64,000 nt of DNA. Source: an uncultured Gammaproteobacteria bacterium (GTDB lineage Bacteria > Pseudomonadota > Gammaproteobacteria > GCA-001735895). The notes beneath the pieces are model-generated. The model worked only from the letters and a program-made list of their open reading frames with translations. It did no database searches and was not told where the DNA came from. A program made the translations under genes and the position numbers. Below are positions 1 to 64,000 of this stretch, one piece after another; positions within the stretch are counted from its first letter, which is position 1; every line of letters starts with the position of its first letter. The stretch covers positions 8,149 to 72,148 of the forward strand of contig CAXMRQ010000035.1 of assembly GCA_964196115.1 (NCBI GenBank). Direction: 5' to 3'.

Positions 1-390
1 CTTAGGTTTCGCTTTGGTTTTGACTTTGGATTTCGCTGTCGCCTTTACTGCCTTTTTTTCATCCGCTGCTGGTGTGGGGGTTGTATCTTCCACCGAGCTG
101 GCGATGTCCGATATTTCACTGGAAATTTCGGACAGGCCGATATCCTTACCGACATCTCCGACGACTTCTTTTAGGGACTGCAACTCCTGCTGCTGCGCTT
201 CAAACATTTCACGAAGCTCGTCGGCCTTTAATTCGCTTTCGACATCGGCCCGCACATTTGTCATGAAGTTACGTAGTCTGGCAAAATATTTACCGGCCGT
301 ACGCGCAACCCCGGGAAGCTTTTCAGGCCCAATCACGACTAAAGCGACAACACCTATCAGCATCATCTCGGTAAAACCCATATCAAACAT
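1..390 (-). CDS. tatB: Twin-arginine translocase subunit TatB (partial; 3' end lies beyond the window edge)
   Basis: Minus-strand frame is open from ATG (revcomp of 388-390) to position 1. It is absent from the ORF track because no stop lies in the window. Translation starts MFDMGFTEMMLIGVVALVVIGPEKLPGVARTAGKYFARLRNF, the canonical TatB TM plus amphipathic helix. It lies downstream of tatA. Confidence 0.8.
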   Translation of the reverse strand, partial: MFDMGFTEMMLIGVVALVVIGPEKLPGVARTAGKYFARLRNFMTNVRADVESELKADELREMFEAQQQELQSLKEVVGDVGKDIGLSEISSEISDIASSVEDTTPTPAADEKKAVKATAKSKVKTKAKPK

Positions 391-607
391 TAAATAACTC
401 TAATTGGGGACAGGTTGGAAACCAATCATAAAAAAGCACCTTCATTGAATATTTGAGTTCGCAGCATCTGTACAAGACATGATATATGCCGATTTTGCAT
501 CATCGCCTGGATACAACTTATTAGAGACATGCCGACGCAATTGCCGAGCAGTTAAAATCGGCGACGCCGCTATCACGGAAAAAGACGATTATTAATAGTG
601 GCGTCTT

Positions 608-859
608 TTAAGATACCCTGTCTTTTTCTTCAGTCACTTTTTCTTCGGTCACCTTGCCTTCAATTACCGATGGCTCGGCACTCTCAGCTCCCTTGGTGGC
701 TTCTTTCGCGGCTTCTTCGCTCTTTATTGATTTTTTAAAATTCTTAATTGCGCTGCCCAAATCGCCACCCACATTACGCAGTTTTTTCGTACCGAATAAC
801 AGAATCACGATCGCCAGGATTAATAATAACGACCAGATACTAATTCCACCAAAACCCAT
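608..859 (-). CDS. tatA: Twin-arginine translocase subunit TatA
   Basis: 83 aa. [44 protein letters not shown] is the TatA/E signature N-terminus, followed by an acidic/lysine tail. Confidence 0.9.
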
Positions 860-871
860 TTTTCACCTCGT

Positions 872-1192
872 TTACTTTTGTCGCGCCGCTTTTTCATCAA
901 TTCCGGACAATCCGAATCGACGATCCAGTTCATCCAGTACCTGCTGCGCATCTATATTCTGTTGTGCTAACAAAACCAGGCAGTGAAACCAGAGATCAGC
1001 CGTTTCATAAACGATCTGTTCTTTGTCGCCTGTTTTCGCCGCAATAATTGTCTCGGCGGATTCCTCGCCGATTTTTTTTAGTATCGAATCGAGACCCTTG
1101 TAGTACAGGCCAGCGACGTAAGAAGTCTCGGGCTCTGCACCTTTTCTCGATTCTAATACCACCATCAAGCGTTCAATTATATCACTACTCAT
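872..1192 (-). CDS. hisE: Phosphoribosyl-ATP pyrophosphatase
   Basis: 106 aa. [25 protein letters not shown]...[13 protein letters not shown] is a typical HisE (MazG-like) sequence. Overlaps hisI by 4 nt. Confidence 0.9.
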
Positions 1193-1572
1193 TGATAAAT
1201 CTCTTCAGGATTTTTGATTATTTCCTCATCGATTTGCCATTCACCATCATTTAACACCCTGAAAAAGCAACGTCTCCTGCCGGTATGGCAGGCAATGCCG
1301 CCGATCTGTCGCACCTGCAGTAATATGACATCAGCGTCACAATCGATTCGTATCTCCTCTACTTCCTGCTTATGACCTGATTCTTCACCTTTAAACCACA
1401 GTTTCTGGCGTGAGCGAGACCAGTACACCGCCTTGTTGCTTTCCCGAGTCAAAGCCAGCGCCTGGCGATTCATCCAGGCCATCATTAAGATATCGCCGCT
1501 TTCGGTGTCCTGCGCTATCGCTGGCAGTAATCCGTTGTCATTCCATTGCAGGTCATCAAGCCAGCTACTCAT
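1189..1572 (-). CDS. hisI: Phosphoribosyl-AMP cyclohydrolase
   Basis: 127 aa. [23 protein letters not shown]......[33 protein letters not shown] are HisI motifs. Confidence 0.9.
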
Positions 1573-2345
1573 TAAAGTCTAACCTCTATACCGCAGCTTT
1601 GCATATAAGTCTTCGCTTCGCTGATGCGATATTCGCCAAAGTGAAATATGCTCGCTGCCAGCACCGCATCCGCCTTGCCCTGTAATATACCATCGGCCAG
1701 GTGTTGCAGGTTACCGACGCCGCCGGAGGCGATCACCGGTACCCGTACTGCCTCTGAAACACGTCGCGTCAGCTCATTGTCAAACCCAATTCGGGTGCCA
1801 TCTCGATCCATACTGGTAAGCAGGATTTCGCCGGCACCAAATTGATCCATTTTTTGCACCCATTCGATGGCGTCGATACCGGTTTGTTTTCGTCCTCCGT
1901 GGGTAAAAATTTCCCAGCGATCTGTTTCACCATACGTGCTCACCTTTTTTGCATCCACTGCAACGACAATACATTGCGATCCAAATTTATCCGACGCCTG
2001 TTTGACGAATTCTGGATTAAATATCGCCGCCGTATTAATGCTCACCTTATCCGCACCGGCATTCAACATTCGACGTATATCGGCTACTTCGCGAATTCCA
2101 CCGCCCACAGTTAGCGGGATAAACACTTCGCTGGCTACATCTTCTACCACATGCACCATGGTTTCACGATCATCCGAACTGGCAGTGATATCGAGAAATG
2201 TCAATTCATCTGCACCTTCCAGATTGTAACGCCGCGCATTCTCGACTGGATCACCGGCATCACGAATTTCGACAAATTTCACGCCTTTTACAACGCGACC
2301 GTTATCGACATCCAGACAGGGGATAATACGTTTAGCCAGGGGCAT
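1572..2345 (-). CDS. hisF: Imidazole glycerol phosphate synthase cyclase subunit
   Basis: 257 aa. [16 protein letters not shown]...[10 protein letters not shown]...[13 protein letters not shown] is a full-length HisF match by eye. Confidence 0.95.
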
Positions 2346-2356
2346 CAGATGAGGGC

Positions 2357-2523
2357 TAGCTCGGAAATTTCATAAATATGCGTGAAGATCGCGCAGTATA
2401 TTGATTTCACAAGGAAATTTCTGATGGAGTCTCCTATCAGTGATTACGAGCGACTGAAGAAATATTTCTTGTGGAATCAATAGACAAGTGAGGTTGTGCA
2501 TGATTTATGAATTTTCCGGGCTA
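2357..2523. repeat. 167-bp palindromic MITE-like intergenic element, family 1, copy A
   Basis: Termini TAGCTCGGAAATTTCATAAAT ... ATTTATGAATTTTCCGGGCTA are inverted repeats, and the interior is also an imperfect palindrome (ATTGATTTCACAAGGAAAT / ATTTCTTGTGGAATCAAT). About 90% identical by eye, without indels, to 10179-10345. Its last 3 nt are the hisA stop codon (TAG on the minus strand). Confidence 0.8.
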
Positions 2524-3252
2524 ATGTTCGTCGATGTAACGCTGCGCCTCTACCAGGCTGACAGTACGTTCGTATAAAGCCCGGCCGATGATGACGCCCT
2601 CGATGCCTGCGTGTTTGACACTGTTCAAATTTATTATGTCCTGCATATCGGTTACGCCACCGGAAGCAATCACTGGAATACTAATTGATTCGGCTAATGA
2701 ACGCGTGGCTTCCAGGTTAACACCCTGCATCATGCCATCACGACTGATATCAGTATATACGATCGCAGCCACACCCTGATCCTCGAATCGCTGCGCCAGA
2801 TGCGTGACCGAGTGGTCCGAATCTTCCGCCCATCCCTGCACGGCAGCCATACCATTTTTTGCATCGATGCCGATAATAACCTTGCCCGGGAATTCGGCAC
2901 ATAACTCGGTGACAAACTCGGGTTTTTTAACTGCCTGTGTGCCGATAATGACATAACTGACACCCGCAGCCAGATATGCCTCTACGGTTTCCACGGTGCG
3001 GATGCCACCGCCAATCTGAATCGGCATATCAGGATAGGCCGCCGCAATCTCTTCGATTACATCGGCATTCACCGGGTTCCCTTCAAAAGCACCATCCAGG
3101 TCGACCAGATGTAGTCGCTGACAACCCTGTGAAACCCACTTTCCGGCCATTGCCACGGGGTCTTCTGAGAAAACCGTACTATCTTCCATTCGGCCCTGGC
3201 GTAATCGCACGCAATGTCCCTGTTTCAAATCTATTGCAGGAATCAGTATCAC
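2521..3252 (-). CDS. hisA: 1-(5-phosphoribosyl)-5-[(5-phosphoribosylamino)methylideneamino]imidazole-4-carboxamide isomerase
   Basis: The track ORF 2521-3324 has a 5' extension overlapping hisH. HisA homology begins at [21 protein letters not shown] at 3250-3252 (minus) overlaps the hisH stop as GTGA, which I take as the real start. Confidence 0.85.
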
Positions 3253-3896
3253 GACTGGCCATCCCAATTGACAAAGTTTGACAACAGCTGTAGTCCAGCC
3301 CCGGCGCTTTTTTCCGGATGACATTGCAGCGCAAAAACGTTATCTCTGGCAATGGCACTAGTAAAGCTAAAGCCGTATTCACATTCGCCCGCTACCAGTT
3401 TTTCGTCGCTAGATTCGAGATAATAACTGTGCACAAAATAAAAGCGCTCACCATCGTCGATCGCATTCCACAAAGGATGCTGGCTGGATTGATACAATTG
3501 ATTCCAACCCATATGAGGCACTTTCAATTTTTCGTCGTCAGCGCCATGATGATGGTCACCGAAATAGTGAACCTTCCCGGGGTAAAATCCGAGGCAATCA
3601 GTACCCTGATTTTCCTCACTATGTTCGACCAGAACCTGCATGCCCATGCAAATACCCAGGAACGGTTTATTTCTGGCTGCTTCGAGTATGGTTTCACGTA
3701 GCGCGTATTCGTCGATAGCGCGCATACAATCGGCAGCAGCCCCCTGCCCGGGAAATACCACCCGATCTGCCTGCCTTACACGCTTCGGATCCGAAGTCAG
3801 TTCAACCTTGCCATTGCTATCAACCACATGCTCCAGTGCCTTGACTACTGATCGCAGATTACCCATGCCGTAATCAATTACCGCGATGCTCTGCAT
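3249..3896 (-). CDS. hisH: Imidazole glycerol phosphate synthase glutamine amidotransferase subunit
   Basis: 215 aa. [37 protein letters not shown] are class-I GATase/HisH motifs. Confidence 0.95.
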
Positions 3897-3899
3897 AAT

Positions 3900-4493
3900 C
3901 TATAACAAACCTTTGGTCGAAGGAATCATCCCGGCCATGCGCTCGTCGCGGGATACTGCAACACGTAGCGCGCGCCCAAAAGCCTTAAATACAGTCTCAG
4001 CAATATGATGGGCATTTTTTCCATGCAGGTTATCAATATGCAGAGTTGCCGGCGCATGGTTGGCGAATCCCTGAAAGAACTCATGAATTAAATCGACATC
4101 GAACGTGCCAATACGGGCACGCGGATATTCAACGCGGTATTCGATCCCGGGTCGACCGGAAAAATCGATTACAACTCGTGACAGGGCCTCATCTAAAGGA
4201 ACATAAGCATGCCCATAGCGCATGATGCCTTTTTTGTCGGCCAGAGCCTGATTAAACGCCTGACCCAGCAAAATTCCGATATCCTCGACCGTGTGATGAT
4301 CATCAATGTGTAAGTCACCACTGGCCTTGATATCAAGATCGACGAGTCCATGGCGGGCTATTTGATCAAGCATATGGTCGAGAAATGGAATCCCGGTTTC
4401 AAAACTGGACTGGCCGTTGCCATCCAGATTAATAGAAACGCTGATTTGAGTTTCCAGTGTATCTCTGCTGACTGTGGCAACGCGATCTGGCAT
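3900..4493 (-). CDS. hisB: Imidazoleglycerol-phosphate dehydratase
   Basis: 197 aa. R.T.ET.I.V.INLDG, TGI.FLDHML.QI..HG..DL...[16 protein letters not shown] and HH..E..FKA.. are IGPD signatures. Confidence 0.95.
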
Positions 4494-4616
4494 GAGCTTT
4501 AGGTTCTTAAGTTAATCTGAAAAGGATAGTGATAATAATCGACCCGCTAACGAAATTCGACCTTTTAAAAAATAATTTTGCGAGCCTAATGAGTGGCAGG
4601 CCTTATGTATTGGCAT

Positions 4617-5047
4617 TTAGTCGAGAATAAACGTCACCGGCCCGTCATTGATCAGATGAACAGCCATATCGGCGCCGAATCGACCGCATTCTACCGCTGG
4701 ATAACTACTTCGAGCAAGGTTTGCCATCGACCGAAAAACCGACTCGCCGATATTTGGAGCTGCCGCCGAAGTAAAACTCGGTCGACGACCTTTGCCGGTA
4801 TTAGCAGCCAGGGTAAATTGTGGCACCAGCAACAATCCGCCGTTAATATCAACTAGCGAAAGATTCATTTTGCCCTGTTGGTCGGAGAACAGACGGTAAT
4901 TGATAATACGTGAAATGAAATGCTCAGCGGTGATTTTGTCGTCTTCAGCCTGTACACCGATAAAAGCCAGAATTCCCTGGTCAATACTTGCAACGCACTC
5001 ACCTGAAATTTCGACTTTTGCCTCGCTGACGCGCTGTAGCAATACAA

Positions 5048-5051
<4 letters not shown>
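4617..5051 (-). CDS. dtd: D-aminoacyl-tRNA deacylase
   Basis: 144 aa. MIVLLQRVSEAKVEI.G......I..GILAF.GV and a C-terminal NDGPVTFILD are Dtd hallmarks. Confidence 0.9.
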
Positions 5052-5992
<941 letters not shown>

Positions 5993-6059
5993 ATATAGTT
6001 AAATTTTCAGGTTAATTTAGTACAATTTAGCACAGAGAAATACGAAAAAAGCTTAAAGA

Positions 6060-6077
6060 TGTAAGAATTCGCCTACA
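6060..6077 (+). promoter_or_regulatory. GacA/UvrY-type upstream activating box (TGTAAG-N6-CCTACA)
   Basis: TGTAAGAATTCGCCTACA matches the palindromic consensus TGTAAG-N6-CTTACA found upstream of rsmX/Y/Z and csrB/C at 11 of 12 conserved positions. It lies ~90 nt upstream of a TATACT -10-like hexamer (6147-6152). Confidence 0.6.
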
Positions 6078-6157
6078 TTTTAAGACATGCTCTACTGACA
6101 TCAATTAAGTCTTGATTCGATATCAAACAGATCGCTGGCGTGACAGTATACTACCAC

Positions 6158-6429
6158 GAGCTAAGGACAGATCGCCAAGAAGGAAAAACGGTTAAATGTG
6201 CAGGAAAGCACGTTCAAGGATGGAAGAGCCAGGAAGGCTGTTCAAGGACGAATTACAGGGATGTTGATTTAAGGACGATTTAAACGGATTTAGGCTCAGG
6301 GACGAAATCACAGGGATGTGTAATCGAGGACGGTTTTAAAAGGATTTAGTTTCAAGGATGAAATGGAAGGAAATTTCTCCACCAGTATTACCCCGTAGCC
6401 CTGATCAAGGATTGATTGGGGCTTTTTTT
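6158..6429 (+). ncRNA. Csr/Rsm-family CsrA(RsmA)-sequestering small RNA (CsrB/RsmZ-like); 5' end approximate
   Basis: ORF-free gap between pip and ttcA. About 18 GGA triplets lie between 6165 and 6411, many in ACAGGGATG / CAAGGATG / CAAGGACG contexts resembling the CsrA binding consensus. It ends in a hairpin with GGA in the loop plus T7. A GacA-type box lies upstream. Confidence 0.7.
6397..6429 (+). terminator. Rho-independent terminator of the Csr/Rsm-like sRNA
   Basis: AGCCCTGATCAA-GGA-TTGATTGGGGCT forms a 12-bp stem (two G-U pairs) with a GGA loop, followed by TTTTTTT (6423-6429). Confidence 0.7.
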
Positions 6430-6439
6430 GGGGGGGGGG

Positions 6440-7297
6440 TTAACCCCGCAAAGCAACATCCACATCAAATGCGATATCCAGCTCCCTTAACTTATTTGCA
6501 TCATTTACGGTCAAATTTTCGAAATCGAATAATTCCCTATCAAGTAAATGTGAGGGGGTTACCCGACTTAAAGCATTGAATATATTTTGCACTCTTCCAG
6601 GGTACTGCTGATCCCACTCTGCCAACAAGGCTTTCACTGACTGGCGCTGCAAATTCTTCTGCGATCCGCATAGATTGCAGGGTATGATTGGAAATTCCCT
6701 CAATTCTGAATATTGCTTAATCAATCGCTCACGGACATAAGCCAGCGGGCGAATGACTACGTTTCTTTTATCATCACTGACCAGTTTTGCCGGCATCGAC
6801 TTAAGCCGACCGTTATAAAACATATTTAAAAAAGCGGTTTCTACCATGTCGTCCGCGTGATGTCCCAAAGCAATTTTGCTGGCGCCGATTTTTCCTGCGG
6901 TTTTATAAAGTACGCCGCGTCGTAGTCGTGAACACAGTGAACAGGTTGTTTTGCCTTCGGGAATTAGATTTTTCACAATACTGTAGGTATCTTCTTCGAC
7001 GATGTGATAGTCGATGCCGATCGATTGCAGATATGTCGGCAATACGTCTTCTGGAAAGCCCGGTTGCTTCTGGTCCAGGTTGACCGCGATCAGTTTAAAT
7101 TGGATCGGAGCAGCCTGCTGCAAACCGATTAGCATTTCGAGCATCGTATAACTATCTGCACCGCCCGACAGGCAAACCATAATGACATCACCTTGCTCGA
7201 TCATCTTAAAATCAGCCACTGCGCGACCGACCTGCGAGCGGATTTTGCGATATAACTTATCGCAAGCCGAGGGCATCGAATCCTGTCTATTTTTCAT
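6440..7297 (-). CDS. ttcA: tRNA 2-thiocytidine(32) synthetase
   Basis: 285 aa. Has the PP-loop SGGADS and the [10 protein letters not shown] and PCNLCGSQ cysteine motifs typical of TtcA. Confidence 0.85.
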
Positions 7298-7304
7298 AAC
7301 TGGT

Positions 7305-8756
7305 TTACTTTCTCCAGAAAGCGGGCGTAAAAAGCACTAGCAAAGTGAATATCTCAAGCCTGCCAAGCAACATAGCCAGCACCAATATCCACTTTGAAAC
7401 ATCGTTAATCGACGCGAAGTTCTGACCGACATCCCCCAGCCCCGGACCCAGGTTGTTAAGGCAGGCCGCCACTGCTGAAAATGCAGTCTCCTGATCAAGA
7501 CCAGTGGCCATCAGCGCTAAAATCATCAGCGCCGAAATGGCGAAATAGGCAGCGAAAAAACCCCAGACCGCCTCGATAACGTTTTCTGGCAGGGGTTTTT
7601 GTCCAATCTTTACCACTATTTGCGCATTGGGATGAATCAGGCGTTTTAACTCTCTCGCGCCCTGCTTTACCAGCAACAGAATCCGGATTACCTTAATTCC
7701 ACCCCCGGTCGAACCCGAGCAACCGCCAATAAAACTAACATATATTAGTAATACCGGCAAAAATCCAGGCCAGGTGTAATATTCGGCCGTGGTAAACCCG
7801 GTGGTAGTGCCGATCGAAACCACCTGGAACAGGCCTTCGACAATCGACTCGGCCGTGGAAGAAAAAGTCTTGGTCAGCTGTAAATAACCAATCGTGACGA
7901 TACTGACTACCGCTAACACCAGGGCATAGGTTCTGAATTCGGCATCACGCTGATAAGGCCTCAGTGATCGCCGCCGTATCGCCGTGAAGTGAATCGCAAA
8001 ATTGACGCCTGAAAGTAACATGAATACTACCGCAATTAATTCGATCGCAGTGCTATCAAAAAAACCAATGCTCGCATCATGGGTTGAGAAACCACCAATC
8101 GCAACTGTAGAAAACGCGTGTGCGATCGCATCAAACAGGGTCATCCCGGCAAACCAGTAAGCCAGCGCGCAACTGATTGTCAAACCCAGGTAGATATACC
8201 ATAAAGCCTTCGCGGTTTCGGTAATACGCGGTGTCAGCTTGTTATCCTTGACCGGCCCCGGAGTTTCCGCACGGTATAACTGCATGCCACCAATGCCTAA
8301 CATCGGTAATACGGCAACAGCGAGAACTATGATGCCCATGCCGCCGAGCCACTGCAATTCCTGGCGATAAAACAGTAACGCATGCGGCAACTGATCAATA
8401 TTGGTTATCACCGTAGCGCCGGTTGTGGTGAGTCCTGAAATCGATTCAAACACCGCATCGGTGACTGAAATTCCATTAAACCCCGATAAATATAAAGGCA
8501 GGCCACCAGCAATTCCGAGTACGCTCCAAAATAACACAACAACCAGGAAACCATCGCGCAAACGTAGTTCTTTTTTCTGATTATAAACCGGCAAATAAAG
8601 TAAAAACCCGAACACCAGGATAAGCACAAATGCTTCGAAAAATGGCACTACCGCGCCATCCGCGTAATAGATACCGACGAATAATGGTGGCAGCAAGCTA
8701 CTGCTGAAAATCATCAACAATAAACCGAGAATGCGCTGTATTACCAACAATTGCAT
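7305..8756 (-). CDS. trkH: Trk-type potassium uptake membrane subunit
   Basis: 483 aa polytopic protein with repeated selectivity-filter-like GLTTTGAT / TVAIGGFS / IGTTTGFT / [12 protein letters not shown] motifs. Confidence 0.9.
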
Positions 8757-8789
8757 AGTTGACGGACGTCCTGGGAATCAGCTTGATTG

Positions 8790-10166
8790 TTAAAAATAAG
8801 TAAAACCGACCTGAAACAATCGCTCAACATCGGAAATTTTCTTTTTGTCGGTCAAAAAAAGAATGACATGGTCTTCTGATTCGATCACCGTATCATGATG
8901 CGCGATAATTACCTGTTCACCCCGCACGATTGCGCTAATCGTGGTGCCAGCTGGTAGCTTGATCTGTTCAATCGTACGCCCAATTACTTTCGACGAATCC
9001 TTGTCGCCATGCGCGATAGCTTCGATAGCCTCTGCCGAACCGCGCCGCAACGCGTGCACAGCCACCACATCACCCCGGCGGATATGGGCGAGTAGGGCCC
9101 CCATCGTCACCTGATGCGGCGAAATAGCTATGTCAATTAGTCCACTTTCCACCAAATCGACATAAGCTGAGCGGTTAATGAGTGACATTACTTTCTTCGC
9201 GCCCATGCGTTTCGCCAGCATCGACGATAATATGTTGGCTTCATCATCATTGGTTAGCGCGCAAAATACGTCCATGCATTCGATGTTTTCCTCGATTAAC
9301 AGGTCAGGGTTTGCAGCATCGCCTAGCAACACGATCGAGGAATCCAGTATTCCGGACAATTGCCTGGCTCTGGCAGGGTTAGTCTCGATAATTTTAACCT
9401 GGTAATCTTTTTCCAGCAGCGATGCTAATTCCCCACCAATATTACCGCCGCCAGCCAGCATCACACGTTTGATCGGTTTGTCGAGTTTTCGCAATTCACC
9501 AATTACCGTTGGAATATGTTTTCGGGCAGCAATAAAAAACACTTCGTCATCCGCTTTGACAATACATTCCGCCGTACAGGAAATCGGTTCCCCCTCGCGG
9601 AAGATGGCGGCAACTCTCATATCCACACCGGGTACATGCTGTCTCATCGTTTTTAGCGCATGTCCAACCAGAGGACCGTTGTCGTAGGCTTTCACGGCGA
9701 CCAACTGAACTTTGCCACCCGCAAAATCAAGAACTTGCAAAGCACTAGGGTGTTCAATTAAATGATAGAGATATTCGGTGACGAGCGATTCGGGGCTGAT
9801 CATCACGTCAACCGGAATCGATTCCGGTGCAAACAATCCAGGTCTGCGCAAATATTCTACCGAGCGAATACGTGCAATTTTGGTGGGTGTATGGAATAGC
9901 GATGATGCGATCTGGCAGGCTATCATGTTAATTTCGTCGCTATTGGTGAGCGCGATCAACATATCCGCGTCATCAGCCCCGGCTGACTCGAGCATATTCG
10001 GATAAGACCCATTACCGCAAATGGTACGCAAATCGAGACGATCCTGTAGATCCGATAAAATTCCCTGATCGATATCGATGACCGTTATTTCGTTGCTTTC
10101 TTCCCTGGCAAGCTCAGTCGCAACACTCGAACCGACCTGGCCGGCGCCTAAAATAATAATGTTCAT
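8790..10166 (-). CDS. trkA: Trk system potassium uptake protein TrkA (two RCK/NAD-binding modules)
   Basis: 458 aa. [16 protein letters not shown] and a second [13 protein letters not shown] Rossmann motif give the duplicated TrkA-N/TrkA-C architecture. Confidence 0.9.
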
Positions 10167-10178
10167 TTATGTGATGTC

Positions 10179-10345
10179 TAGCCCGGAAATTTCATAAATC
10201 TGCGCGAAGATCGCGCAGTATATTGATTTCACAAGGAAATATCCGAAGAAGTCTCGTATCAATGATTCCGAGCGACTGAGGAACTATTTCTTGTGGAATC
10301 AATAGGCCAGTGAGATTGTGCATAATTTATGAATTTTCCGGGCTA
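10179..10345. repeat. 167-bp palindromic MITE-like intergenic element, family 1, copy B
   Basis: TAGCCCGGAAATTTCATAAAT ... ATTTATGAATTTTCCGGGCTA. Same length and orientation as 2357-2523, ~90% identical by eye. Its last 3 nt are the TAG stop (minus strand) of the response-regulator gene. Confidence 0.8.
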
Positions 10346-11614
10346 GGTTTGTTTCTTGTTATGCAGACCGAGCGCTTTCAGCTTGCGATATAAATTGGTT
10401 CGTTCCTGGCCTACGCGTTTCGCCAGCTCAGTTATATTATTTCCACTTAAGGCAAGCTGCCTGGAAAGAAATTCACGCTCAAATGCTTCTCTCGCTTCGC
10501 GTAAATCCATATCGAGATCAATCGTCAATTGCATTGTATTTCTACTACCTGGATGATAGGCACTATCACTCTTTTGCAAAAATTGTCTTATTTCAGTGAG
10601 ATCGATTCTCTCGCTATCACTATGGCCCAGCACCGTTTTTACAAACTCCTTTAATTGCGATATTTCACCGTCCCAGTGGTGATTGCGTAATAGATTCTGG
10701 GCCGCAACACCAAAATGCCGGTAAGGTAACTGTTCTTGTTCACTATACCAGTTAACATAGTATTCAAGTAGTTCAGGAATATCTTCCAGATGCTCATCTA
10801 AAGACGGTATGTGAATCGCTTCCTGCCAAAATTCCGCAAGCGCCGGTAACATCTGCTCATGATTAACCAGCCCCGAATAATCGAAACGACTGGATATAAT
10901 AAATCGATAAGCTGAGTCATTTTCACCATGACGGATGGCATCACATAGCCCCATTTGCTGATCCCTATCCAGCTCAGTTATTTCGTTAATATACAGATTT
11001 GTGCTTAAAGGTATGGAGTGCGAGATTAGGGATAATGGTTCCAGCGATTGCATCGCCACATTGGGATTGGAAAGCGCACTTAGATAGGCTGCCCAGATTT
11101 TACGGCCGCTACCATTAGCACCAGTAAGGAACAGGGCGGAACTAGTATTTTTAAGCGCCTGGATCTTCTGTTTTAGCTGCCGCACCAACTGGCTGGCCCC
11201 CACCGGCTCTTCAATTTTTCGCGGTAATTCGTTCTGTGATGAGCGACCTGTGCTGGTTAGTGCCGCCTTAACAGTACTCAACAGCTTGGCCATGGATAGC
11301 GGTTTTTCGACAAAATCGTATGCACCAAACCGTGTCGCTTCGACCGCCGTTTCTACCGTACCATGTCCAGACATCATCACTACCGGACAATGATCATTAG
11401 CCGAGGATTTCCATTCCTTGAGTAGTGTCACACCATCAATTTCCGGCATCCAGATATCAAGCAATACAAGGTCGGGATTGACGGTTTTGCGAATTTCATT
11501 AGCCGCCCTGGCGTGTTCAGCAATGTCAACAATATAGCCTTCGTCCTCAAGAATATCTTTTAGCAGGAACCTGATGTCTGGTTCGTCGTCAACCACCAGT
11601 ATTCTTGCACTCAT
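10343..11614 (-). CDS. NtrX-like response regulator (REC + degenerate AAA+ + Fis-type HTH)
   Basis: 423 aa. The receiver is ILVVDDEPDIR...DLVLLDIWMPEIDG. The central domain has only degenerate Walker A (GANGSGRK) and Walker B (LYINEI) motifs and no GAFTGA. The C-terminal HTH is NITELAKRVGQERTNLYRKLKALGL. Confidence 0.7.
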   Translation of the reverse strand: MSARILVVDDEPDIRFLLKDILEDEGYIVDIAEHARAANEIRKTVNPDLVLLDIWMPEIDGVTLLKEWKSSANDHCPVVMMSGHGTVETAVEATRFGAYDFVEKPLSMAKLLSTVKAALTSTGRSSQNELPRKIEEPVGASQLVRQLKQKIQALKNTSSALFLTGANGSGRKIWAAYLSALSNPNVAMQSLEPLSLISHSIPLSTNLYINEITELDRDQQMGLCDAIRHGENDSAYRFIISSRFDYSGLVNHEQMLPALAEFWQEAIHIPSLDEHLEDIPELLEYYVNWYSEQEQLPYRHFGVAAQNLLRNHHWDGEISQLKEFVKTVLGHSDSERIDLTEIRQFLQKSDSAYHPGSRNTMQLTIDLDMDLREAREAFEREFLSRQLALSGNNITELAKRVGQERTNLYRKLKALGLHNKKQT

Positions 11615-13857
11615 CGAATTGCCTCGACGCTGTTTTTAGTTTTTTGAGTTATTTTCATATTGTCATCTAGCTGCGAAATAGCCGGTAAGCGCAGGATAAA
11701 ACGGGCCCCTCCCTGCTCAGCTTTTTCGACCCAAACCATACCATTATGCTCGTCTACAATTTTTTTCACGATAGCTAATCCAAGTCCGCTGCCGGAGTTT
11801 TTGGTGGTGACATAGGGCTCGAACAAATTTTCGGCAACTTCATCCGCGATACCTTCGCCACTATCTTCCACAATCAATTCGATATACTCAATTCCATACT
11901 CTCGCAAGCAACGTGTTTGTAGCTTAATCCAGCCCTTGTCATTGATGGTTTCGAGACTGTTTTTAATCAAGTTATGTAATAATTGGCGCAATCGAACCCC
12001 ATCGGCCATTATCATTGTCACTCGCTGGTCAAGCTCAAGCTGAATAGATACTTCGCTATGGTTTTCATCATAGAGGGTGGTGACCTGCTCTATCATTTCG
12101 TTCAAATTTAACGACTCGGGCTTTTGCGAAGGCGACCGGGCGTAGTCTGTAAATGCGTTTACCATCGATTTCATCGCCTCGACCTGTTGCACTATAGTAT
12201 GGGTGTAACGATCCAGCATCTGCTGTTTATCAACTGCGACCTCGCCACTTAATTTACGCTGTAACCGCTCTGCTGATAACTGGATAGGGGTCAATGGGTT
12301 TTTAATTTCGTGCGCCATACGGCGCGCCATTTCACTCCAGGCCGAATCTTTCTGCGCTTGGATCAGCTCGGTTAGATCATCAACCACGACGACCTGTTCT
12401 TTACGGTTTTCGGATTCAGTTTGCGACTGAAGGGTAGCCCCGCGAACGCGCAGGATTTTTCTCCCGCTGTGTCCAAACACAACGACTTCTTCCTGCCAGT
12501 CATTCTCACTTTGTATATGACTTTGAACCGCTTCATAGAATTGTTGCATCATCGGATATTCGCGTACCACATCGTCAATATAAAGCTCGCTGAAAAAATA
12601 AGGTTCGATGCCAAAAATCGTACAGGCCGCAGGATTTCCGCTTTTGATAAATCCGGTCTCATCAATGGTTAACACACCCGAAGTGATATGCTCCATCACC
12701 GATTCCAGGTAATTTTTTTGCATCGCCTCGGCCAATTGACTTTGCTCGGCAATTGCACGCGTACGCGAAATCTTTCGTGTCATAGTATTGAAAGAACGCA
12801 GCAAAAAACCAAGTTCATCATCGCCTGAAACTTCGAGTTGCTTTTCGTAATCGCCTGCAGCTACGGATTTGGTGCCTTCCACCAGATCGTTTATCGGCGA
12901 AACCAGCTTACGCGCCGCAACAAACGCAATCCAGATGGCAGATAACACGCTGAGTAACCAGATCAGCGACAATGCCAGGGTGAAACTGGTTTTTAGCGGG
13001 TTGCGTAGCACGGCCAGTTCTTTATATTTATCAAAGGCGGTCTGCACACTAACGGTTAGTTCGTTTAAATGATCAGTAAACGGAAATAATGCCTGTAGCG
13101 TTTTAGACCTCTCAGTAGCATCGGAGCTTTGCACTAGCACAGCAATACGAATCGAAAGCCCGTAGATCGAATTTTCCTCCAGTCTCAGATAGTGTTTTTC
13201 AGCGTCGAGTTCACCAACGTCGGTCAGTGATAGTGCGCTAGGCAACTCGGTCGAATCGATACCACTTGAGGCAATGATAGACTGGTCGTGATCAATCAGG
13301 GTTAATTCATTTGCACCATGCTGATCGCGCGCGTTATCGAGATAAACAAATATAATTTCATCGTCTAACTCAGAAACTTCAATAGCAATCTGGCGAGTCT
13401 TATTCAGCGCTTCGCGTTTTCTTAAATCAATCGCGCTGCGCCCAAGCTGCAACGAGCCCTCCAGTGCCGTTTCGATGCCGACGTCGAACCAGCTGTCAAT
13501 ACTTCGGTGCAGGAAACTGAGCGAAAAGTAATAAACAATACTAACCGGGATAATGGTCAATAACACAAAAACACCGATCATACGGGCGGTCAAACGCGAA
13601 CCAATGGTCTTCAGACGATACTGGACAATTAGCTTGAAAAGGTTGTATATGATCAATGCCAATAGACCGATCAAGCCGATCACGTTGAAAAAGATCAGCC
13701 AGTTGTAATATTTGCCGAAGGTTGCCGAGTTTGAGGTTGCGTCGCTAATCGAATAGAGAGAAACCACCAGTAGGATTACCAGTGCCAAAATAGAAGCCGA
13801 ATTACGAATCGTACTATTCATAACTCGATTTATCGATTTCCCATAGGTACCAGTCAC
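11611..13857 (-). CDS. NtrY-like sensor histidine kinase (TM-HAMP-PAS-HisKA-HATPase)
   Basis: 748 aa with N-terminal TM helices, a HAMP-like segment (PINDLVEGTKSVAAGDY), a PAS-like region, the H-box MAHEIKNPLTPIQLSAERL, and N/G boxes (HNLIKNS, DSGEGI, GSGLGLAIV). An alternative start is at 13821 (MNSTIRN). Confidence 0.8.
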   Translation of the reverse strand: MTGTYGKSINRVMNSTIRNSASILALVILLVVSLYSISDATSNSATFGKYYNWLIFFNVIGLIGLLALIIYNLFKLIVQYRLKTIGSRLTARMIGVFVLLTIIPVSIVYYFSLSFLHRSIDSWFDVGIETALEGSLQLGRSAIDLRKREALNKTRQIAIEVSELDDEIIFVYLDNARDQHGANELTLIDHDQSIIASSGIDSTELPSALSLTDVGELDAEKHYLRLEENSIYGLSIRIAVLVQSSDATERSKTLQALFPFTDHLNELTVSVQTAFDKYKELAVLRNPLKTSFTLALSLIWLLSVLSAIWIAFVAARKLVSPINDLVEGTKSVAAGDYEKQLEVSGDDELGFLLRSFNTMTRKISRTRAIAEQSQLAEAMQKNYLESVMEHITSGVLTIDETGFIKSGNPAACTIFGIEPYFFSELYIDDVVREYPMMQQFYEAVQSHIQSENDWQEEVVVFGHSGRKILRVRGATLQSQTESENRKEQVVVVDDLTELIQAQKDSAWSEMARRMAHEIKNPLTPIQLSAERLQRKLSGEVAVDKQQMLDRYTHTIVQQVEAMKSMVNAFTDYARSPSQKPESLNLNEMIEQVTTLYDENHSEVSIQLELDQRVTMIMADGVRLRQLLHNLIKNSLETINDKGWIKLQTRCLREYGIEYIELIVEDSGEGIADEVAENLFEPYVTTKNSGSGLGLAIVKKIVDEHNGMVWVEKAEQGGARFILRLPAISQLDDNMKITQKTKNSVEAIR

Positions 13858-14434
13858 TCCTCAGACCCCAGTCATTGTCCCATAAAGAACTTGATTTCAG
13901 GGGGATGGGCAATTCATCGTTATCGATACCCACGCGTATACGGGCGTAAAAACTGCGATCATCACTGATATTATTGATATCCAGCATAGGATAATTATAA
14001 ACCACCTGCAAATAATGCACTGCTTCGCTGAGACTGTCGAAATAGTATCGCTGACCCGCGTTTAAATCAAAAATCGCGTAAGAACTGAGCATCGGTAAAA
14101 AATGCAGCTGGTACTGTTGTTTGAGCGTGATGATCTTCTTATCCAGCCAGTATTTCCTGTCGACAAGTATTTCAACCTGAAACATTAACGGCACCGCAAA
14201 ACCCTGCTCAATAGCAATGCTAATGTATGAAGGAAGATTTATTGAAATCTCAGCATTAAGCTCCAACAGGGTTTCGTGTAACAAGAAATTGGCACTTTTC
14301 ACCCGAAAGGCATCGCCATCCTCTGCGGCAGAGAGTGGCATCAACAAGATCAATATTGTCAGGCTACTAATTTGCACTATGCGGGCGCTATAGCCAAACA
14401 CAATCGGAATTGCACTATATAAAAAAACTTTCAT
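13814..14434 (-). CDS. Secreted hypothetical protein, DUF4390-like by context
   Basis: 206 aa with an N-terminal hydrophobic signal-like segment. The position between rsmB and an NtrY-like kinase is where DUF4390 proteins are commonly annotated. Family assignment is from memory of that synteny only. Confidence 0.4.
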   Translation of the reverse strand: MKVFLYSAIPIVFGYSARIVQISSLTILILLMPLSAAEDGDAFRVKSANFLLHETLLELNAEISINLPSYISIAIEQGFAVPLMFQVEILVDRKYWLDKKIITLKQQYQLHFLPMLSSYAIFDLNAGQRYYFDSLSEAVHYLQVVYNYPMLDINNISDDRSFYARIRVGIDNDELPIPLKSSSLWDNDWGLRSDWYLWEIDKSSYE

Positions 14435-14440
14435 TTACGA

Positions 14441-15763
14441 TCAGGTATCGTCGGTCGTTACTTTTTGTAAACAGGCGTAGAAAAATCCGTCCATACTATG
14501 TTGTCCAGTCAGTATCTGACGCCCAAATGGGCGTTCTTCGCCCCATTGTACCGATTTGAGTAGTTTCTCCGCACAATTTTCATGGTTTTTGACAAACCAT
14601 TCAATTTGCCGTTCATTTTCGTCTTTAAAAATCGAGCAGGTGCTGTATAGCAACAAGCCACCGGAATTAAGCAAATCCCATAATGCACTGAGAATATTCC
14701 TCTGCTGCTCTACTAGCTGCTTAATATCACTAGCCCGGCGTAATAATTTAATGTCTGGATGGCGCCTGATTACACCGCTGCCCGAACAGGGAACATCTGC
14801 CAGTATGCGATCAAACTTTTTGCCTTCGAACCAGTCTGCCGGACACTGCGCATCACCACAAACAATCTGTACGGACCGCCCAATGCGAGTTAAATTCTGT
14901 TCGATCCTTTGCAGTCGGTGGGCGTCAATATCCAGCGCGACTAAATCAAGATCATCACTATATTGTAGCAAGTGCGCCGTTTTTCCTCCCGGGGCAGCAC
15001 AGGCGTCCAGCACTCGCATGCCCGGTTTACAACTTAGTATAGGCGCGGCTAACTGCGCGGCAGCATCCTGTACGCTAACCAGTCCGGAATTAAAAACATC
15101 GAGATCGGTTACGTCGCGGGGCTTTTCGAGGCTAACCGCCGATTCGACTACATCGTGCTGGCTAGCTTTAATGCCCTGTTCCAGTAAGTGCTGCAAAATA
15201 ACCCCCGTTGAGCTTCTTCGCAAGTCCACCCGCAGGGTTAAAGCTGCCCGATTATTTCCAGCTTGCGCAATATCCTGATAGTTTTGCGGCCAGTCCTCGG
15301 TGATTTTTTGCTGCATCCATTGCGGATAGGAAATCATATGGTGAGTAGCAGTAATATCGACACCATCCCTGATCACCTGCCGCAAGACTGCATTGACAAG
15401 ACCTTTCGCCCAATCTTTTTTAACCCTTCGAACCAGCTTAACGGATTCATTCACCGCCGCATGATCGTCGATACGCATGAATAGAATTTGATACAGGCCC
15501 AGGCTTAGAATTATTTCAAGATCCAGATCTTTTGCTTTGAATGGTTTACGCAGATATGGCTTTATTATCGCCTGCAGCGCCAAAAACCATCGACAACAAC
15601 CCCTGACTAACTCCTGGTACAGCGACAAGTCACGTTGGTCGCCATTCTGGTTATTAGATAATACGACTTCGCTCGCCGTATCGAGTGATTTGCCATCAGA
15701 TAAGACCATTAATAAAGTTTTAACAGCAAACCATCGGGGGCAGGAAGGTCTATCCTTGGTCAA
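14441..15763 (-). CDS. rsmB: 16S rRNA (cytosine967-C5)-methyltransferase
   Basis: 440 aa. NusB-like N-terminal domain plus the SAM-MTase motifs DACAAPGGKT, DVPCSGSG and TCS. Confidence 0.9.
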   Translation of the reverse strand: MTKDRPSCPRWFAVKTLLMVLSDGKSLDTASEVVLSNNQNGDQRDLSLYQELVRGCCRWFLALQAIIKPYLRKPFKAKDLDLEIILSLGLYQILFMRIDDHAAVNESVKLVRRVKKDWAKGLVNAVLRQVIRDGVDITATHHMISYPQWMQQKITEDWPQNYQDIAQAGNNRAALTLRVDLRRSSTGVILQHLLEQGIKASQHDVVESAVSLEKPRDVTDLDVFNSGLVSVQDAAAQLAAPILSCKPGMRVLDACAAPGGKTAHLLQYSDDLDLVALDIDAHRLQRIEQNLTRIGRSVQIVCGDAQCPADWFEGKKFDRILADVPCSGSGVIRRHPDIKLLRRASDIKQLVEQQRNILSALWDLLNSGGLLLYSTCSIFKDENERQIEWFVKNHENCAEKLLKSVQWGEERPFGRQILTGQHSMDGFFYACLQKVTTDDT

Positions 15764-16685
15764 AATGCATGCCAGTCAAATTTTTTGCATTTAAAGCCTC
15801 TGCCGCGGTCAGGCGCTTTTTACCCGCAAACTGTAATTCACTGATTCGTAGCACTGAATCCCTGCAGCTCACGTAAACTCCATCTCGATTATGTTCAATA
15901 ATACGTCCGGGTATATCGTATTGGTGGGTGAGATCAATTTCAGCCCGCCACACTCTGAGCATTTTTTCATCCAGATGAGTAAAACTGACCGGCCAGGGAA
16001 CAAAGGCTCTGGTTTCCTGCCGTATTGTCACAGCATTCTTATCCCAGTCAATTTGCGCTTCCGCCTTCTCGAGTCGATGCGCGTAAGTTGCCCCTGCATC
16101 ATCCTGAGGTTGACCGCTCAGTTGGCTCGATTCAATTTGAGTCAGTGTTTGCATTAACAATTCAGCACCGAACTGTTTCAAGTGATCGTGCAAGTCGGCT
16201 GATGTCCATTCAGGGGAAATTGGCAATCTTATAGCAGCCAGCATATCACCCGTATCGAGCCCTTCATCCATTTGCATAATGGTAATTCCCGATGTTTTAT
16301 CGGCGGCCAAAATGGCTCGCTGTATCGGTGCAGCACCCCGCCATCTGGGTAGCAAAGAAGCATGAATATTGACACATCCAAAGCGTGGTGTATCGAGGAC
16401 CGGGACGGGCAGTAACAGTCCGTAGGCTGCAACCACCATTAAATCAGGTTTGAAAGCTGCAAGGCGCGTCTGCTCTGAAGTGTCTTTTAAAGACTGCGGT
16501 TGAATGACCAGGATATCATTCGCCAGCGCACAATCCTTAACTGGGCTTTGCATTAGCTTACGGCCACGGCCAGCAGGTCGGTCGGGCTGGGTATAAACCG
16601 CGACCACTTCGTGCTCAGATCGCAATAGCATCTCGAGGGCCGGAACTGCAAATTCCGGAGTGCCCGCAAAAATAATTTTTAACAT
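15750..16685 (-). CDS. fmt: Methionyl-tRNA formyltransferase
   Basis: 311 aa. MLKIIFAGTPEFAVP.L..L, QPDRPAGRG, NIHASLLPRWRGAAPIQRAI. Confidence 0.95.
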   Translation of the reverse strand: MLKIIFAGTPEFAVPALEMLLRSEHEVVAVYTQPDRPAGRGRKLMQSPVKDCALANDILVIQPQSLKDTSEQTRLAAFKPDLMVVAAYGLLLPVPVLDTPRFGCVNIHASLLPRWRGAAPIQRAILAADKTSGITIMQMDEGLDTGDMLAAIRLPISPEWTSADLHDHLKQFGAELLMQTLTQIESSQLSGQPQDDAGATYAHRLEKAEAQIDWDKNAVTIRQETRAFVPWPVSFTHLDEKMLRVWRAEIDLTHQYDIPGRIIEHNRDGVYVSCRDSVLRISELQFAGKKRLTAAEALNAKNLTGMHFDQG

Positions 16686-16709
16686 TGTGTCTGGGGGATT
16701 CCTTATGGG

Positions 16710-17219
16710 TTAGCTCAATGTTCCTTGTTTTTTTTGTTTTACCAGTTTTTTACGAATCCGGTCTCGCTTCAAGGTGGATATATAATCAACAAACAACTTT
16801 CCCTCTAAATGATCCATTTCATGCTGGATACAGACGGCTTCAATTCCTTCCGAATCGAATTCAATGAATTGTCCATCTGTGTCCTGGGCTTTAACACGAA
16901 TATGTTCCGCGCGGATCACTGCTTCGTAAAATCCGGGTACCGAGAGACAGCCTTCATCGGACTCTTCCTCACCATCGGCCTCTAATATCTCCGGGTTAAT
17001 CAGGCATCTCGGCTGATTACGTTGCTCCGACACATCCATTACTAATAGACGTAAATGCTGGTCAACCTGGGTTGCCGCCAATCCTATGCCCGGCGCCTCG
17101 TACATTGTTTCAAACATATCACTGACCAGTTTTTTCAGTTTAGCGTCGAATTCTGAGACCGGCCCTGCAACCGTGCGAAGTTTTGGGTCTGGAAAATGTA
17201 AAATATTTAATAAAGCCAT
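16710..17219 (-). CDS. def: Peptide deformylase
   Basis: 169 aa with the three PDF motifs [17 protein letters not shown] and QHEMDHL. Confidence 0.95.
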
Positions 17220-17357
17220 GTTTTAGAACTTCAAGAAGTTTATAAATAGTTGTTCCAAGTTAATGATTATATTAGAATCTTAGTTATTAAAAAGGTTGTA
17301 GTCGACTAATTTTCAGCTACAATCCAGTTACTAATACCGCATAATTTAGAGTTATTT

Positions 17358-18548
17358 ATGTCTAACAACACAAATAGACAGCTAATGAAAGGAATGATTC
17401 TGTTCTCAGGTTTGTTGCTATTAAGCGCCTGTGCTAGTTCTGACCAGCCATTTGCAGTCGTGGAAGAACCTGTATCAGCTGCCGATATCCAAACCGTAGA
17501 GGCAGTAATCCCTGAGCCGGTATCTCCTGAGTCAATTACCTACGAACCAGAGTACCCACAAACCTATATTGTACAAAAAGGTGACACATTATGGGATATT
17601 TCCTCGGTATTTTTACGTGATCCATGGCATTGGCCTGAAATCTGGTTCAAAAACCCGCAGGTTGAGAACCCCCACCTGATTTATCCAGGTGACGTCCTGG
17701 CCATTATCTATATTGGTGGGCAGAAATTCGTACAAATAGTACGACGTGGCGACGATGGTCAAGTTCTGTCTACTGGCGGTAGCTCAGGCTCAGGTATGAA
17801 GATAATAAAACTTTCGCCCAGAGTTCGCTCCCAATCTATCGACGCGAGTATACCATCGATTCCGATCGACTCGATACGGCATCTATTATCTCGCCCGTTA
17901 ATCATCGATGAAGATGAACTGAATAAAGCGGCCTACGTTTTATCCAGTCAGGACTCGCATTTGATTAACAGCGTAGACGATAAGCTCTATGTGAGAAAAC
18001 TCGATACTACTTCGGGTAATGGTCGTTATCAGATTTTCCGGCCTAATAAACCACTTTATGACCCTCTGACCGAAGAATTACTTGGATACGAAGCCATTTA
18101 TGTGGGTGATACCAAGTTATTACTAGGCGGCGATCCGGCGACCGTGCGTGTTACTGATTCTGTGCGCGAAATTTTGCGCGACGACCGTGTTTTGCCGATA
18201 GACAACACCAATTTTGCGCGTGACTTTTTTCCAAAACCACCGACCATAGAAGTCAGAGGTGAAGTTATCTCGCTACTCGATGCGATTTCCATGATAGGTA
18301 AGTTTCAAACCATCGCGATCAACCTGGGTTCACGCGATGGTGTCGAAACGGGTAATTTGCTGGAAATAAGACGCCTGGGTGAAGTCATACCGGATAATTC
18401 CGAAGAGGATCCTACTTTCCGGGTGAAATTGCCCGACGAACGAGTTGGTATGGCTATGATAATCCGCTCATTCGAAAAAATGAGCTATGCGCTGGTAATG
18501 GAAGCCGACCGCCCCGTGGTCGTTACCGACTACCTCCAAACTCCCTAG
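17358..18548 (+). CDS. LysM-domain periplasmic lipoprotein (TsaP/PA0020-like position)
   Basis: 396 aa. The lipobox-like LLLLSACAS is followed by a LysM motif (YIVQKGDTLWDISSVFLRDPWHWPEIW..N....NPHLIYPGDVL). It is divergent from def and upstream of dprA, as in pseudomonads. Confidence 0.75.
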   Translation: MSNNTNRQLMKGMILFSGLLLLSACASSDQPFAVVEEPVSAADIQTVEAVIPEPVSPESITYEPEYPQTYIVQKGDTLWDISSVFLRDPWHWPEIWFKNPQVENPHLIYPGDVLAIIYIGGQKFVQIVRRGDDGQVLSTGGSSGSGMKIIKLSPRVRSQSIDASIPSIPIDSIRHLLSRPLIIDEDELNKAAYVLSSQDSHLINSVDDKLYVRKLDTTSGNGRYQIFRPNKPLYDPLTEELLGYEAIYVGDTKLLLGGDPATVRVTDSVREILRDDRVLPIDNTNFARDFFPKPPTIEVRGEVISLLDAISMIGKFQTIAINLGSRDGVETGNLLEIRRLGEVIPDNSEEDPTFRVKLPDERVGMAMIIRSFEKMSYALVMEADRPVVVTDYLQTP

Positions 18549-18566
18549 GAGTCTGTCGGACTTAGG
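18545..18566. repeat. Solo terminal repeat of MITE-like family 2
   Basis: CTAGGAGTCTGTCGGACTTAGG is identical to the left terminus of the 58178-58345 element. No matching right terminus follows. It overlaps the TAG stop of the LysM gene (18546-18548). Confidence 0.65.
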
Positions 18567-18646
18567 AAAATTCTCTAAAGTTGGGCGTAACTGCATTGGT
18601 AATGCTATGATCTAGCTGTATTCCTGACAGCCTTACTGGATTTGAC

Positions 18647-19747
18647 ATGCAAAAGGATCAGCTTGCCAGTTTTCTCACTCTTCATCATATATTCGGTCTT
18701 GGTCGAGTTTCACTTATCAAGCTATGCGAACGCTTCGAAGGGGATTTTAATTATATATTAAACACCAGTCGTAGCGACTTGCTGGCGGCGGGACTGAAAC
18801 AAACACAAATTGAACAGATATCTAATCCCGACCGGGATTTAATTGATCGGGAGCTCGATTGGGCCGAGCAGTCCGATAACCATCTTATCTGCTTTGACGA
18901 GGATGCCTACCCTTCTTTGTTGAAACAGACCGTCGATTTTCCACCATTACTTTACTGCAGCGGCAATACCGAATTACTCAAGCACCCGCAAATTGCGATT
19001 GTAGGAAGCCGTAATTGCACAGCTGGTGGTGCCAAAACTGCGATGGAATTCGCCAGTTTTCTGGCCAATTCCGGGCTAACCATCACTAGCGGTATGGCGA
19101 CCGGTATCGATACTCAGGCACACAAAGGAGCTCTGTCCTGCGGCGGCAATACTATAGCAGTTGCCGGTACCGGGCTTGATCGTATTTACCCGTCGAGTAA
19201 TCGGCAAATGGCATACGATATTCACGAAAAGGGTTTGTTAGTCACAGAGTTCCCGCTCGGCACCGGCCCACGGAGCGAAAACTTCCCGCGACGTAATCGC
19301 ATCATTAGCGGATTATCTGTAGCCACGCTGGTAGTGGAGGCTACACATCGCAGCGGTTCACTGATTACAGCCCATCAAGCGCTAGAGCAGGGGCGCGAAG
19401 TGTTTGCCATTCCCGGGTCTATTCACAACCCGCAGGCCAGAGGATGCCATCAGTTGATCCGGGAAGGCGCCAAACTAGTCGACCAGGCTGCGGATATTAT
19501 TGACGAACTTGGCAGTTTGCTGGGGTTTATAGCAGAACCACAGCAGCCACCAGTCCATAGTAATGATAGCCAGCTAGACCCCGAGACTATTCATTTACTC
19601 GATGCAATTGGTTACGATCCGGTGTCTCCCGACACACTGGTTGAACGTAGTGGCTTGACCATCGACAAGCTTTCATCCATGCTATTATTACTTGAACTAA
19701 ACAATCGAATTCAAACGGCACCTGGCGGCTGCTTCGTCAGGACTTAA
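18647..19747 (+). CDS. dprA: DNA-processing protein DprA (Smf)
   Basis: 366 aa. IAIVGSR.CT..G, GMA.GID..AH.GAL, VFAIPGSI.NP...G.HQLIREGAKLV. Confidence 0.9.
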   Translation: MQKDQLASFLTLHHIFGLGRVSLIKLCERFEGDFNYILNTSRSDLLAAGLKQTQIEQISNPDRDLIDRELDWAEQSDNHLICFDEDAYPSLLKQTVDFPPLLYCSGNTELLKHPQIAIVGSRNCTAGGAKTAMEFASFLANSGLTITSGMATGIDTQAHKGALSCGGNTIAVAGTGLDRIYPSSNRQMAYDIHEKGLLVTEFPLGTGPRSENFPRRNRIISGLSVATLVVEATHRSGSLITAHQALEQGREVFAIPGSIHNPQARGCHQLIREGAKLVDQAADIIDELGSLLGFIAEPQQPPVHSNDSQLDPETIHLLDAIGYDPVSPDTLVERSGLTIDKLSSMLLLLELNNRIQTAPGGCFVRT

Positions 19748-19758
19748 ATGAGGCATAC

Positions 19759-20241
19759 ATGAAAGAAGGCGTAATAGACGTTTTGATGTACATATTCTCC
19801 AGCTATGCAGATCACGATGACAGCCTGCCTGAAGATCGCGATGGCATCGATGAAGACTTGCGTGCAGCGGGTTTCGATAGACTCGAGATCGATAAGGCTT
19901 TCGACTGGCTGGACGGACTTGCGCTGGCTGATGATATCCCGGAAATCAATCAGTCGTCCAGGGCAACGAGAATATTTGCACCCCAGGAGACGCAGCGTCT
20001 GGCTGATAACGCACAGGGATTTTTGCTATTTCTGGAGCAGTCGGGCGTGTTAACGCCACAATTACGTGAACTCGTAATTAACCGGGTTATGGCGTTAGAA
20101 TCAGAATCCGAAGTCGATATTGAAGAACTCAAATGGGTAGTCATGATGGTATTGTTTAACAGTGCCGAGGAACACGATGAAAACACGTTGATGCATTATG
20201 AAGATATCGTATTTGCCGATCAGCCAGCGATTTTTCATTGA
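19759..20241 (+). CDS. smg: Smg protein (DUF494)
   Basis: 160 aa. MKEGVIDVLMYIF..Y...........L...L..AGF....I.KAF.WL is a typical Smg sequence, sitting between dprA and topA. Confidence 0.8.
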   Translation: MKEGVIDVLMYIFSSYADHDDSLPEDRDGIDEDLRAAGFDRLEIDKAFDWLDGLALADDIPEINQSSRATRIFAPQETQRLADNAQGFLLFLEQSGVLTPQLRELVINRVMALESESEVDIEELKWVVMMVLFNSAEEHDENTLMHYEDIVFADQPAIFH

Positions 20242-20298
20242 ATACACCCGCTTCTTTATTGTCACCTGATAATTCCAATTCCTAGACCGTAGTAATTA

Positions 20299-22722
20299 AT
20301 GGCCAGCCACCTCGTCATCGTAGAATCGCCTGCTAAAGCGAAAACTATCGAAAAATACCTCGGTAAGGACTTCAAGGTACTTGCCTCTTATGGTCACGTG
20401 CGTGATCTGATACCGAAAGAAGGCGCTGTCGAAACTGACAATAACTTTAAGATGAACTACAGCGTTGTCGAACGCAACGAAAAGCACATTAACAATATCA
20501 AAAAAGAGCTGAAAAAGGCCGACTCGCTATACCTTGCGACTGACCCGGATCGGGAAGGTGAAGCGATTTCCTGGCATCTTTACGAGCTGTTGAAAGAAAA
20601 AAACCTGATGAAAAACAAGCGCGCCTATCGCGTCGCGTTTCATGAGATCACGCGTCAGGCTGTTTCCGATGCTGTCAGTAATCCGCGCGAAATTACGATG
20701 GATTTAGTGAATGCTCAGCAGGCCCGACGAGCGCTTGACTATCTGGTCGGATTTAATCTATCTCCCTTATTATGGCGCAAGATTCGGCGTGGCCTGTCCG
20801 CCGGTCGCGTGCAAAGTCCGGCACTGCGGATGATTGTCGAGCGTGAGTTTGAAATAGAAGCCTTCCAGGCACAGGAATACTGGACTATCGAATCGGATAA
20901 CAAATTTGAAAATCAACAGTTCGCAGCCAGGCTTACCCAGTTGCAGGGTGAAAAAATCAAGCAATTCACTATTACCAACGACCAACAGGCGCAAGATGCC
21001 CATCGTATCCTGAGTACAGCAGCGCAGGGAAAATTGCTAGTACATCAGGTCGAGAAAAAACAACGCAAGCGCAATCCATCACCACCCTTTACGACTTCAA
21101 CACTGCAACAGGAAGCCTCCCGCAAGCTCGGATTTGGTGCACAGAAAACCATGCGAACTGCGCAACGCCTTTACGAAGGCATCGATATTGGCTCGGGACA
21201 GGAGGGGTTAATTAGCTATATGCGTACCGATTCGGTGACCCTGTCGAATGACGCATTAAACGATATTAGATCCCTGATTGCACAGAAATTTGGCGAATCC
21301 AATCTTCCTGAAGAGCCCCGTTTTTATAAAACCAAAGCGAAAAATGCACAGGAAGCGCACGAGGCAATTCGACCGACTAGCGCGATGAACGAACCTGAAC
21401 GGATAAAATCTCATCTCGGTGACGACGAATATCGGTTATACAGCCTGATCTGGAAGCGAACCATTGCCTGCCAGATGATCCATGCGACCCTCGATACCGT
21501 CAGTGTCGACCTTGCCTGTGGTGGCAGCGACAATATATTCCGCGCTACCGGATCAACGATTCGCGATCCCGGTTTCATGCGCGTATACACCGAGGGACTG
21601 GATGATAATAAAACCGATGACACCAAAGAAAATATTCTGCCTCCGCTGAAACAGGGTGACAATGTAGATTTAAAGGAAATCCGGCTAGAGCAGCATTTTA
21701 CCGAACCACCGCCACGTTATAGCGAGGCAACGCTGGTGAAGACTCTGGAAGAATATGGCATCGGACGGCCCTCGACCTACGCCTCTATTATTACGACCCT
21801 GCTTGATCGCGAGTACGTGGAGCTGGAAAGTAAACGTTTCCACCCGACCGATGTGGGACGCGTAGTCGCGCGTTTCCTGATTGAGCATTTCACTCAGTAT
21901 GTGGATTACGATTTCACCGCACAACTCGAAGATACCCTGGACGAAGTTTCTCGCGGCGAGAAGGACTGGCTACCGTTGATGCAGGAGTTCTGGAGTACAT
22001 TCAAGAGCCTGGTTGACGATAAAATGGAAACCGTCAGTCGTGATGAGGCGATTCAATCGCGCCAGCTCGGAGTCGATGAAAAGTCTGGAAAACCAATCTC
22101 GGTGCGCATGGGACGTTACGGTCCATTTGTACAAATAGGAACCCGGGAAGACGAAGATAAGCCAAAATTTGCTGGCCTCAGGCCTGGGCAAAAAATGGAC
22201 AAAATTACGCTTGAAGAAGCGCTGGAGCTATTCAAATTACCCAGGGAATTAGGCGTGTCACCGGAAGGTGAGGCGATCTCCACCAACATAGGACGTTTCG
22301 GTCCCTATGTGAAATACGACAGCAAGTATGTTTCGCTGAATGTTAAGGAAGGAGACGATCCTTTCACCTTAACCCTGGAACGTGCCCTGGAGCTGGTACG
22401 CGACAAGAAAGAATTTGATGCCAATCGCGAAATTAAGGTATTCGCAGATACTGATATTAAAATTCTACGCGGTAGATACGGTCCTTATATAACCGATGGT
22501 GTGAAGAATGCTCGCATACCCAAAGATGTAGAAGATCCGGAAACCCTGACACTTGAAGTCTGCCAGGAATTAATTGAAAAAGCACCGCTTCCCAAGTCAC
22601 GCCGCAAAAAAGCAGCCAAAAAGAAGACAGTCGCAAAGAAAAAGACAGTGAAAAAATCGACTAAAAAGAATGCTGCCAAAAAGATAACTACGGCCAATAA
22701 AGTAGCTAAAGAATCATCCTGA
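20299..22722 (+). CDS. topA: DNA topoisomerase I
   Basis: 807 aa. Toprim domain (LVIVESPAKAKTIEKYLG), DPDREGEAI, and the active-site region SYMRTDS. The C-terminus carries three GR(Y/F)GP(F/Y) repeats and a lysine-rich tail, with no CxxC zinc-ribbon motif. Confidence 0.95.
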   Translation: MASHLVIVESPAKAKTIEKYLGKDFKVLASYGHVRDLIPKEGAVETDNNFKMNYSVVERNEKHINNIKKELKKADSLYLATDPDREGEAISWHLYELLKEKNLMKNKRAYRVAFHEITRQAVSDAVSNPREITMDLVNAQQARRALDYLVGFNLSPLLWRKIRRGLSAGRVQSPALRMIVEREFEIEAFQAQEYWTIESDNKFENQQFAARLTQLQGEKIKQFTITNDQQAQDAHRILSTAAQGKLLVHQVEKKQRKRNPSPPFTTSTLQQEASRKLGFGAQKTMRTAQRLYEGIDIGSGQEGLISYMRTDSVTLSNDALNDIRSLIAQKFGESNLPEEPRFYKTKAKNAQEAHEAIRPTSAMNEPERIKSHLGDDEYRLYSLIWKRTIACQMIHATLDTVSVDLACGGSDNIFRATGSTIRDPGFMRVYTEGLDDNKTDDTKENILPPLKQGDNVDLKEIRLEQHFTEPPPRYSEATLVKTLEEYGIGRPSTYASIITTLLDREYVELESKRFHPTDVGRVVARFLIEHFTQYVDYDFTAQLEDTLDEVSRGEKDWLPLMQEFWSTFKSLVDDKMETVSRDEAIQSRQLGVDEKSGKPISVRMGRYGPFVQIGTREDEDKPKFAGLRPGQKMDKITLEEALELFKLPRELGVSPEGEAISTNIGRFGPYVKYDSKYVSLNVKEGDDPFTLTLERALELVRDKKEFDANREIKVFADTDIKILRGRYGPYITDGVKNARIPKDVEDPETLTLEVCQELIEKAPLPKSRRKKAAKKKTVAKKKTVKKSTKKNAAKKITTANKVAKESS

Positions 22723-22737
22723 TTCGAAATTCGCAGC

Positions 22738-23304
22738 ATGTCTCCCTGGTCAATCAAACGACTGAGTAAAGCAGTTGAGAACGGGGCAGTCATTGCCTAT
22801 CCCACAGACACCATCTGGGGTTTCGGTTGCCACCCCATGCTAGTTCCCAGCATAATTAAAATCCTCGACATTAAACGCAGGCCGGTAGGCAAAGGGTTAA
22901 TTTTGTTGTCCTCTCGGTTGGAGTATTGCGATCCCTATATCGACCCGAGCTTACCAAAAGAGCAGATCGACTTAATCAAACGGGAAGGCCAGCATCCAGT
23001 TACCTGGCTGGTACCAGCCGCCACAAACTGCCCGGTTTGGCTAAGAGGTGAGTTCCCGACCGTGGCAGTACGTGTTTCTAACCATCCTTTTATTAAAGCG
23101 ATATGCGATGAAATGCATTCACCGATTGTATCGACTAGTGCAAACCGTACTGGTGGCTCGACTATTCACAACGCGCTACAGGCGCAGCGTCAGTTCGGCG
23201 AGGAGCTAGACTATATAGTCACCGGCTACGACACGGGCACAAATCGAGCGAGTGAGATAAAATCACTTATTACCGGCAATATCATTAGAGCCAACAATGA
23301 GTAA
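22738..23304 (+). CDS. tsaC: L-threonylcarbamoyladenylate synthase type 1 (YrdC/TsaC family)
   Basis: 188 aa. [13 protein letters not shown] and STSANRTG motifs of the YrdC/Sua5 fold. Confidence 0.8.
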
Positions 23305-24217
23305 TCAAATCGATCAGGTCAGATCCTATCTCCAGAATCTACAGAACAAGATTACCGATGACCTCCAGACTGCTGATGGGACAGCTAAATTTATCAGCGA
23401 CGAATGGTCGCGTGAAACCGGTGGCGGTGGTGGTCGTACCATGGTATTGAATAGTGGCCAGGTTTTCGAACAGGCCGGGGTTAATTTTTCTGAGGTGAGC
23501 GGAGATAGCCTGCCAGCATCGGCAACTGCTCATCGACCCGAACTGGCGGGGCGCAATTTTCAGGCTATGGGTGTTTCACTGGTGGTGCATCCATACAACC
23601 CCTACGTGCCGACGTCACACGCCAATGTACGATTTTTTATTGCTGAAAAACCCGGTGAAGATTCGATCTGGTGGTTCGGTGGAGGATTCGATTTAACCCC
23701 CTACTATGCCTACCAGGAAGACTGCGAGCACTGGCATCAAATTGCCAGACAAGCCTGCGAAAAATTTGGCGATGACGTCTACTCGAAATACAAACAGTGG
23801 TGCGATGACTATTTTTATCTGAAACACCGTCAGGAAGCGCGGGGTATCGGTGGCCTGTTTTTCGATGATCTTAACCAGCCCGACTTCGATACCACATTCG
23901 AATTCATGCGCAGTGTCGGCGACCACTACCTGCCTGCCTATTTGCCGATTGTTGAGAAGCGCAGGAATACCGAATTTGCCGAAAAAGAAAAAAAATTCCA
24001 GTTGTATAGACGCGGTCGCTATGTCGAATTCAATCTGGTTTATGATCGCGGGACGCTTTTCGGTCTGCAATCGGGTGGGCGCACCGAATCGATTCTGATG
24101 TCCCTGCCACCCGTAGTGAACTGGCAATATAATTTCCAGCCCGAGACAGGCAGTGCTGAAGCCGAGCTGACCGATTATTACCTGCAACCAAGAAACTGGC
24201 TGGGAGATTCAGCATGA
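23297..24217 (+). CDS. hemF: Oxygen-dependent coproporphyrinogen-III oxidase
   Basis: 306 aa. [59 protein letters not shown]. Confidence 0.95.
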
Positions 24218-24639
24218 ATGATCCCAATTTCCCCAGTATCGAGATCAGCGCCGATATTAAAGCCAGTAACAAATGCGACCTTTGTACCAATTCGACCTGT
24301 TGCACCTATGTCACCCAACAGCTAGACACGCCACGTTCGAAGTACGATTTTGAAATCCTGCTGTGGCAAGTCTCACACCGTGGGGTGGGAGTCTACAAAG
24401 ATGATGATGGCTGGTTTGTGATGTTTGATGCGCCCTGTAGCCACCTCGAAATGGATGGACGCTGCGGCATTTACGAAGACCGCCCAACCATATGCCGCAC
24501 CCACGAAAATGATTTCTGCGAATACGACGCCCCGGCTGAAGACGGCTTCGAACTTTATTTTCCCGACTATCCTACGCTACTGGCTTATTGCAAAAAACGA
24601 TTCAAAAAATGGTCTAGCGGAAATCCTGCCCCCGCCTGA
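24214..24639 (+). CDS. YkgJ-family cysteine-cluster protein (putative Fe-S/zinc protein)
   Basis: 141 aa. [10 protein letters not shown] near the N-terminus, then [19 protein letters not shown], the UPF0153/YkgJ pattern. Confidence 0.5.
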
Positions 24640-24723
24640 TCTTATTCACGACTGGGGTAATGTTTGTTTTTTAAGGTTTTTTAGCGGATTATAAATATAC
24701 CAACACAATTCTGGGAGGTAATT

Positions 24724-25029
24724 ATGTCCAAAGTCATCGTTAGGTATAAAGTAAAAAGCGACAGGGCCGAGGAAAATATTGGCTATATAAATCGCGTTTT
24801 TGAAGCGCTGAAACAGGCGAGTCCCGCGGGATTGCGCTATGCATCCTTTGTGCTTGAGGATGGCCTCAGTTTTGTTCATATCGCATCGATAGAAACCGAT
24901 GACGGTAGTAATCCACTGACCGAGTTAGCCGAATTTCAGGCATTTGTTGCTGACATAACATCGCGTTGCGATGAACCACCGCAACCGACTCCGGTTGACC
25001 TGCTTGGCTCTTATAGAGTATTTGACTAA
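24724..25029 (+). CDS. Small hypothetical protein, possibly ABM/Dabb-fold (antibiotic-biosynthesis-monooxygenase-like)
   Basis: 101 aa with a good GGGAGG SD 7 nt upstream. The beta-alpha-beta pattern (VIVRYKVK....F..AL......GL.Y..FVLEDG.SFVHI) resembles a ferredoxin-like dimeric fold. Weak call. Confidence 0.3.
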   Translation: MSKVIVRYKVKSDRAEENIGYINRVFEALKQASPAGLRYASFVLEDGLSFVHIASIETDDGSNPLTELAEFQAFVADITSRCDEPPQPTPVDLLGSYRVFD

Positions 25030-25861
25030 AAGGCTTGTAACGATTAAGGCAAAAGCTATAACCGTCGAGAGTTATCTTGATCGTATTGCCTATACGGGCG
25101 GTCTCACCCCTAACCTGCTCAATCTAAATCAGCTGCATCTGGCGCATTTACAAAAAGTGCCATTTGAAAACCTCGATATCTCGCTGGGTCGTCGAATTAA
25201 TCTCAAACTACCGGCAATTCTGGACAAAATCGTCAATCAAAGACGTGGTGGTTTTTGCTATGAACTAAACAGTAGCTTTGCCTGGTTGTTGAGTGAAATA
25301 GGCTTTAACGTGAATTTGCTCTCGGCCCGCACTTACGATGGCATAAAACTTGGTCCTGAGTTCGATCACATGCTTATACTGGTCACCACCGAGCAAGCGG
25401 TCATCGCTGATGTGGGCTTCGGCGATTCCTTTCTATTGCCAATAGTGACCGGTAGCCCCGAATGTTTTCAATTTGATCGACATTATCGACTAACCAATAA
25501 TAAAGATAGATGGGTATTACAACAAAAATTTGAGGCGGGCGACTGGAAATCACAGTACATTTTTAGCATCAGGTCGCATCCGTTGAATCACTTCGATGCC
25601 ATGTGCCATCATCATCAAACCAGCCAGACGTCTATTTTTACCCGTAAAACAGTGTGTTCACGCGCGACCGAACAAGGACGCATTACCTATGCTAACGGCC
25701 GTTATATCGAAAATAATGGAGTTGAAAAACTGGAAAAATCAATAGAAAGTGAAGCTGAACTTAATAAAATATTGACCAATAAGTTAGGTATCCAATTGGC
25801 CGATAAAGATCTAAGTCGACTTATATCGCGCCATCGCAATCACCGCTCAGGCACCCTGTGA
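24971..25861 (+). CDS. Arylamine N-acetyltransferase (NAT family); start uncertain
   Basis: YLDRIAYTG......L..LH.AHL..VPFENLDI and the catalytic-Cys motif RRGGFCYELN. The track start overlaps the upstream ORF by 59 nt. An in-frame TTG at 25022 is an alternative start. Confidence 0.8.
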   Translation: MNHRNRLRLTCLALIEYLTKRLVTIKAKAITVESYLDRIAYTGGLTPNLLNLNQLHLAHLQKVPFENLDISLGRRINLKLPAILDKIVNQRRGGFCYELNSSFAWLLSEIGFNVNLLSARTYDGIKLGPEFDHMLILVTTEQAVIADVGFGDSFLLPIVTGSPECFQFDRHYRLTNNKDRWVLQQKFEAGDWKSQYIFSIRSHPLNHFDAMCHHHQTSQTSIFTRKTVCSRATEQGRITYANGRYIENNGVEKLEKSIESEAELNKILTNKLGIQLADKDLSRLISRHRNHRSGTL

Positions 25862-26637
25862 CCGCAAATACTAAAATCATAATACTGGGGCTTATTTCTG
25901 GACTTATTATGGTCGCAGTTACTTTCATCGACCCTGTCGCACAAGACTTGCAATATCACCAGTTCGCCGATCAGTCGACTTATTTCAAGATTCCAAATAC
26001 ATTAAATGTTGTCTCTAACCTGTTTTTTGCTTTTGTTGGACTTAGCGGCTTATTTTGTCTCTGTATTCGGCGATCACTGGTTGTCATCGATGCCATCTTT
26101 CCAGTTTATGCCACGTTTTTCGCCGCGTTAGTGCTTATCGCCCCTGGCTCGGCTTATTACCACTGGATGCCGGATAACCAAAGCCTGGTCTGGGATCGTT
26201 TGCCAATTACACTCGCCTTTATGTCTTTTTTTAGCATTATCCTGGCTGAACGAATGTCACTAAGGTTTGCAAAAATAATGTTCCTGCCATTATTAATTAC
26301 CGGAGTCCTGTCAATTGCCTACTGGCATTACAGTGAGCTGGCAGGCGTAGGCGATTTACGCCTCTACGGCATTGTGCAATTTTTGCCGATGTTATTAATA
26401 CCCATTATTTTGCTAATGTTTGATGCAAAATTCACTCACGACCGTGCACTCTGGTGGTTCCTCGGCTGCTATCTGATCGCCAAAGGATTCGAAGCCGTCG
26501 ACGACCAGATATTTGAATTTTTAACTCTAATCAGCGGCCACAGCCTGAAACACCTGGTCGCCAGTATCGGCTGCCTGATTTATCTCAGATATCTGCAATT
26601 TCGGTCGCCGACTGAATTGGCTATCGCTAAACCATGA
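25858..26637 (+). CDS. Seven-TM membrane protein, alkaline-ceramidase/PAQR-like
   Basis: 259 aa with about 7 predicted helices. N.VSN, YYHW, WDRLP and SGHSLKHL motifs resemble the ceramidase (PF05875-type) family. Assignment is by eye only. Confidence 0.4.
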   Translation: MTANTKIIILGLISGLIMVAVTFIDPVAQDLQYHQFADQSTYFKIPNTLNVVSNLFFAFVGLSGLFCLCIRRSLVVIDAIFPVYATFFAALVLIAPGSAYYHWMPDNQSLVWDRLPITLAFMSFFSIILAERMSLRFAKIMFLPLLITGVLSIAYWHYSELAGVGDLRLYGIVQFLPMLLIPIILLMFDAKFTHDRALWWFLGCYLIAKGFEAVDDQIFEFLTLISGHSLKHLVASIGCLIYLRYLQFRSPTELAIAKP

Positions 26638-26652
26638 AATCGACGGTTCGTA

Positions 26653-27360
26653 TTAGTCATCATACTGGTCGTGACGACGAAGCCAGGCCATAGTGAAATC
26701 CAGATCATCTTCATCGCGCCCTTTTGGTAGTAAATCCATGTAGTGGTAGGCACCGTTTAGCATATCCAGTCCGCGCGCATAACAGGAATAGCTGTGAAAC
26801 ACTTCACCCTGGGAGTCCTGATAAAACACACTAATCCCCGGCGATTCATTGGCTGGAAAACTGCCGGTGTTAAAGTTGTAGAACATCTCACCTTTTTCCA
26901 TTTCCTCAACACTGAATGACGCCTGATAGTCGTAATTAAAGTTATTGCCGAATGAGGAAACCCACTTGAAATCCCAACCCATTTTGTTTTTATAGGATTG
27001 CAGCTGATCAAAACCAGCTCTGGAAACAACCACCAGATTCGCGTCGCGATGTTTTAGGTGAATATCAATGCCATTGAAATTATCGGCCCAGAAACTACAA
27101 CTCGGACAACCCTCTTCCCAGTCAGGTCCGTACATGAAATGATAAATAATCAATTGCGACCGACCTTCAAACAGGTCTGACAATGATTGTTTGCCATCCG
27201 CTGTATCGAAAATATAATCATTTTCCACTCGCACCCAGGGTAATTCGCGTCGGCGTTGGCTCAATTGATCACGTATCCGAGTAAAATCTTTTTCTTCCTG
27301 TAATAATTTTCGGCGTGCATCAAGCCACTTCTGTCTGGAAACTATAGTGTGATTTTGCAT
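26653..27360 (-). CDS. DUF899 thioredoxin-like protein
   Basis: 235 aa. W..AR..LL..EK..TR.RD.L...RR.LPWV.V...Y.F....G...L.DLF.GRSQLI.YHFM and the C..CS..AD motif are typical DUF899. Confidence 0.75.
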   Translation of the reverse strand: MQNHTIVSRQKWLDARRKLLQEEKDFTRIRDQLSQRRRELPWVRVENDYIFDTADGKQSLSDLFEGRSQLIIYHFMYGPDWEEGCPSCSFWADNFNGIDIHLKHRDANLVVVSRAGFDQLQSYKNKMGWDFKWVSSFGNNFNYDYQASFSVEEMEKGEMFYNFNTGSFPANESPGISVFYQDSQGEVFHSYSCYARGLDMLNGAYHYMDLLPKGRDEDDLDFTMAWLRRHDQYDD

Positions 27361-27377
27361 ATCAAACCTCCTTCCTG

Positions 27378-27800
27378 TTAAAAAGCATCATTTAAGGCAG
27401 TGAGAATATTTCCCCATCCAGCTTCATGATTACTACGTGTTTCTTCGTCAATAAATCTTACATGGGTCAAATCGATTCTGGTGCCGCCCGAATCTATTTC
27501 AGCAAACTCTAGCGTCACGTTACTTCCATCGGTTGAAAACGGCGACTCCCAGGAAAACACCAGTCGGTTGGGGCGATCGAACTCCAGATAAGTCCCACTA
27601 TGCGGGATGACTTGATCCCCTACATCCATATAAATGGTGAATCGCCCACCTTCAACTCCGTCGGCTTCAGTTTTTGGCTGTGGCATACCCGGCATCGGAA
27701 TCATAAAACGTGACAGCATTTCTGGATTAAGCCAGGCATCAAATACTTTTTCGATCGGCGCATTAATCACCTTAGTCTGGTTACAAATTAATTCAGTCAT
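27378..27800 (-). CDS. SRPBCC-superfamily protein (AHSA1/START-like)
   Basis: 140 aa. I.API..VF.AW..PE.L..W/F...., then a C-terminal H..GW...L..L. It sits in the common ArsR-AHSA1-DUF899 arrangement. Confidence 0.7.
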   Translation of the reverse strand: MTELICNQTKVINAPIEKVFDAWLNPEMLSRFMIPMPGMPQPKTEADGVEGGRFTIYMDVGDQVIPHSGTYLEFDRPNRLVFSWESPFSTDGSNVTLEFAEIDSGGTRIDLTHVRFIDEETRSNHEAGWGNILTALNDAF

Positions 27801-28137
27801 TCTTACTTCCTCCTTCGTTCATTAGTTCATCGAGGCTATCCAGACGGAGCGCCCAGATAGATTTTAGCGACTTAAACCATTCTTCAATTTCAGCGGTTTG
27901 AGTCATATCAGCGGCTATCCAGTGGGTTCGACCGATAGTTTCGCGCCGTACCAAACCAGCTTTTTCGAGCACCTTGATGTGCTTGGAAACCGCATTCAAC
28001 GACATATCGTAAGCTCGCGCCAGATCAGTTACCCGGGTCTTACCCTGCTGACAAAGTAGTGTTAACAACGACCGCCGCGTGGCGTCGCTGACTGCCTTGA
28101 ACAGGATGGATAGTCTATTATCTATATATTCAACCAT
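27793..28137 (-). CDS. ArsR/SmtB-family transcriptional regulator
   Basis: FKAVSDATRRSLLTLL....K.RVTDLA..YDMSLNAVSKHIKVLEKAGLV is the ArsR wHTH. I prefer the ATG at 28137 (114 aa) to the TTG at 28173 used in the track. Confidence 0.8.
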   Translation of the reverse strand: MVEYIDNRLSILFKAVSDATRRSLLTLLCQQGKTRVTDLARAYDMSLNAVSKHIKVLEKAGLVRRETIGRTHWIAADMTQTAEIEEWFKSLKSIWALRLDSLDELMNEGGSKND

Positions 28138-28154
28138 TTGGATGAATATATAGA
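28121..28154. promoter_or_regulatory. 12-10-12 perfect inverted repeat, candidate ArsR-family operator
   Basis: TCTATATATTCA-ACCATTTGGA-TGAATATATAGA straddles the preferred arsR-like start codon. A related half-site TTGGTTGAATATAT recurs at ~28179-28192. Confidence 0.45.
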
Positions 28155-28295
28155 TTAATTTACAATTAGTCAACTCTTTGGTTGAATATATTTGATTAAC
28201 ACATTGGCGCAGTTCACCTGGCGAGCGTTAGCGTGCTAAGCTTGAGCTTCTTTATCAGGCTATTTATCAATAATCGCGACCACGTAATCGTGCCG

Positions 28296-29000
28296 ATGAA
28301 TATCAAACCAAAACTGGTCAGCTTCAAGCTCTGTCCTTTTGTACAAAAAGCAGTCATCGTGCTGAAGCAGAAACAGGTCAATTACGATATCGAATATATT
28401 GATCTGGCAGACCCTCCAGACTGGTTTCTGAAAATTTCACCATTTGGCAAGGTTCCGGTGCTGAAAATGGACGGCGACGTCATCTTCGAATCGTCAGTCA
28501 TCATTGAGTTCCTGGAAGAAGCCTTCCCCAACAAATTACACCCTGCTGATTTAATCCTTAAAGCAAAGAACCGTAGCTGGATTGAATTCTCAGGCCCCTG
28601 CCTGGTTGCCTCCTTTAACCTCAGCATTGCCGGCAGCCAGCAGGAATTCGAAGACACACTGGACGATTTGAATAAGCGATTCGATCAACTCGAAGCCATT
28701 CTGCAAGCCCAACCCTACTTCAATGGCGACAGATTCTCCATGGTCGATGCCTCTTTTGCGCCACTGTTCCTTCGCTTACACTGTATGAACGAACTTCGTT
28801 CAGGTATGTTTCAGCCTGACAGGCACCCCGATATTACTCGCTGGAAAGATCAATTATTGCAGGAAGACTCGGTAGTACGCTCTACAGTGGGTAATTTTAC
28901 CGAGCTATATCGTGAATTACTGTGGACCCGCCACGGTTATATTTCGACTTTTCTGGATGCCACACAATACAAACCGGTAGAAGGTAAAAGTTTTTACTGA
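28296..29000 (+). CDS. Glutathione S-transferase family protein
   Basis: From MNIKPKLVSFKLCPFVQKAVIVL: thioredoxin-like N-domain (KLCPF, VPVL...G..IFES..I.EFLEE) plus a helical C-domain. The track start at 28233 adds an unlikely 21-aa extension. Confidence 0.75.
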   Translation: MNIKPKLVSFKLCPFVQKAVIVLKQKQVNYDIEYIDLADPPDWFLKISPFGKVPVLKMDGDVIFESSVIIEFLEEAFPNKLHPADLILKAKNRSWIEFSGPCLVASFNLSIAGSQQEFEDTLDDLNKRFDQLEAILQAQPYFNGDRFSMVDASFAPLFLRLHCMNELRSGMFQPDRHPDITRWKDQLLQEDSVVRSTVGNFTELYRELLWTRHGYISTFLDATQYKPVEGKSFY

Positions 29001-29885
29001 TTAACGCGCGGCCAGTTCGATAATCCAGCTCGCCACTATCGCACTCGCGCGTCGGCCTGTAGAGGGTGGCGCCTGCCTCAGGTAGTAATCAGCAAAGAGA
29101 TGGAATGGCTTGGTAAAAACCTCAACCAGTTCTCCAGACTGTAAATGGCGATCGATGAATGGACGCCTTCCCAGCATAATACCATCGCCACGCTGTGCGG
29201 CCTCAATCGCGATCAGCGAGCCATCAACCGACAGTCCACGCGGCACCTCAACCTCATTCAGTCGATGTTTGCGAAACCACCGGTGCCAGTCATCGTCATA
29301 ACCAAGCACATGAATCAGATCATGTTCAAGTACATCGGCCGGCACTTTTGGTCGCTGCCGGTGAGAAAACAGTTTTGCTGAGCATACCGGGGTTATCGTT
29401 GCGGTTAAAAGTTTACTCACACTGGAATCATTGGTTCCTCCCCCCTGTATGAATATTTCCAGATCGGCCCTGGGTGAATTGTGATATTCGAAATTCTGGT
29501 CAAGGGTCATAATACGCAGGTCGATGTTGGTATGGAGTTCTTGCAGAGACTTGAGTTGTGGCACTAACCAGAGCGTCGCTACACCCGACGTACAGCGCAG
29601 GGTCACGGTCTGGTTCTGTCTATCCGGAAATAACTGATCGGTAACCGAATCGAGACGATCCAGCGCCTCATGTACCGCTTCGAGGTAAGCCTGTCCCGTA
29701 CTGGTCAGCGATAAGCGACGGTGATGCCTGACAAACAAAGTTGTGTCCAGATAGGCTTCCAACTGGCGCATCTGCTGGCTGACCGCTGCCTGTGAGATTT
29801 TGAGATCGTCGGCAGCCACCGAAAAACTCAAACGGCGACCAGCCGCTTCGAAGGTTCGTAGAATATTGAGTCGTGGACGTCTCAA
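29001..29885 (-). CDS. LysR-family transcriptional regulator (GcvA-like)
   Basis: 294 aa. N-terminal HTH LRTFEAAGRRLSFSVAADDLKISQAAVSQQMRQLE. Divergent from the mttB-family gene. Confidence 0.85.
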   Translation of the reverse strand: MRRPRLNILRTFEAAGRRLSFSVAADDLKISQAAVSQQMRQLEAYLDTTLFVRHHRRLSLTSTGQAYLEAVHEALDRLDSVTDQLFPDRQNQTVTLRCTSGVATLWLVPQLKSLQELHTNIDLRIMTLDQNFEYHNSPRADLEIFIQGGGTNDSSVSKLLTATITPVCSAKLFSHRQRPKVPADVLEHDLIHVLGYDDDWHRWFRKHRLNEVEVPRGLSVDGSLIAIEAAQRGDGIMLGRRPFIDRHLQSGELVEVFTKPFHLFADYYLRQAPPSTGRRASAIVASWIIELAAR

Positions 29886-29898
29886 GAGCTCATTTTCG

Positions 29899-29915
29899 TA
29901 TAAGATTTACTTATA
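29899..29915. promoter_or_regulatory. Candidate LysR-type T-N11-A box
   Basis: TATAAGATTTACTTATA (ATAAG-N5-CTTAT dyad) lies in the 114-bp divergent intergenic region between the LysR gene and the mttB-family gene. Confidence 0.4.
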
Positions 29916-29999
29916 AATATTGACAGTAATTATTGTTTGACGCAAGTCTCGATGCTACTTAGAGTCGGTGCATAAATTACAGCTCTGGATGCAGACGCA

Positions 30000-31520
30000 A
30001 TGAACTTTTTTTCCTACCTGACAAGCGACGATATCCAATACGTACACCAGGCATCTCTGGAGATCCTCGAAGAAGTTGGCCTGCTGGTTCGTAATGAGAA
30101 AGCAAGGAAGCGATTCGCCGAACACGGTGCGATTGTCGACCATAAAACAGAGATGGTGCGCATCCCATCGGCGGTCGTCGAGAAGTACCGCATGCTGGTG
30201 CCACCGTCTATCACTCTGCGCGGCCGCGACCCGGCTTTCGACGTCACATTCCCGCGCAAACTGCCGGTAATCGCAACGGCCAGTTCGGCGCCGGATATCG
30301 TCGACCCGGTGAGTGGCGTGACACGCCGTTCGAGATCCGATGATATTGCCCGCATTGCTCAATTGATTAACGAGCTTCCAGGCTACGATGTATTCTCGAT
30401 ATCGACGCTCGCCGATGATGCGCCCAAAGATCAGTTCAGTCTGACTCGATTTTACGCCGCGCTGAAAAATTGTGTCAAACCCTGTCGGACATCGGTTTAC
30501 AATATTCGTGAAGCCGAGCAGGTAATCAAACTCGGTGAACTAATCGCAGGGTCGAAACCGGCCTACTGGGAACGTCCTTTCATCAACTTCGGTTATTGCG
30601 CGATTGTTTCGCCTTTGACGATGGACTTCGATAGCACCGAAACGCTGATGTACTTTGCCGAGAAAGGTATCACGGCTTACGGCACGATCGCCCCGATGGG
30701 TGGCTTGAGCACACCACTATCGCTACCGGGCATGCTGGTGATTATGAACGCAGAATGGCTTGCAGCAGCCACATTGGCACAAATGTCGAAGGCTGGAACC
30801 GCTCAAATTTATAACTTTCTGCCCGTGTTTGCCGATATGCGCGATGGTGCCTATGCACCAGGTGCAATAGAAGTCGGGATGATGAATTCGGCCGTATGTC
30901 AGATGGCACGATTTTACAACGTGCCTGCCGGTGGATATCTTGGCCTGACTAACTCCAAAGTCGCCGACGCTCAATCGGGCTTCGAAAAAGGTATGTCACC
31001 ACTGATGGGGGCAATGTCCGGTGCCGATTTCATCGTCATGGGCGGGCTGCAGGATGCGCTGATGTCGTTTGATTTCGGTCAGGCCACAATCGACAATGAG
31101 ATCGCCCTGATGATCAAACGAGTTCGCCAGGGCTTCGGGTTTTCGAAACAAAATGCCTCGTTACAGGAGATCAAGGATACTGGAGCCGCAGGCATGTTCG
31201 CGGCAAATCCGGCAACCCTGGAGCGCATGCACAGCGCAACCATGATGCCGGAGCTTGCCGACAGAAAACTGCGTGAGCATTGGGAACTGGAAGGCAGCTC
31301 GACTATACATCAGCGAGCGCTGAACAAGGCGTTCGACATTCTTTCGGCCCCAAATTCGGCCGCATTTGATGCCGATGTGGATGCTCGAATCCGCGCCGAA
31401 TTCGGAGGAATGGTCGCAGGTGACGCGATGCTTCAGGATGGATGGAAGCGTTTTGATATCGGTAGTAACGTTCCTGTGCGCGAAAGACGTCCCAATCGTC
31501 GTCGTCAGCGACAACACTAA
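30000..31520 (+). CDS. MttB-superfamily (trimethylamine methyltransferase-like, COG5598) protein, non-pyrrolysine type
   Basis: 506 aa. The N-terminus L.SDDI..VH.ASLEILEEVG..V.NE.A...F.EHGA.VD is characteristic of MttB/MtgB-family TIM barrels. The frame is uninterrupted, with no in-frame TAG. Confidence 0.85.
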   Translation: MNFFSYLTSDDIQYVHQASLEILEEVGLLVRNEKARKRFAEHGAIVDHKTEMVRIPSAVVEKYRMLVPPSITLRGRDPAFDVTFPRKLPVIATASSAPDIVDPVSGVTRRSRSDDIARIAQLINELPGYDVFSISTLADDAPKDQFSLTRFYAALKNCVKPCRTSVYNIREAEQVIKLGELIAGSKPAYWERPFINFGYCAIVSPLTMDFDSTETLMYFAEKGITAYGTIAPMGGLSTPLSLPGMLVIMNAEWLAAATLAQMSKAGTAQIYNFLPVFADMRDGAYAPGAIEVGMMNSAVCQMARFYNVPAGGYLGLTNSKVADAQSGFEKGMSPLMGAMSGADFIVMGGLQDALMSFDFGQATIDNEIALMIKRVRQGFGFSKQNASLQEIKDTGAAGMFAANPATLERMHSATMMPELADRKLREHWELEGSSTIHQRALNKAFDILSAPNSAAFDADVDARIRAEFGGMVAGDAMLQDGWKRFDIGSNVPVRERRPNRRRQRQH

Positions 31521-31552
31521 AAAAGCAATAATTAAGATAATCTCAGTAGGAC

Positions 31553-31747
31553 TAGTACTCCTTCAATGATATATCTTAGGATTCAGCCAGTCAGGAAGCG
31601 GTTAGCTGCTAGGCGTGCGACTGTAGGACTAGCCGTAGCTAATTCAAGGGAGCACACCAAAAGTAGGCGCTTTAGGCGACAACCAGATGACCGCTTCCTG
31701 GCTGGCCCGGAGGGAGCGCCCCAACATATATCATGGAAGGAGTACTA
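31553..31747 (+). promoter_or_regulatory. ~195-nt nested inverted-repeat RNA structure that sequesters the SD of the downstream gene (regulatory leader or MITE-like insertion)
   Basis: The outer arms 31553-31574 (TAGTACTCCTTCAATGATATAT) and 31726-31747 (ATATATCATGGAAGGAGTACTA) pair at 21 of 22 positions, and the right arm contains GGAAGGAG, the SD for the ATG at 31750. The inner arms 31586-31602 and 31690-31706 pair at 17 of 17 positions, including one G-U. Confidence 0.5.
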
Positions 31748-31749
31748 AC

Positions 31750-34263
31750 ATGGCGGCATCACTTCCAACCAGCGCGCGCATTGCCATCATTGGCGGAGGC
31801 GTGATAGGTACCGCCATTGCGTATCACCTGACCCGGTCCGGCGAAAAGGATGTCGTGTTGCTTGAAAAGTCACGTCTAACCGAGGGCGCTACCTGGCACG
31901 CGGCCGGGCTGGTCGGCCAATTTCGTTCGCAGCAAAACCTGATGAGCCTGATGAACGACAGCGTCAAATTGTTCGACATTCTGGCCGAAGAAACCGGCCA
32001 GGAAATCGACTGGCACAAATTTGGCAGTCTCAGACTGGCGCAAACCGAAGACCGCTGGAAGGAACTCCTCAAATCTCATTCCGCGGCACAGGCGGTTGGC
32101 TTTGAGATGAATTTGTTAACACCAAACGAAGCGCGTGACTTATACCCGCTAATTGAAACCGATGATTTAGTCGGTGCGGCCTTCATTCCGGCAGACGGGT
32201 ACATCGACCCGAACAGTCTGACTCAGGCCTATGCAAAGGGAGCCAGGGCCAACGGTGGTAGAATTTTCGAGGGCGTGATGGTCAATAATCTGTTACGTGA
32301 TGGTGATCGCATCACTCACCTGGTCACCGAACAAGGTAACATTGAAGTCGAAACAGTGATTAATGCTGCGGGACTCTGGGCGCGTCAGGTCGGCTGGATG
32401 GCAGGGGTGGAAATCCCTGCAGGCGTGGTCGAGCATCAATACCTGGTAACCGAGAAATCCGATCTAATCCCCGCTGGCTTACCGGCGTTGCGCGATCCGG
32501 ATGGGGGATTTTATGCAAAGCCGGAACCCGGTGCGCTAGCCATCGGTGGATGGGAAAAGCAAACCAACAGCGTTAACCCTAAGGAGGGTTTTCCGTGGCA
32601 AAACGAGCGCCATCTGTTTGATGGCGATATGGATCGCCTGTCAGAGTTCTTCGAACCAGCGATACGACGTATTCCTGTCCTCGGCGAACTCGGCATGCGC
32701 ACTATCGTCAATGGACCGATACCCATCTCACCCGATGGCGAACCCATCATAGGACCTGTTCCCGGATTGAGCAATTTCTTTGCCGCCTGCGCATTCACCT
32801 CCGGCATAGCCGCATCGGGCGGAGCCGGTAAAGCTGTCGCTAACTGGATTCTGGAAGGTGATCCGGGACTCGATCTGTGGCCATTCGACATTCGACGCTT
32901 CGGGCCCCTGCACGCCGGTCAGAAATTCCTGCATGACCGCGCGGTTGAAAGCTATAGTAAGTACTATGCGATCCACTGGCCGGGGGAGGAACTGGAGTCA
33001 GCCCGAGGCGTGCGGCGCAGTCCTCTTTATCAAACACTGAAAGATCAGGGCGCGGTGTTCGGATCGAAGTTCGGCTGGGAGCGAGCAAACTGGTTCGCAC
33101 ACGGTGATATCCCGCAGCAGGAAGTCTACGGATTCGACCGGCCACAACAGGCGCTTACGGTCGGTCGCGAGCATTTGGCAGCACGTGAGGGCGTAGTACT
33201 GATCGATATGTCCTCATTTACCAAATTTGAAATCAGTGGGAGCCAGGCCTGTCAGTTCCTGAATTACCTGGCGGTCGCTAATGTCGATAAGGAATCAGGG
33301 GGAGCAACCTATACGCAGTTATGCAACGAGCGAGGTGGGATCGAAGCCGACGTCACCATCATCCGGCGTTCGGAGGATTGCTTCTGGCTGATCACCGGGT
33401 CCGGCCTCGGCGTGCGCGACAGGCACTGGATCGAAAGCCACCTGCACGGTATTTTGGATCGACATATCAATCCGGATCGCTTCAGTAACGAGCAATGGAC
33501 TCGATCAGGTGAGCGATCGATTCGGCCAAACGCCCCCGGTTTCGATAAAGTAGAGCTGCGCGATATTACCTCGGCCTATGGTGTGATTAATCTTGCCGGC
33601 CCATTAGCACGCAAGGTATTACAGAAGGTTTGCGACGAAGACCTGAGCCACGAGGCCTTCCCTTTCATGGCCGCAAGAGACATCAGAATCGGATATGCGC
33701 CTGCCCTGGCCTACCGAGTTACCTATATCGGCGAACTAGGATGGGAACTCTATATTCCATCTGAATACCTTCAGTATGTATACGAAGAGCTACAGCAAGC
33801 TGGCGAGGAATTCGGTATCACCAATATAGGCTACCGGGCGATCGACAGTCTGCGCCTTGAAAAGCGTTATCTCGCCTGGGGCGTCGACATCACCCCCGAC
33901 TACAACCCTTTCGAAGCCGGATTACAGTTTCTTATCGACTGGGATAAGGGCGATTTTATCGGTGCCGAGGCCCTCGCCGAGATCAGGCAACAAGGGGTTC
34001 GGCAAAAACTGGTATGCCTTGCTCTGCATAATCCTTTGCCGGTATTCGGTGGTGAAGCTATTTTTTGCGATGACAAGGTAGTTGCGCAAACCACCAGCGG
34101 CAACTTCGGCTACTCTATTGGCAAGAGCCTGGTGCTCGGGTACCTGCCGGTTGATGTGCTCGACCGCAGTGATTTCGGAGTCGAGGCATTTGGTGAGCGG
34201 ACCCCGGCATCTATAGTGAAAGGCGCGATCTACGATCCGAAGCGGGAAAAAATTCTCTGCTAG
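31750..34263 (+). CDS. Dimethylglycine/sarcosine-dehydrogenase-like flavoprotein (DAO FAD domain fused to GcvT folate-binding aminomethyltransferase domain)
   Basis: From MAASLPTSARIAIIGGGVIGTAIAYHL: Rossmann GGGxxG, ATWHAAGL (the histidine that carries covalent FAD in DMGDH/SARDH), and C-terminal GcvT-like motifs (GYRAIDSLRLEKRY, GGEAI...). The track start at 31687 lies inside the upstream hairpin and lacks an SD. Confidence 0.85.
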   Translation: MAASLPTSARIAIIGGGVIGTAIAYHLTRSGEKDVVLLEKSRLTEGATWHAAGLVGQFRSQQNLMSLMNDSVKLFDILAEETGQEIDWHKFGSLRLAQTEDRWKELLKSHSAAQAVGFEMNLLTPNEARDLYPLIETDDLVGAAFIPADGYIDPNSLTQAYAKGARANGGRIFEGVMVNNLLRDGDRITHLVTEQGNIEVETVINAAGLWARQVGWMAGVEIPAGVVEHQYLVTEKSDLIPAGLPALRDPDGGFYAKPEPGALAIGGWEKQTNSVNPKEGFPWQNERHLFDGDMDRLSEFFEPAIRRIPVLGELGMRTIVNGPIPISPDGEPIIGPVPGLSNFFAACAFTSGIAASGGAGKAVANWILEGDPGLDLWPFDIRRFGPLHAGQKFLHDRAVESYSKYYAIHWPGEELESARGVRRSPLYQTLKDQGAVFGSKFGWERANWFAHGDIPQQEVYGFDRPQQALTVGREHLAAREGVVLIDMSSFTKFEISGSQACQFLNYLAVANVDKESGGATYTQLCNERGGIEADVTIIRRSEDCFWLITGSGLGVRDRHWIESHLHGILDRHINPDRFSNEQWTRSGERSIRPNAPGFDKVELRDITSAYGVINLAGPLARKVLQKVCDEDLSHEAFPFMAARDIRIGYAPALAYRVTYIGELGWELYIPSEYLQYVYEELQQAGEEFGITNIGYRAIDSLRLEKRYLAWGVDITPDYNPFEAGLQFLIDWDKGDFIGAEALAEIRQQGVRQKLVCLALHNPLPVFGGEAIFCDDKVVAQTTSGNFGYSIGKSLVLGYLPVDVLDRSDFGVEAFGERTPASIVKGAIYDPKREKILC

Positions 34264-34322
34264 TGATTAGTGTCTAGTCAATTTAAAATTAGCCATGTAC
34301 CCAGCATCGAGAAGAGAAAATA

Positions 34323-35618
34323 ATGCCATTTGAAGAACTGAATTTTCCTGCGGGCATTCATTTACTGGCTCGCTGGCAGGCCAATGACCCAATGGCGGTA
34401 CGGCGCCTGAAGGATATTTTTGATGCCACGATAAAAGGGCGGTATGACAAAGTTTTCAAGAGGCCAGTACCACAGGATTCGGTGCATGTTGCAGGCCCCG
34501 TAGATCTGATGACGCTAACCATTATGCACCGCCTTTATGGTCTGACATCGGCTGAGTTTTACAAGCAAGACCCGGAACGTTTTGTACGCACCTCGTTAAT
34601 GACGCAAAAATTACTGGGCATGCCCAAGCTTTATATAAGCTGGCCAGTCTATGGGTTTACCGCAGAAACCCTGGGGCAAGAAATGATTTACTCGGATCAA
34701 TACTCCCCCGGCACGGATCCGGATAAACCGTTAGCCAATTCTGACAACTGGCAAGATATTGGGACACCTGCGATGAATACAGGCATCCCCAAATTACTCG
34801 ATCAGATCCTGGCCTGTTATCAGCACTTAACTGGACTCAACCCTGTTTTGCACTTAACCGCAGCTTATAGCCTGGCAGCAGATATCTATGGACAGGAACA
34901 AATAATCACCGCCCTGACCCATGAACCCGAATTTGTGAATAAATTCCTCGACCACCTGGCAGACACCGTTTTGAAACCCTGGATGGATCATTTTTTCAAC
35001 CAGTACCCCAACGGATGGGTCGAACTAAGCGATGCTTCAGGATCGCCTTTTTTTATCGGCCCGCAAAACTGTAAAAACGTCGCTATTCGGTCGACTCAGC
35101 GGCTAATCGCTGCAAATCCATGGGGGAAACGCGTCTATGATGCCAATTACCGTGGCGATTACGTAACCCAGGCAAACAAAAGAAATTCTTCGTCATCGAG
35201 GCGTAGGAACCCCAGAAAAACCGACCCTGAGCACCCAAGCCTAGTTGAATTATTTGATATAAAAAATAGCGTTTGCCCTGATTATGTGATTCGTCTCGCC
35301 GAAGATCGCACAGCTGTTAGTTTTTATGTGGAGCAGGCAATTAGGTGCAATATCCCACTGTTTATGGGCATTGGCGCTACCCTGATCGACCGTAACAGCA
35401 TTGCCGATCTGGAAATCGCAAAACAGGAAATCAAGGCCATGGCCTGTGAATATACAGAGGCGATTAAGACGGTTGCCAAATCCATCGAGAAGAATGGTTA
35501 TAATTTAAGAGTACCCCCCTGGCCAGGCACAATTTATTTTGAAGACATCAGCGCTGAGTCCAACTTTGATTTAATCGAAATTATTATCGACACCGTACTA
35601 AAGCAGGGTGCACTGTGA
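34323..35618 (+). CDS. Conserved-looking hypothetical protein; possible URO-D/MtaA-like (MT2-type) TIM-barrel resemblance
   Basis: 431 aa with no motif I can assign confidently. The spacing of segments (..AEFYKQDPERFV...Q.LLG.........YGFTAETLGQE.......P......; ....GLNPVLHLTAAYSLAADIYGQEQIITALTHEPEFVNKFLDHLADTVL..W) is reminiscent of the uroporphyrinogen-decarboxylase/methylcobamide methyltransferase family. It contains a basic low-complexity insertion, NKRNSSSSRRRNPRKTDPEH. Confidence 0.55.
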   Translation: MPFEELNFPAGIHLLARWQANDPMAVRRLKDIFDATIKGRYDKVFKRPVPQDSVHVAGPVDLMTLTIMHRLYGLTSAEFYKQDPERFVRTSLMTQKLLGMPKLYISWPVYGFTAETLGQEMIYSDQYSPGTDPDKPLANSDNWQDIGTPAMNTGIPKLLDQILACYQHLTGLNPVLHLTAAYSLAADIYGQEQIITALTHEPEFVNKFLDHLADTVLKPWMDHFFNQYPNGWVELSDASGSPFFIGPQNCKNVAIRSTQRLIAANPWGKRVYDANYRGDYVTQANKRNSSSSRRRNPRKTDPEHPSLVELFDIKNSVCPDYVIRLAEDRTAVSFYVEQAIRCNIPLFMGIGATLIDRNSIADLEIAKQEIKAMACEYTEAIKTVAKSIEKNGYNLRVPPWPGTIYFEDISAESNFDLIEIIIDTVLKQGAL

Positions 35619-35634
35619 ATCGCAGTATCTGTTA

Positions 35635-36123
35635 ATGGACAAGCTATTGGTCAGCGCCTGCCTGCTCGGCGACCCGGTTCGTTACGACGGACGAAGCAAG
35701 TCATTCGAAAACACCGAGTTGCAGGAACTGGTAAAGCAGGACCGAGTCATAGCATTCTGCCCCGAAGTGGCGAGTGGATTGCCAACCCCACGGGATTCAG
35801 CCGAGATTCAACAGGGCGATGGAGTTGCCGTGATCGATAAGCTAGGCAAGGTCACTACCGTCAATGGCGATGATGTAACTGATTTTTTTCTGGGAGGTGC
35901 CAATCTGGCGCTTAAATTATGCCAGCAGCACCAGATATCGGTCGCTATTTTGACTGAATTCAGTCCTTCCTGCGGTAGCAAGCAAATTTACGATGGCAGT
36001 TTTAGCAGGACCAAGCGCTGGGGAATTGGCGTAACCACCGCCCTGCTAAAACGACACGGTATCGCTATTTTCAGTCAATACCAGATCGGTGCTGCAATAA
36101 ACAGTTTAGCCAACAGAAATTAA
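35635..36123 (+). CDS. DUF523 protein (TudS/YbbK-like [4Fe-4S] family)
   Basis: From MDKLLVSACLLGDPVRYDG: the SACLLG..VRYDG, FCPEV.GGLPTPR-like (AFCPEVASGLPTPR) and SPSCGS motifs define DUF523. Confidence 0.7.
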   Translation: MDKLLVSACLLGDPVRYDGRSKSFENTELQELVKQDRVIAFCPEVASGLPTPRDSAEIQQGDGVAVIDKLGKVTTVNGDDVTDFFLGGANLALKLCQQHQISVAILTEFSPSCGSKQIYDGSFSRTKRWGIGVTTALLKRHGIAIFSQYQIGAAINSLANRN

Positions 36124-36137
36124 AAACAGGAACCTTT

Positions 36138-36704
36138 ATGAATAATTATTCTTTGAATCGCGATACTGTAGTTGATTTCATACTCGATCTGTTCAGACGT
36201 CGAGGCGCTGAAGAGTACATGGGTGAACCAGTGAGCATGGCGCAACACATGGAACAAACTGCAGCCTGTGCCTTGGCCGATGGCGCTTCCGACGACCTGG
36301 TGATCGCCGCTCTGCTACATGACATCGGCCATTTTGTCGGCAATTTTCCAATCGACGCTCTCGAAAACGGCGTCGATAACCTGCACGAAGAGGCTGGCGC
36401 CAATTTTCTCCAGGCGTTCTATCCAGTCGCAGTCACTGAACCAATTCGTTTGCACGTGGCTGCAAAGAAATATTTGTGCGCTACCGACGAGCAATACTTT
36501 GCCTGTCTTTCAGAGGCTTCAGTTCAATCCTTGCAGGTTCAAGGTGGTCCGATGACAGAAGCCGAAGTCAAAAAGTTTAAATCTAGCCCTTATCATCAGT
36601 CTGCTGTTCAGGTAAGACGTTATGATGATGATGGCAAGGTTGCAGGCCTGGATATTAAATCGGTTGAAAACTACAGGCACAAGCTAGAATCGTTATTATT
36701 ATAA
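36138..36704 (+). CDS. HD-domain protein of the PhnZ/TmpB type (phosphonate-associated HD, putative diiron oxygenase)
   Basis: 188 aa. Y.GEPVS...H..Q.A..A...GA.D.LV.AALLHDIGH, HEEAGANFL, RLHVAAKKYL, LQVQGGPM...E...F and VRRYDD.GKV match, from memory, the PhnZ-like 'phosphonate degradation associated HD' family in size and metal-ligand spacing (H, HD, H, H, D). Confidence 0.55.
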   Translation: MNNYSLNRDTVVDFILDLFRRRGAEEYMGEPVSMAQHMEQTAACALADGASDDLVIAALLHDIGHFVGNFPIDALENGVDNLHEEAGANFLQAFYPVAVTEPIRLHVAAKKYLCATDEQYFACLSEASVQSLQVQGGPMTEAEVKKFKSSPYHQSAVQVRRYDDDGKVAGLDIKSVENYRHKLESLLL

Positions 36705-36867
36705 ATTATAAGAAGCAAAGCTTTCTATGCTGGTATGTCACCTCGCTTACGACGACCAGACGGACCACCAGGTAAAACACTAAAAGTCATCAAATGATTC
36801 AACTAAAAAGGAATCAATCCATCAACGCGAGACAGCATGTCAGTCATTAGTAATGTGTGTAAATTAG

Positions 36868-37023
36868 CAGCAGATTGTTAATGCAGAAGGCGATGTTTGC
36901 CTACCGTTATTTTTAAGCGATGTTCTTGCGCGTAAAAAGAATGTGATGACCCCGGCGGTGATCGGGAATAACTGGGAACTAGATGGTGAAAAAAACGCCG
37001 AACGCTGGTGGTTTGCCTGGTAA
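36868..37023 (+). pseudogene. Remnant of a family-5 ABC substrate-binding protein gene (C-terminal ~50 codons, in-frame stop)
   Basis: The translation QQIVNAEGDVCLPLF*ADVLARKKNVMTPAVIGNNWELDGEKNAERWWFAW* aligns with the C-termini of the intact paralogs (CQV(L/I)...GG.L.PMFANYIMAL.K.V.H....AGN.D.DG.KA.ERWWFA*). It is on the opposite strand and has an internal TAA at 36913. Confidence 0.7.
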
Positions 37024-37052
37024 ACTTTACTGTTAACAGAACAGTATTAAAG

Positions 37053-37076
37053 GGGTAGCAATGCTGCCCTTTTTTT
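37053..37076 (+). terminator. Rho-independent terminator after the SBP remnant
   Basis: GGGTAGC-AAT-GCTGCCC forms a 7-bp stem (one G-U), followed by TTTTTTT. Confidence 0.55.
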
Positions 37077-37276
37077 ATGTTGTGATGGACTTGTGCCAGG
37101 CAGTTAATCTTTCAATTTATGCACTAAAAAAATTCACCCTACAACCTGGAATAAAGTCATTGCGCATTAGCAGTACGCATAGGCCTAACTGGCGTATATT
37201 CAAAAGGGTAACGTCCCCTTATTATATTTATATTCGGTAGAGGATACCCTGAGTAATCAAAATTATTGGGGCGCAT

Positions 37277-38203
37277 TCAGAAATTCAGTTCAACCCAATA
37301 GGGTCGATGATCCGATCCATCCGCGGCTTGATCAACCCAGGCACGTTCAACCTGTCGGGCCAGGCCCGGGGAGAGGAAGCAGTAGTCCAGGCATAAACCA
37401 TGGCCGGGTTTACGTTCGGGCGGATCAGGCCACCAACTGGCGCGATCATCCTGTCCCTGCCTGGTGCTAGTCCAACTGTCGACGAAGCCATCAAGATGCG
37501 CAACTCGACCATAGCAGGGGTCTAACGCACCCACCATTTTTTCGTATTCAGCGGTATCTGGCAGGCTGTTAAAGTCGCCCATCACGACAGCCTCCCCGGG
37601 CATTTGCGGTGGGGTCTCATCATTACTCCAGTTCAGCTCAGCCATATGCCTGGCCTCGACCGGATCAACATTCTCGTCCACCTCACCACCGGTCCAGGCA
37701 CCGCCGCTCACCTGAGCATTTCGGTGGAACTCTAATATCCTGTCAATCTGCATCAGGCGTTCACGCGAGGAGACTGCAGATAGATGCAGCGAATAAATTC
37801 TAAGGGGACCCGACGGTGTATCTATCACGCATTCAATAGCTCCCGTATCCATGTTCAAACTGTCCACCGTACCCAACTTTGGCAAAACAATTAAACGAGA
37901 CATACTAATGGGCCAGCGAGAAAGCACCATGGGACCAAATTGGCGTCGCCGATTGAGCACGATGCCTTCATCGTTGCGCGTACTGGCATCCACATCGAAT
38001 GCTGAGCCATATGCCCAATAGAACTCCTGTAAATGTTTTCCAAGAATTTCAGGCTGATCAGTCATGCCGCTGTGCAGCCAGAAACGCTCTACCTCCTGCA
38101 AAGAGATAATGTCCGCGTCGCGTACGGTCTCGGCGATGCGCCCAAGATCTATTTGCTGATCGAGCCCCAGGCCGAAGCGAATATTATAAGTAACAAGCTT
38201 CAT
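37277..38203 (-). CDS. Endonuclease/exonuclease/phosphatase (EEP) family protein
   Basis: From MKLVTYNIRFGLG: N-terminal (L/V).YNI, SLQEV, and C-terminal SDHRPY are the EEP catalytic motifs. It lies 108 bp downstream of the ABC ATPase on the same strand. Confidence 0.75.
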   Translation of the reverse strand: MKLVTYNIRFGLGLDQQIDLGRIAETVRDADIISLQEVERFWLHSGMTDQPEILGKHLQEFYWAYGSAFDVDASTRNDEGIVLNRRRQFGPMVLSRWPISMSRLIVLPKLGTVDSLNMDTGAIECVIDTPSGPLRIYSLHLSAVSSRERLMQIDRILEFHRNAQVSGGAWTGGEVDENVDPVEARHMAELNWSNDETPPQMPGEAVVMGDFNSLPDTAEYEKMVGALDPCYGRVAHLDGFVDSWTSTRQGQDDRASWWPDPPERKPGHGLCLDYCFLSPGLARQVERAWVDQAADGSDHRPYWVELNF

Positions 38204-38347
38204 ATTTCCCTTCAAACAAATGCGTCTTTGAGTTCGCAACCTGGTAAAAATTGGGGTTCTGATTCCACCCGCACTGATATGATCTTAGCACGAACACAAA
38301 ATAAAGGAGGCAATATACAAGTGTAAGCGTATGAACTTTTACCCTGG

Positions 38348-39988
38348 TTATGTGGGTGGCTGGTCTTGCGCACGTTCCTTCAATAACCCGGTTAGCCAGT
38401 CAGGATCCATTTCCGGAACTGAAGATAATAATAGCTTGGTATAGTCAGGATAAGGGGGCGCCAGGATTTCACTTTTCATCCCCTGTTCGACGACTCTTCC
38501 TTCCAGCATTACCACAATTTGATCGGAGATAGCTTTCACCGTAGCGATGTCGTGGGTGATGAAAATATAGGTCAGACCCAGTTCTCTTTGCAGGCGTAGT
38601 AATAATTCCAGAATGCCTTTCTGTACGATCTGGTCGAGCGCTGATGTGACTTCGTCACATATAATTAATTCAGGATTAGCAGCCAGGGCACGCGCAATAC
38701 AAATACGTTGTTTCTGGCCACCGGAAAGTTCGGCTGGCAGTCTGTTGATAAAGCTTTCATCGAGTTCGATCATTTCCATTAATTCCAACAATCGCTGATC
38801 ACGTTCCCTGCCTTTCAAACCTAGATAAAACTCGAGTGGTCTGCCGATGATGTCACGGATTGTTTGTCGCGGATTCATCGCCGTATCGGCCATTTGATAA
38901 ATCATCTGAATCTTTTGCAGTTGATCGACACTACGCTCTTTTAATGCCGGCGGCAGGGGTTTACCGTTATATAAGATCTGCCCCTTGCTCGGTGGTAACA
39001 ATCCGGTGATAGCGCGGGCAGCCGTCGACTTACCCGAACCGGATTCGCCCACTATCGCCACCGTGTGTCCGCGTGGCACCTCGATCGAAACATCATCCAG
39101 TACCTTGGCACTACCCGTGTAACTGGCATCAATGTGGTCAACTCTGAGAATGATATCCTCCGACTCCTCTTCCTGTTTTTCGATAGAGCGAACCGACCAT
39201 AACGATTTGGTGTATTCTTTTTCCGGATTTGCCAGCATTGTTCGGGTATCGGCGTCTTCGATGGTTTCTCCGTAACGCAAAACTTTGATCACATCGGCCA
39301 TCTGCGCGACCACCGCTAAATCGTGAGTAATATAAATTGCGGCGGTGTGGTATTGCTCGACAATTTCTCGCATCGAGGCTAATACTTCTACCTGGGTTGT
39401 AACATCGAGCGCAGTCGTAGGTTCATCGAAAATAATTAAATCAGGTCGCGGTGACATTGCCATCGCGGTCATCACGCGTTGTAGCTGACCGCCAGAAACC
39501 TGGTGCGGATAGCGGTCTCCAATTGAGTCTGGATTCGGCAGTTGCAGATCGCGATATAGAGCTCGAGCATCCGCTTTGGCTTCACTTTCAGACTTTATGC
39601 CATGGCGAACAGCCGACTCAACGGTTTGATTGATGAGCCTATGCGAGGGATTGAAAGACGCTGCGGCGGACTGGGCGACATAGGCGATGCGCGAACCGCG
39701 TAGCTTGCGCTTATCATCTTCCGAAGCTTTGATTAAATCGATGCCATCGAAGATGATACTGCCGCCATTGATTTTACAGCCTGGTTTTGCAAACCCCATC
39801 GCTGCCAAACCCAGAGTTGATTTTCCTGCACCGGATTCACCGATCAGGCCCATGATTTCACCGCGCTTCAATACAACATCAACGCCTTTTATAATCTCAT
39901 GCCAACGGTCGTCACTATAGCCATCGATTACGATGCCGTGCATTTCCAGCAGGATATCGCCTTTTTGCCCTTTTTTATCGGTACTCAT
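38348..39988 (-). CDS. ABC transporter ATP-binding protein with two fused NBDs (DppD/DppF-type)
   Basis: 546 aa. Two Walker A motifs (GESGAGKST, GESGSGKST), two signature motifs (VSGGQLQR, LSGGQKQR) and two Walker B motifs (LIIFDEPT, LIICDEVT). Confidence 0.9.
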   Translation of the reverse strand: MSTDKKGQKGDILLEMHGIVIDGYSDDRWHEIIKGVDVVLKRGEIMGLIGESGAGKSTLGLAAMGFAKPGCKINGGSIIFDGIDLIKASEDDKRKLRGSRIAYVAQSAAASFNPSHRLINQTVESAVRHGIKSESEAKADARALYRDLQLPNPDSIGDRYPHQVSGGQLQRVMTAMAMSPRPDLIIFDEPTTALDVTTQVEVLASMREIVEQYHTAAIYITHDLAVVAQMADVIKVLRYGETIEDADTRTMLANPEKEYTKSLWSVRSIEKQEEESEDIILRVDHIDASYTGSAKVLDDVSIEVPRGHTVAIVGESGSGKSTAARAITGLLPPSKGQILYNGKPLPPALKERSVDQLQKIQMIYQMADTAMNPRQTIRDIIGRPLEFYLGLKGRERDQRLLELMEMIELDESFINRLPAELSGGQKQRICIARALAANPELIICDEVTSALDQIVQKGILELLLRLQRELGLTYIFITHDIATVKAISDQIVVMLEGRVVEQGMKSEILAPPYPDYTKLLLSSVPEMDPDWLTGLLKERAQDQPPT

Positions 39989-39991
39989 GCT

Positions 39992-40915
39992 TTAATGCTC
40001 ATCTTTTAGGCCGCTGGTTTTATGCAGGAACCAGTCGACTACGAAATTGACTGCGACGGTCAACAGTGCAATCGCCGCTGCAGGCAACATCGGTGTCATG
40101 GCCGCGGTTAAATCATATTCGGCAAATTGAATCAGACCGGCGGTTTCACGAACCATCGAGCCCCAGTCAGCGGTCGGCGGCTGAATACCAACGCCGAGAA
40201 AAGACAATGCCGCAATGGTCAGGAATACGAAGCAAAAGCGTAATCCAAACTCGACGATTAATGGCGGCAGAATATTGGGTAATATTTCTCTGCGCATAAC
40301 CCAGCTTAAACCTTCACCTCTGAGCCTGGCGGCTTCTACATAATCCATCACCACCACATTGAGCGACACCGCTCGAGTCACACGAAAAACACGGGTGGCG
40401 TCGAGTACCGCGATAATCAAGATCAAATTCGTCGCAGTTGCGCCAAACATGGATATCAGGATCAGCGCGAAAATCAGGCTGGGTATGGCCATTAAAACAT
40501 CGACTGAGCGGCTGATAAGGTCATCCAGCCATCCCCGGCTGAGAGCTGCGGTAATGCCGAGACTTCCGCCGATTAAAAATGCGAGCACGGTGGTCGCAAA
40601 GGCGATGCCGACTGTATTTCGAGCGCCGTAAATAAGCCTTGAGAGAACGTCGCGGCCCAATTGATCGGTACCGAACATGAATTCGTCGCTCCAGGGTGCG
40701 TAGGACAGATCAAATATTTCGGCCTCGCCATACGGTGCCAGTAGCGGCGCGAATAGCGCGAAGAATACATAAATCAATATAACGACCATGCCGAACAGCG
40801 CCGTCGGTGGCGCGGATTTAAGACCACGCCAGATATTTTCTAGCAGTGTTCGACGAGCTTTGAGCATGCTGACTTCGCCCGCTGCTGAATAGCCCTGTTC
40901 TCCACCATTGCTCAT
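39992..40915 (-). CDS. ABC transporter permease (DppC/OppC-like)
   Basis: 307 aa, 6 TM helices, with an EAA-like loop (YVEAARLRGEG). Confidence 0.9.
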   Translation of the reverse strand: MSNGGEQGYSAAGEVSMLKARRTLLENIWRGLKSAPPTALFGMVVILIYVFFALFAPLLAPYGEAEIFDLSYAPWSDEFMFGTDQLGRDVLSRLIYGARNTVGIAFATTVLAFLIGGSLGITAALSRGWLDDLISRSVDVLMAIPSLIFALILISMFGATATNLILIIAVLDATRVFRVTRAVSLNVVVMDYVEAARLRGEGLSWVMRREILPNILPPLIVEFGLRFCFVFLTIAALSFLGVGIQPPTADWGSMVRETAGLIQFAEYDLTAAMTPMLPAAAIALLTVAVNFVVDWFLHKTSGLKDEH

Positions 40916-40925
40916 GAATTAGTTC

Positions 40926-41909
40926 TCATCTTGGATGTAATAGTCTGGGGTTGGTAACAATCGAAATAATGTCCGCAAACAAGTTGAGTAATATATAAGT
41001 CGCTGCAAAAATCATCGCGCACCCCTGCACTACCGGCACGTCTCGAGTGGTTACTGCGTCAACCATTAACTGGCCGACTCCCGGGTAGACAAAGACTACC
41101 TCAACCACGACAACACCGACCACCAGATAGGCTAGGTTGAACGCGATGACAGTGACAATCGGAGCCCAGGCATTTGGCAACGCATGCTGCAAAATAACCT
41201 GCATTTTCGAAACTCCTTTAAGATTGGCCATTTCAATATAGGGGCTCGCCATCAGGTTGATGATCGCTGCCCGGGTCTGGCGCATCATATGGGCTATTAT
41301 GACTAGTGTCAGCGTCAGTGCCGGCAAAGCGGATAAATAAACCTGTTCCCAGAATGTCGCATCCGAGCTGATGTTAGCCAGTGACGGAAAAACTTTGGTA
41401 AACGAAGATAAAAATAGTATTAACATGTATGCGACGAAAAATTCGGGAAACGAAATTGTGGTCAAGGTCAGCGCGTTGACCACTCGATCATAGATTGAAT
41501 TTCGATAGAGTGCGGCTGTTATGCCGAGAAACAACGCGAGTGGAACTGAAATGATTGCAGCCATAGACGCCAGAAATAAGGTGTTAGCCAGGCGCGGCGC
41601 TATTAAATCGATAACAGCCCGCGAACGATCTGCGCCACCCGAAGATCCTCTTCCGGAAAATGAATTACCCATATCCCCGGTCAGTATGCCACCCAACCAG
41701 TCTAGATAGCGTTCATGCATCGGCAGATCCAATCCGAGCTCAGTTCGAAATGCCTGGACGGTTTCGGGTAATGCCGCCTGACCCAGGACCGCCTGGCCAA
41801 AGTCGCCCGGCAAAAATTCGATCGAGCTGAATATAATCAACGAGACCACAAACAACGTGACTAAGCCCAGGCCAAGTCTTTGCAGTATGGTGCGAACTAT
41901 CGGATGCAC
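40926..41909 (-). CDS. ABC transporter permease (DppB/OppB-like)
   Basis: 327 aa. The N-terminus I..RL......L...S...F and the EAA-like loop (PYIEMANLKGVS) match the BPD_transp_1 pattern. Confidence 0.9.
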   Translation of the reverse strand: MHPIVRTILQRLGLGLVTLFVVSLIIFSSIEFLPGDFGQAVLGQAALPETVQAFRTELGLDLPMHERYLDWLGGILTGDMGNSFSGRGSSGGADRSRAVIDLIAPRLANTLFLASMAAIISVPLALFLGITAALYRNSIYDRVVNALTLTTISFPEFFVAYMLILFLSSFTKVFPSLANISSDATFWEQVYLSALPALTLTLVIIAHMMRQTRAAIINLMASPYIEMANLKGVSKMQVILQHALPNAWAPIVTVIAFNLAYLVVGVVVVEVVFVYPGVGQLMVDAVTTRDVPVVQGCAMIFAATYILLNLFADIISIVTNPRLLHPR

Positions 41910-42022
41910 AATGCTCCCCTCCTCAAACCAGCAGGCCTATTCGATTCCCGCTAAATAGCAGCCAGAGTAATAATAATTATAGAGAGGTAATGGACCGCAG
42001 CCCATTACCTCAGTCCTTCAGT

Positions 42023-43624
42023 TTAAGCAAACCACCAACGTTCGATGGCCTTGTTGCCATCCTTATCCCAGTTGCCCGCAACCTGGCCATGCGCGACTTT
42101 CTTGTTAAGCGCCATGATGTAGTTGGCAAACATCGGGGCCAACGTGCCGCCGTCGTCACTAATCAGCACCTGGCACTCGTAGTACATCTCGCGACGTTTA
42201 CTGGTATCGAGTTCGGACCGCGCCGCAATGACTAGCTTGTTGAAGCGATCGGCCGCCGGACCTTTGGTCCAGGCCGTGTCGTTCCATTTACTTTCAGCCA
42301 CATAGGCCGCAGTAAACATCCAGTCCTCGGTCGGACGGCCACCCCAGTAGCAGGCGGCCCAGGGTTTTTTGTTCCAGACGTTTGACCAGTAGCCATCCTT
42401 GGGCTCACGTATCACGTTGATATTGACGCCAGCCTTAGCCGCAGAATCCTTTATCAACAGCGCCGCGTCGACCGCGCCGGAAAATGCCGCTTCCGAAGTG
42501 CCGAGATCGATGGGTGTATTCTCCATGCCAGCTTTTTTGATATGGTAGCGGGCCTTGTCCGGATCGTATTTGCGTTGCGGCATTTCACCGTTATGATACG
42601 GATTCGCTGTCGAAATCGGGTGATCGTTGCCGATTGCGCCGTGTCCGAGCAGGATTTTCTTCAACAGCTGTTCACGATCAACCGACAGCTTGAGCGCCAT
42701 GCGCACATCATAGTTATCAAACGGTGCTGCATTGACGCGCATCGGGAAGGTGTAGTGTAAGGTACCCGTAGTCTCCAGGATTTTAAGATTCGGATTACGA
42801 CTAATCAAGTGCACGGTTTTTGGATCGACCCGGTCGATCATGTCTACTTCCTGATTCATGGCCGCACTTTGCCGCGATGTGACATCGACTAGCGATAACA
42901 GTTCGATTTCATCGAAATGCGCTCGCCCGGCCTTCCAGTAGTTCGGATTACGTTTGAAGGTGGCGCGAACGCCCGGCTCGAATTTCTCGATCATGTAACC
43001 ACCGGTGCCAAAACCCGCCTGCCAATCCATGCTGCCACCTTTTTCCGGCATAATTGCAAAGTGATAATCGCTGAGGATGAATGGGAAGTCGGCGTTACCG
43101 CCGCTGAGCGTGAAGGTAACCTCGTGGCTGCCATTCTTTTTCATGCTCACTAGCGGATCCAGCAGCGATTTGCCGGCCGATTTGGAATCTTCGCCTCGAT
43201 GATGATTGATCGACGCGATGACATCATCTGCGGTCATCGACTTGCCGTTGTGAAATTCGACCCCCTTGCGTAGTTTGATCACCCAGGTTTTGGCGTCCTT
43301 GCTGGCCTCGAAGCTCTCCGCCAGTTCGGGTATCAGTTGCCCGGTATTGGCAACCTCGAACAGATGATTGGAATAAGCAAAAACGGTGTCGTTCATAAAA
43401 CCGTTTTCATGCGTTCCGGGATCCAGCGTGTCAGTCGTCGAACCATGCCCAACACCCAGTCTAAACTTGCCACCCTTTTTGGGTGTGGCCGCATGCACGG
43501 ATTGCGAAAGCAGGGTAGTAGCGAACGGCGCCGCCAGGCCCAGTGCGCCCGCACGCTTGATGAATTCACGGCGATCTAGCTTACCTTCTATTGCTAATTT
43601 TTCTAACGCTTTGATATCGGTCAT
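42023..43624 (-). CDS. ABC substrate-binding protein, family 5 (peptide/opine/nickel type), Tat signal; paralog 1
   Basis: 533 aa. The twin-arginine signal LDRREFIKRAGALGLAAPFATTLLSQSVHA is followed by the SBP_bac_5 pattern (LA.S.E.S.D.KTW..KLR.GV.FHNG). It is first in the operon with the permeases and ATPase. Confidence 0.9.
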   Translation of the reverse strand: MTDIKALEKLAIEGKLDRREFIKRAGALGLAAPFATTLLSQSVHAATPKKGGKFRLGVGHGSTTDTLDPGTHENGFMNDTVFAYSNHLFEVANTGQLIPELAESFEASKDAKTWVIKLRKGVEFHNGKSMTADDVIASINHHRGEDSKSAGKSLLDPLVSMKKNGSHEVTFTLSGGNADFPFILSDYHFAIMPEKGGSMDWQAGFGTGGYMIEKFEPGVRATFKRNPNYWKAGRAHFDEIELLSLVDVTSRQSAAMNQEVDMIDRVDPKTVHLISRNPNLKILETTGTLHYTFPMRVNAAPFDNYDVRMALKLSVDREQLLKKILLGHGAIGNDHPISTANPYHNGEMPQRKYDPDKARYHIKKAGMENTPIDLGTSEAAFSGAVDAALLIKDSAAKAGVNINVIREPKDGYWSNVWNKKPWAACYWGGRPTEDWMFTAAYVAESKWNDTAWTKGPAADRFNKLVIAARSELDTSKRREMYYECQVLISDDGGTLAPMFANYIMALNKKVAHGQVAGNWDKDGNKAIERWWFA

Positions 43625-43829
43625 TGGAATTTCCTCGATTTATAATATTTAGGTTGTCCGTAGATAATTTCCTTTGCAATTTGTTTACTTATTATTTTTG
43701 AAAACTAATTATTAAAACAACGCAGTAGTACTGATATAACACGAAACAGCCTGAAAGATCAATCTTAAGGATGGGCTAATTAATTCCCGTTGCCAGATTA
43801 TGCTGTCGGCTCGTAGCACGTTTGGTTGA
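43625..43829 (-). repeat. Duplicated promoter/5'-leader region, copy upstream of SBP paralog 1
   Basis: About 205 bp are alignable with 45593-45797. They are near-identical next to the start codon (CATTGGAAT(T/G)TCCTCGATTTATAATATTTAGGTTGTCCGTAGATA) and diverge further upstream. Confidence 0.8.
43723..43751 (-). promoter_or_regulatory. Candidate sigma70 promoter for SBP paralog 1 operon
   Basis: On the minus strand, TTGATC-17 nt-TTATAT lies ~110 nt upstream of the start codon. It is conserved in the second copy. Confidence 0.4.
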
Positions 43830-43935
43830 AAGGCCACAAAAAGGCAAAATGGGACGTTACCCTTTACGATTTTTCTAAGCCTCGATTCATACGGGCACGG
43901 AGACTAAATTGGAGGATCTAAAAGGGTAGTGTCCC

Positions 43936-43975
43936 CAATGTGAGACAATGGGCTTTAGCCCATTGTCTCACATTG
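43936..43975 (-). terminator. Perfect 19-bp hairpin downstream of SBP paralog 2
   Basis: CAATGTGAGACAATGGGCT-TT-AGCCCATTGTCTCACATTG begins 15 nt after the paralog-2 stop. It has no clean U-run, so it may act as a terminator, a stabiliser, or both. Confidence 0.55.
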
Positions 43976-43990
43976 CCTCAAGTTGACTGA

Positions 43991-45592
43991 TTAGGCGAAC
44001 CACCACCTTTCAGCCGCCTTGTAACCGTCATAGTCAAAATTTCCTGCCATTTTGTCGTGCATTACACTTTTATCTAGCGCCATTATATAATTAGCAAACA
44101 TCGGTACCAGTGCGCCGCCATGTTCGTTCACGATTACCTGACATTCATAGTACAGTTCACGGCGCTTGTTGGTATCTAATTCAGCACGCGCTTGTACAAC
44201 CAACTTATTAAATTGGTCTGCAGCAGCACCCGTGTGCCAGGCTGTGTCGTTCCATTTGCCTCCGGCCGTGTAGGCAGCAGAGAACATCCAGTCTTCCGTA
44301 GGGCGACCACTCCAGTAGCAGGCACTCCAGGGTTTTTTGTTCCAGACATTGGACCAGTATCCGTCTTTCGGCTCACGAACCACGTTGATGTCGATTCCTA
44401 CCCTGGCTGCTGAATCTTTAATCAACAAGGCTGCGTCAACAGCACCGGCAAATGCGGCGTCTGACGAACTCAAATCGAGCGTAATGCCCTCCATACCTGC
44501 TTTCTTCAGGTGATGACGAGCCTTGTCCGGATCGTAGCTGCGTTGAGGCATTTCGGCATTATGATAGGGATTAGCAGTTGAGATCGGATGATCGTTACCG
44601 AGTGCACCATGGTCCAGCAGAATCTTTTTAACCAGTTGCTCACGATCAACTGACAGCTTGACCGCCATGCGTAAATCATAATTGTCGAATGGTGCGACAT
44701 CTACCCGCATCGGAAAGGTGTAATGCAAGGTGCCGGTTGCTTCGATGATTTTTAGCCTGCTGACCCGGCTCATCAAGTGCACTGTTTTTGGGTCGACGCG
44801 ACTAATTGAATGTACGTCACCATTCATGGCCGCATTTTGTCGAGCCGTGGTATCCAGCAACGAAAGCAGCTCGACTTCATCGAAATGGGCACGGTCTGAT
44901 TTAAAGTAATTGGGAGCTCGTTTGAGTGAAGCACGTACGCCCGGTTCGAATTTCTCAACCGTGTATCCGCCAGTTCCCACATATGATTGCCAATCCAGCT
45001 CTCCATCTTTTGCCGGCACAATCGGAAATTGGCCACTGCTGACAATCGACGGGAAATCAGCATTGCCTTCTGCGAGTTTGAATTCGACCTCGTACTTGCC
45101 TTTCTTGGTGATACTTGATACCGCAGTCAGAAAAGCCTTTCCGGCAGATTTCGTATCTTCCCCACGATGGAAATTGAACGAGGGTATAACATCATCGGCA
45201 GTCATGGTTTTGCCATTATGGAATTCGACGCCCCGGCGTAACTTGAATGTCCAAGTTTTGGCATCGGCGCTGGCTTCGTAACTTTCAGCCAGTTCCGGTA
45301 TCGTGCGTCCATTGTTATCAATTTCCGTCAACTGGTTTCGAAAGCTCCACGACAGGGATGACACAAAGCCATTCTCATCCTGGCCGGGGACCAGTGTATC
45401 GGTGGTCGAGCCATATCCTAATCCCATCACAAATCTGCCACCTTTTTTCGGCGTCGCGGCTTGAACAGATTGTGAAAGCAGACTGGTTGCGAAAGGCGCG
45501 GCAAGGCCCAGTGCGCCTGCGCGCTTGATAAATTCACGGCGATCTAGCTTACCTTCAATTGCTAATTTTTCTAACGCTTTGATATCGGTCAT
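43991..45592 (-). CDS. ABC substrate-binding protein, family 5, Tat signal; paralog 2
   Basis: 533 aa, exactly the length of paralog 1 and roughly 70% identical by eye. The first ~36 residues are identical apart from one substitution. Confidence 0.9.
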   Translation of the reverse strand: MTDIKALEKLAIEGKLDRREFIKRAGALGLAAPFATSLLSQSVQAATPKKGGRFVMGLGYGSTTDTLVPGQDENGFVSSLSWSFRNQLTEIDNNGRTIPELAESYEASADAKTWTFKLRRGVEFHNGKTMTADDVIPSFNFHRGEDTKSAGKAFLTAVSSITKKGKYEVEFKLAEGNADFPSIVSSGQFPIVPAKDGELDWQSYVGTGGYTVEKFEPGVRASLKRAPNYFKSDRAHFDEVELLSLLDTTARQNAAMNGDVHSISRVDPKTVHLMSRVSRLKIIEATGTLHYTFPMRVDVAPFDNYDLRMAVKLSVDREQLVKKILLDHGALGNDHPISTANPYHNAEMPQRSYDPDKARHHLKKAGMEGITLDLSSSDAAFAGAVDAALLIKDSAARVGIDINVVREPKDGYWSNVWNKKPWSACYWSGRPTEDWMFSAAYTAGGKWNDTAWHTGAAADQFNKLVVQARAELDTNKRRELYYECQVIVNEHGGALVPMFANYIMALDKSVMHDKMAGNFDYDGYKAAERWWFA

Positions 45593-45797
45593 TGGAATGT
45601 CCTCGATTTATAATATTTAGGTTGTCCGTAGATAGTTTCCTCTGCAGCATGTTTTCTTTTATTTTGGAAAATTAATTATTAAAACATTGCAGTAGCACCG
45701 ATATAACACGAAACAACCTGAAAGATCAATCTTAAGGAAAATACAACTAATATCCGTAGGCAGATTATAGTGTCGGCTCGCAGGCTGTTTGGCTGAA
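45593..45797 (-). repeat. Duplicated promoter/5'-leader region, copy upstream of SBP paralog 2
   Basis: See 43625-43829. Confidence 0.8.
45701..45729 (-). promoter_or_regulatory. Candidate sigma70 promoter for SBP paralog 2
   Basis: The same TTGATC-17-TTATAT arrangement as at 43723-43751. Confidence 0.4.
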
Positions 45798-45924
45798 GAT
45801 ATTCACTAATTAGCAGGAACCACTAACCCAGGTGGGGTATCTCAATTAGGTGAAAATATGATCTATCCTGGTCATCCGATGCCGGTTTGCGCCGCGTTTC
45901 TCTGGGATGACGGACTCAAGCCTA

Positions 45925-46206
45925 TTATCGAAATAACCGCCCCCCGGCACTAATACTACTACAATCGATTCCCAGTCTTTTCAGGCATACATACATCAGT
46001 GCAGAATTACTCGTGACAACTGGTTTATCCAGCACCTGCTCCAACGCTGGCACTGCTTCAAGCGCGCGGTAATCGGTACAGGATATAACAATCAAGTCTG
46101 CTTCGGGATGATCGGCTTTGAGGCCCATGTGATAGGCATCTTCGGGTGTCAATGCATTTTTCTCAACACTGCTTAACTCTGTTTCGTAACCCAGCTGGTT
46201 TACCAC
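45925..46206 (-). pseudogene. C-terminal fragment of an Asp/Glu-racemase-superfamily gene (maleate isomerase/arylmalonate decarboxylase-like)
   Basis: The 93-aa ORF (..LIVISCTDYRALEAVPALEQVLDKPVVTSNSALMYVCLKRLG) matches only the last third of ~250-aa family members. A stop lies 12 codons upstream of the GTG, and the next gene starts divergently 114 bp away, leaving no room for the N-terminal domain. Confidence 0.55.
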
Positions 46207-46319
46207 TTTTATCCTCGGCCTGTCACTTGTCTTGGAACTGAATTATAGTGAGGAGCAATTTAAAAAGTTCGTTTACCATCTAAATCTATTAGCCACGTAT
46301 TACAGACAGGAAGTAACTG

Positions 46320-47033
46320 ATGTCCTATAAAGGTATCGTCTTCGATAAAGACGGAACCCTGATCGACTTTAACTCAACCTGGCTGCCGGTATATCACTAC
46401 GCCGCACTCGAATTTGCGAACCATGACCAGAAACTCGCGGATGAATTACTGGGGTGTCACGGTTTTGATCATAGTAGCGGTCGTTTTACCGGTGGATCGC
46501 TACTCGCCGCGGGCAATAATCATCAAATTGCTATCGCATGGTCGTCACAATTGCCGAATTCAGACGACGATGAAAAACTGCAAGCAATGAGTACACGGTT
46601 AAATCAGATATTCCAGCAACAGGGCGCACTACACGCGACACCAGTCAATAATTTGCAATCGACTCTACGCACACTGAAACAGGCTGGTATAAAACTGGGC
46701 GTCGCTACCAGTGATAGTTATCAGGGAATTCATAACACCTTACAATCTTTTGACGTGTTATCCGAGTTTGAGTTTCTATGCGGTTACGACAGTGGCCACG
46801 GCACTAAACCCGAACCGGGCATGGTGCTCGCATTTTGTGAAGCAACCTCGTTAGCGCCATCCGAAGTCATTGTAGTCGGCGATAATAGCCACGATATGGA
46901 AATGGGCAAGAGTGCGGCGGCGGGTCTTTGTGTTGGTGTGCTAACCGGCACCAGCACGCGAGCGGAACTTGAAGCGCTGGCCGACGAAGTTTTCGAAGAT
47001 ATCGGTGGATTAATTACCCTCTTCGACGGGTAA
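46320..47033 (+). CDS. HAD-superfamily hydrolase, subfamily IA
   Basis: 237 aa. Motif I is VFDKDGTLID, motif II is GVATSD, and motifs III/IV are K.....VGDN.HD. The substrate is not inferable. Confidence 0.75.
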   Translation: MSYKGIVFDKDGTLIDFNSTWLPVYHYAALEFANHDQKLADELLGCHGFDHSSGRFTGGSLLAAGNNHQIAIAWSSQLPNSDDDEKLQAMSTRLNQIFQQQGALHATPVNNLQSTLRTLKQAGIKLGVATSDSYQGIHNTLQSFDVLSEFEFLCGYDSGHGTKPEPGMVLAFCEATSLAPSEVIVVGDNSHDMEMGKSAAAGLCVGVLTGTSTRAELEALADEVFEDIGGLITLFDG

Positions 47034-47870
47034 CTCTCCGGGCAACCCCCATTCGCACCAGGAGCCGTCGTAGACCGTCATATCGCTGTGACCGACCAGG
47101 TGCGCGGCAAACGCAATCACGCATGCAGTCACACCCGAGCCACAACTACAAATAGAAGAATTGCCCGGGGGTATCTTCTGATTAAATATCTGCTTTAATT
47201 CAGATTTAGATTTCATTAAACCCTGATCGAATAATTCAACAAAAGGCAAATTGACAGCACCCGGCATATGGCCTCTGCGCAGCCCGGCGCGTGGCTCATC
47301 GACTTCACCCCGAAAACGCTCTGCTGGCCTGGCATCTAAAATTGTTATTGATGGGTCATCGATCGCATTGAGTACCGTAGCGGCGTCACAAAATCCACCG
47401 ACCACCGGACTGGCGACAAAATTACCTCGATCACAAACAATCGAAGTGGCATCACCGCTGGTAACAAATCCCGCCTTTTGCCAGGAAGGTAAACCACCAT
47501 CAAGAATGGCACAGGCTGTATATCCCATCGACTTCAACATCCACCAGACCCGGGGGCTGGAAAACATACCGAGCGAATCATAAACCACCACCACGCTATC
47601 CTGATTTAACCCGAGCTCCTGTGCCTTATCGGTAAAGCGATCTGCTCTCGGCATCATGTGCGGTAACTCAGAATCGGGCTCGCACACTGTCTGGTCAAAA
47701 TCGAAAAAACGCGCATTTTTAACTCGCTCTTTCTGCCACTCCTCAAAACCACTTCGGCCTGTAACAGGCATATGCCAACTGGCATCAAAAATCACCAGTT
47801 TCGGGTGGTCGATATTCTGCTGTAACCATTCGGCGCTAACCAGAGAGTCGGGTAATATTAATTCACTCAT
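47010..47870 (-). CDS. sseA: 3-mercaptopyruvate sulfurtransferase (tandem rhodanese)
   Basis: 286 aa with two rhodanese domains and the active-site loop CSCGSGVTA (the CG(S/T)GVTA type of MSTs). Confidence 0.85.
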   Translation of the reverse strand: MSELILPDSLVSAEWLQQNIDHPKLVIFDASWHMPVTGRSGFEEWQKERVKNARFFDFDQTVCEPDSELPHMMPRADRFTDKAQELGLNQDSVVVVYDSLGMFSSPRVWWMLKSMGYTACAILDGGLPSWQKAGFVTSGDATSIVCDRGNFVASPVVGGFCDAATVLNAIDDPSITILDARPAERFRGEVDEPRAGLRRGHMPGAVNLPFVELFDQGLMKSKSELKQIFNQKIPPGNSSICSCGSGVTACVIAFAAHLVGHSDMTVYDGSWCEWGLPGELPVEEGN

Positions 47871-47978
47871 ATAATTAATCAGACTGAAACAATTGACATG
47901 ACATTATAGATTCAGAATAGGTCTTTCAGAAAGAATAAATATCTACGCAAGTATCAAATTGCTTTAAAGTAATATTGT

Positions 47979-48863
47979 ATGAATTCACTCAAACCAGTAC
48001 ATGCAGGAATTTTCTTCGCTTTGGTCACAGCAATCGGCCTCGGTTCGATCACAACACAGGCAAAGGTTTTTTATGCGGCTGACGGAAATGCCATGACACT
48101 GATGTTGACCCGATTTCTGATGTCAACATTAGTCTTTGGCCTGTTGATTGTCGGCAAACGCCGAACATTTAATATTGACCGTCGCCAGTATGGGCCTGTA
48201 TTTAAACTCGGCTTTATCTGGTCCGGGTCAATGATATGTTACCTGTTATCGGTGGAATTAATCTCGGTAAGTCTCGCGGTACTGATACTCTATACCTACC
48301 CTTTATTAGTATTGATCTACTCAGCATTTCGCCGACAAGTCTCTCCTTCACCGACACTAATTACGGTTTTTTTCCTCGCCTTTGTAGGACTTTTTCTGGC
48401 GTTATCAAGTGGATCGGTAAAGCTTAATACTACCGGACTGCTGTTTGCTGCGCTGGCCGGGTTAGGTGCAGCTTATACCTTTATCAGCGGTGCTCGAGTC
48501 GCACCAAAAATTAATCCGCTAGTGATGACATTCTGGGTTAACGCAGTTGGTCTGGCAATGATACTCCCCCTGATAGTAACTCAGTTTTCGCTACCGACAG
48601 CTACCACTGCTATGACCGCGCTTGCTGCAGCTACGCTATTTTACCTGATAGCGATACTTTGCCAGTTTGAAGCCCTGGCGAGATTACCGGCCACTACGGC
48701 GGCTTTCATATTGAATCTGGAACCGGTGGTTTCAATTCTATTGGCGGTGATTATTTTGCAGGAACAATTGTTGGCATCGCAATGGTTTGGTGTTGCGCTT
48801 GTGGTTTCGGTATTGTTTTTTTCAATCCGCATCACGGCAAATGGGGCACCAGACAATAAATAA
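47979..48863 (+). CDS. DMT-superfamily (EamA) transporter
   Basis: 294 aa, ~10 TM helices, two EamA-like halves. Confidence 0.8.
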   Translation: MNSLKPVHAGIFFALVTAIGLGSITTQAKVFYAADGNAMTLMLTRFLMSTLVFGLLIVGKRRTFNIDRRQYGPVFKLGFIWSGSMICYLLSVELISVSLAVLILYTYPLLVLIYSAFRRQVSPSPTLITVFFLAFVGLFLALSSGSVKLNTTGLLFAALAGLGAAYTFISGARVAPKINPLVMTFWVNAVGLAMILPLIVTQFSLPTATTAMTALAAATLFYLIAILCQFEALARLPATTAAFILNLEPVVSILLAVIILQEQLLASQWFGVALVVSVLFFSIRITANGAPDNK

Positions 48864-48979
48864 AAATTTGATTAGAACCGTAAACGCCTGTGGGTTTAAA
48901 CTTGTAACACAAATATTAGTTTGCATAATGGCTGGTCCATTAATTTTTCCTCAGCAATCCTCAAATCACGGAAATCACA

Positions 48980-49954
48980 ATGACTAAAGCGATCAGAATT
49001 CACCAGACAGGCGGCCCCGAAGTATTAATATGGGAAGACATTGACGTTGGCGAACCCGGAAAGGGCCAGGTACGACTCAGACAAACCGCCTGTGGATTGA
49101 ACTATATCGATGTTTATGGACGTACCGGGTTATATCCTGTAGAGGAACTCCCTGCTATTCTGGGAATGGAGGCCGTAGGTGTTGTCGATGCAGTAGGTGA
49201 AGGCGTGAGCACATTGAGCGTAGGTGACCGTGTAGCCTATGCAATGCAAATTGGCGCTTATGCCGAAGCACGCCTAATCGACGCAAAGCATATGGTTAAA
49301 ATACCAGACAGTATCGACGACCGGACCGCGGCCGCAATGATGCTCAAGGGAATTACTGCTTATTACCTGCTACATAGAACCTACCCGGTACAACCGGGTG
49401 ATACGATCTTGATGTACGCAGCCGCTGGCGGGGTCGGGTTAATCTTGTGCCAGTGGGCTAAACAACTTGGAGTTAGCGTGATCGGCTGTGTCGGTTCGGA
49501 ACAAAAGGCTGAACTGGCAAAGGCAAATGGATGCGAACACACTATTCTTTATCGTGACGAAGATATCGCAAAACGCGTGCGCGACATTACCGATGGAGTC
49601 GGCGTAGCTGTGGTGTACGATTCAATCGGCAAGGCGACATTCGAATCTTCTCTAGATTCACTAAGACCGTTCGGAGTATTTGCGACCTACGGTAATGCCA
49701 GTGGCCCGGTGGAACCATTTAGTCCTGCCATTCTTGCGCCTAAAGGATCGCTTTATGTCACTCGACCGACAATAGCAACACATATCTCAACGCGGGAACT
49801 ACTGGAAGAAGCTGCGAATAGTCTGTTTAAAGTTGTCGCAAATAGCACCGTTAAAATTCACGTTAATCAGAGTTTCGCATTGGCCGATTGTGCCGATGCT
49901 CACCGGAACCTGGAGGCCCGAAACACCACTGGATCAACTGTACTTGAAATTTAA
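48980..49954 (+). CDS. qor: NADPH:quinone oxidoreductase (zeta-crystallin-like MDR)
   Basis: 324 aa. GLNYIDVY.R.G.YP, AAAGGVG and a C-terminal GS.VL. are the Qor pattern. Confidence 0.85.
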   Translation: MTKAIRIHQTGGPEVLIWEDIDVGEPGKGQVRLRQTACGLNYIDVYGRTGLYPVEELPAILGMEAVGVVDAVGEGVSTLSVGDRVAYAMQIGAYAEARLIDAKHMVKIPDSIDDRTAAAMMLKGITAYYLLHRTYPVQPGDTILMYAAAGGVGLILCQWAKQLGVSVIGCVGSEQKAELAKANGCEHTILYRDEDIAKRVRDITDGVGVAVVYDSIGKATFESSLDSLRPFGVFATYGNASGPVEPFSPAILAPKGSLYVTRPTIATHISTRELLEEAANSLFKVVANSTVKIHVNQSFALADCADAHRNLEARNTTGSTVLEI

Positions 49955-50346
49955 GTCACGTTTTTTTGATTGATATTTTACTTTAATTAAAGCAATTGAA
50001 AATCAATATTTCACAAAATATCCACCCATTATGCGGCTCTAGTTAAGCCAGTTTTTGTAATTTCCAACACATAGCTACCTGTTTGTATAATATTGTTATT
50101 AATCAATAAGTTATATTAAATAAATTGGCTCCCCTAAGGGCCGGATTACAATTCAGGAGCAGTAGTTCACAGCAATCATGTGAAGCACATCACAAAAATT
50201 TCAAACAGTTTAACTGTTATGGTTATCTGTTATGCATACATTTCTTTATTACTGTATCTGTTACTATAACAGTCGAAGGCTATAATAATCTCCATTAACT
50301 AACACAGCAATCAGGTCTCGTCCACCTGGCGGCATTTATCAGGAGA

Positions 50347-50592
50347 ATGAACATGACTACTATCAGATTATACAATTTCATCGAAGGCCTCGAAATCAGC
50401 TCAGCTCTGTACGCTCTGGTTCAACGTATCGAAGCGGCAGCAACTACAGTCCAAAAGACTATGGCAATCTGGGTGTCACGCGCCACAGATCGTCGCCAGC
50501 TGGCAGAAATGAGTGATCGTATGCTGACAGACATCGGCCTGACTCGCGTCGAAGTCGAAACCGAAGCCAGCAAGAATTTTTGGCAGCGTTAA
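50347..50592 (+). CDS. DUF1127-domain small protein
   Basis: 81 aa. The C-terminal RRQLAEMSDRMLTDIGLTRVEVETEA is the DUF1127 (YjiS-like) motif. A GGAG SD lies upstream. Confidence 0.7.
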   Translation: MNMTTIRLYNFIEGLEISSALYALVQRIEAAATTVQKTMAIWVSRATDRRQLAEMSDRMLTDIGLTRVEVETEASKNFWQR

Positions 50593-50715
50593 GCGACACC
50601 GCTTAAATTTACCCTTATTGTCGAGAACGGCAATAAACAGCGAAGAATCTCCTCCTCCTCTTTCTTCGTTATATTGTGGCCAGGGACGGCCAATTTTTTT
50701 ATCTTAAAATAGCTA

Positions 50716-50888
50716 ATCATCCTAGAAAACCCAGTTGGATCACGAAAGTCCACGCAAGCTCTTGACGCGCCTAGCAAAATAAAAAAACCTCTAATCACCA
50801 ATAAGGTGCCTACGAATTTTTTGATTTCACTATGCACGCCAATATCTTACGCGTCTTTTTCGCGCCCAACTGGGTTTTCTAGGATCAT
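50716..50888. repeat. 173-bp palindromic MITE-like element, family 3 (core related to family 1)
   Basis: The termini are ATCATCCTAGAAAACCCAGTTGG ... CCAACTGGGTTTTCTAGGATCAT. The interior is an imperfect palindrome and shares GCGCGAA..A..CGCG...ATATTG and TTGATTTCAC / GTGCATA blocks with family 1. The right terminus contains the TGA stop (minus strand) of the ABC-2 permease. Confidence 0.65.
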
Positions 50889-51646
50889 TGTTTGAGCCGA
50901 TACCCCGTCTTAAACATCCACCACACCAGCACCAAACAAGATAGTAAAAATAACGTAATCATCGTCAGGCTAATGCCTACTCCGACATCAGCTACTTCAA
51001 AGAAACTCCAGCGAAAGCCACTAATTAAATAAAGAACCGGGTTAAACAGCGTCACCGTTTGCCAGGCTGGAGGCAACATACTCACCGAATAAAAGCTGCC
51101 ACCGAGAAACACCAACGGTGTAATAACCAGCATCGGTATAAGTTGCAACTTTTCGAAATTAGACGCCCACAGGCCGATAATAAATCCGAATAAACTGAAT
51201 GAAACGCAGGTTAATATCAGAAAAGCCACCATCCACACCGGATGAGCAATATTCAGATCGACGAAAAGATTGGCTGTAGCCAGGATTATCAGCCCCAGAA
51301 TCATAGATTTCGTCGCGGCGGCGCCGACATAACCAATAATAATTTCGAAAAACGAAATTGGAGCGGACATCACTTCGTAAATAGCACCGGTAAATTTAGG
51401 GAAGAAAATACTGAACGAGGCATTTGCGATACTTTGCGTCAGTAATGACAACATTACCAGGCCGGGAACGATAAAAACGCCATAAGATACGCCGTCAATT
51501 TCTTCGATGCGGGAACCAATTGCAGCGCCAAACACGACGAAGTAGAGTGACGTAGAAATAACTGGTGAGGCGAGAGACTGTAAAAGAGTATTCCACGCGC
51601 GTAGCATTTCATTTTTATAAATCACTCGAATAGCCTGATAATTCAT
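50885..51646 (-). CDS. ABC-2 type transporter permease (YadH-like)
   Basis: 253 aa, 6 TM helices, with the ABC-2 membrane pattern. Translationally coupled (4-nt overlap) to the upstream ATPase. Confidence 0.8.
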
Positions 51647-52569
51647 GATTGCGCCCTGACCAGCTTGACAAAAATATCTTCCAGCGAAGTCTGGCTGGTT
51701 TTCAGGTCTTTCATTGCGAGGCCAGCTTCATTCAGACTTTGCAATAACGCAGTGATTCCAGTGCGACTGGCATGCGTGTCGTAGGTATAGGTCAACTGGT
51801 TACCATCGACGGATTTTTCGAGATTAAATCTGGCTAGTGATTCCGGAACAGAATCGACTGCTTGCTTCATTTCAAGCACCAGTTGTTTCCTGCCAAAATC
51901 CTGCATCAAGGACTGCTTCTGATCTACTAATAATAGTTCTCCATTGTTGATCACGCCGACCCGATCAGCAATTTCCTCGGCCTCTTCTATGTAATGGGTA
52001 GTAAGAATAATTGTTACACCCGATTTACGAAGGCCTCGCACCAGTTCCCACATATCCCTTCGCAGTTCAACGTCCACCCCGGCGGTCGGTTCGTCTAAAA
52101 ATAATATTCTGGGTTCGTGCGAAAGCGCTTTGGCTATCAGTACGCGGCGCTTCATACCACCAGACAATTCTCTCAATTCATTATCTTTTTTGTCGTACAG
52201 CGACAAATCTTTTAGCAATTGTTCGATATAAGCAGAGTTGGGTTTCTTGCCGAACAAACCGCGACTGAAATTGACAGAGGCCCAGACCGTGTCAAATGCA
52301 CCGAGGGTAAGTTCCTGCGGCACCAGACCGATCATCTCGCGTGTAATGCGATAACCGTCGACGATATCATGGCCGGCTACAGTTACCGATCCCGTGCTAG
52401 CCGAAACAATACCGCATATAATCGAAATCAGGGTCGTTTTACCAGCACCGTTGGGTCCGAGCAGCGCGAGAATTTCTCCCTCGTAGATGTCAAGATTAAT
52501 ATTTTTGAGTGCGTGAAAGCCCGAATCGTAAGTTTTCGAGAGCTGAGATATGTTAATGATAGTTTGCAT
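51643..52569 (-). CDS. ABC transporter ATP-binding protein (YadG-like)
   Basis: 308 aa. Walker [10 protein letters not shown], signature LSGGMKRR, Walker B LFLDEPT. Confidence 0.9.
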
Positions 52570-52712
52570 CGCGCGATTCTACTATCAGTGAATGCGCATG
52601 CATATCGATTATTGAAGGTTCAGATGGCTTGCTAGCCCTATTATTTGCTTTTAACGATGCGATGAAAAAATTATACTGCAAGTAACCTCTTGCAGTAATC
52701 ACGAGCCTGCCA

Positions 52713-53168
52713 ATGACTAGTTTCAACTTCCATTCCGAGCCACTACAGGATAGCTGGCTTGATGCCTATGGGCACTTAAACGAGGCCTATTATCTGCTGC
52801 CGTTTACCAATACAACCTGGAAATTTCAGCATAATTTCGGTATTGGTGTCGATTATTTCGAGCGCACTGGCTGTGCCATTTATACCGTGGAAACCCACCT
52901 GCGCTATCTGAACGATGTACGATCACCGTCGGTAATGGACATCGAAACAATCGTGCTTGGGTCGGATGCAAAAAAAATCTGGTTCGCCCACAAAATGCTG
53001 GTCGAAGGTGATCTATGCGCCACCGGTGAGTTTATGGTTTTGCATTATGGCACTCGTGAATCACGCACTATCGAAATGCCCGAATCGGTTCAGGCTGCAC
53101 TAAAGCAGGCGGAGGTATCCGAAAAACCAGACTGGACAGGACGCCATATTAGCCTGCAAAAACGCTAG
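52713..53168 (+). CDS. Hotdog-fold acyl-CoA thioesterase (4HBT/YbgC-like)
   Basis: 151 aa. D.YGH.N.A.Y near the N-terminus and the overall size fit the 4HBT family. Confidence 0.65.
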   Translation: MTSFNFHSEPLQDSWLDAYGHLNEAYYLLPFTNTTWKFQHNFGIGVDYFERTGCAIYTVETHLRYLNDVRSPSVMDIETIVLGSDAKKIWFAHKMLVEGDLCATGEFMVLHYGTRESRTIEMPESVQAALKQAEVSEKPDWTGRHISLQKR

Positions 53169-53869
53169 AAGTTCTCCTTCCAGGGACGTAGATCAACCTC
53201 CAGACTCCAGGCACTGCGGTGCTGGTTTAATACCGACAAATACACTTCGGCAATCGCATCCGGTTCCAACATCCCATCGTCGGCATTTGACGACGGTTTA
53301 TCGATACTCAAATCTCGTCCCGGGGATGCAATTGAACCATCGATAATAAAATGGGCAATGTGGATATTTTGCGGTCCAAGTTCACGCGCCAGACTTTGGG
53401 TTAAACCTCGCAAGGCGAATTTTCCCATTGCGAATGGTGCAAACTGAGGAAATCCTTTAACACTGGCCGTAGCACCGGTAAAAAAAATCGCGCCACTTCC
53501 GGCTGATTGCATGCGTTTAGCTGCCTGCTGCGCCACTAGAAATCCGCCATACCCGGTTAACATTAATGATTTATGAACTGCCTCGGGATCAAGCTCGGCT
53601 ACAGGTCCAGCGGTATAGGCACTCGCGTTATACAAAACCACATCGGGTGTGCCGATAACTTGATCAACCTGCTCAAATAAACTTCTCACCTGATCAACTT
53701 CGGTTGCATCGCAGGCGAATGCCAACCCATCGATTTCCTGTTTTAAACCGTCCAGTTTATCGACGTTTCGCGCCGCTAACCCGACCCGATATCCCTGTTT
53801 AGCTAAAATTCGGGCAAATGAAGCACTGGTGCCACTACCAGCACCTACGATTAAGGCTTTTAAAGTCAT
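53165..53869 (-). CDS. Short-chain dehydrogenase/reductase (SDR)
   Basis: 234 aa. VGAGSGTSASFA is a TGxxxGxG-like motif, with NAS and a degenerate catalytic region. Confidence 0.8.
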   Translation of the reverse strand: MTLKALIVGAGSGTSASFARILAKQGYRVGLAARNVDKLDGLKQEIDGLAFACDATEVDQVRSLFEQVDQVIGTPDVVLYNASAYTAGPVAELDPEAVHKSLMLTGYGGFLVAQQAAKRMQSAGSGAIFFTGATASVKGFPQFAPFAMGKFALRGLTQSLARELGPQNIHIAHFIIDGSIASPGRDLSIDKPSSNADDGMLEPDAIAEVYLSVLNQHRSAWSLEVDLRPWKENF

Positions 53870-54040
53870 AACTCCTCCAGATTGGCATTGAGTAACCGAA
53901 GGATATCATCAACTAAGACTATTCAGGAACCTGCGTGATTTTAATAGTTATCGAGAGAAAAAAGGTCACGTCCGACCAATGACTGCAAAATTATGCAGAA
54001 CTACCGATCTGGCAACGCCTGGCCGTGATAAAAAAACCTG

Positions 54041-54154
54041 CTATAGGGATTTTCTCAGATAAGCGAGGGAGAAAATAATGGTAATGATTAGGATCCAGGT
54101 GGAGGGGGCCATAGCGCTAATCACCGATTGCAGCATTGCGTTGAACGATTGCAT
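54041..54154 (-). CDS. Candidate small membrane protein (37 aa), unannotated
   Basis: The minus-strand ATG at 54154 is preceded by AGGA at -7 to -10. It encodes MQSFNAMLQSVISAMAPSTWILIITIIFSLAYLRKSL, with one hydrophobic helix. It is below the ORF-track size cut-off and has no family assignment. Confidence 0.25.
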   Translation of the reverse strand: MQSFNAMLQSVISAMAPSTWILIITIIFSLAYLRKSL

Positions 54155-54580
54155 GATAATCCTATGTTCTATAAATAAGATTAGTTAACGAACGCAACTA
54201 TATGTTATTTAACTATAAAGTCAATAATTAAATTATTTAATATATTTCCACAGCGAAGCTAGCCAGGTAACGACAGAAACCCCCATAACGATGAGCTGGA
54301 AACTATCGGTAAGAGAGAAACAGCCAACGGGTTAAAACAAACTGATATCATTAGGCATTTAACGTCACTATGGCATTGTTGCTAATTGCCTCCATAATGC
54401 CAGTGGTTATCGAGTTGATTAGACAGGCAGTGGGGTAATTTTGATCCGGATAAAAAGTTATTCTGTATTACCAGGTCACTGGGTACAGCATTATTATACC
54501 GGCTATTTATCAAGCGTGTGAATACTGCACTGGCTACCGCCCACTGAAACTACCACTAAAACTTTTCTCCGTTTTTATAG

Positions 54581-55162
54581 TTACTTTTTCATACTAGCTG
54601 AGCGGGTACCGAATAGACGATCACCAGCGTCGCCCAGCCCTGGTAGTATATAACCTTTTTCGTTGCATTCCCGATCCATTGCAGCCGTGTAGATAGTGAC
54701 ATCCGGATGCTCGTCTTTCAGGGTTTGTATTCCGTCCGGTGCGGCTAAAAGGCAGATAAAGCGAATGTTTTTTGCGCCTGCTTCCTTAACCCGGGTCAGC
54801 GCTGCCGATGCAGAATGACCGGTAGCCAACATTGGATCGACAACAATACAGAGCCTGTGCTCAAGATCTAACGGTGCTTTAAAATAATACTCTACGGCCT
54901 CTAAGGTTTTAGGATCACGGTATAGCCCTACATGCCCAATTCTGGCCGAAGGCACAAGTTCCTCCAGGCCGGACAATAGCCCTTCACCCGCTCGTAGAAT
55001 AGAAAAGAAGCACAACTTTTTGCCTGCCAGAATTGGCGCATCCATGTGTTCGAGTGGTGTTTCAATGGACTTGCTAGTCATCGACAGGTCGCGAGTTGCC
55101 TCATACCCCATGAGTAAACTGATTTCCTTTAACCTCGAAATTCCAGCTTCGCATTTAAGCAA
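54581..55162 (-). CDS. upp: Uracil phosphoribosyltransferase, lacking the conserved N-terminal ~20 residues (possibly a pseudogene)
   Basis: [32 protein letters not shown] and [16 protein letters not shown] are Upp motifs. Homology starts at ~[15 protein letters not shown] (equivalent to E. coli F27). The only start is a TTG, and the upstream DNA encodes part of the opposite-strand gene. Confidence 0.7.
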
Positions 55163-55210
55163 CAGCTCAAAGACCTGGGTGAAATTTCCAGAGAACTCAA
55201 GGTTGGCTAT

Positions 55211-57421
55211 TTGGTTGAAGGCAGTATCCGTAAATCAACTGATCGAATAAGAATCACAGTACAACTCATCGAGACTGCTACGGGTAATCAGCTGTGGGGA
55301 AAGCGCTATGATGCCGAGATTAAAAATCTGTTTGAGCTTGAGGAAGATCTCAGTCGAACTATCGCAGCCACGGTGACTGGGCAAATCGACTCCGACTTAC
55401 AGCGGATCGCCATCGCTAAAGGTGCGGCGAATCAGGATTCCTACGACTTGCTACTCGGTGGAATCTATCACTGCTATAAATTCACCCAGTCAGATACGAT
55501 TATTGCCATTAAGAAATTGAATCAGTGTCTTGAAAACGAACCAGGCAATGTTCGCGCCCATACTACGCTTTTCATATGCCATTTATTGAACTACCTGGAA
55601 CGTTGGGTAGTTGATCCCCATGCATCATTTGAGCGGGCAGATGTTCATATCAGCAAGTCCTTATCGTTGGATCCGAACATCGGAACCGTACAATCTTTTT
55701 ACGGGGAGTATCTGATTTTTTGTAAACAACCTGGTAAAGCCCTGGGGCATATTAATAAAGCATTACAAATAAACCCGAACGACCCCGACGCTATTACGAT
55801 GAAAGCTTTCGCGCTGGAAATGATGGGCGAGTTTGAACAGGCGTTGGAATTGGCCGAACTAGGACATCGCCTGGATCCCTATATTCCCTGGGCTGACTGG
55901 AATCTGGCCGAATGCCAGATTTTTTCCGGGCAATATGAAAAAGCGCTGGAGACTATATCTAATTCAAAGAATGACCCAGAGCTTTTAAAGATGTATTACA
56001 TCGTTGCCAATATAAAATTGAACCGAAAGGAACCGGCCAGGCGGGCATTAAAGGAATTTATGCAGGAATGCCGAAATAGTATGGCGACAATGCCGACGAC
56101 TCTGGCCGAGTGGTTGCAATACTCGATGTCTTATACACCATTTGAGGACGCTAGTTTAAACGAAGACATCATCGACTGCCTGGTTCAGGCGGGGCTTGAG
56201 GATGAACTGGATGCTCGCCAGCAACTTAACGAGCCTGATGACCTGCCTTCAATCGCCGTATTACCATTCGAAAACATGAGCGGCGACCCGGAGCAGGAAT
56301 TTTTTAGCGATGGGATTACCACCGATATCATTTCAACCCTGTCACGATTCAGGCACATGCGTGTCGTTTCGAGATACTCGACGATTCAATATAAAAATCA
56401 AAAAGCATCCATATCAGAAATAGCGGATCAGCAGAGTGTTCGATATATCCTCGAAGGTAGCGTACGTAAAAGCGGAGATCACATCCGGGTCAACGCCAAT
56501 CTGATCGATTCCAGCAATGAAGAAATCTGCTGGCGCGAGCGTTACGATCGTGATCTTGACGATATTTTTGCGGTACAGGACGAGATTACAAAAAATATAA
56601 CCGTAGCGATGAAGGTCCATTTTGAAGATGGTGACAAGGCGTTGCAACTGGTATCAGGCACGGCAAATATCAAAGCATGGGAACTGGTGCTTACCGCTGT
56701 AGATTTACAGGATACCTATATCCAACAAAACATCCTCGATGCTCGCACAATGATTAAACAGGCTCTGAAATTAGACCCTGATTATGTCAATGCCTGGGTA
56801 ATGCTTGGATGGACTCACTGGCAGGAAGCCTATAGCGGCTGGTGTAATTCCTTCCAGAACGCCATGCATCATGCTGAGAACGCGGTAAAAAAAGCGTTTG
56901 ATCTCGACCCAGAAAATGCTGAAGCCTGGGCCTTAAAAGGAACAATTCACCTGATGAATCATGAGCCGGAGGCAAGCCTCAATTGTTGCAGGAAAGCCGT
57001 TGAACTCGCACCGGGTAACACCGAGATGCAGGCACTGATGGCATTCACGTTTTGTTTTATTGGCAATTTTGAGGAGGCCACGGAATACTATGAAACCACG
57101 TTGAAACTATGCCCAGTACCTCCAAACTGGTATTCACTCATCGGGGCGCATATTAAACAACACTCGGGAGACCCGGGCGGAGCGATTGAAATACTCCAAC
57201 AGGCTATAGCTGTGGAGCCGGATTCACCGTTATGCCGGTTCTACCTGATGGATGCGATGCTTGAAAAAGCCGACGAGACAGGCGCCAGGAGGCTTGCAGA
57301 AGAAATTAGGGCACTCGATAAATCGGTTACCGGAAAGGGACTCGTTCGGTGTTATAGTCAGGATAAATCCAGACGTGACCGATTCCAGTCTAATCTAGCA
57401 AAAATGGGTTTTTCGGATTAA
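55211..57421 (+). CDS. TolB-N-like/TPR repeat protein with a duplicated [TolB-like + TPR] module; the first module is 5'-truncated
   Basis: 736 aa. Residues ~345-470 ([29 protein letters not shown]...[22 protein letters not shown]....[19 protein letters not shown]) form the complete TolB-like domain. The N-terminus ([20 protein letters not shown]....[19 protein letters not shown]) is only its second half. TPR-like helices follow both copies. Confidence 0.7.
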
Positions 57422-57465
57422 TGGATTTTCATGATTTTGCCCTGATTACAGTACCAATGATTGCC

Positions 57466-58080
57466 TTATTGTAAAACGCTTTGTATCTGATTGAAGGCTC
57501 TCAACAGTGTTTCATTATTGTTCAAATCTTCTTCGGGTAGTGACCTGACGGTTGCAGCAATTAGACGTGCAGCAATATATCCTCGAATTGCCTCCGGAGT
57601 CGGCAAATAACCGTAACGCTTTCGAAATCTGGCCGATAAAGAACCGCCATTCATCGACTTCAGCGAATCTGGAGCGATAAGTGCGATTTCCCACATGGCG
57701 GTCTCTACAGGGTCAAAGAAAACGGTATTTTTAGACTTTAGTGATTTCGCAATTAACTCAGTGGTTTCAGCGGTAAACAAACCGGTCACGAAAATCGGTT
57801 GCCGTGTTTGCATCATATCATCGAGGGTTTTAAGCATCACAGTCGAATCGGCCCGACTATCGACTTTGAGTACATGAGAATCCAGACCGCCAAGGTGTCC
57901 ATCCGATGTTTCATCGGCATGCGCGTCTTCCTCAGTGGTCGCGAGTAAAAAACCGTTCAACGCCTGTTGACCCGATTCCTTTTGCGGGCCCGACATCGGC
58001 ATGACAAATACGAGGCTAAAGCTATGCGCCCAGGCCGAACCGAGACTCGTGATAAGCAGGATTCCAATCAAGATTTTCAA
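57466..58080 (-). CDS. Secreted hypothetical protein resembling an internally shortened type-I periplasmic binding protein
   Basis: 204 aa. A signal peptide (MKILIGILLITSLGSAWA) is followed by PMSGP....G.QALNGF.LA and a C-terminal F...YGY.PT.EAIRGY.AA.LIA, like the ends of LivK-type PBPs. The length is only about half of the family norm. Confidence 0.35.
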   Translation of the reverse strand: MKILIGILLITSLGSAWAHSFSLVFVMPMSGPQKESGQQALNGFLLATTEEDAHADETSDGHLGGLDSHVLKVDSRADSTVMLKTLDDMMQTRQPIFVTGLFTAETTELIAKSLKSKNTVFFDPVETAMWEIALIAPDSLKSMNGGSLSARFRKRYGYLPTPEAIRGYIAARLIAATVRSLPEEDLNNNETLLRAFNQIQSVLQ

Positions 58081-58177
58081 TGTAATTTCAACCGTTGGTG
58101 TAAATTCTGGATAAATTTGATATAGATTCTATTGTCACACCGCAGTATCACAAGTATGTTTAGCATCATTATATTGA

Positions 58178-58345
58178 CTAGGAGTCTGTCGGACTTAGGT
58201 AATCGTAGCGAGGGAAAGCCATTATGAGTCAGATTTTTCTATCGATTGAGGCGAATAGTCATTCATATTTAACGAAATGGATAGGAAAATTTGGCCAAAA
58301 TGGTTTTTCCGCAGTAGATTTATCCTAAATCCGACAGACTCCTAG
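58178..58345. repeat. 168-bp palindromic MITE-like element, family 2
   Basis: The termini CTAGGAGTCTGTCGGACTTAGG ... CCTAAATCCGACAGACTCCTAG pair at 21 of 22 positions, and the interior is also an imperfect palindrome. The left terminus recurs alone at 18545-18566. Confidence 0.7.
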
Positions 58346-58396
58346 AGCGCAGATTACTCAAATCTGCAACAAAAACCTACCTGGACGAAATTAACT

Positions 58397-59317
58397 ATGG
58401 CATCAGGCTCAAAAAAAGTCATCCTCGCGGCACTCGCAGGCAATGCGCTGATATCTATCACCAAATTTGGCGCCGCCGCTTATACCGGCAGTTCGGCAAT
58501 GCTGTCGGAAGGCATCCACTCTCTGGTTGATACCGGTAATCAGTTTTTATTGTTGTATGGCATTAAACGTGCCTCGAAGCCCGCTGACGACGATTTTCCG
58601 TTCGGCTATGGCAAGGAGATTTATTTCTGGAGCTTTATCGTCGCGATTTTGATATTTGCTCTAGGTGGTGGCATTTCTATTTATGAAGGCATTTCCAACC
58701 TCCAACACCCCGAACCGATTAGCAACCCTATGGTTAACTACGTGGTATTAGGTTTGGCACTGGTATTCGAAGGTGCAGCCTGGTTATTCGCTTTCAGAGA
58801 GTTCAATAAAGTAAGAGGTAAATGGGGTTATATAGAAGCGATCCAGCGCGCTAAAGACCCCTCTATTTTTGTCGTGCTATTCGAAGACTCCGCTGCGATG
58901 CTGGGCCTAGTGGTGGCTTTTGCGGGGGTCGCACTGAGCCAATATACCGGCATTCTAATATTCGATTCAATAGCGTCCATTGTCATTGGATTGATTTTAA
59001 TCGGCACCTCTATCTGGCTAGCCTACGAAACCAAGGGCTTGCTCATCGGCGAAAGCGCAAACCGATCAACTATCAAGGATATCCGCGATATATTAGAGGC
59101 GGCTGACAGCATCGAGCATGTCAACGAAGTATTGACCATGCACATGGGGCCGGATTTCATTCTGGCTAATATCAGCGTTGATTTCGCGGACAGCAAAACT
59201 GCCGATGAAATCGAAATTGTAATCGCCGACATCGATAAATCGATTAAGTCACAAAATCCTCAAATTAAGCGTATTTTTATCGAGGCGGAGAAGCGTAGTC
59301 AAACCACCGACCAGTAA
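58397..59317 (+). CDS. Cation diffusion facilitator (CDF) family transporter
   Basis: 306 aa. N-terminal TM domain with SEGIHSLVDTGNQ and a C-terminal cytoplasmic domain. Confidence 0.8.
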   Translation: MASGSKKVILAALAGNALISITKFGAAAYTGSSAMLSEGIHSLVDTGNQFLLLYGIKRASKPADDDFPFGYGKEIYFWSFIVAILIFALGGGISIYEGISNLQHPEPISNPMVNYVVLGLALVFEGAAWLFAFREFNKVRGKWGYIEAIQRAKDPSIFVVLFEDSAAMLGLVVAFAGVALSQYTGILIFDSIASIVIGLILIGTSIWLAYETKGLLIGESANRSTIKDIRDILEAADSIEHVNEVLTMHMGPDFILANISVDFADSKTADEIEIVIADIDKSIKSQNPQIKRIFIEAEKRSQTTDQ

Positions 59318-59435
59318 CAATAGGCACTGATCGGCCTTTTTTGAAAATAAACAGGCGAAAAGGAACTGTTTTTAAGTTTCATTTAATCTAGCCGGATTAA
59401 TCTATCACCATTATTTCAACTATTGGTGATAGATA

Positions 59436-60026
59436 ATGCCTTACCAGGCTAACACTACTGACACAATCAAAGTATGGGACCCGTTACTGAGAACATTTCA
59501 CTGGTCGCTGGTCTTATTTTTTTCTATTGCCTATATCACCGAAGATGACTGGACAAGCCTGCATGTAGTATCCGGGTATACGGTTACGATGTTGATCGCA
59601 TTTCGCCTTTTATGGGGGCTGATTGGTCCTCGTTACGCTCGATTTTCCCAGTTCATTAAGTCTCCCGCCGAGGTTCTCACTTATATCTGGAAGATGCTGA
59701 GTCTTAAGGTGCCACATTACCTAGGTCATAACCCGGCCGCGGCAGCGATGATTCTCAGTTTATTACTCAGCATTATTATAGTTTGTTTCACTGGCATGAT
59801 AATTATTGCTGCAGAGGGTCAGGGGCCGTTGGCAAATACTTTTTTCTCCGCAATGAACGCAGAATGGATGGAAGAAATCCACGAGTTTTTCGCCAATTTC
59901 ACATTATTGCTCGTCATCCTGCATGTAATCGGAGTGCTATTCAGCAGCATTCTGGAACGCCAGAATCTGGCGAGAGCAATGATTACCGGGCTTAAAAAGC
60001 GCGTTAACAATGCTGTCGACCAATAA
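59436..60026 (+). CDS. Cytochrome b561-family membrane protein (PF01292-like)
   Basis: 196 aa, 4 TM helices. VWDP.LR.FHW and conserved His residues in helices 1, 2 and 4. Confidence 0.75.
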   Translation: MPYQANTTDTIKVWDPLLRTFHWSLVLFFSIAYITEDDWTSLHVVSGYTVTMLIAFRLLWGLIGPRYARFSQFIKSPAEVLTYIWKMLSLKVPHYLGHNPAAAAMILSLLLSIIIVCFTGMIIIAAEGQGPLANTFFSAMNAEWMEEIHEFFANFTLLLVILHVIGVLFSSILERQNLARAMITGLKKRVNNAVDQ

Positions 60027-60040
60027 AGAGGGCTCCCATC

Positions 60041-60430
60041 ATGAAGAACACACCCGTATTTATAACCATCCTGATTAGCGCACTGATTTGTGTTAGCGGT
60101 CATGCCAGCACCATTGTTGAGAATCAATTGCAGCTTTACCAGCAACAGGGCGCTTCAGTATCCGACCCCGATCACGGGGAGCAATTATGGCGATCTAAAC
60201 GGGGTGAACGCAGCTGTACCAGCTGTCATGGCGACTCACCAACCCAGATGGGGAAACATCAAAAAACCGGTAAGGTAATTCAACCGATGGCAGTTTCGGC
60301 CAACCCTGACCGATACCGCGATGCGAAAAAAATTCAAAAATGGATCTTGCGTAACTGCAAGTGGACTTTCGCACGTGAGTGCAGCGCGCAGGAAAAAAGC
60401 GATATTTTGACCTGGCTTATTCAACAGTAA
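60041..60430 (+). CDS. Monoheme c-type cytochrome, DUF1924/SHP-like
   Basis: 129 aa. Signal peptide and a single CTSCHG haem-binding site. Its position between cytochrome b and a dihaem cytochrome c is as in the Rhodobacter SHP-DHC-cyt b operon. Confidence 0.6.
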   Translation: MKNTPVFITILISALICVSGHASTIVENQLQLYQQQGASVSDPDHGEQLWRSKRGERSCTSCHGDSPTQMGKHQKTGKVIQPMAVSANPDRYRDAKKIQKWILRNCKWTFARECSAQEKSDILTWLIQQ

Positions 60431-60446
60431 TCTTAGGAGAGCAATT

Positions 60447-61016
60447 ATGAGCAACCGGAAAATCATGACATTAGGTTCGGTCCTAATGGGAGGAATCCTG
60501 ATATTTAGCTTATACGGCATCGGCAACACTATCGCTTCTGGCGATATTGATCGAGAATGGGAGGGCAGAGGTAGTGACATCAATAAGAGTTTAACTGTAA
60601 ACAATGCCGTCTATATCGAAGAATGTGGCAGCTGCCATATGGCATATCCAGCCCGGATGCTACCCCCCGAAAGCTGGCGCAAGATTATGAACGGGCTGGA
60701 AGACCATTTTGACGAAAATGCCGAGCTTGATAACGAGACTAAAAATATCATTGAGAAATATCTAACGGGATCATCTAAATATAGCAACGGAAAATACCGT
60801 AAAATGTTTAGAAACCTGGGAGGCCAGTCACCGTTGAGAATTACTGAACTACCCTATTTCAGGCATGAGCATGATGAAATTCCTTCGCGGTTCTTCAAGG
60901 ACAATGATAAATTGAATTCCCTGAGTCAGTGCGATGCCTGCCATCGGAACGCAGAGAAAGGTTGGTTTGATGAAGATGATGTATTTATTCCTGGGGTTGG
61001 TCGTTGGGACGATTAG
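60447..61016 (+). CDS. Dihaem cytochrome c (DHC family)
   Basis: 189 aa with two CxxCH sites (CGSCHMAYP...W..IM.GL.DHF.ENA and CDACHRNAEKG). Confidence 0.75.
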   Translation: MSNRKIMTLGSVLMGGILIFSLYGIGNTIASGDIDREWEGRGSDINKSLTVNNAVYIEECGSCHMAYPARMLPPESWRKIMNGLEDHFDENAELDNETKNIIEKYLTGSSKYSNGKYRKMFRNLGGQSPLRITELPYFRHEHDEIPSRFFKDNDKLNSLSQCDACHRNAEKGWFDEDDVFIPGVGRWDD

Positions 61017-61278
61017 CTTTAATGTCCTTGGCGATGATGATGACTTCAATGCACAACAAATCCGGCAAATGGTGGAGCAGGGCCAGATACTCTCACTGGA
61101 AGCCATACTGGAGATACACAAGCCACTGATAGAGGGAAAACTGCTGGATTTATCGGTGGAAACTGAGCATGGAAAGATCATCTATGAATTGGAGTTTCTC
61201 AAGCAAAACGGTAACGTGGTCGAACTTGTGATCGACGCCAGGACTGGGGACTTACTCGAACTGGAAATCGAGCAATGA
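60970..61278 (+). CDS. PepSY-domain periplasmic protein
   Basis: From MKMMYLFLGLVVGTISFNVLG (signal). The C-terminal GKLLDLSVETEHGKIIYELEFLKQNGNVVELVIDARTGDLL is a PepSY fold motif. The track start at 60934 is probably too early. Confidence 0.65.
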   Translation: MKMMYLFLGLVVGTISFNVLGDDDDFNAQQIRQMVEQGQILSLEAILEIHKPLIEGKLLDLSVETEHGKIIYELEFLKQNGNVVELVIDARTGDLLELEIEQ

Positions 61279-61934
61279 GGCTGCTGCTCGCAGAGGATGA
61301 CACCCAACTGGTGGCCATGTTAAAACCCCGGTTACAAAAGGCAGGCTATGCGGTGGAATGCTCTGATAACGGAATTGATGCAGAATTTCAGGCTATCGAG
61401 AACGATTTTGATGGCATCATCCTGGATCTGGGTTTACCAGAGAAATCGGGGCTAGAGGTCTTAAAAGTCTGGCGTCTTAAAAAGCTGGACACCCCTGTTT
61501 TAATTCTTACCGCACGTGATTCCTGGCAGGAACGGGTCAATGGATTGAAGGCTGGGGCCGATGACTATATAGGCAAGCCTTTTCATTTTGAGGAACTGCT
61601 GGCTAGACTTGAGGCTATTTTGAGGCGAGGTTTCGGGCAGCTGGAAAATAGCCTGCATTATCATGGCATGACGCTCGATCTTGATCGGCAGACAATTGCT
61701 AAAGGGGATGGCAATACTACTCAGTTGACCGCCATCGAATTCAGGCTACTACGCTATTTTATGTCTCACCCGGGAAAAATCATATCCAAGTCGGAATTGA
61801 GCGAACATATTTACGAGGAAGATCATCTCAAGGATAGTAACGTGATTGAAGTCTATATTAATCGCATGCGCCAACTATTCGGCAAGCCATTTATAAAAAC
61901 TTATCGCGGCCAGGGCTACCAGCTACCCGAATAA
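61275..61934 (+). CDS. OmpR/PhoB-family response regulator
   Basis: 219 aa. REC domain (LLAEDD...ILDLGLP) plus a winged-helix domain (LT..EFRLL.Y......I.S...L........D...N.IEVYI.R.R....I.T.RG.GY.L). Confidence 0.9.
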   Translation: MRLLLAEDDTQLVAMLKPRLQKAGYAVECSDNGIDAEFQAIENDFDGIILDLGLPEKSGLEVLKVWRLKKLDTPVLILTARDSWQERVNGLKAGADDYIGKPFHFEELLARLEAILRRGFGQLENSLHYHGMTLDLDRQTIAKGDGNTTQLTAIEFRLLRYFMSHPGKIISKSELSEHIYEEDHLKDSNVIEVYINRMRQLFGKPFIKTYRGQGYQLPE

Positions 61935-61940
61935 ATAAAT

Positions 61941-63248
61941 GTGTATTCGTTAAAAAACAAGTTAAACAAAGGCCTGATATTAAATATGATCCTGGTCATG
62001 TTGCTATTGCTGGTCGGGCTCAATATTACCATTCAGAACCTGGTTAAAGAGCATGTGCTAACACGCCTGCAACACGACGCAGAAAGCCTGATCAGTGTCA
62101 TCCAGCAAAATACCGATGGCATCTGGGCAGTCAATCCAATACATATCTCCACAGTCTATAATCGAGTTCGTTCGGGCCATTACTACCGTATAGCAACACC
62201 AAAACAAACCATTCGATCACGGTCGTTGTTCGATTTCGAGTTTTCATCGCCGTCGATCAATGTGGGCCAATCGACCACCTACAAGATGAAAGGGCCGGGA
62301 GATGAAAGCTGGATTGTCTGGCAGCAGATGATTAACAAAAACGACCAGCCCCTACAGATTTGGGCTGCTGAAGACATCGCTCCATTTAATCAAAGCCTGT
62401 TACGATATTCTCTCTATTCACTCGTAATAGTCGTTCTAGCGTTATTAATCTCGCTTTATTCCCAGCAAAGAATCCTGAGTCGCGCATTCGCAGTATTTGA
62501 TGAGCTCCGCAACAACCTGCAATCAATTCGACAACGAGAAACCGAAAGTGCTGATATACAGGTGCCGATTGAGGTACTACCACTTGTTGAGGAAATAAAA
62601 AAACTGGTTGAACAATTGAGTCATCGTATCCAGCGCACCCGTCGCGCGATAGGCAACCTCTCGCATGAAATTAAAAGACCACTGCAAATACTGTCACTGC
62701 ATGTTGATACCGATGAAGATAGGGAATCGGTGCGCCAGTCTATCCATGATATTCGTGCCATAGTGGATCGAGAACTGCGGCGCGCGAAAGTTTCCGGATC
62801 GAGCAGTGTTGGTATTGTATTTCGCTTGAAGGATGAAATGCCTTACCTGTTAGAGGTCATGCGAAAAATTTATCCAGCGATAGCAATAGAGTTAGATACA
62901 ACGGATGAATTAAACGAGATAAACCTGGACAAGGATGACATGCTCGAATTGCTCGGAAATTTGATAGATAACGCCTGCAAATTTGCCATAAAAAAAGTCA
63001 GCATCAAAATAAGTTCAGGTCAGCAACGGCTTTATCTGTCTATTGAAGACGACGGACATGGCGTAGTGCGGGAACAACTGGAAAAATTAGGTGGGAAAGG
63101 AATAAGGCTGGATGAGACCGTAGAGGGACATGGGCTCGGTTTAGGCATTTGTTCAGATATTATAGAAAGCTATCAAGGGCAGCTAAATTTTTCCTCATCG
63201 GATATGGGAGGATTAAAAGTAAAAATCGAAATACCTTTAAGTACTTAA
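61941..63248 (+). CDS. Sensor histidine kinase (two TM helices, HisKA, HATPase_c)
   Basis: 435 aa. H-box NLSHEIKRPLQ, N-box GNLIDNACKF, G-boxes DDGHGV and GHGLGLGI. Confidence 0.85.
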   Translation: MYSLKNKLNKGLILNMILVMLLLLVGLNITIQNLVKEHVLTRLQHDAESLISVIQQNTDGIWAVNPIHISTVYNRVRSGHYYRIATPKQTIRSRSLFDFEFSSPSINVGQSTTYKMKGPGDESWIVWQQMINKNDQPLQIWAAEDIAPFNQSLLRYSLYSLVIVVLALLISLYSQQRILSRAFAVFDELRNNLQSIRQRETESADIQVPIEVLPLVEEIKKLVEQLSHRIQRTRRAIGNLSHEIKRPLQILSLHVDTDEDRESVRQSIHDIRAIVDRELRRAKVSGSSSVGIVFRLKDEMPYLLEVMRKIYPAIAIELDTTDELNEINLDKDDMLELLGNLIDNACKFAIKKVSIKISSGQQRLYLSIEDDGHGVVREQLEKLGGKGIRLDETVEGHGLGLGICSDIIESYQGQLNFSSSDMGGLKVKIEIPLST

Positions 63249-63274
63249 AGGAACATCTGAACAAGCCTTATGGC

Positions 63275-64000
63275 TCATGGAAAACCAGCCTTTTTAAGCA
63301 ATGTTTCAGAGTTTCGAAAAGCGATATTTTCAGCAACCTCCCTCGGCAGGGTTTGTAGCCACTCGCGCGACCACTCAGCGTTCTCGACCACATAAAACCA
63401 GCGATCTGGTGTATAAGTATCGGTACCGAGTACAAATCGATTTGGAAACTCTATAAAAAGTTTACTCCATTTCGGGTCGACCTGATTATGCACAACGTGT
63501 TCCTCGCGAAAAGCCAGGTCACTCCACAAATTCGGGTATTTTTCCAACATGGTGCGAATCTCGTCGGGATCATCAAAGCCGGAATGCGCCCACAAAACCA
63601 GCGCATCCGGATTGTGTTTAAAAATTCTATGGATCGCATCGCTGTCCACATGCGCATGAAGAAAAATGCCGTATTGTCTTGCGAGTGCGATCACCTGCTG
63701 TAACACCGGCAATTCAATGTCCTCGCCGGCGGCATGAAATTCACCAATGCCGGCGTAGTGATTTTGCTTCAATCGTTCACTGAGCATGGCAACAACGCTT
63801 TCGTCATGCTTCCAGCTACTGGTTTCGCCACGTTTTCGGTAGGGGCGCAAAACCGGCACCACCAGATCAGGCGCTATGGCATACAGCGTTTGCGTACCTT
63901 CATCACTGGAACTCGATACAAACGCTTTTTTCAGCCCGGCCTCGCGTAAAATTTCTATTGCCTTTTGCGGCGGCACAACTTCCCATGCATCATGGCTATA
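63275..64000 (-). CDS. Amidohydrolase-superfamily (TIM-barrel metal hydrolase) protein, partial (5' end beyond window)
   Basis: The frame stays open from 63976 to the window edge (..YSHDAWEVVPPQK). GIGEFH, FLHAHVD, LWAHSG and LGTD are the His/Asp metal-ligand strands of amidohydrolase_2/TatD-like proteins. Confidence 0.6.
   Translation of the reverse strand, partial: YSHDAWEVVPPQKAIEILREAGLKKAFVSSSSDEGTQTLYAIAPDLVVPVLRPYRKRGETSSWKHDESVVAMLSERLKQNHYAGIGEFHAAGEDIELPVLQQVIALARQYGIFLHAHVDSDAIHRIFKHNPDALVLWAHSGFDDPDEIRTMLEKYPNLWSDLAFREEHVVHNQVDPKWSKLFIEFPNRFVLGTDTYTPDRWFYVVENAEWSREWLQTLPREVAENIAFRNSETLLKKAGFP

Follow-up and report, generated by a model that had tools for sequence, protein, structure and literature searches.

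The 447-bp spacer between pip and ttcA (positions 5993-6439 of the window, i.e., the whole 64,000-nt stretch of DNA analyzed here) very probably holds an independent gene for a non-coding RNA of approximately 272 nt with the function of a CsrA/RsmA sponge, as judged from its sequence and from that of its relatives. Within the known class of Csr/Rsm sponges, we regard the predicted RNA as a new and lineage-specific member, and together with its homologs it most likely represents a conserved, uncatalogued sRNA family in uncultured marine Gammaproteobacteria. Five sequence criteria for CsrA-sequestering sRNAs were introduced by Kulkarni et al. in 2006 (PMC1488887): an intergenic location, a high density of CsrA-binding motifs, a Rho-independent terminator, repeated placement of GGA motifs in loops or unpaired stretches, and an upstream site that is conserved. 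The same criteria found CsrB-type RNAs that were then validated in Shewanella and Marinomonas (PMC3171408, PMC8523701). All 5 properties are found in the candidate from the pip-ttcA gap, the features of which are compiled in Table 1.

Table 1. Coordinates of the predicted sRNA gene, its promoter region and the flanking genes within the window.
Feature	Position	Strand	Basis
pip (prolyl aminopeptidase)	5048-5992	-	TIGR01249, 417 bits
Putative GacA/UvrY-type upstream activating sequence, TGTAAGAATTCGCCTACA	6060-6077		1 mismatch to TGTAAGN6CTTACA
Conserved promoter block ACTGACA	6094-6100		A1 columns 55-61, ungapped
Conserved promoter block CGATATC	6118-6124		Ungapped in A1; also among 40 unique promoters
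-10 element TATACT	6147-6152	+	CA.TAT invariant in A1
Predicted sRNA transcript, ~272 nt, 18 GGA	6157-6429	+	-10 element and invariant AC
Conserved 5' domain (~70 nt), four GGA at homologous positions	6157-6228	+	A2, 37 sequences
Hairpin 1	6157-6174	+	Pair counting, 37 sequences
Hairpin 2, loop AGGAAA	Stem 6198-6201 with 6208-6211	+	Pair counting, 37 sequences
Tandem GGA modules	6240-6364	+	Tandem Repeats Finder; block-wise variable region in A3
Conserved 3' box, UUCUCCACC	6375-6383	+	Invariant TTCTCC in A3
Intrinsic terminator, 12-bp stem, 3-nt GGA loop, T7	6397-6429	+	-15.8 kcal/mol, z = -4.0
ttcA	6440-7297	-	NF007972, 455 bits

The most conspicuous property of the spacer is its load of GGA motifs. 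A preliminary description of this DNA had listed 18 of them on the + strand, at 6165, 6182, 6203, 6218, 6222, 6232, 6246, 6259, 6273, 6286, 6300, 6314, 6328, 6342, 6356, 6365, 6369, and 6409, and every coordinate proved exact. The - strand contributes a single GGA in the same span (at 6378), and the background, counted in 250-nt stretches across the 64 kb of the window, amounts to 3.0 ± 2.0 GGA per strand. The Poisson probability of finding at least 18 GGA in 273 nt is 1.5e-8 at the background rate of the window and 5.5e-4 under the A/G-rich composition of the RNA itself. Furthermore, all 18 GGA in the predicted RNA occur as AGGA or ARGGA, and the density of these motifs reaches 17 in the best 240-nt stretch compared to 8 in the next best across the 64 kb. 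The highest 250-nt GGA count outside the sRNA locus is 12; the corresponding spot (approximately 16646-16900, - strand) was rejected as a second sRNA candidate because it lies within the coding sequence of def (peptide deformylase). The CAAGGA(T/C)G-type contexts that had been pointed out previously were likewise recovered, with ACAGGGATGT occurring twice (6255-6264 and 6310-6319) and CAAGGA(T/C)G 3 times. The full SELEX consensus RTACARGGATGT, allowing up to 2 mismatches, is not enriched window-wide (11 matches found versus 12.9 expected); 3 of these 11 matches are located inside the RNA, including the only one of the window with a single mismatch.

Known CsrA ligands present GGA in a hexaloop or a single-stranded region, the stems of SELEX ligands comprise at most 4 contiguous bp, and a CsrA dimer bridges sites that are 10-63 nt apart (PMC7652899). 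Structure prediction for the window RNA agrees moderately well with such a presentation: the GGA motifs have a mean unpaired probability of 0.72, compared to 0.45 over the whole RNA (0.80 versus 0.44 for Escherichia coli CsrB in the same analysis), and local folds leave 15 of the 18 GGA unpaired. Moreover, 8 of the 18 are placed in hairpin loops closed by stems of 3-6 bp, compared to 4.2 ± 1.8 in flank-shuffled controls, and the 14-nt spacing of GGA motifs in the window falls within the range that can be bridged. The minimum free energy of the whole RNA is unremarkable (z = -1.07 for the + strand and -2.06 for the - strand) and was therefore left out as evidence.

Relatives were collected by searching GTDB species genomes with the TtcA sequence of the window, which yielded 10 loci from metagenome-assembled genomes (MAGs) of uncultured Gammaproteobacteria (L001-L009 and L022) with TtcA identities of 72-85%, compared to 61-66% for the best named genera. 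In 9 of the 10 loci, the pip-ttcA spacer contains a GGA-containing element that is encoded on the strand opposite to both genes and ends in a terminator. In L001, the closest GTDB relative, a 448-aa ORF (6029-7375, - strand) is inserted between the element and ttcA, and the element stays with pip; thus, the sRNA is linked to pip and not to ttcA. A degenerate search pattern was then composed of promoter invariants only, requiring neither downstream GGA nor hairpins or terminators. This pattern has 1 match in the window (0 expected), matches exactly the 10 MAG loci among 80 collected loci, and retrieved 40 contigs from the JGI metagenome collection, all of which carry a pip homolog (66-89% identity) adjoining the match, with ttcA next in most cases. 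The promoter invariance of these 40 pattern-selected loci is partly given by construction; downstream, GGA motifs are found in all but 1 of them, and hairpins and terminators are present as well. Conservation of the pip-ttcA region in relatives, a point raised by the preliminary description, is thus seen in the TtcA-found MAG loci as well as in 40 metagenome loci. The element is always divergent from pip, and its promoter and terminator are conserved across 50 loci. Pip identity to the window ranges from 66 to 100% over the collected loci, and their GC content from 42 to 66%. Among the closest relatives, 3 contigs with an identical Pip protein share the 447-bp spacer and its 18 GGA, with only 5 variable columns, and assembly GCA_964195535.1 contains a spacer identical to that of the window.

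The palindromic box upstream of the predicted RNA had been proposed to match the GacA/UvrY activating sequence, and TGTAAGAATTCGCCTACA indeed agrees with 11 of the 12 specified positions of the consensus TGTAAGN6CTTACA (PMC8523701, PMC3171408), the canonical form of which was defined for the RsmX/Y/Z genes (PMC8523701). Since a box with 1 mismatch is expected 0.10 times per window and was seen in 9 of 100 shuffles, the box alone is only suggestive. Its context adds to this: in an alignment of the window and 9 distinct TtcA-found loci (A1; 136 nt that begin 20 nt ahead of the box and end shortly after the first GGA), not a single gap is required, and the half-sites GTA.G and CCTAC, separated by N6, are invariant, as are ACTGACA, (C)GATAT, CA.TAT(ACT), and an AC at the predicted start. 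The family consensus of the box reads (T)GTA(A/G)G-N6-CCTAC(A). From its start to the first GGA, the distance is exactly 105 nt in every locus, i.e., the upstream site is conserved at a fixed spacing across the TtcA-found loci, whereas the distance to the start codon of pip varies between approximately 23 and 88 nt. Because of this difference, we take the box to be coupled to the promoter of the RNA and not to pip. Elsewhere in the window, a perfect palindrome, TGCAAG-N6-CTTGCA, is located at 52677-52694 between divergent ORFs, 19 bp upstream of the ORF at 52713-53168 (+ strand); with 2 mismatches to the GacA box it is at chance level and may be an operator of another regulator.

Upstream of the predicted start, no good -35 element accompanies the -10 element, as would be anticipated if the promoter depends on an activator, and a sigma-70 scan that requires both hexamers called no + strand promoter here. 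The invariant AC and the -10 element put the predicted 5' end at 6156-6159, and thereby the center of the box at approximately -90. Columns that were not forced by the search pattern are also conserved among 40 unique promoters, and the ACTGACA and CGATATC blocks could bind an accessory factor or belong to the divergent pip promoter. Every family member has CCTAC as its right half-site in place of the canonical CTTAC, and a different regulator is therefore conceivable: the RNA could be real and be driven by a regulator other than GacA/UvrY, with GTA(A/G)G-N6-CCTAC serving as the operator of another dimeric factor, possibly also for the divergent pip promoter. The 2 additional conserved blocks between box and -10 element, the proximity of the pip start codon, and a weak sigma-70-like promoter on the - strand that abuts the box (6104-6077) are compatible with such a scenario. 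We nevertheless consider it unlikely, given the near-complete fit of the box, the fixed spacing on the side of the sRNA only, a report from Marinomonas of a TGTAGG-containing GacA-type box in front of csrA1 (PMC8523701), and the rule that GGA-rich sRNAs in Gammaproteobacteria are preceded by GacA-type boxes (PMC1488887, PMC3171408).

Across the family, 39 distinct RNAs could be delimited, ranging from 121 to 305 nt in length and from 0 to 18 GGA. They have in common the 5' domain of approximately 70 nt, a 3' UUCUCC box, and the terminator. The GGA motifs of the 5' domain are located at about RNA positions 9, 26-27, 46-47, and 60-62. RNAalifold returned an empty consensus structure for this domain, and the 2 hairpins named in Table 1 were therefore tested by pair counting in 37 sequences. 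Here, 78% of cells are paired versus 11-40% with slid 3' partners, 27 cells carry changes on both sides, and the observed score was attained in 0 of 500 shuffles, so that covariation supports 2 predicted GGA-presenting hairpins at the 5' end. A family model of the domain (R1) scores 59.5 bits on the window and detects no second copy or paralog within the 64 kb. At the opposite end, the last GGA had been described as the loop of a 12-bp terminator hairpin followed by T7, which was confirmed with 12 pairs (hairpin 6397-6423, T7 6423-6429); this stem and its GGA loop are conserved in those relatives with an expanded GGA load, including paired changes such as GATC/GATT to GGTC/GACC. Between the T-run and the stop codon of ttcA (TTA on the + strand, 6440-6442) lies a G10 homopolymer (6430-6439) of variable length, with the near-identical strain L123 showing G6431T and one extra G.

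The region between these conserved ends accounts for the differences in size. In an expanded clade, consisting of the window, L114, L091, L105, L090, L089, L094, and L001, the RNAs carry 10-18 GGA, and their middle part varies in blocks of 14, 28, or 56 nt (alignment A3), with consecutive GGA motifs 14 nt apart. The family maximum of 18 is reached by the window and L114. In the window, Tandem Repeats Finder reports a period of 27 nt with 2.9 copies and a period of 56 nt with 2.3 copies in the tandem region, where 9 GGA are spaced by 13-14 nt; the architecture is that of a 14-nt unit arranged as 27-28-nt and 56-nt repeats. By this sequence pattern, the 18 GGA of the window are the apparent product of tandem amplification of a 14-nt-phased GGA module. 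Short-form relatives measure 121-156 nt and contain 2-9 GGA, and approximately 10 members of higher GC content (0.53-0.66) have only 2-3 GGA, no more than expected by chance. The extreme case is L084 (2154-2274, + strand), a locus devoid of GGA that keeps the promoter, 5' hairpin, CUCC box, and terminator. The 3' box, which takes the form UUCUCUCCUCGAGAUA in the short-form relatives, is present in all short forms including this one; it is also retained in the other high-GC metagenome members of low GGA content (0-3), among them L009, L082, and L103. As these members are poor in GGA yet keep the core, the GGA load is clade-specific. Evidently, what is conserved in the family can be maintained without GGA numbers typical of a sponge, and this core may serve a different role.

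This variation bears on a second alternative, in which the RNA would exert its effect chiefly through base-pairing, or via some protein different from CsrA. The conserved 5' hairpin would then form its core together with the UUCUCC box near the 3' end, and the GGA repeats would be a secondary addition. Apart from the GGA-poor members, this alternative draws on the sequence of the box itself, which is complementary to GGA/GGAG, such that CUCC would fit Shine-Dalgarno sequences of the GGAG type. However, the clade of the window maintains 10-18 GGA and their 14-nt phasing while the surrounding sequence diverges, precisely the pattern that is predicted by selection on GGA presentation, and no target for base-pairing has been identified. 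For the window RNA, we therefore regard this alternative as very unlikely and retain the sponge as the preferred reading.

With regard to coding potential, the gap had been judged to lack a credible ORF, an assessment that held: Pfam has no match for any of its ORFs (47, 39, and 73 aa), the one of 47 aa begins upstream of the -10 element, and the longest sense ORF within the predicted RNA comprises 24 aa. Among the relatives, no ORF is conserved in either position or length, and the RNAs of the expanded clade differ in length from that of the window by 38, 26, 52, 80, and 86 nt, none of which is a multiple of 3; a small-protein gene was rejected on these grounds. While Tandem Repeats Finder detects repeats and the region overlaps two mechanically called ORFs, one of 47 and one of 73 aa, a non-functional repeat expansion or a small-protein gene in the spacer is thus extremely improbable, given also the 18-to-1 strand asymmetry of GGA, the promoter and terminator shared by 50 loci, and the maintenance of the spacer in near-identical strains.

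The preliminary description had further suggested that the RNA is lineage-specific, dissimilar to the individual members known, and missed by covariance models. These suggestions were borne out. In gathering mode, Rfam 15 has no match, neither in the whole window nor in the 10 relatives searched, and no family reaches its gathering score. The closest approach is CsrB (RF00018) with 19.6 bits versus a threshold of 71 (E = 0.0026 in a search of 701 nt, with low posterior probabilities); CsrC, RsmY, PrrB_RsmZ, and rsmX give no hit at E ≤ 10 in 5900-6600, and none of the Csr/Rsm families of Rfam gives one at E ≤ 1 in 12 related loci. The weak CsrB match and terminator-driven matches (e.g., SdsR) obtained in E-value mode were rejected as indications of family membership. 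Similarity to csrB or csrC of E. coli is lacking as well: blastn of the locus against 5,426 complete E. coli genomes returned no match, and the R1 score of E. coli csrB is 5.3 bits. Nor does R1 recover a homolog next to ttcA in 70 loci of named genera (Vibrio, Photobacterium, Pseudoalteromonas, Halomonas, Halieaceae, etc.), and a search of the literature for a connection of pip or ttcA with Csr sRNAs found nothing relevant. Such isolation has precedents, since gammaproteobacterial lineages possess their own poorly conserved Csr sRNA genes that are found by motif density and not by homology (PMC11882849, PMC8523701). One example of lineage-specific marine Csr sRNAs is the set Pf1-Pf3 of Pseudoalteromonas fuliginea (PMC11882849), which we compared by description only; R1 has no match in the ttcA-proximal loci of Pseudoalteromonas (L016-L020 and others).

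In its general layout, the predicted RNA resembles E. coli CsrB, a long RNA with multiple sites. The GGA density is comparable (18 in 273 nt, or 0.066 per nt, versus 22 in 369 nt, or 0.060 per nt, in CsrB), and the predicted placement of GGA, mostly unpaired or in short hairpin loops, is shared (0.72 versus 0.80, as given above). In common with the CsrB-type sRNAs of E. coli, Vibrio, Shewanella, and Marinomonas, it is an orphan intergenic gene with an 18-bp palindrome of the GacA/UvrY type upstream and an intrinsic terminator (PMC1488887, PMC3171408, PMC8523701). It differs from E. coli CsrB in the position of the box center (near -90 versus -182.5), in the regular 14-nt spacing of its GGA motifs as opposed to irregular distances of 4-32 nt, and in its genomic neighbors (pip/ttcA versus syd/yqcC). 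The short-form relatives, in turn, share size and layout, i.e., GacA box and terminator, with RsmY, RsmZ, and RsmX of Pseudomonas (RF00195, RF00166, and RF02144). Compared to RsmX/Y/Z, the window RNA is twice as long and has 2-3 times as many GGA, going by typical GGA numbers of RsmY and RsmZ.

All features of CsrB/RsmY/RsmZ-type sponges that had been listed for this locus are hence present and support the sponge reading, in which we infer transcription, activator identity, and CsrA binding from sequence. In the mechanism that we propose, a phosphorylated response regulator of the GacA/UvrY type would bind the palindromic box centered about 90 bp upstream of the start and activate a promoter that has a good -10 element and no real -35 element. 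The intrinsic terminator would end transcription 10 nt short of the stop codon of the convergent ttcA gene. The resulting RNA would present its 18 AGGA/ARGGA sites single-stranded or in very short hairpin loops, and a CsrA dimer could span sites spaced by 14 nt with its two RNA-binding faces, such that one RNA could accommodate up to approximately nine dimers. CsrA would in this way be titrated off mRNA leaders, relieving CsrA-mediated control. Genes for CsrA and GacA/UvrY are presumably present in this genome, as in Gammaproteobacteria in general. Using tblastn with CsrA and RsmA, no csrA match was obtained in the window or in any collected locus, and the same regions contain no gacA/uvrY orthologue, the matches to UvrY being distant receiver-domain or NarL-type sequences of at most 35% identity. 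The weak receiver-domain matches in the window stem from an NtrX-like, sigma-54-type response regulator and a 748-aa sensor kinase, which adjoin trkA (10343-13857, - strand); neither protein is an orthologue of GacA or GacS.

A more far-reaching interpretation, which we consider rather unlikely, takes the locus as a single sRNA gene, orthologous and syntenic among the relatives and preceded by a GacA-type box, whose products extend from the size of RsmZ (0-5 GGA) to that of CsrB (18 GGA) by tandem amplification of the 14-nt-phased module, and whose invariant 5' hairpin and 3' UUCUCC box have in addition a second, CsrA-independent function. If true, this function might consist of, for example, base-pairing to Shine-Dalgarno sequences or self-masking of the GGA sites, and the graded sizes and GGA numbers would provide a direct series for how sponge capacity evolves.

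Irrespective of this interpretation, a sponge mechanism is what specialists would expect in a gammaproteobacterium, and the surprise of the finding is therefore limited, while the modular expansion is of moderate evolutionary interest. As no Rfam family matches, the RNA would escape Rfam-based annotation pipelines, and the alignments together with the promoter pattern offer a basis from which a new Rfam family can be developed. The locus would supply a missing piece of the Gac/Csr cascade for a broad clade of uncultured marine Gammaproteobacteria, and it offers a clean natural series for following how CsrA sites change in number and spacing as a predicted sponge RNA evolves.

What the first reader, a model, noticed from the sequence alone, without database searches (positions are those of the whole stretch)
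29001..36704. LysR-controlled MttB-family / DMGDH-like / orphan 431-aa / DUF523 / PhnZ-like cluster: candidate corrinoid-protein-less quaternary-amine or trimethylammonio-phosphonate catabolic pathway in an aerobe
Seen in sequence:
- A divergent LysR gene is followed by five co-directional, tightly spaced genes.
- Gene 1 is a 506-aa MttB-superfamily protein with no in-frame TAG, so it is the non-pyrrolysine type.
- Gene 2 is a FAD/GcvT fusion carrying the ATWHAAGL covalent-flavin histidine motif of dimethylglycine and sarcosine dehydrogenases.
- Gene 3 is a 431-aa protein I cannot place in a family.
- Gene 4 is a DUF523 protein.
- Gene 5 is a 188-aa HD protein with PhnZ-like ligand spacing.

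Established knowledge:
- Characterised non-Pyl MttB homologs (MtgB, MtpB, MtcB, MtyB) demethylate betaines in anaerobes. They need a dedicated corrinoid protein plus a second methyltransferase.
- The role of the many homologs in aerobic marine bacteria is unresolved.
- PhnZ and TmpB cleave 1-hydroxy-2-amino- or 1-hydroxy-2-trimethylammonio-ethylphosphonate to glycine or glycine betaine plus phosphate. They normally pair with a 2-OG dioxygenase (PhnY*/TmpA).

What is missing here: I see no B12-binding DxHxxG protein, no RamA-type activase and no 2-OG dioxygenase.

Inference: the cluster could link C-P cleavage by the HD enzyme to betaine demethylation (MttB homolog plus the orphan protein as a possible methyl acceptor or transferase) and then to DMG oxidation with tetrahydrofolate capture. 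Such a route has not been described as a unit.
Basis: partly seen in the sequence, partly recalled or inferred. Interest (0 to 1): 0.8.

Follow-up and report, generated by a model that had tools for sequence, protein, structure and literature searches.

The report
Methylamine operon beside orphaned phosphonate oxygenase
A marine bacterium carries an operon for stripping methyl groups from a choline-like compound, inserted next to a phosphonate-cleaving gene, and its "unplaceable" gene belongs to a small uncharacterised family of methyltransferase-like proteins that repeatedly sits beside both kinds of pathway in ocean bacteria.

Summary
All six ORFs exist as described, and the family calls are right for five of them. 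The sixth, the "orphan" 431-aa protein, can be placed. It is a confident (β/α)8 barrel of the URO-D/MtaA/MetE superfamily. Its nearest relatives are MtaA/CmuA-type corrinoid methyltransferases, one of them fused to a B12-binding domain, but it lacks the MtaA zinc motif.

Across 31 dereplicated loci with this gene, a TmpB-like HD oxygenase lies within 6 kb in 12 (usually with a bona fide TmpA, sometimes fused to it). An MttB + DMGDH-like pair lies nearby in 9–10. Deeper branches carry glycerophosphodiester-uptake genes instead.

The window HD is TmpB-like (48% identity, all di-iron ligands). Synteny shows an ancestral hemF–CxxC–tmpB–tmpA–HAD locus. The LysR–MttB–DMGDH–barrel block was inserted upstream of it, and tmpA was lost and replaced by an EEP + Opp-ABC block. 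The HD gene is still under purifying selection.

The MttB homolog lacks all four glycine-betaine-binding residues of MtgB, so glycine betaine is an unlikely substrate. "Corrinoid-protein-less" is untested: no B12 domain occurs in about 1 Mb of flanks, but aerobes are known to encode MtgC/MtgD/RamA at unlinked sites.

Verdict: a real, conserved and apparently undescribed association, with the mechanism only partly inferred.

The parts
29001..29885 (-). LysR-family regulator (GcvA-like), divergent from the operon
   Evidence: HTH_1 + LysR_substrate. Best NCBIfam match is GcvA at 232.6 bits, below its cutoff. Conserved at 74-81% next to the MttB gene in L004, L007, L011, L012 and L018.
29899..29915 (.). 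LysR-type T-N11-A dyad TATAAG-N5-CTTATA
   Evidence: Perfect 6-bp inverted repeat. The core ATAAG-N5-CTTAT(A) is invariant in five genomes whose coding dS is about 1.1; the first base of the 6-bp arm varies.
29937..29965 (+). sigma-70-like promoter (TTGACG-17-TAGAGT) for the MttB operon
   Evidence: Consensus scan. The -35 block is invariant and the -10 block nearly so in the alignment of five loci.
30000..31520 (+). Non-pyrrolysine MttB-superfamily methyltransferase, not MtgB-type
   Evidence: PF06253 at 252.7 bits; TIGR02369 at 357.5 < 525. 171 bits to MtgB and 165 to MttB. Has S/G/gap/L at MtgB Y97/R312/H348/F356. Its 90%-identity cluster has 260 members.
31687..34263 (+). DMGDH/SARDH-family flavoprotein with a folate-binding GcvT domain (probable true start 31750)
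   Evidence: DAO, FAO_M, GCV_T and GCV_T_C domains. 559 bits to rat DMGDH 4PAB. ATWHAAGL motif. Always directly follows MttB in the window clade and in L002, L080 and L090.
34323..35618 (+). Zn-less MtaA/CmuA-superfamily (β/α)8 barrel: the 'orphan' and the conserved hub of the association
   Evidence: AF2 pLDDT 88, pTM 0.88. Foldseek top hit is MtaA 4ay8/4ay7, then HemE, then MetE. Outgroups all best-match MtaA/CmuA models, and P0187 is fused to an MtgC-like B12 domain. No HxC Zn motif. Small family. Neighbourhood statistics.
35608..36123 (+). DUF523 / TudS-like (2-thiouracil desulfurase family) protein; probably a passenger
   Evidence: PF04463 at 145.8 bits. Present only in the window clade, and at varying positions in L004, L007, L065 and L081.
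36138..36704 (+). TmpB-like HD-domain di-iron oxygenase (C-P bond cleavage), orphaned from tmpA
   Evidence: TmpB model 237 bits (< 300), Phn-HD 196.5 (< 214.6). 174 bits and 48% identity to TmpB 6NPA; all ligands plus YxxE present. Syntenic with tmpB-tmpA-HAD loci. dN/dS 0.07-0.10.
37049..37073 (+). Intrinsic-terminator-like hairpin ending the operon
   Evidence: 11-bp stem followed by a T run; the strongest terminator-like site in the scan.
37277..38239 (-). Endonuclease/exonuclease/phosphatase (EEP) family hydrolase; candidate headgroup-releasing phosphodiesterase
   Evidence: PF03372 at 69.5 bits. Another EEP-family (PF03372) gene lies two genes upstream of the barrel gene, separated by an IMPase gene, in L087; homology to the window's EEP was not tested. 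Lies in the slot vacated by tmpA.
38348..45592 (-). Opp/Dpp-type ABC transporter (fused ATPase, two permeases, two SBP_bac_5 proteins)
   Evidence: Orthologs at 65-91% lie next to the barrel gene in L003 and L025, and two SBPs lie between MttB and the barrel gene in L016.
46320..47033 (+). HAD-family hydrolase, the ancestral downstream neighbour of tmpB-tmpA
   Evidence: 63% identical to the HAD that follows TmpA in L096. It lies directly after HD in L004 and L009. Generic HAD-IA matches only.
24214..24633 (+). CxxCxxCC protein, the ancestral upstream neighbour of tmpB (left edge of the insertion)
   Evidence: 76% identical to the gene that directly precedes HD in L096-L098.

Best explanation
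**What it is.** The cluster is a LysR-activated catabolic operon for a trimethylammonium headgroup compound of the choline or 2-trimethylaminoethylphosphonate (TMAEP) type. It is probably not for free glycine betaine. It was inserted immediately upstream of an ancestral tmpB-tmpA phosphonate-oxygenase locus. tmpA was later lost, and its slot was filled by an EEP hydrolase plus an Opp-type ABC importer.

**Shown.**
- The gene families.
- The insertion and tmpA-loss history.
- Continued purifying selection on tmpB.
- The recurrent linkage of the 431-aa barrel to TmpA-TmpB, to MttB-DMGDH pairs and to glycerophosphodiester-uptake genes.

**Inferred mechanism.**
1. The MttB homolog (MT1) removes the first N-methyl of the quaternary amine onto Co(I) of a corrinoid carrier encoded elsewhere.
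2. The 431-aa MtaA/CmuA-like barrel is the second methyltransferase of that relay. It either unloads the methyl-corrinoid to an acceptor that is not a zinc-activated thiol, or acts as a separate substrate:corrinoid methyltransferase for the betaine made by TmpB.
3. The DMGDH-like flavoprotein oxidises the remaining N-methyl groups and captures them as methylene-tetrahydrofolate.
4. The TmpB-like HD enzyme cleaves a 1-hydroxy-2-(methyl)ammonioethylphosphonate to phosphate plus the corresponding N-methylglycine. Its hydroxylase now has to be supplied from elsewhere in the genome.

DUF523 is most likely a passenger.
For: - **Families and operon structure:**
- **Barrel identity:** the AF2 model has MtaA as its top PDB hit. 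The nearest sequence outgroups all best-match MtaA/CmuA models, and one is fused to an MtgC-like B12 domain.
- **Linkage in dereplicated loci:** HD within 6 kb in 12 of 31, TmpA in 10, MttB in 9, DMGDH-like in 10.
- **Independent arrangements:** TmpA-TmpB(fused)-barrel in the distant clade; MttB-DMGDH-barrel with three unrelated MttB subfamilies; and the same MttB/DMGDH (86%/80% identical) with a 41%-identical barrel in the opposite orientation in L090.
- **Headgroup theme:** GDPD, EEP, IMPase and Ugp-like ABC genes sit next to the barrel in L087, L089, L090 and L091. DUF1989, DAO and gcvPH sit next to it in L092, L088 and L003.
- **MttB substrate:** MttBs adjacent to the barrel lack the carboxylate-binding Arg312 and the aromatic pair of MtgB, whereas unlinked paralogs keep the Arg.
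- **HD:** it is TmpB-like with an intact active site, is syntenic with bona fide tmpB-tmpA (TmpA 424-436 bits > 400), and has dN/dS of 0.07-0.10.
- **Precedent:** aerobes encode the corrinoid protein and MT2 at unlinked sites (PMC12478193).
Against: - No corrinoid-binding domain is found in the window or in about 1.0 Mb of flanks of 92 loci, and there is no cobalamin riboswitch. Marine mtgBCD genes are often co-located.
- The barrel lacks the H-x-C zinc ligands that define MtaA/MtbA. It scores far below every curated methyltransferase cutoff (24.8 against 244). It has an unusually acidic set of invariant residues. A non-methyltransferase activity is therefore possible.
- In several loci the barrel gene stands alone or next to unrelated genes (L005, L038, L063).
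- HD-seeded sampling found three locus types with tmpB-tmpA but no barrel gene.
- No substrate is identified for any enzyme.
- tmpA is absent, so the HD enzyme's substrate supply in this organism is unexplained.
- There are no expression data.
Confidence: 0.45

Rival explanations
1. Two unrelated units lie side by side. The LysR-MttB-DMGDH-barrel block is a mobile methylamine-demethylation module that happened to land next to a tmpB-tmpA locus. The HD gene is functionally independent of it, serving as a phosphate-scavenging remnant that uses a hydroxylase encoded elsewhere. The five-gene 'pathway' is then an accident of insertion.
For: - Synteny shows that hemF-CxxC-HD-TmpA-HAD is ancestral and that the trio is an insert.
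- The trio occurs without HD in L011, L012 and L018, and on the other side of HD in L007.
- Between the same genomes, dS of the trio is about 1.1 while HD and HAD are saturated. LysR-MttB-DMGDH GC is 0.525-0.549 against flanks mostly 0.44-0.50.
- The same MttB/DMGDH module is found in a very different genome, L090.
- tmpB-tmpA loci without the barrel gene are common.
Against: - The barrel gene is juxtaposed with TmpB-like HD genes independently in a distant clade, with a different gene order (TmpA-TmpB-barrel, about 10 dereplicated loci) and without MttB.
- TmpB-like genes are estimated in under 1% of marine bacteria (PMC10574752), so repeated adjacency is not expected by chance.
- In the window, L004, L009 and L025 the HD gene lies 3-14 bp from the preceding gene in the same operon frame.
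Confidence: 0.25
2. One reading: this is a corrinoid-protein-independent route. The HD enzyme makes glycine betaine from hydroxy-TMAEP. The MttB homolog and the 431-aa protein together demethylate it without a dedicated corrinoid protein, either by direct transfer or with free cobalamin. DMGDH finishes the pathway.
For: - No B12-binding domain occurs in the 64-kb window or in about 1 Mb around 92 related loci, including about 13 loci with MttB.
- No cobalamin riboswitch is present.
- Marine mtgBCD genes are otherwise often co-located.
- The barrel lacks the Zn site of thiol-methylating MT2s and shares a superfamily with cobalamin-independent MetE.
Against: - The MttB homolog lacks all four glycine-betaine-binding residues, including Arg312, which is conserved in all characterised carboxylate-betaine members.
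- All characterised MttB-family enzymes methylate a corrinoid (PMC13080624, PMC12155760, PMC12478193).
- The barrel's closest relatives are corrinoid methyltransferases, one fused to a B12 domain.
- Ruegeria shows that unlinked corrinoid components suffice.
- tmpA is missing through secondary loss, not by design.
- The genome is an incomplete MAG, so absence elsewhere cannot be shown.
Confidence: 0.12
3. The 431-aa barrel is not a methyltransferase. It is a URO-D-fold decarboxylase, hydrolase or lyase that acts on a phospho(no)diester-derived headgroup, for example a step between headgroup release and N-demethylation or C-P cleavage. MttB and DMGDH work with partners encoded elsewhere.
For: - No Zn ligands.
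- It is below every curated methyltransferase and HemE cutoff.
- Family-specific invariant acidic and polar residues (E234, D356-R357-N358, E407-D408, N275-Y276-R277) sit at the C-terminal ends of the barrel strands.
- Some contexts are dominated by GDPD, EEP, IMPase, LacI, PfkB and sugar-type ABC genes with no methyltransferase nearby.
- A ureidoglycolate-lyase-fold protein is a frequent neighbour.
Against: - The nearest sequence relatives and the top structural hit are all on the MtaA/CmuA side of the superfamily, not the HemE side.
- The outgroups share the N-[WY]-x-G-[DE] strand motif, and one carries a B12 domain.
- The barrel recurs with MttB/DMGDH, DUF1989, DAO and gcvPH, all of which are C1/N-methyl enzymes.
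Confidence: 0.18

Closest known systems
TmpA/TmpB oxidative C-P cleavage of 2-(trimethylammonio)ethylphosphonate (Leisingera caerulea; PDB 6NPA)
   Same: The HD protein is most similar to TmpB: 174 bits and 48% identity, with the H...HD...H...H...D ligands and the YxxE loop. Its syntenic orthologs (about 70% identical) are followed by a dioxygenase that passes NCBI's TmpA equivalog cutoff.
   Different: - It is below the TmpB equivalog cutoff (237 < 300).
- No tmpA is present in 64 kb. It was lost secondarily.
- The locus is described in the literature as a two-gene operon (PMC10574752). Here and in many metagenomic loci a third gene, an MtaA-like barrel, is attached. In some loci TmpA and TmpB are fused.
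MtgB/MtgC/MtgD(+RamA) glycine betaine demethylation in aerobic marine bacteria (Ruegeria pomeroyi; PMC12478193) and MtgBCA in anaerobes
   Same: Both have an MttB-superfamily non-Pyl methyltransferase in an aerobe. In both, downstream DMG/sarcosine-type dehydrogenases lie nearby and the corrinoid components need not be linked.
   Different: - The window MttB is only 28% identical to MtgB and lacks Y97, R312, H348 and F356.
- The partner encoded next to it is an MtaA/URO-D-fold barrel, not a pterin-binding MtgD/MtgA.
- No MtgC-type gene is seen in any related locus.
Methanogen MttB-MttC-MtbA (MT1, corrinoid protein, URO-D-fold MT2) and CmuA-type methyltransferase-corrinoid fusions
   Same: Pairing an MttB-family MT1 with a URO-D/MtaA-fold protein is the methanogen-type architecture. 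MtaA is the top structural hit. A near relative, P0187, has the CmuA-like arrangement of a methyltransferase barrel plus a B12 domain.
   Different: - No H-x-C...C zinc site, so no CoM- or thiol-type acceptor.
- 10-13% identity and TM 0.57-0.73.
- About 90 extra residues, including an N-terminal helical extension and a disordered basic loop at 281-301.
- The hosts are aerobic proteobacteria, and no corrinoid protein gene is nearby.
Dimethylglycine/sarcosine dehydrogenase (DMGDH, PDB 4PAB/5L46) and DMGO
   Same: It has the same four-domain architecture and the covalent-FAD His motif, and scores 559 bits to rat DMGDH.
   Different: The substrate is unknown. The gene is directly coupled to an MttB that is unlikely to make dimethylglycine, and paralogs only 26-34% identical fill the same position in other loci.
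PhoF (fungal PhnY-PhnZ fusion)
   Same: The related loci L042, L046, L050, L054 and L057 encode a single 569-587-aa ORF that fuses the 2-OG dioxygenase and the HD oxygenase.
   Different: The fusion is bacterial and of the TmpA-TmpB type, and it is not present in this window.

Membership tests
MttB superfamily (PF06253) | Full-length match to the MTTB TIM-barrel profile above the gathering score | tested here: met
   252.7 bits against a cutoff of 25, covering residues 4-465.
Pyl-type trimethylamine methyltransferase MttB (TIGR02369 equivalog) | Score at or above the equivalog cutoff, and an in-frame UAG (pyrrolysine) | tested here: not met
   357.5 < 525. The ORF is uninterrupted, with no internal stop.
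MtgB glycine betaine:corrinoid methyltransferase | Glycine-betaine-binding residues Y97, F356 (cation-pi) and R312, H348 (carboxylate), as defined in PMC13080624 | tested here: not met
   S / G / gap / L at these columns, both in the pairwise HMMER alignment and in a 21-sequence MAFFT alignment. Identity to MtgB is 28%.
MtgBCD-type aerobic system (PMC12478193) | Cognate corrinoid protein (MtgC), pterin methyltransferase (MtgD) and a RamA-type activase in the genome | not testable with these tools
   No B12 domain in the 64-kb window or in 92 loci. MtgD and RamA were not probed. The source is a MAG whose longest contig is 77 kb, and in Ruegeria these genes are unlinked.
DMGDH/SARDH family | DAO + FAO_M + GCV_T + GCV_T_C architecture | tested here: met
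   All four domains are above their cutoffs. 559 bits to 4PAB.
DMGDH/SARDH family | Covalent 8-alpha-N3-histidyl-FAD motif (S/T-W-H-A-A-G-L) | tested here: met
   'EGATWHAAGLVGQ' appears in the translation. That this His is the attachment site is from established knowledge and was not tested here.
DMGDH/SARDH family | Dimethylglycine or sarcosine as substrate | not testable with these tools
   No substrate-determinant analysis was possible.
TmpB ((R)-1-hydroxy-2-trimethylaminoethylphosphonate oxygenase, NF049941) | Score at or above the equivalog cutoff | tested here: not met
   237.3 < 300. Relatives score 223-273.
TmpB/PhnZ HD-domain mixed-valent di-iron oxygenases | H...HD...H...H...D iron ligands and the YxxE substrate loop | tested here: met
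   Y, E, H, H, D, H, H and D are all conserved at PhnZ positions 24, 27, 34, 58, 59, 80, 104 and 161. The roles of these residues are taken from PMC8177086.
TmpB/PhnZ HD-domain oxygenases | Paired 2-OG/Fe(II) hydroxylase (TmpA or PhnY*) that makes the 1-hydroxy substrate | tested here: not met
   No TmpA-like sequence in the window (tblastn). Syntenic relatives have TmpA at 424-436 bits > 400. L007 has a remnant.
PhnZ (TIGR03276 Phn-HD) | Score at or above the cutoff | tested here: not met
   196.5 < 214.6. 33% identity to PhnZ against 48% to TmpB.
MtaA/MtbA methylcobamide:CoM methyltransferase (MT2) | URO-D-type (β/α)8 fold | tested here: met
   Foldseek top hits are 4ay8/4ay7, E = 4e-8, TM 0.57-0.60 (query) and 0.70-0.73 (target).
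MtaA/MtbA methylcobamide:CoM methyltransferase (MT2) | Zinc-binding H-x-C...C motif that activates the thiol acceptor | tested here: not met
   The family has 'ANYRGD' and the outgroups have N-[WY]-x-G-[DE] on the strand after the SDAxxSP motif, with no conserved His/Cys pair. The position of the motif in MtaA is from memory, and the MtaA alignment ends just before it.
MtaA/MtbA/CmuA family (NF004889, TIGR01463) | Score at or above the curated cutoff | tested here: not met
   24.8 against 244.
Uroporphyrinogen decarboxylase HemE (PF01208 / TIGR01464) | Score at or above the gathering or equivalog cutoff | tested here: not met
   PF01208 at 17.2 < 23.9. No TIGR01464 hit.
TudS / DUF523 (PF04463) | Profile match above the gathering score | tested here: met
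   145.8 against 34.7. Cys residues occur in 'SAC', 'FCPE' and 'PSCG'. Their role as [4Fe-4S] ligands is recalled from memory and was not tested.
LysR-type regulators | HTH_1 + LysR_substrate domains and a T-N11-A dyad in the divergent promoter | tested here: met
   Domains. The dyad core ATAAG-N5-CTTAT(A) at 29899-29915 is conserved in five genomes.

The most novel reading that the evidence does not exclude
The 431-aa family is a new class of quaternary-amine methyltransferase. It is a Zn-less MtaA/CmuA-derived barrel that lets aerobic marine bacteria demethylate trimethylammonium headgroups (glycine betaine from TMAEP, choline from glycerophosphocholine). It does so either without a dedicated corrinoid protein, or as a non-MttB MT1 or a novel MT2 that feeds tetrahydrofolate. 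On this reading it is the missing partner of the abundant, unexplained non-Pyl MttB homologs in marine Gammaproteobacteria, and a third component of the TmpAB phosphonate pathway.
Probability: 0.2. Interest if true: 0.85.

Novelty: new variant of a known kind. Interest (0 to 1): 0.6.

Why it matters
Methylated amines (glycine betaine, choline, glycerophosphocholine) and aminophosphonates are major carbon, nitrogen and phosphorus currencies in the ocean. Only in 2025 was it shown how aerobic marine bacteria use MttB-family enzymes, and that was for one subfamily, MtgB.

This window and about 90 related loci show three things:
- A large group of marine MttB homologs is not MtgB-like.
- These homologs and the TmpAB phosphonate oxygenases share a recurrent, uncharacterised MtaA-like partner protein.
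- These modules are mobile and recombine, as seen in the insertion, the tmpA loss and the TmpA-TmpB fusions.

If the barrel protein is a methyltransferase for a trimethylammonium compound, it would add a missing enzyme to marine C1 and phosphonate cycling. It would also refine estimates of cobalamin demand. And it gives a concrete protein to express and assay, which makes the open question of what these MttB homologs do directly testable.

Tried and rejected
- **PDB sequence search with the 431-aa protein.** No hit even at E = 10, so I needed AF2 and Foldseek instead.
- **Genome-contig scan with a single sequence.** It returned only 3 loci. The metagenome scan with alignment A1 gave 80 loci.
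- **B12-domain probe.** I used the P0187 C-terminal domain in tblastn plus a DxHxxG...SxL...GG motif scan against the window and 92 loci. Only noise came back. This is one probe with moderate sensitivity, and MtgD and RamA were not probed.
- **Rfam at gathering thresholds** on the window and 4 loci. No hits, so no cobalamin riboswitch.
- **PhyH-family dioxygenase upstream of TmpA in L073 as PhnY\*.** Only 29-46-bit matches to ectoine and methylphosphonate hydroxylases, so I rejected it as a specific PhnY*.
- **Class-III aminotransferase in L001 as PbfA.** 265 bits against a cutoff of 525, no better than generic transaminase models, so it is not informative.
- **HGT signal.** The GC bump over LysR-MttB-DMGDH is modest (0.525-0.549 against flanks mostly 0.44-0.50), and several other genes in the window are as high. 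Taken alone it is only suggestive.
- **Original TmpAB paper** (Rajakovich 2019, PMC6503667). It is not held, so the residues of TmpB's trimethylammonium pocket could not be checked.
- **Literature searches** for a URO-D-family protein together with TmpA/phosphonate, or with MttB/DMGDH. Zero papers.
- **Residue-level 3-D analysis of the AF2 model.** Not possible because the coordinates are not exposed. The active-site inference rests on DSSP strand ends plus conservation.
- **HD as a decaying relic after tmpA loss.** Considered and rejected on dN/dS of 0.07-0.10 and an intact ligand set.

Full report
**1.

The six ORFs are at the stated coordinates, with spacing typical of an operon (114 bp divergent, then 166, 59, -11 and 14 bp). 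Pfam and NCBIfam confirm the following:
- a LysR regulator, most like GcvA;
- a non-Pyl MttB-superfamily protein (PF06253, 252.7 bits; below the Pyl-type equivalog at 357.5 < 525; no internal stop);
- a four-domain DMGDH/SARDH-type flavoprotein (559 bits to rat DMGDH; ATWHAAGL motif present);
- a DUF523 protein, a family now named 2-thiouracil desulfurase;
- an HD protein whose best models are TmpB (237 bits, cutoff 300), Phn-HD (196.5, cutoff 214.6) and PhnZ1.

A strong terminator-like hairpin follows at 37049-37073. The LysR/MttB intergenic region contains a perfect TATAAG-N5-CTTATA dyad. The dyad core, together with a TTGACG -35 block and a TA(G/A)AGT -10 block, is conserved in five genomes whose coding dS is about 1.1. 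That is a phylogenetic footprint of a LysR-dependent promoter.

**2. The 'orphan' can be placed.**

Gene 3 has weak hits to URO-D (E = 2.7e-3) and to methylcobalamin:CoM methyltransferase (E = 9e-6), and no PDB relative by sequence. An AlphaFold2 model built on 52 homologs is confident (pLDDT 88, pTM 0.88), with one disordered basic loop at 281-301.

Foldseek places it in the URO-D/MtaA/MetE barrel superfamily. The top hit is M. mazei MtaA (E = 4e-8, TM 0.57-0.73), followed by HemE and then MetE, at 10-13% identity.

An exhaustive HMMER search of 1.84 billion representatives shows a small, sharply bounded family. There are about five full-length representatives at 39% identity or more. Scores then drop to 25-30% matches over residues 70-260. 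Those outgroups all best-match MtaA/CmuA models rather than HemE. One of them, P0187, is a natural fusion of this barrel to an MtgC-type B12-binding domain.

The family and its outgroups share an N-[WY]-x-G-[DE] strand motif ('ANYRGD' here) where MtaA is expected to carry its H-x-C zinc ligands. The protein is therefore not a thiol-activating MT2. The conserved 'ELSDASGSP' motif is a superfamily feature also present in MtaA as 'IADPVASP'.

Family-specific invariant residues (E234, N275-Y276-R277, D356-R357-N358, E407-D408, and many aromatics) lie at the C-terminal ends of the predicted strands.

**3. Neighbourhoods identify what the family travels with.**

I assembled 92 loci. After dereplication at 95%, and requiring at least 3 kb on both sides, 31 independent loci remain:
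- a TmpB-like HD gene lies within 6 kb in 12, and is directly adjacent in 10;
- a TmpA-like dioxygenase lies within 6 kb in 10;
- an MttB gene in 9;
- a DMGDH-like gene in 10;
- HD or MttB in 17.

*The distant clade.* Here the barrel is 56-61% identical to the window's, and the order is TmpA-TmpB-barrel. The dioxygenase passes NCBI's TmpA equivalog cutoff (428-440 > 400). In at least five contigs TmpA and TmpB are fused into one 569-587-aa ORF. A ureidoglycolate-lyase-fold protein often follows.

*MttB + DMGDH-like pairs.* They flank the barrel gene in the window clade, and also in L002/L006, L016, L066/L067/L073, L080 and L090. They belong to at least three MttB subfamilies that are only 22-27% identical to the window's. 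Conversely, L090 has MttB and DMGDH that are 86% and 80% identical to the window's, next to a barrel protein of the other deep subfamily (41.5%), in convergent orientation.

*Deeper branches.* In Rhodobacteraceae and Chloroflexi the barrel gene lies behind Ugp-like ABC, GDPD, LacI, EEP and IMPase genes (L087, L089, L090, L091). It also lies next to DUF1989 (L092), a DAO oxidase (L088) and gcvPH (L003).

The common denominator is catabolism of N-methylated, choline- or TMAEP-type headgroups.

**4. What the window's HD gene is, and why tmpA is missing.**

The HD protein is 48% identical to TmpB (6NPA) and 33% to PhnZ. It has all six iron ligands and the YxxE loop (roles from PMC8177086).

I sampled from the HD side, without selecting for the barrel gene. 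Orthologs at 70-77% identity occupy the same chromosomal site in related Gammaproteobacteria: def-LysM-dprA-DUF494-topA-sua5-hemF-CxxC-HD. There they are followed by an intact TmpA (424-436 bits > 400) and a HAD hydrolase, with no barrel gene nearby.

In the window, the CxxC gene is at 24214-24633 and the HAD at 46320-47033. It follows that:
- 24.9-36.1 kb, including LysR-MttB-DMGDH-barrel-DUF523, is an insertion upstream of tmpB;
- the EEP + Opp-type ABC block (37277-45592) sits exactly where tmpA was.

Relatives show intermediate states. L007 keeps an internally deleted tmpA remnant. L004 and L009 have a clean deletion. L025 has the ABC insert. L093 has a split tmpA.

Despite this, the HD gene is under strong purifying selection in tmpA-less genomes (dN/dS of 0.07 and 0.10). 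It is therefore still used. Either a hydroxylase is encoded elsewhere, or the substrate arrives already hydroxylated. This cannot be tested here.

The trio's dS (about 1.1) is lower than that of the flanking HD and HAD genes (saturated). Its GC is slightly raised. Both are consistent with a mobile module.

**5. What the MttB homolog is not.**

MtgB's glycine-betaine site is Y97 and F356 (cation-pi) plus R312 and H348 (carboxylate). R312 is conserved in all characterised carboxylate-betaine members (PMC13080624). The window protein and its clade have S / G / gap / L at these positions. The second barrel-linked subfamily has G / G / E / L. Unlinked paralogs a few kb away keep the Arg. Glycine betaine, and probably any carboxylate betaine, is therefore an unlikely substrate.

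**6. Corrinoid dependence.**

No B12-binding domain is found in the window or in about 1.0 Mb of related flanks, and there is no cobalamin riboswitch. This is notable, because marine mtgBCD genes are often co-located. It is not decisive, for four reasons:
- Ruegeria runs MtgB with unlinked MtgC, MtgD and RamA.
- Every characterised MttB-family enzyme methylates a corrinoid.
- The barrel's own relatives are corrinoid methyltransferases.
- The source genome is an incomplete MAG.

**7. Best reading and rivals.**

*Most likely (about 0.45).* This is a LysR-controlled demethylation operon for a trimethylammonium headgroup compound. MttB acts as MT1. The MtaA-like barrel is the second methyltransferase of a corrinoid relay whose carrier is encoded elsewhere. 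DMGDH-like removes the remaining methyls to tetrahydrofolate. The whole is functionally tied to TmpB-type C-P cleavage.

*Rivals.*
- The HD-trio adjacency in this window is only an insertion accident (0.25). The independent TmpA-TmpB-barrel arrangement elsewhere argues against this.
- The barrel is not a methyltransferase at all (0.18).

DUF523 is linked only within the window clade and at varying positions, so it is probably a passenger.

**8. Novelty.**

The review literature describes tmpAB as a two-gene operon (PMC10574752). No paper in the searchable library links a URO-D-family protein to TmpA/phosphonates or to MttB/DMGDH. All family members are annotated 'hypothetical' or 'uroporphyrinogen decarboxylase family'.

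The components belong to known kinds. The recurrent three-way association and the barrel family itself appear undescribed. I therefore rate it a new variant of a known kind, with interest 0.6.

Noticed in passing
L042:8259-9968, L046:8261-9970, L050:8217-9980, L054:8219-9970, L057:8209-9918: These are natural single-ORF fusions of a TmpA-type 2-OG dioxygenase (440 bits, residues 19-378) and a TmpB-type HD oxygenase (258 bits, residues 386-568). They are a bacterial counterpart of the fungal PhnY-PhnZ fusion PhoF.
   Followed up: partly
window 24214-47033; L007:2013-2567; L093:8570-9689; L004:11300-12605: There is a visible decay series for tmpA at one syntenic site. It is intact in L096-L098 and L095, and split into two ORFs in L093. 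L007 keeps an internally deleted remnant. In L004 and L009 it is cleanly deleted. In the window and L025 it is replaced by an Opp-type ABC block (plus an EEP gene in the window). tmpB stays under purifying selection throughout.
   Followed up: yes
protein P0187 (626 aa): A relative of the 431-aa barrel (32% identity over window residues 72-246) is fused to a C-terminal MtgC-like B12-binding domain containing DxHxxG. This is a CmuA-like architecture in an uncharacterised clade that lacks the MtaA zinc motif.
   Followed up: partly
window 29001-34263; L090:9299-13308: LysR-MttB-DMGDH has raised GC (0.525-0.549) and GC3 (0.53-0.60) compared with flanks that are mostly 0.44-0.50. Near-identical MttB and DMGDH (86% and 80%) occur in L090 beside a barrel protein that is only 41% identical. 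dS of the trio is lower than that of the flanking core genes. Together these suggest a horizontally mobile MttB-DMGDH module.
   Followed up: partly
window 37277-45592 (- strand); L003:1073-6482; L025:3322-8633; L016:6037-9697: An Opp/Dpp-type ABC transporter with SBP_bac_5 binding proteins recurs next to the barrel gene in several lineages. In L016 two SBP genes sit between MttB and the barrel gene. Its ligand is unknown, and cluster-C SBPs are not the usual betaine or choline binders.
   Followed up: partly
L046:11301-11924, L001:11345-11995 and about 14 other loci: A roughly 210-aa protein with a weak C-terminal match to ureidoglycolate lyase (PF04115, 46 bits) often lies directly downstream of the barrel gene, both with and without TmpAB. 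Its function is unexplained, and it is absent from the window.
   Followed up: no
window 31687-31750: The DMGDH-like ORF as listed starts at 31687, but all homologs align from residue 21/22. The ATG at 31750 (M22, just before the GxGxxG motif) is the more likely start.
   Followed up: partly
window 35163-35225 (residues 281-301 of the 431-aa protein): This is a disordered loop rich in Ser, Arg and Lys ('NKRNSSSSRRRNPRKTDPE', pLDDT below 50). It varies in length and sequence across the family and lies between two conserved strand motifs, so it may be a lid or an interaction loop.
   Followed up: no
L073:4014-4904 and homologs in L059, L062, L066, L074: A PhyH-family dioxygenase sits directly upstream of TmpA-TmpB-barrel, and a second TmpA paralog (338 bits) lies a few kb downstream in L042-type loci. 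Several hydroxylases thus surround a single HD oxygenase, which hints at a broader range of N-methyl-AEP substrates.
   Followed up: partly
window 24971-28173: The rest of the insertion between the CxxC gene and GST consists of an arylamine N-acetyltransferase (PF00797), a 259-aa membrane protein, a 235-aa ORF, and an overlapping pair of 140-aa and 126-aa ORFs (possibly ArsR-type). ORFs of similar size sit at the corresponding position in L004. None of these was examined further.
   Followed up: no

Follow-up and report, generated by a model that had tools for sequence, protein, structure and literature searches.

What kind of element lies between an MttB-family methyltransferase gene and a DMGDH-type flavoprotein gene as a nested hairpin of 195 nt that holds the Shine-Dalgarno (SD) sequence of the second gene? 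The question arises in a stretch of DNA of 64,000 nt (hereafter the window, the whole stretch that was analysed), for which the initial annotation had proposed an unclassified riboswitch-like leader inside a methylamine operon or, as a fallback, a palindromic MITE that happens to supply the SD. Empty sites at orthologous loci and dispersed copies elsewhere fit the fallback reading. The hairpin is interpreted here, with a probability of about 0.9, as a palindromic MITE-like mobile repeat, and not a metabolite-sensing leader, that supplies the SD of the flavoprotein gene (dmgdh). The flanking genes, which had been assigned as mttB-family and dmgdh-like, were confirmed by their Pfam domains. The features of the locus are as follows.

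30000-31520, + strand: MttB-family methyltransferase gene (PF06253, MTTB), with 32 nt between the end of its stop codon and the element
31548-31551, + strand: displaced native SD (AGGA), aligned with the L027 and L025 junctions
31553-31747, + strand: whole insert, flanking TA included (TA + 191-nt core + TA), defined by empty sites and copies elsewhere
31553-31554, no strand: left flanking TA, putative target-site duplication, junction gaC-TA-GTACTCC
31555-31584, + strand: left terminal inverted repeat (TIR), 30 nt, GTACTCCTTCAATGATATATCTTAGGATTC, first 20 nt near-invariant among copies
31586-31706, + strand: domain 1, an internal hairpin whose 17-bp stem encloses a branched interior, from a 9-copy alignment
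31655-31679, + strand: optional 25-nt mini-hairpin module CCAAAAGTAGGCGCTTTAGGCGACA, from comparison with other copies
31716-31745, + strand: right TIR, of which only the outer 20 nt (31726-31745) are intact
31736-31742, + strand: GAAGGAG in the right arm, acting SD of dmgdh, 7 nt before the ATG
31746-31747, no strand: right flanking TA, followed by AC and the ATG at 31750
31750-34263, + strand: intact DMGDH/sarcosine-dehydrogenase-type flavoprotein gene, 837 aa, with DAO, FAO_M, GCV_T and GCV_T_C domains

The pairings that had been read directly from the letters were upheld by a sequence check. Of the 22 positions in the outer arms (31553-31574 and 31726-31747), 21 are paired, and the inner stem (31586-31602 with 31690-31706) comprises 17 bp, one of them a U-G. 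The further central stem of about 10 bp is possible as an alternative only, while the MFE structure and the alifold consensus use another small hairpin. The right arm carries GGAAGGAG at 31735-31742, with its GGAG ending 7 nt ahead of the ATG at 31750, and this is indeed the only good SD for that codon. Its pairing partner is CTCCTTC plus an A in the left TIR (31559-31565). The sole outer-stem mismatch in the 195-nt element, A31565 opposite G31735, adjoins the SD; G31735 is private to the window copy, the family consensus being T. The RNA of positions 31540-31770 was predicted to fold at -94.4 kcal/mol, compared with -67.2 +/- 4.5 kcal/mol for 200 dinucleotide shuffles (z = -6.0), and no shuffle (0/200) folded as stably. 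Blocking of the SD in the folded RNA is likewise predicted: P(unpaired) is at most 0.015 in a 390-nt mRNA context, versus 0.3-0.9 for the native SDs at empty sites.

The coding content of the window element is limited to a chance ORF of 60 aa (31566-31748) and an ATG at 31687 in frame with dmgdh. The ORF finder extended dmgdh from this ATG (extension 31687-31749) to an ORF of 858 aa. No SD precedes the ATG at 31687, which is located within the inner stem and is missing from orthologues; the 858-aa start is an annotation artefact. Many close orthologues of the dmgdh flavoprotein are present in uncultured Gammaproteobacteria, and they begin M(A/T)ASLP(T/S)SAR; the protein encoded in the window begins MAASLPTSAR, and because this N-terminus is common to the orthologues, the ATG at 31750 is the true dmgdh start. 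The sequence GTAGGACTAG is present twice, as had been noticed (31546-31555 and 31623-31632). This duplicate in flank and interior was considered as a trace of target recognition and rejected: other copies carry CGCAGGACTAG internally and their flanks are unrelated, so that it is a window-specific coincidence.

The history of the junction was examined by comparing seven orthologous mttB-dmgdh loci (L024-L029 and L034; 87-91% amino acid identity), which all have the gene order LysR / mttB / dmgdh / 431-aa ORF / HD. The element is absent from every one of the seven junctions, and the mttB-dmgdh spacer measures 18-37 nt in these loci versus 229 nt in the window. One locus, L027, can be aligned across the insertion point: it reads AAAAGTAATTATAAGATTACCCCGGCAGGACTGAAAC directly before the ATG, where the window reads AAAAGCAATAATTAAGATAATCTCAGTAGGAC, then TA-191 nt-TA, then AC and the ATG (in a shorter rendering, ...GGCAGGACTGAAAC before the ATG versus ...CAGTAGGAC, TA-element-TA, AC and the ATG). 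The insertion point thus lies between the native SD and the start codon, 2 nt upstream of the ATG. The reconstructed empty-site leader is ...CAGTAGGACTAACATG. The native SD, AGGA, corresponds in the alignment to GCAGGAC in L027, 7 nt ahead of the ATG, and to TAGGAAAAGG in L025; in the window it is now separated from the dmgdh start codon by about 200 nt. At the insertion dinucleotide itself the L027 empty site is diverged (CTGAAAC versus CTAAC). The window insertion is fixed: seven near-identical assemblies, obtained from different samples, carry it without any base change, with a single G/T difference in L006 as the sole exception. Directly downstream of dmgdh, the 431-aa ORF (34323-35618) gave no Pfam match; it probably belongs to the operon as an uncharacterised member, because its position is conserved in all orthologous loci that were fetched (L004, L025, L028, L030 and L034).

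The element was next sought beyond this locus by scanning for the arm sequence, which gave 3 MAG contigs in the genome collection, a set of representatives other than the source genome, and 17 contigs in the metagenome collection. In these MAGs and metagenomes of uncultured Gammaproteobacteria, about 17 distinct and unrelated intergenic sites carry the family. Among these are a full-length copy in L003, 91% identical and located 33 nt upstream of an M24/creatinase-type gene, and copies in L014 and L021 that are 93-94% identical to the window over the first 172 nt. The genes beside copies encode argininosuccinate synthase, a metallo-beta-lactamase-fold protein, GSDH, SmpB, DNA polymerase III tau/gamma, MoxR, an RF-1-domain protein, HAD, NUDIX, a XerC/D-type recombinase, Tdh, Kbl, an SDR, an alpha/beta hydrolase, RsfS/RlmH and a CoaE-like protein. 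They have no common function, and many copies are located at gene 3' ends. Seven contigs (L006, L033, L036, L012, L009, L022 and L023) terminate inside the element, as is expected of repeats. Within the 64-kb window, blastn and nhmmer found no further or diverged copy besides that at 31553. In L010, a short arm-pair (199-262) lies about 2.6 kb from a full copy (2909-3217) on the same contig, so at least two copies occur in one genome.

The family has a modular anatomy. Its 30-nt TIR has the consensus GTACTCCTTCAATGATATATCTTAGGATGC, with the first 20 nt unchanged in almost every copy, and the two arms are complementary at 29/30 positions in L003 and 31/32 in L014. Domain 1 is a conserved hairpin with a stem of 17-19 bp and a branched interior. 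The 25-nt mini-hairpin module is present, absent or inversely duplicated, depending on the copy, and longer copies have a second hairpin domain that may hold another inverted copy of this module. Forms of 34 bp (arms fused), 191-197 bp, 240 bp (interior rearranged), 264-270 bp and 302-313 bp were found. In the 240-bp copy (L002, 3863-4102), the same arms enclose interior modules that are reordered and reoriented, with the domain-1 core inverted, and the family is a mosaic rather than a single linear consensus. Fusions of the two arms form palindromes of 32-34 bp (L001 143-180, L007 88-125, L015 456-493, L016 1375-1408 and L020 1503-1534), which could be deletion remnants or excision footprints. 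By its sequence, the window copy is read as a short single-domain form of this modular MITE-like family. Deletion of the second hairpin domain, which the long forms have, accounts for the degenerate inner 10 nt of its right TIR; with domain 2 and these 10 nt lost, its outer stem stops at 22 bp, compared with 29/30 in L003. Since the right arm is partly degenerate, the window copy is probably no longer mobile. The copies measure 34-313 bp, against about 50-500 bp for MITEs, and this size, the conserved TIRs, the dispersed copies and the empty site are those of a MITE.

The junctions bear on the mode of mobilisation. Among 26 non-redundant termini, the outside flank is TA in 16 and TAG in 12, and 7 of the 10 non-TA flanks differ from TA by a single transition (TG or CA). 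The typical junction is C-TA-element-TA-G, and TA is found on both sides of the element in the window, L001 and L018. A TA target-site duplication is likely, although TA is itself palindromic and may belong to the TIR. IS630 targets the TA in CTAG and, on insertion, leaves this dinucleotide on both sides as a 2-bp target-site duplication (PMC2577343, Table 1, citing Tenzen and Ohtsubo, 1991), and the typical junction shows the TA within CTAG, with a putative 2-bp duplication, as in IS630/Tc1-mariner elements. From this CTAG/TA signature alone, we infer mobilisation by an IS630/Tc1-type transposase. Pfam scans of 20 flanking ORFs detected no transposase beside the copies; the only recombinase among these ORFs, a XerC/D-type gene beside L008 that is convergent with the element, is probably a housekeeping gene. 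A distant blastn search with a full-length copy found no parent IS in the plasmid and phage collections, and no autonomous IS with matching ends was found beside the copies, in the 64-kb window or in those collections. If the parent is of IS630 type, it would be bounded by GTACTCCTTCAATGATATAT.

Four other palindromic elements of 159-167 bp, bounded by C-TA...TA-G, occur in the window (2357-2523, 10179-10345, 50723-50881 and 58179-58344), whereas shuffled controls gave no TA/CTAG-bounded palindromic element in 20 runs. The elements at 2357-2523 and 10179-10345 are copies of one family. Kinship of the window's palindromic elements with one another was considered and rejected, as alignment shows no shared primary sequence, and none of the four shares sequence with the 31553 element; they are separate families, alike in size and in CTAG/TA ends, and the four are probably additional MITE families of IS630 type. 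CTAG is strongly depleted in the window as a whole (87 observed versus about 248 expected from base composition). Nine of these 87 are at ends of the five palindromic elements; two right ends, those of the copies at 2357 and 31553, have CTAA. At 43936-43975, two perfectly matching 19-bp arms (CAATGTGAGACAATGGGCT / AGCCCATTGTCTCACATTG) face each other across a 2-nt spacer, and this inverted repeat could be an operator or a terminator stem.

The termini showed a further, unforeseen property of the family. Each copy presents GAAGGAGTAC followed by TA outward at both ends, with GAAGGAG 5 nt from the TA-flanked end; the SD faces outward at both ends because the arms are symmetric. Besides dmgdh, three sites were found where the element ends 2-4 nt before genuine start codons, as follows.

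tdh-kbl junction (L011): GGAGTAC TAG ATG, N-terminus MYGEFKNHIQQQL
SDR gene (L012): GGAGTAC TA GTG, N-terminus MKFSNKRVVITGG
rsfS-rlmH junction (L018 and L021): GGAGTAC TAGC TTG, N-terminus MQLQIIAVGQKMP, PF02590

A CoaE-like gene in L023 starts 10 nt from the element terminus. Start-adjacent termini thus occur at 3 of the 16 other sites, compared with 2.1% expected from the window's intergenic TA sites (P ~0.004), a comparison that uses rough gene calls, ignores any CTAG preference and leaves out the ascertained window case.

The rsfS-rlmH insertion is orthologous across lineages in which RlmH has diverged by 12-14%. The rsfS stop codon TAG is made up of TA from the left flank and G, the first nucleotide of the element. 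The right arm sets GGAG 7 nt before the TTG, which matches the spacing of the junction inferred for the native state (GGAGTATTAGC TTG). An RF-1-domain (ArfB-like) gene at the L001 and L015 sites ends in a stop codon composed of the flanking TA and the initial G of the element. Comparison of L018 (60-325) with L021 (1577-1840) showed RsfS to be 100% identical and the element interiors to differ: one has the 25-nt module twice and is devoid of the domain 2 core, and the other is the reverse, a pattern suggestive of gene conversion or a rapid exchange of modules among copies. The L035 copy has a deletion of the left arm, and the L011 copy is without this arm too. The right terminus and its SD are kept in every rsfS-rlmH version while the interior, and even the left arm, varies, and this retention fits with the SD being in use.

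Folding was also used to predict how a translating ribosome would affect the hairpin. When a ribosome footprint of +10 to +16 past the stop codon was forced on the rsfS-rlmH copy, the predicted mean accessibility of the SD rose from 0.000 to 0.86-0.95, and the hairpin is thus predicted to gate rlmH translation on rsfS translation. The same constraint at the mttB stop codon leaves the SD of the window closed, with P(unpaired) of 0.003; coupling is not predicted there because the mttB stop lies 32 nt before the left arm. For the window, constitutive lowering of DMGDH relative to MttB translation is most likely, being the prediction best supported by the folding models. By analogy with Correia elements, it is possible that the 22-bp stem is processed by a double-strand-specific RNase.

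These observations raise the possibility that the MITE has been domesticated as a hairpin-gated translational coupler or a site for RNase III or RNase E, with the SD of the arms and the stop-restoring TA+G keeping both genes expressed and the gate in the window setting the MttB:DMGDH ratio. The excess of start-adjacent termini, the persistence of the rsfS-rlmH copy with its right terminus and SD, the rebuilt rsfS stop codon and the predicted opening of the SD by a footprint at this stop all point in this direction, and precedents exist in the cutting of Correia elements by RNase III, the effect of ERIC, through RNase E, on mRNA stability (PMC2229807, PMC10969869) and the ribosome-binding site of REP2 (PMC3184786). 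However, a ribosome terminating at the window's mttB stop leaves the SD closed, the start-codon enrichment could arise without any function, from target preference or from a survivorship filter, and its null model is built on crude gene calls; domestication is a tentative proposal that we consider possible but do not favour. A stronger version is rather unlikely, namely that the family is built for operon junctions, where TA+G rebuilds the stop codon, the arm SD replaces the ribosome-binding site at native spacing and the hairpin gates coupling, the window copy being a co-opted brake that sets DMGDH output or a switch that RNase III, a helicase, temperature or another trans factor would open.

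As a long GC-containing hairpin in an intergenic position, the element might also be a transcription terminator or attenuator, or might carry a promoter, and thereby uncouple dmgdh from mttB. The stem is not followed by a U-tract (ACATGGCGGC), and a scan for terminators and promoters found no terminator at the element and no promoter-like site on the + strand within it, the only internal match being a weak one (9/12) on the - strand; this alternative is very unlikely.

The riboswitch proposal, in which a switch dedicated to the methylamine/betaine operon would unfold its outer stem, and so free the SD, when a ligand or protein binds the central domain, drew on the very stable SD-burying hairpin, and it could further appeal to the branched central domain conserved among copies and to the possibly, if loosely, related metabolism of the creatinase/M24-type gene downstream of the L003 copy. 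The covariation check suggested for it, made here with RNAalifold on 9 copies, yielded no informative compensatory change: the covariation term is -0.6 kcal/mol, and a double change was found in 2 of 37 pairs, effectively one shared change from G-C to A-U, among copies that are 80-94% alike and too similar to inform. Retention of the stems reflects sequence identity through recent common descent, perhaps with transposase binding, and is neutral as to a constraint on RNA structure. Rfam 15 gave no match, either for the whole window at the gathering score or for the element at E <= 1. Missing from all seven orthologous leaders, repeated at 80-94% identity beside unrelated housekeeping genes and at gene 3' ends, and bounded by invariant 20-nt TA-flanked termini that are a signature of transposition and not of an aptamer, the hairpin is the least likely of all to be such a switch, and this claim of the initial annotation is abandoned.

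For the mobile-repeat reading, the course of events is as follows. The family consists of non-autonomous palindromic mobile repeats of uncultured marine or sediment Gammaproteobacteria, with 30-nt TIRs around one or two hairpin domains and no coding capacity, probably moved by an IS630/Tc1-type transposase. A copy inserted at the TA 2 nt upstream of the dmgdh ATG, within a formerly tight mttB-dmgdh junction, and pushed the native AGGA about 200 nt away. Insertion was tolerated because the right arm brings the consensus SD GAAGGAG to a good spacing, 7 nt from the ATG. In the co-transcribed mRNA the arms would pair and hide this SD, so the element would most likely be a constitutive brake on DMGDH translation or an RNase-processing site, with no ligand sensing. 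At sites where an upstream stop codon abuts the left arm, the hairpin would tie downstream translation to upstream translation.

Several known repeats resemble the element in part. The ERIC/IRU sequences of Yersinia and other Enterobacteriaceae are non-coding intergenic palindromes with long TIRs that form RNA hairpins when co-transcribed and often abut stop codons; shorter and longer variants arise by internal deletion or insertion, and the flanking mRNA is affected (PMC2229807). The likeness is one of architecture only. The present family differs from ERIC in its hosts, uncultured marine or sediment Gammaproteobacteria of ~47% GC, in its larger and more modular build (up to 313 bp, with two hairpin domains and a mini-hairpin module), and in arms that carry a consensus SD used by downstream genes. 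ERIC insertion reportedly duplicates TA, a finding ascribed to De Gregorio et al. in 2005. RUP of Streptococcus pneumoniae is a MITE with TA target sites that is attributed to IS630-Spn1 (PMC2229807). The TIRs of RUP match a known IS, whereas no parent IS was found for the window family in the searches described above, and the two differ in size and sequence. In Neisseria, co-transcribed TIR hairpins of Correia/NEMIS elements alter the expression of neighbours, and their long stems are substrates of RNase III (PMC2229807, PMC10969869). Correia elements supply promoters and IHF sites whereas the window family supplies an SD, and the two have no sequence similarity. The target of Correia elements is TA.

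Other systems are comparable in the way that they affect translation. Neisseria REP2 and Borrelia IR-A are dispersed repeats located directly upstream of genes to which they bring a ribosome-binding site (PMC3184786). REP2 is devoid of TIRs and carries a promoter and an ATG as well, whereas the present element gives only the SD, from a transposon-type terminal repeat. In contrast to REP/REPIN sequences, which are short (20-40 nt), GC-rich, with a GTAG head and in inverted pairs, the arms of the element are AT-rich 30-mers that end in GTAC and are flanked by TA; only the optional 25-nt inner module starts with GTAGGCGC. Structure-mediated coupling is familiar from the coat-replicase pair of phage MS2, in which the ribosome melts an upstream segment that sequesters the downstream SD. 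A similar coupling is predicted for the rsfS-rlmH copy; the pairing partner differs from that of MS2 in being the other arm of a mobile element, and the geometry in the window does not allow coupling. The family is undescribed in that no described family with the element's sequence was found, in a comparison that did not extend to the IS/MITE databases. Its SD-bearing, stop-restoring arms, together with the hairpin-gated coupling predicted by folding, would be a modest twist on bacterial MITEs.

The analysis removes a false riboswitch candidate and indicates a hallmark of such false positives, a stable SD-burying hairpin that ends in invariant inverted repeats flanked by TA. Also documented is a modular and so far uncharacterised MITE family of uncultured Gammaproteobacteria, in which the SD of the terminal repeat repeatedly serves host genes (dmgdh, kbl, SDR and rlmH). 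If the predicted gating is true, genome annotation would be affected, as start codons and ribosome-binding sites adjoin repeats at which assemblies tend to break, and these elements would represent a natural and portable form of translational control that could shift the ratios of subunits or enzymes in operons.

What the first reader, a model, noticed from the sequence alone, without database searches (positions are those of the whole stretch)
36138..36704. PhnZ/TmpB-like HD-domain protein without its usual 2-oxoglutarate dioxygenase partner
The sequence has the His / His-Asp / His / His / Asp spacing and the ~190-aa size I associate with mixed-valent diiron HD oxygenases (MAQHMEQ; AALLHDIGH; HEEAGANFL; RLHVAAKKYL; RRYDDDGK). 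It has no phn operon context (no phnCDE, phnY*, phnX or phnW in the window). It is instead embedded in a methylamine-type cluster and is followed by a decayed binding-protein gene. Either the hydroxylase is encoded elsewhere, or the substrate arrives already hydroxylated, or this HD enzyme has a different substrate.
Basis: partly seen in the sequence, partly recalled or inferred. Interest (0 to 1): 0.6.

Follow-up and report, generated by a model that had tools for sequence, protein, structure and literature searches.

The report
Orphan TmpB phosphonate oxygenase in betaine operon
This gene encodes an intact iron enzyme of the TmpB type, which splits a carbon-phosphorus bond to give glycine betaine and phosphate. 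Its usual helper gene tmpA has been deleted, and it is now wired into an operon that breaks down glycine betaine, so it is a known kind of enzyme in an unusual partner-less setting.

Summary
Window 36138-36704 (+) is an intact 188-aa HD protein. It has all six diiron ligands (H37, H61, D62, H83, H106, D163), the YxxE substrate loop and the fifth His. Its only solved relatives are TmpB (E 3e-50, 48% identity) and PhnZ (E 2e-27). No 2OG dioxygenase or phn gene lies in the 64 kb.

Comparison with about 165 related loci shows it is the orthologue of tmpB at a conserved chromosomal site. The ancestral order there is DUF523-tmpB-tmpA-HAD. Among 123 informative relatives, 88 have tmpA adjacent. The window's nearest relatives mostly lack it: 11 of 13 with HD identity of 77% or more.

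Partner-less copies keep every ligand, have no stop codons and show dN/dS of about 0.1. The window copy differs at 1 of 64 columns that are invariant in partnered copies.

The "methylamine" neighbours (LysR, MtgB-like MttB, dimethylglycine dehydrogenase-like, UroD/MtaA-fold protein) plausibly consume TmpB's product, glycine betaine. The same cassette sits directly upstream of tmpB in several relatives.

The source of the hydroxylated substrate is unresolved: a tmpA elsewhere in the genome, or uptake from outside. This is a new member of a known family and moderately interesting.

The parts
36138..36704 (+). tmpB orthologue: an HD-domain mixed-valent diiron oxygenase of 188 aa. Ligands are H37, H61, D62, H83, H106 and D163. 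The YxxE loop is Y27/E30 and the fifth His is H65.
35608..36123 (+). DUF523 / 2-thiouracil-desulfurase-family gene. It overlaps the upstream gene by 11 nt and ends 14 nt before the HD gene. It is the ancestral left neighbour of tmpB in this lineage.
34323..35618 (+). UroD/MtaA-fold protein of unknown function (431 aa). It is repeatedly adjacent to tmpB or tmpA-tmpB in other genomes.
31687..34263 (+). Dimethylglycine-dehydrogenase-like enzyme, with FAD oxidoreductase and GcvT folate-binding domains.
30000..31520 (+). Non-pyrrolysine MttB-family methyltransferase. Its best solved relative is glycine betaine methyltransferase MtgB.
   Evidence: PMC12478193
29001..29885 (-). Divergent LysR-family regulator, GcvA-like. 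It travels with the MttB cassette in relatives.
36868..37023 (+). Remnant of a family-5 solute-binding-protein gene: the last 50 codons plus the stop. It occupies the place where tmpA lies in relative L168.
37049..37073 (+). Terminator-like hairpin with 11 pairs and a T-run, just after the remnant. It is the likely end of the operon transcript.
   Evidence: consensus scan only
37277..38239 (-). Endonuclease/exonuclease/phosphatase-family gene, the last gene of the convergent ABC operon. It is decayed to fragments in L168.
38348..45592 (-). Opp/Dpp-type ABC importer: ATPase, two permeases and two family-5 binding proteins. Homologues lie beside tmpB or tmpA in L168, L084/L085 and L032.
46320..47033 (+). 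HAD-family hydrolase, the ancestral right-hand neighbour of tmpB-tmpA. Here it is separated from tmpB by the 9.6-kb segment that holds the binding-protein remnant, the EEP gene and the ABC importer; L168 suggests that the ABC-EEP operon beside tmpB-tmpA is ancestral in this sub-lineage rather than a recent insertion.

Best explanation
The gene is the orthologue of tmpB. TmpB is the HD-domain mixed-valent Fe(II)/Fe(III) oxygenase that uses O2 to cleave the C-P bond of (R)-1-hydroxy-2-(trimethylammonio)ethylphosphonate, giving glycine betaine and phosphate.

It sits at its ancestral chromosomal position (hemF-CxxCxxCC-...-DUF523-tmpB-tmpA-HAD-rhodanese). In this lineage the hydroxylase gene tmpA, which lay immediately downstream, has been deleted. 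A LysR-MttB(MtgB-like)-dimethylglycine dehydrogenase-UroD-like cassette has been inserted immediately upstream.

tmpB is now probably co-transcribed with genes that demethylate its product, glycine betaine. An Opp-type ABC importer that accompanies tmpB/tmpA in other genomes lies on its other side.

Shown here: family placement, intact active-site residues, synteny and loss of tmpA, purifying selection, and recurrence of the architecture.

Inferred: the substrate and product, co-transcription, and that the hydroxylated substrate is supplied either by a hydroxylase encoded outside the window or by uptake of already hydroxylated phosphonate.
For: Family placement:
- The PDB phmmer search returns only TmpB 6NPA (E 3e-50, 81/169 identical) and PhnZ (E 2e-27, 59/181 identical).
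- NCBIfam ranks TmpB at 237 bits above Phn-HD and GmPhnZ1.
- TmpA-partnered relatives score the same against the TmpB model, 232-295 bits.
- The L003 neighbour passes the TmpA equivalog cut-off, 435.8 against 400.

Active site:
- The six ligands, E30 and H65 are invariant in 76 aligned sequences, and Y27 is conserved.
- The YxxE loop and ligand roles are described in PMC8177086.
- The window protein differs at 1 of 64 columns that are invariant in 23 partnered relatives, F95Y.

Synteny and loss of tmpA:
- The backbone DUF523-HD-TmpA-HAD is seen in dozens of loci.
- L168 (HD 82% identical) has the same flanks as the window with tmpA intact between HD and the ABC operon.
- Tally of relatives: 88 with tmpA adjacent, about 35 without. 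The tmpA-less state is concentrated in the window's nearest relatives.

Selection: dN/dS is about 0.09-0.11 between the window and tmpA-less relatives, in the same range as partnered pairs, 0.07-0.31. No relative has an internal stop.

Link to glycine betaine catabolism:
- The cassette lies directly upstream of HD in L012, L017, L037, L041, L084-L087, L090, L091 and L136, with a 4-nt UroD-like/HD overlap in L084 and L012.
- The TmpB product is glycine betaine (PMC10574752).
- MttB-family MtgB enzymes demethylate glycine betaine in aerobic marine bacteria (PMC12478193), and the best solved relative of the window's MttB is MtgB.

Reality of the arrangement: the junction is found in independent metagenomes.
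Against: - No hydroxylase is present to make the substrate, so the pathway as known is incomplete within the window.
- The protein is below the NCBIfam TmpB equivalog cut-off (237 against 300).
- No activity, expression or cofactor data exist, and no RNA runs were found.
- The HD tree is poorly resolved, with bootstrap support of 15-61%. The number and timing of tmpA losses, and hence how much of the dN/dS signal accrued after the loss, is uncertain.
- The MttB enzyme's substrate is not established. TMA-type and glycine-betaine-type structures score almost equally.
- No corrinoid protein gene is in the cluster.
Confidence: 0.6

Rival explanations
1. The pathway is complete but split. A tmpA, or a promiscuous gamma-butyrobetaine-hydroxylase-like dioxygenase, is encoded elsewhere in the genome and supplies OH-TMAEP, so this is an ordinary TmpA/TmpB system with unlinked genes.
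For: - tmpB is kept under purifying selection with an unchanged active site.
- GBBH_N+TauD genes also occur in other quaternary-amine clusters without an adjacent HD gene, for example beside carnitine genes in L082.
- Only 64 kb of the genome could be examined.
Against: - tmpA is within about 60 nt of tmpB in nearly all partnered loci, so unlinking would be unusual.
- None of the tmpA-less loci shows a TmpA homologue within 10 kb.
Confidence: 0.3
2. The enzyme scavenges phosphonate that is already hydroxylated, such as OH-TMAEP or a related 1-hydroxyalkylphosphonate. Other sediment organisms would release it, or it would come from hydroxylated phosphonolipid head groups. The neighbouring ABC system would import it, and it would be cleaved directly to glycine betaine and phosphate.
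For: - tmpA has been lost repeatedly while tmpB is retained.
- Homologues of the adjacent Opp-type importer lie next to tmpB/tmpA in L032, L168 and L084.
- Phosphodiesterase or EEP genes lie beside tmpB in several loci.
- There is precedent for an orphan PhnZ-like HD protein proposed to act on free 1-hydroxy-2-aminoethylphosphonate (PMC11203657).
Against: - No report of free OH-TMAEP in nature was found in the papers read.
- The transporter's ligand is unknown.
- L168 has the same transporter together with tmpA.
Confidence: 0.25
3. The enzyme has shifted to a different substrate within quaternary-amine catabolism, for example another alpha-hydroxy phosphonate or alpha-hydroxy acid, and no longer needs TmpA.
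For: - It is tightly embedded, with translational coupling, in the MttB-DMGDH-UroD-like operon, and only in tmpA-less loci: 0 of 83 partnered loci have the cassette directly upstream.
- HD oxygenases cleave C-C as well as C-P bonds (PMC8177086, PMC12186529).
Against: - Only one conservative change (F95Y) occurs at 64 columns invariant in partnered orthologues.
- No residue systematically separates tmpA-less copies from partnered copies.
Confidence: 0.1
4. The gene is a functionless relic left after loss of tmpA and is on its way to decay.
For: - The partner is lost.
- The locus is a rearrangement hotspot with other gene remnants: the SBP fragment, EEP fragments in L168 and a frameshifted tmpA in L001.
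Against: - The ORF is intact, and so is every one of the roughly 35 tmpA-less relatives, with ligands kept.
- dN/dS is about 0.1 with saturated dS.
- It has a Shine-Dalgarno site and operon-like spacing.
Confidence: 0.05

Closest known systems
TmpB of Leisingera caerulea (PDB 6NPA), (R)-1-hydroxy-2-trimethylaminoethylphosphonate oxygenase
   Same: - Same size and the same H...HD...H...H...D ligand set, YxxE loop and fifth His.
- 48% identity over 169 ungapped residues.
- It is the best match in both the PDB and NCBIfam.
- Close orthologues are paired with a gene that passes the TmpA model.
   Different: - No tmpA next to it.
- It scores below the NCBIfam equivalog cut-off, as do all gammaproteobacterial relatives.
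- It lies inside a glycine-betaine demethylation operon rather than a two-gene tmpAB operon.
PhnZ (PDB 4MLM), (R)-2-amino-1-hydroxyethylphosphonate oxygenase working with PhnY*
   Same: Same fold family, same ligands and same type of C-P cleavage chemistry.
   Different: - Only 33% identity.
- TIGR03276 score of 196.5 is below the 214.6 cut-off.
- It falls as the outgroup in the tree.
- The window has no phnY*.
GmPhnZ1 of Gimesia maris, hydroxymethylphosphonate dioxygenase
   Same: It is also an HD mixed-valent diiron oxygenase acting on a 1-hydroxyphosphonate.
   Different: It is the weakest of the three matches, at 163.5 bits against a cut-off of 300.
Achromobacter 'PhnHD', an orphan PhnZ-like HD protein beside phosphonatase operons (PMC11203657)
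   Same: It is a PhnZ/TmpB-like HD protein with full ligands and no adjacent 2OG hydroxylase, proposed to take a pre-hydroxylated substrate.
   Different: - It is a distant relative, about 30-34% identical to PhnZ, TmpB and GmPhnZ.
- Its context is different (phnX, HpnW).
- It has not been shown to derive from a partnered ancestor.
MtgB-based aerobic glycine betaine demethylation (PMC12478193)
   Same: The neighbouring MttB-family gene and the downstream dimethylglycine-oxidising enzyme match the described co-location of glycine-betaine demethylation genes in marine Gammaproteobacteria.
   Different: - No mtgC or mtgD genes are present in the cluster.
- An uncharacterised UroD/MtaA-fold protein and tmpB are present instead.

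Membership tests
TmpB (OH-TMAEP oxygenase, HD mixed-valent diiron oxygenase) | Six metal ligands in the order H...HD...H...H...D | tested here: met
   H37, H61, D62, H83, H106 and D163 align to the TmpB and PhnZ ligands and are invariant in 76 relatives.
TmpB (OH-TMAEP oxygenase, HD mixed-valent diiron oxygenase) | YxxE substrate-gating loop and the fifth conserved His of the TIGR03276 clade | tested here: met
   Y27-M-G-E30 and H65 (HDIGH) are present. The feature definitions come from PMC8177086 and PMC11203657.
TmpB (OH-TMAEP oxygenase, HD mixed-valent diiron oxygenase) | Closer to characterised TmpB than to PhnZ, GmPhnZ1 or HD phosphohydrolases | tested here: met
   PDB: TmpB E 3e-50 against PhnZ 2e-27, with no other HD protein at E <= 0.01. 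NCBIfam: 237 > 196 > 163 bits. In the NJ tree Leisingera TmpB falls inside the ingroup with PhnZ as outgroup.
TmpB (OH-TMAEP oxygenase, HD mixed-valent diiron oxygenase) | Score at or above the NCBIfam equivalog cut-off (NF049941, 300 bits) | tested here: not met
   The window protein scores 237.3 bits. Seven relatives that do have an adjacent TmpA also score 232-295 bits, so the cut-off excludes the whole gammaproteobacterial branch.
TmpB (OH-TMAEP oxygenase, HD mixed-valent diiron oxygenase) | Encoded next to the 2OG dioxygenase TmpA | tested here: not met
   There is no TmpA in the 64 kb. The feature is met in 88 of about 123 informative relatives, including L168, which shares the window's flanks.
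TmpB (OH-TMAEP oxygenase, HD mixed-valent diiron oxygenase) | Fe(II)/Fe(III) cofactor and O2-dependent conversion of (R)-OH-TMAEP to glycine betaine and phosphate | not testable with these tools
   This needs enzyme assays and EPR or Moessbauer spectroscopy.
PhnZ (OH-AEP oxygenase) | TIGR03276 score at or above the cut-off, and a phnY* partner | tested here: not met
   196.5 bits against 214.6. Identity is 33%. No phnY* is present.
Nucleotidase-type HD phosphohydrolases (YfbR, YpgQ and relatives) | Sequence similarity to those families, with a mononuclear H...HD...D site | tested here: not met
   No such chain is matched in the PDB at E <= 0.01. No NCBIfam hit other than the three phosphonate oxygenase models appears at E <= 0.01. 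The extra His ligands are present.

The most novel reading that the evidence does not exclude
A whole clade of marine-sediment Gammaproteobacteria has discarded the hydroxylase TmpA but kept TmpB under selection and fused it into a glycine-betaine catabolic operon. The enzyme would then live on a 1-hydroxy-phosphonate that the cell does not make itself. That substrate would be a cross-fed or environmentally supplied intermediate, imported by the adjacent Opp-type ABC system. Alternatively the enzyme has acquired a new hydroxylated quaternary-amine substrate. Either case would reveal an unrecognised pool of hydroxylated phosphonates, or a 'public goods' step, in the marine phosphorus and osmolyte cycles.
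Probability: 0.3. Interest if true: 0.65.

Novelty: new member of a known kind. Interest (0 to 1): 0.4.

Why it matters
Surveys of marine phosphonate use count phnZ/tmpB-like genes as markers of a two-enzyme pathway. Here a sizeable, selectively maintained group of tmpB genes lacks the first enzyme. It is about a quarter of the relatives sampled and nearly all of the window's closest ones. If these organisms lack tmpA genome-wide, such counts mis-state who can use TMAEP, and hydroxylated phosphonates must circulate between cells.

The physical linkage of tmpB to glycine-betaine demethylation genes also supports, from genome context alone, the idea that C-P cleavage feeds the osmolyte and one-carbon pool as well as supplying phosphate.

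The linkage also flags an uncharacterised UroD/MtaA-fold family as part of that metabolism.

Tried and rejected
- **tmpA remnants.** I looked in the 572-nt gap after the HD gene and in the whole window by tblastn and found none. The gap instead holds a binding-protein gene remnant.
- **The UroD-like protein as a substitute hydroxylase.** Its predicted fold matches MtaA-type methyltransferases and UroD, not an oxygenase, so I rejected this.
- **The HAD neighbour as phosphonatase PhnX.** It scores only 49-56 bits against cut-offs of about 220, so I rejected this.
- **RNA evidence for expression.** No runs are available.
- **The primary TmpA/TmpB paper** (Rajakovich et al. 2019, PMC6503667). It is not held, so substrate-pocket residues could not be taken from it. 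I used conservation against partnered orthologues instead.
- **Counting independent tmpA losses with the HD tree.** Bootstrap support is too low, 15-61%. Only the coarse statement survives that losses occur in several distant groups (L037 against L031, L038 against L022, the L017 group and the window group).
- **Looking for a tmpA of this genome elsewhere in the source metagenomes by laying contigs on L168's tmpA.** L168 is only about 76% identical to the window at the nucleotide level, below the tool's 80% floor, so I did not run this.
- **PDB searches of the EEP protein and the binding protein.** They gave no clue to the ligand.
- **The promoter/terminator scan.** It is not above shuffled expectation, so co-transcription rests on gene spacing only.

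Full report
**1. The observation**

Window 36138-36704 (+) is a 188-aa ORF. An AGGA lies 6 nt before the ATG, and the ORF starts 14 nt after the stop of the preceding DUF523 gene.

- Pfam finds an HD domain at 26.2 bits.
- NCBIfam matches three phosphonate-oxygenase models over the full length: TmpB at 237.3 bits (cut-off 300), Phn-HD TIGR03276 at 196.5 (cut-off 214.6) and GmPhnZ1 at 163.5 (cut-off 300).
- A phmmer search of all PDB sequences returns only TmpB 6NPA (E 3.3e-50) and PhnZ (E 2e-27). No nucleotidase-type HD protein is matched.
- Identity is 81/169 to TmpB and 59/181 to PhnZ.
- H37, H61, D62, H83, H106 and D163 align with the six diiron ligands. Y27/E30 form the YxxE loop and H65 is the fifth His typical of this clade. 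The definitions come from PMC8177086 and PMC11203657.

**2. Absence of the partner**

I scanned 59 of the 69 window ORFs of 120 aa or more with Pfam, and some also with NCBIfam; the rest, mostly overlapping or antisense ORFs, were not scanned. There is no TauD, PhyH or GBBH-type dioxygenase and no phnCDE, phnW, phnX or phnY. tblastn with TmpA proteins taken from relatives finds nothing in the 64 kb.

The 572-nt gap after the HD gene holds, on the + strand at 36868-37023, 51 codons that align to the C-terminal 50 residues of the two family-5 binding proteins encoded at 42023-45592. A terminator-like hairpin follows at 37049-37073.

The stretch 34300-37300 occurs in seven marine-sediment metagenome runs from three studies. 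Single contigs from two of those studies span the HD-gap-EEP junction.

**3. What it is: comparative evidence**

I collected about 165 loci carrying relatives, from genomes and metagenomes. I mapped the window's proteins and a bona fide TmpA onto them. The L003 neighbour used as TmpA scores 435.8 bits against the 400-bit TmpA cut-off.

A conserved backbone emerges in this gammaproteobacterial group: def-LysM-dprA-smg-topA-tsaC-hemF-CxxCxxCC-(ceramidase-like)-DUF523-HD-TmpA-HAD-rhodanese-EamA-ADH. The window has exactly this backbone (17-24.6 kb and 46.3-50 kb), with the HD gene in its ancestral place.

Among non-redundant full-length relatives, 88 have tmpA adjacent, about 35 do not, and 13 are uninformative. 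The tmpA-less state is concentrated near the window (with L168 added):

| HD identity to the window | tmpA absent | tmpA present |
|---|---|---|
| 77% or more | 11 | 2 (L001, carrying one frameshift; and L168) |
| 70-76% | 14 | 9 |
| 59-69% | 12 | 49 |

L168 (HD 82% identical) is decisive for the history. It has the window's left flank (NAT, ceramidase-like, DUF899, AHSA1, ArsR, GST, DUF523) and its right flank (the Opp-type ABC operon). An intact 379-aa tmpA lies between the HD gene and the ABC operon, only fragments of the EEP gene remain, and there is no MttB cassette. In the window, the tmpA position is occupied by the binding-protein remnant.

**4. Is the partner-less copy still an enzyme?**

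- All tmpA-less copies are intact, with no internal stops.
- All nine catalytic and gating residues are kept, except for a Y27H change in L038 and L161.
- The window protein departs from 23 tmpA-partnered close relatives at 1 of 64 invariant columns, F95Y. Leave-one-out values for the partnered sequences themselves are 0-9, with a mean of 1.0.
- Its score against the TmpB model (237.3 bits) is the same as that of partnered relatives, 232-239 bits.
- dN/dS between the window and the tmpA-less relatives L005 and L012 is 0.11 and 0.09, with dS saturated. Partnered pairs give 0.07-0.31.

The gene is therefore maintained by selection, and nothing indicates a change of substrate.

One caveat applies. 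The HD tree is weakly supported, with bootstrap values of 15-61%. The number of independent tmpA losses is only roughly 'several'. How much of the divergence happened after the loss is inferred by parsimony.

**5. The 'methylamine' neighbours**

Upstream on the same strand lie three genes:
- a non-pyrrolysine MttB-family methyltransferase (30000-31520), whose best solved relatives are the glycine betaine methyltransferases 9YCE and 2QNE;
- a dimethylglycine-dehydrogenase-like FAD/GcvT enzyme (31687-34263);
- a 431-aa UroD/MtaA-fold protein (34323-35618).

A divergent GcvA-like LysR regulator lies at 29001-29885. Gene spacings are 59 nt, an 11-nt overlap, and 14 nt, which suggests one transcript running through to the HD gene. 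The cassette has higher G+C, 0.54 against about 0.47.

TmpB's product is glycine betaine (PMC10574752). MttB-family MtgB enzymes start glycine-betaine demethylation in aerobic marine bacteria, with the later demethylation genes often co-located (PMC12478193). The cluster therefore reads as a pathway: OH-TMAEP to glycine betaine plus phosphate, then to dimethylglycine, then to sarcosine.

The same cassette lies directly upstream of the HD gene in L012, L017, L037, L041, L084-L087, L090, L091 and L136. In L084 and L012 the UroD-like and HD genes overlap by 4 nt. In my sample the cassette was never directly upstream in the 83 partnered loci.

The UroD-like gene also sits beside tmpA-tmpB in SUP05/Thioglobus loci and in L009.

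On the other side, homologues of the convergent Opp-type ABC importer lie next to tmpA/tmpB in L032 (52-57% identity), L168 and L084/L085. This makes it a candidate importer for the phosphonate or a conjugate of it.

**6. Mechanism proposed**

By homology, Fe1 binds the substrate's C1 alkoxide and phosphonate. Tyr27 leaves Fe2 when Glu30 engages the substrate. O2 binds Fe2, the resulting superoxo species abstracts the C1 hydrogen, and four-electron oxidation releases phosphate and the carboxylate, glycine betaine (mechanism summarised in PMC8177086).

What is not explained is the origin of the 1-hydroxy substrate. The evidence leaves two live options. One is a hydroxylase encoded outside the window. 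The other is uptake of hydroxylated phosphonate. A new substrate is disfavoured, and a dead relic.

**7. Comparison with known systems and novelty**

It works like TmpB and belongs to its family by every sequence feature tested. The two exceptions are the narrow NCBIfam cut-off, which partnered orthologues also miss, and gene adjacency.

Orphan PhnZ-like HD proteins have been noted before, for example in Achromobacter (PMC11203657). This is therefore a new member of a known kind. Two aspects appear not to have been described in the papers I could read:
- a demonstrable, repeated and selectively tolerated loss of the hydroxylase from an ancestral tmpB-tmpA pair;
- capture of tmpB by a glycine-betaine operon.

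Interest is moderate at 0.4. It would rise if closed genomes of this clade prove to lack any TmpA-like gene.

Noticed in passing
window 34323-35618 (+): A highly conserved 431-aa protein family with 1095 homologues, all unnamed. It has no PDB sequence match. Its predicted fold (pLDDT 84) is closest to an MtaA-type methyltransferase (4AY8) and to UroD. H177, C250 and C318 are invariant, which looks like a possible zinc site. It recurs beside tmpA-tmpB, MttB-DMGDH, gcvPH and carnitine genes, so it is probably an unrecognised player in quaternary-amine or glycine-betaine catabolism.
   Followed up: partly
L025 518-2281; L076 from 10001; protein P0276: HD and TmpA are encoded as one ORF (587, 502 and 587 aa). 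These are bacterial TmpB-TmpA fusions reminiscent of the fungal PhnY-PhnZ fusion PhoF.
   Followed up: no
L168 7392-7642 compared with window 37277-38239: In the tmpA-containing relative L168 the EEP-family gene is reduced to fragments. In the window the EEP gene is intact and tmpA is gone. The two genes are reciprocally present at the same junction.
   Followed up: partly
L001 10570-11689: The tmpA of a 77%-identical relative is split by a single frameshift near codon 87. This is either an early pseudogene or an assembly error.
   Followed up: partly
window 30000-34000: G+C is 0.535-0.548 here against 0.45-0.49 in the flanks. The MttB-DMGDH cassette is compositionally distinct, consistent with insertion into a rearrangement hotspot between hemF/CxxCxxCC and HAD.
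   Followed up: no
window 38348-45592 (-): This is an Opp/Dpp-type ABC importer with two tandem paralogous family-5 binding proteins. Homologous transporters lie next to tmpA/tmpB in L032, L168 and L084/L085. The ligand is unknown.
   Followed up: partly
window 25858-26637 (+) and the same position in many relatives: A ceramidase-like membrane protein (Pfam PF05875, below threshold) is a conserved neighbour upstream of DUF523-tmpB in the backbone. Together with the phosphodiesterase or EEP genes near tmpB, this hints at phosphonolipid head groups as the source of substrate. This is speculative.
   Followed up: no
window 57466-58080 (-): A 204-aa ORF matches only the first third of a Peripla_BP_6 binding protein. 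It is probably another truncated binding-protein gene.
   Followed up: no
window 36409: Contigs from two metagenome runs (X3, X5) diverge from the window sequence at this point inside the HD gene. This indicates a co-occurring strain variant.
   Followed up: no
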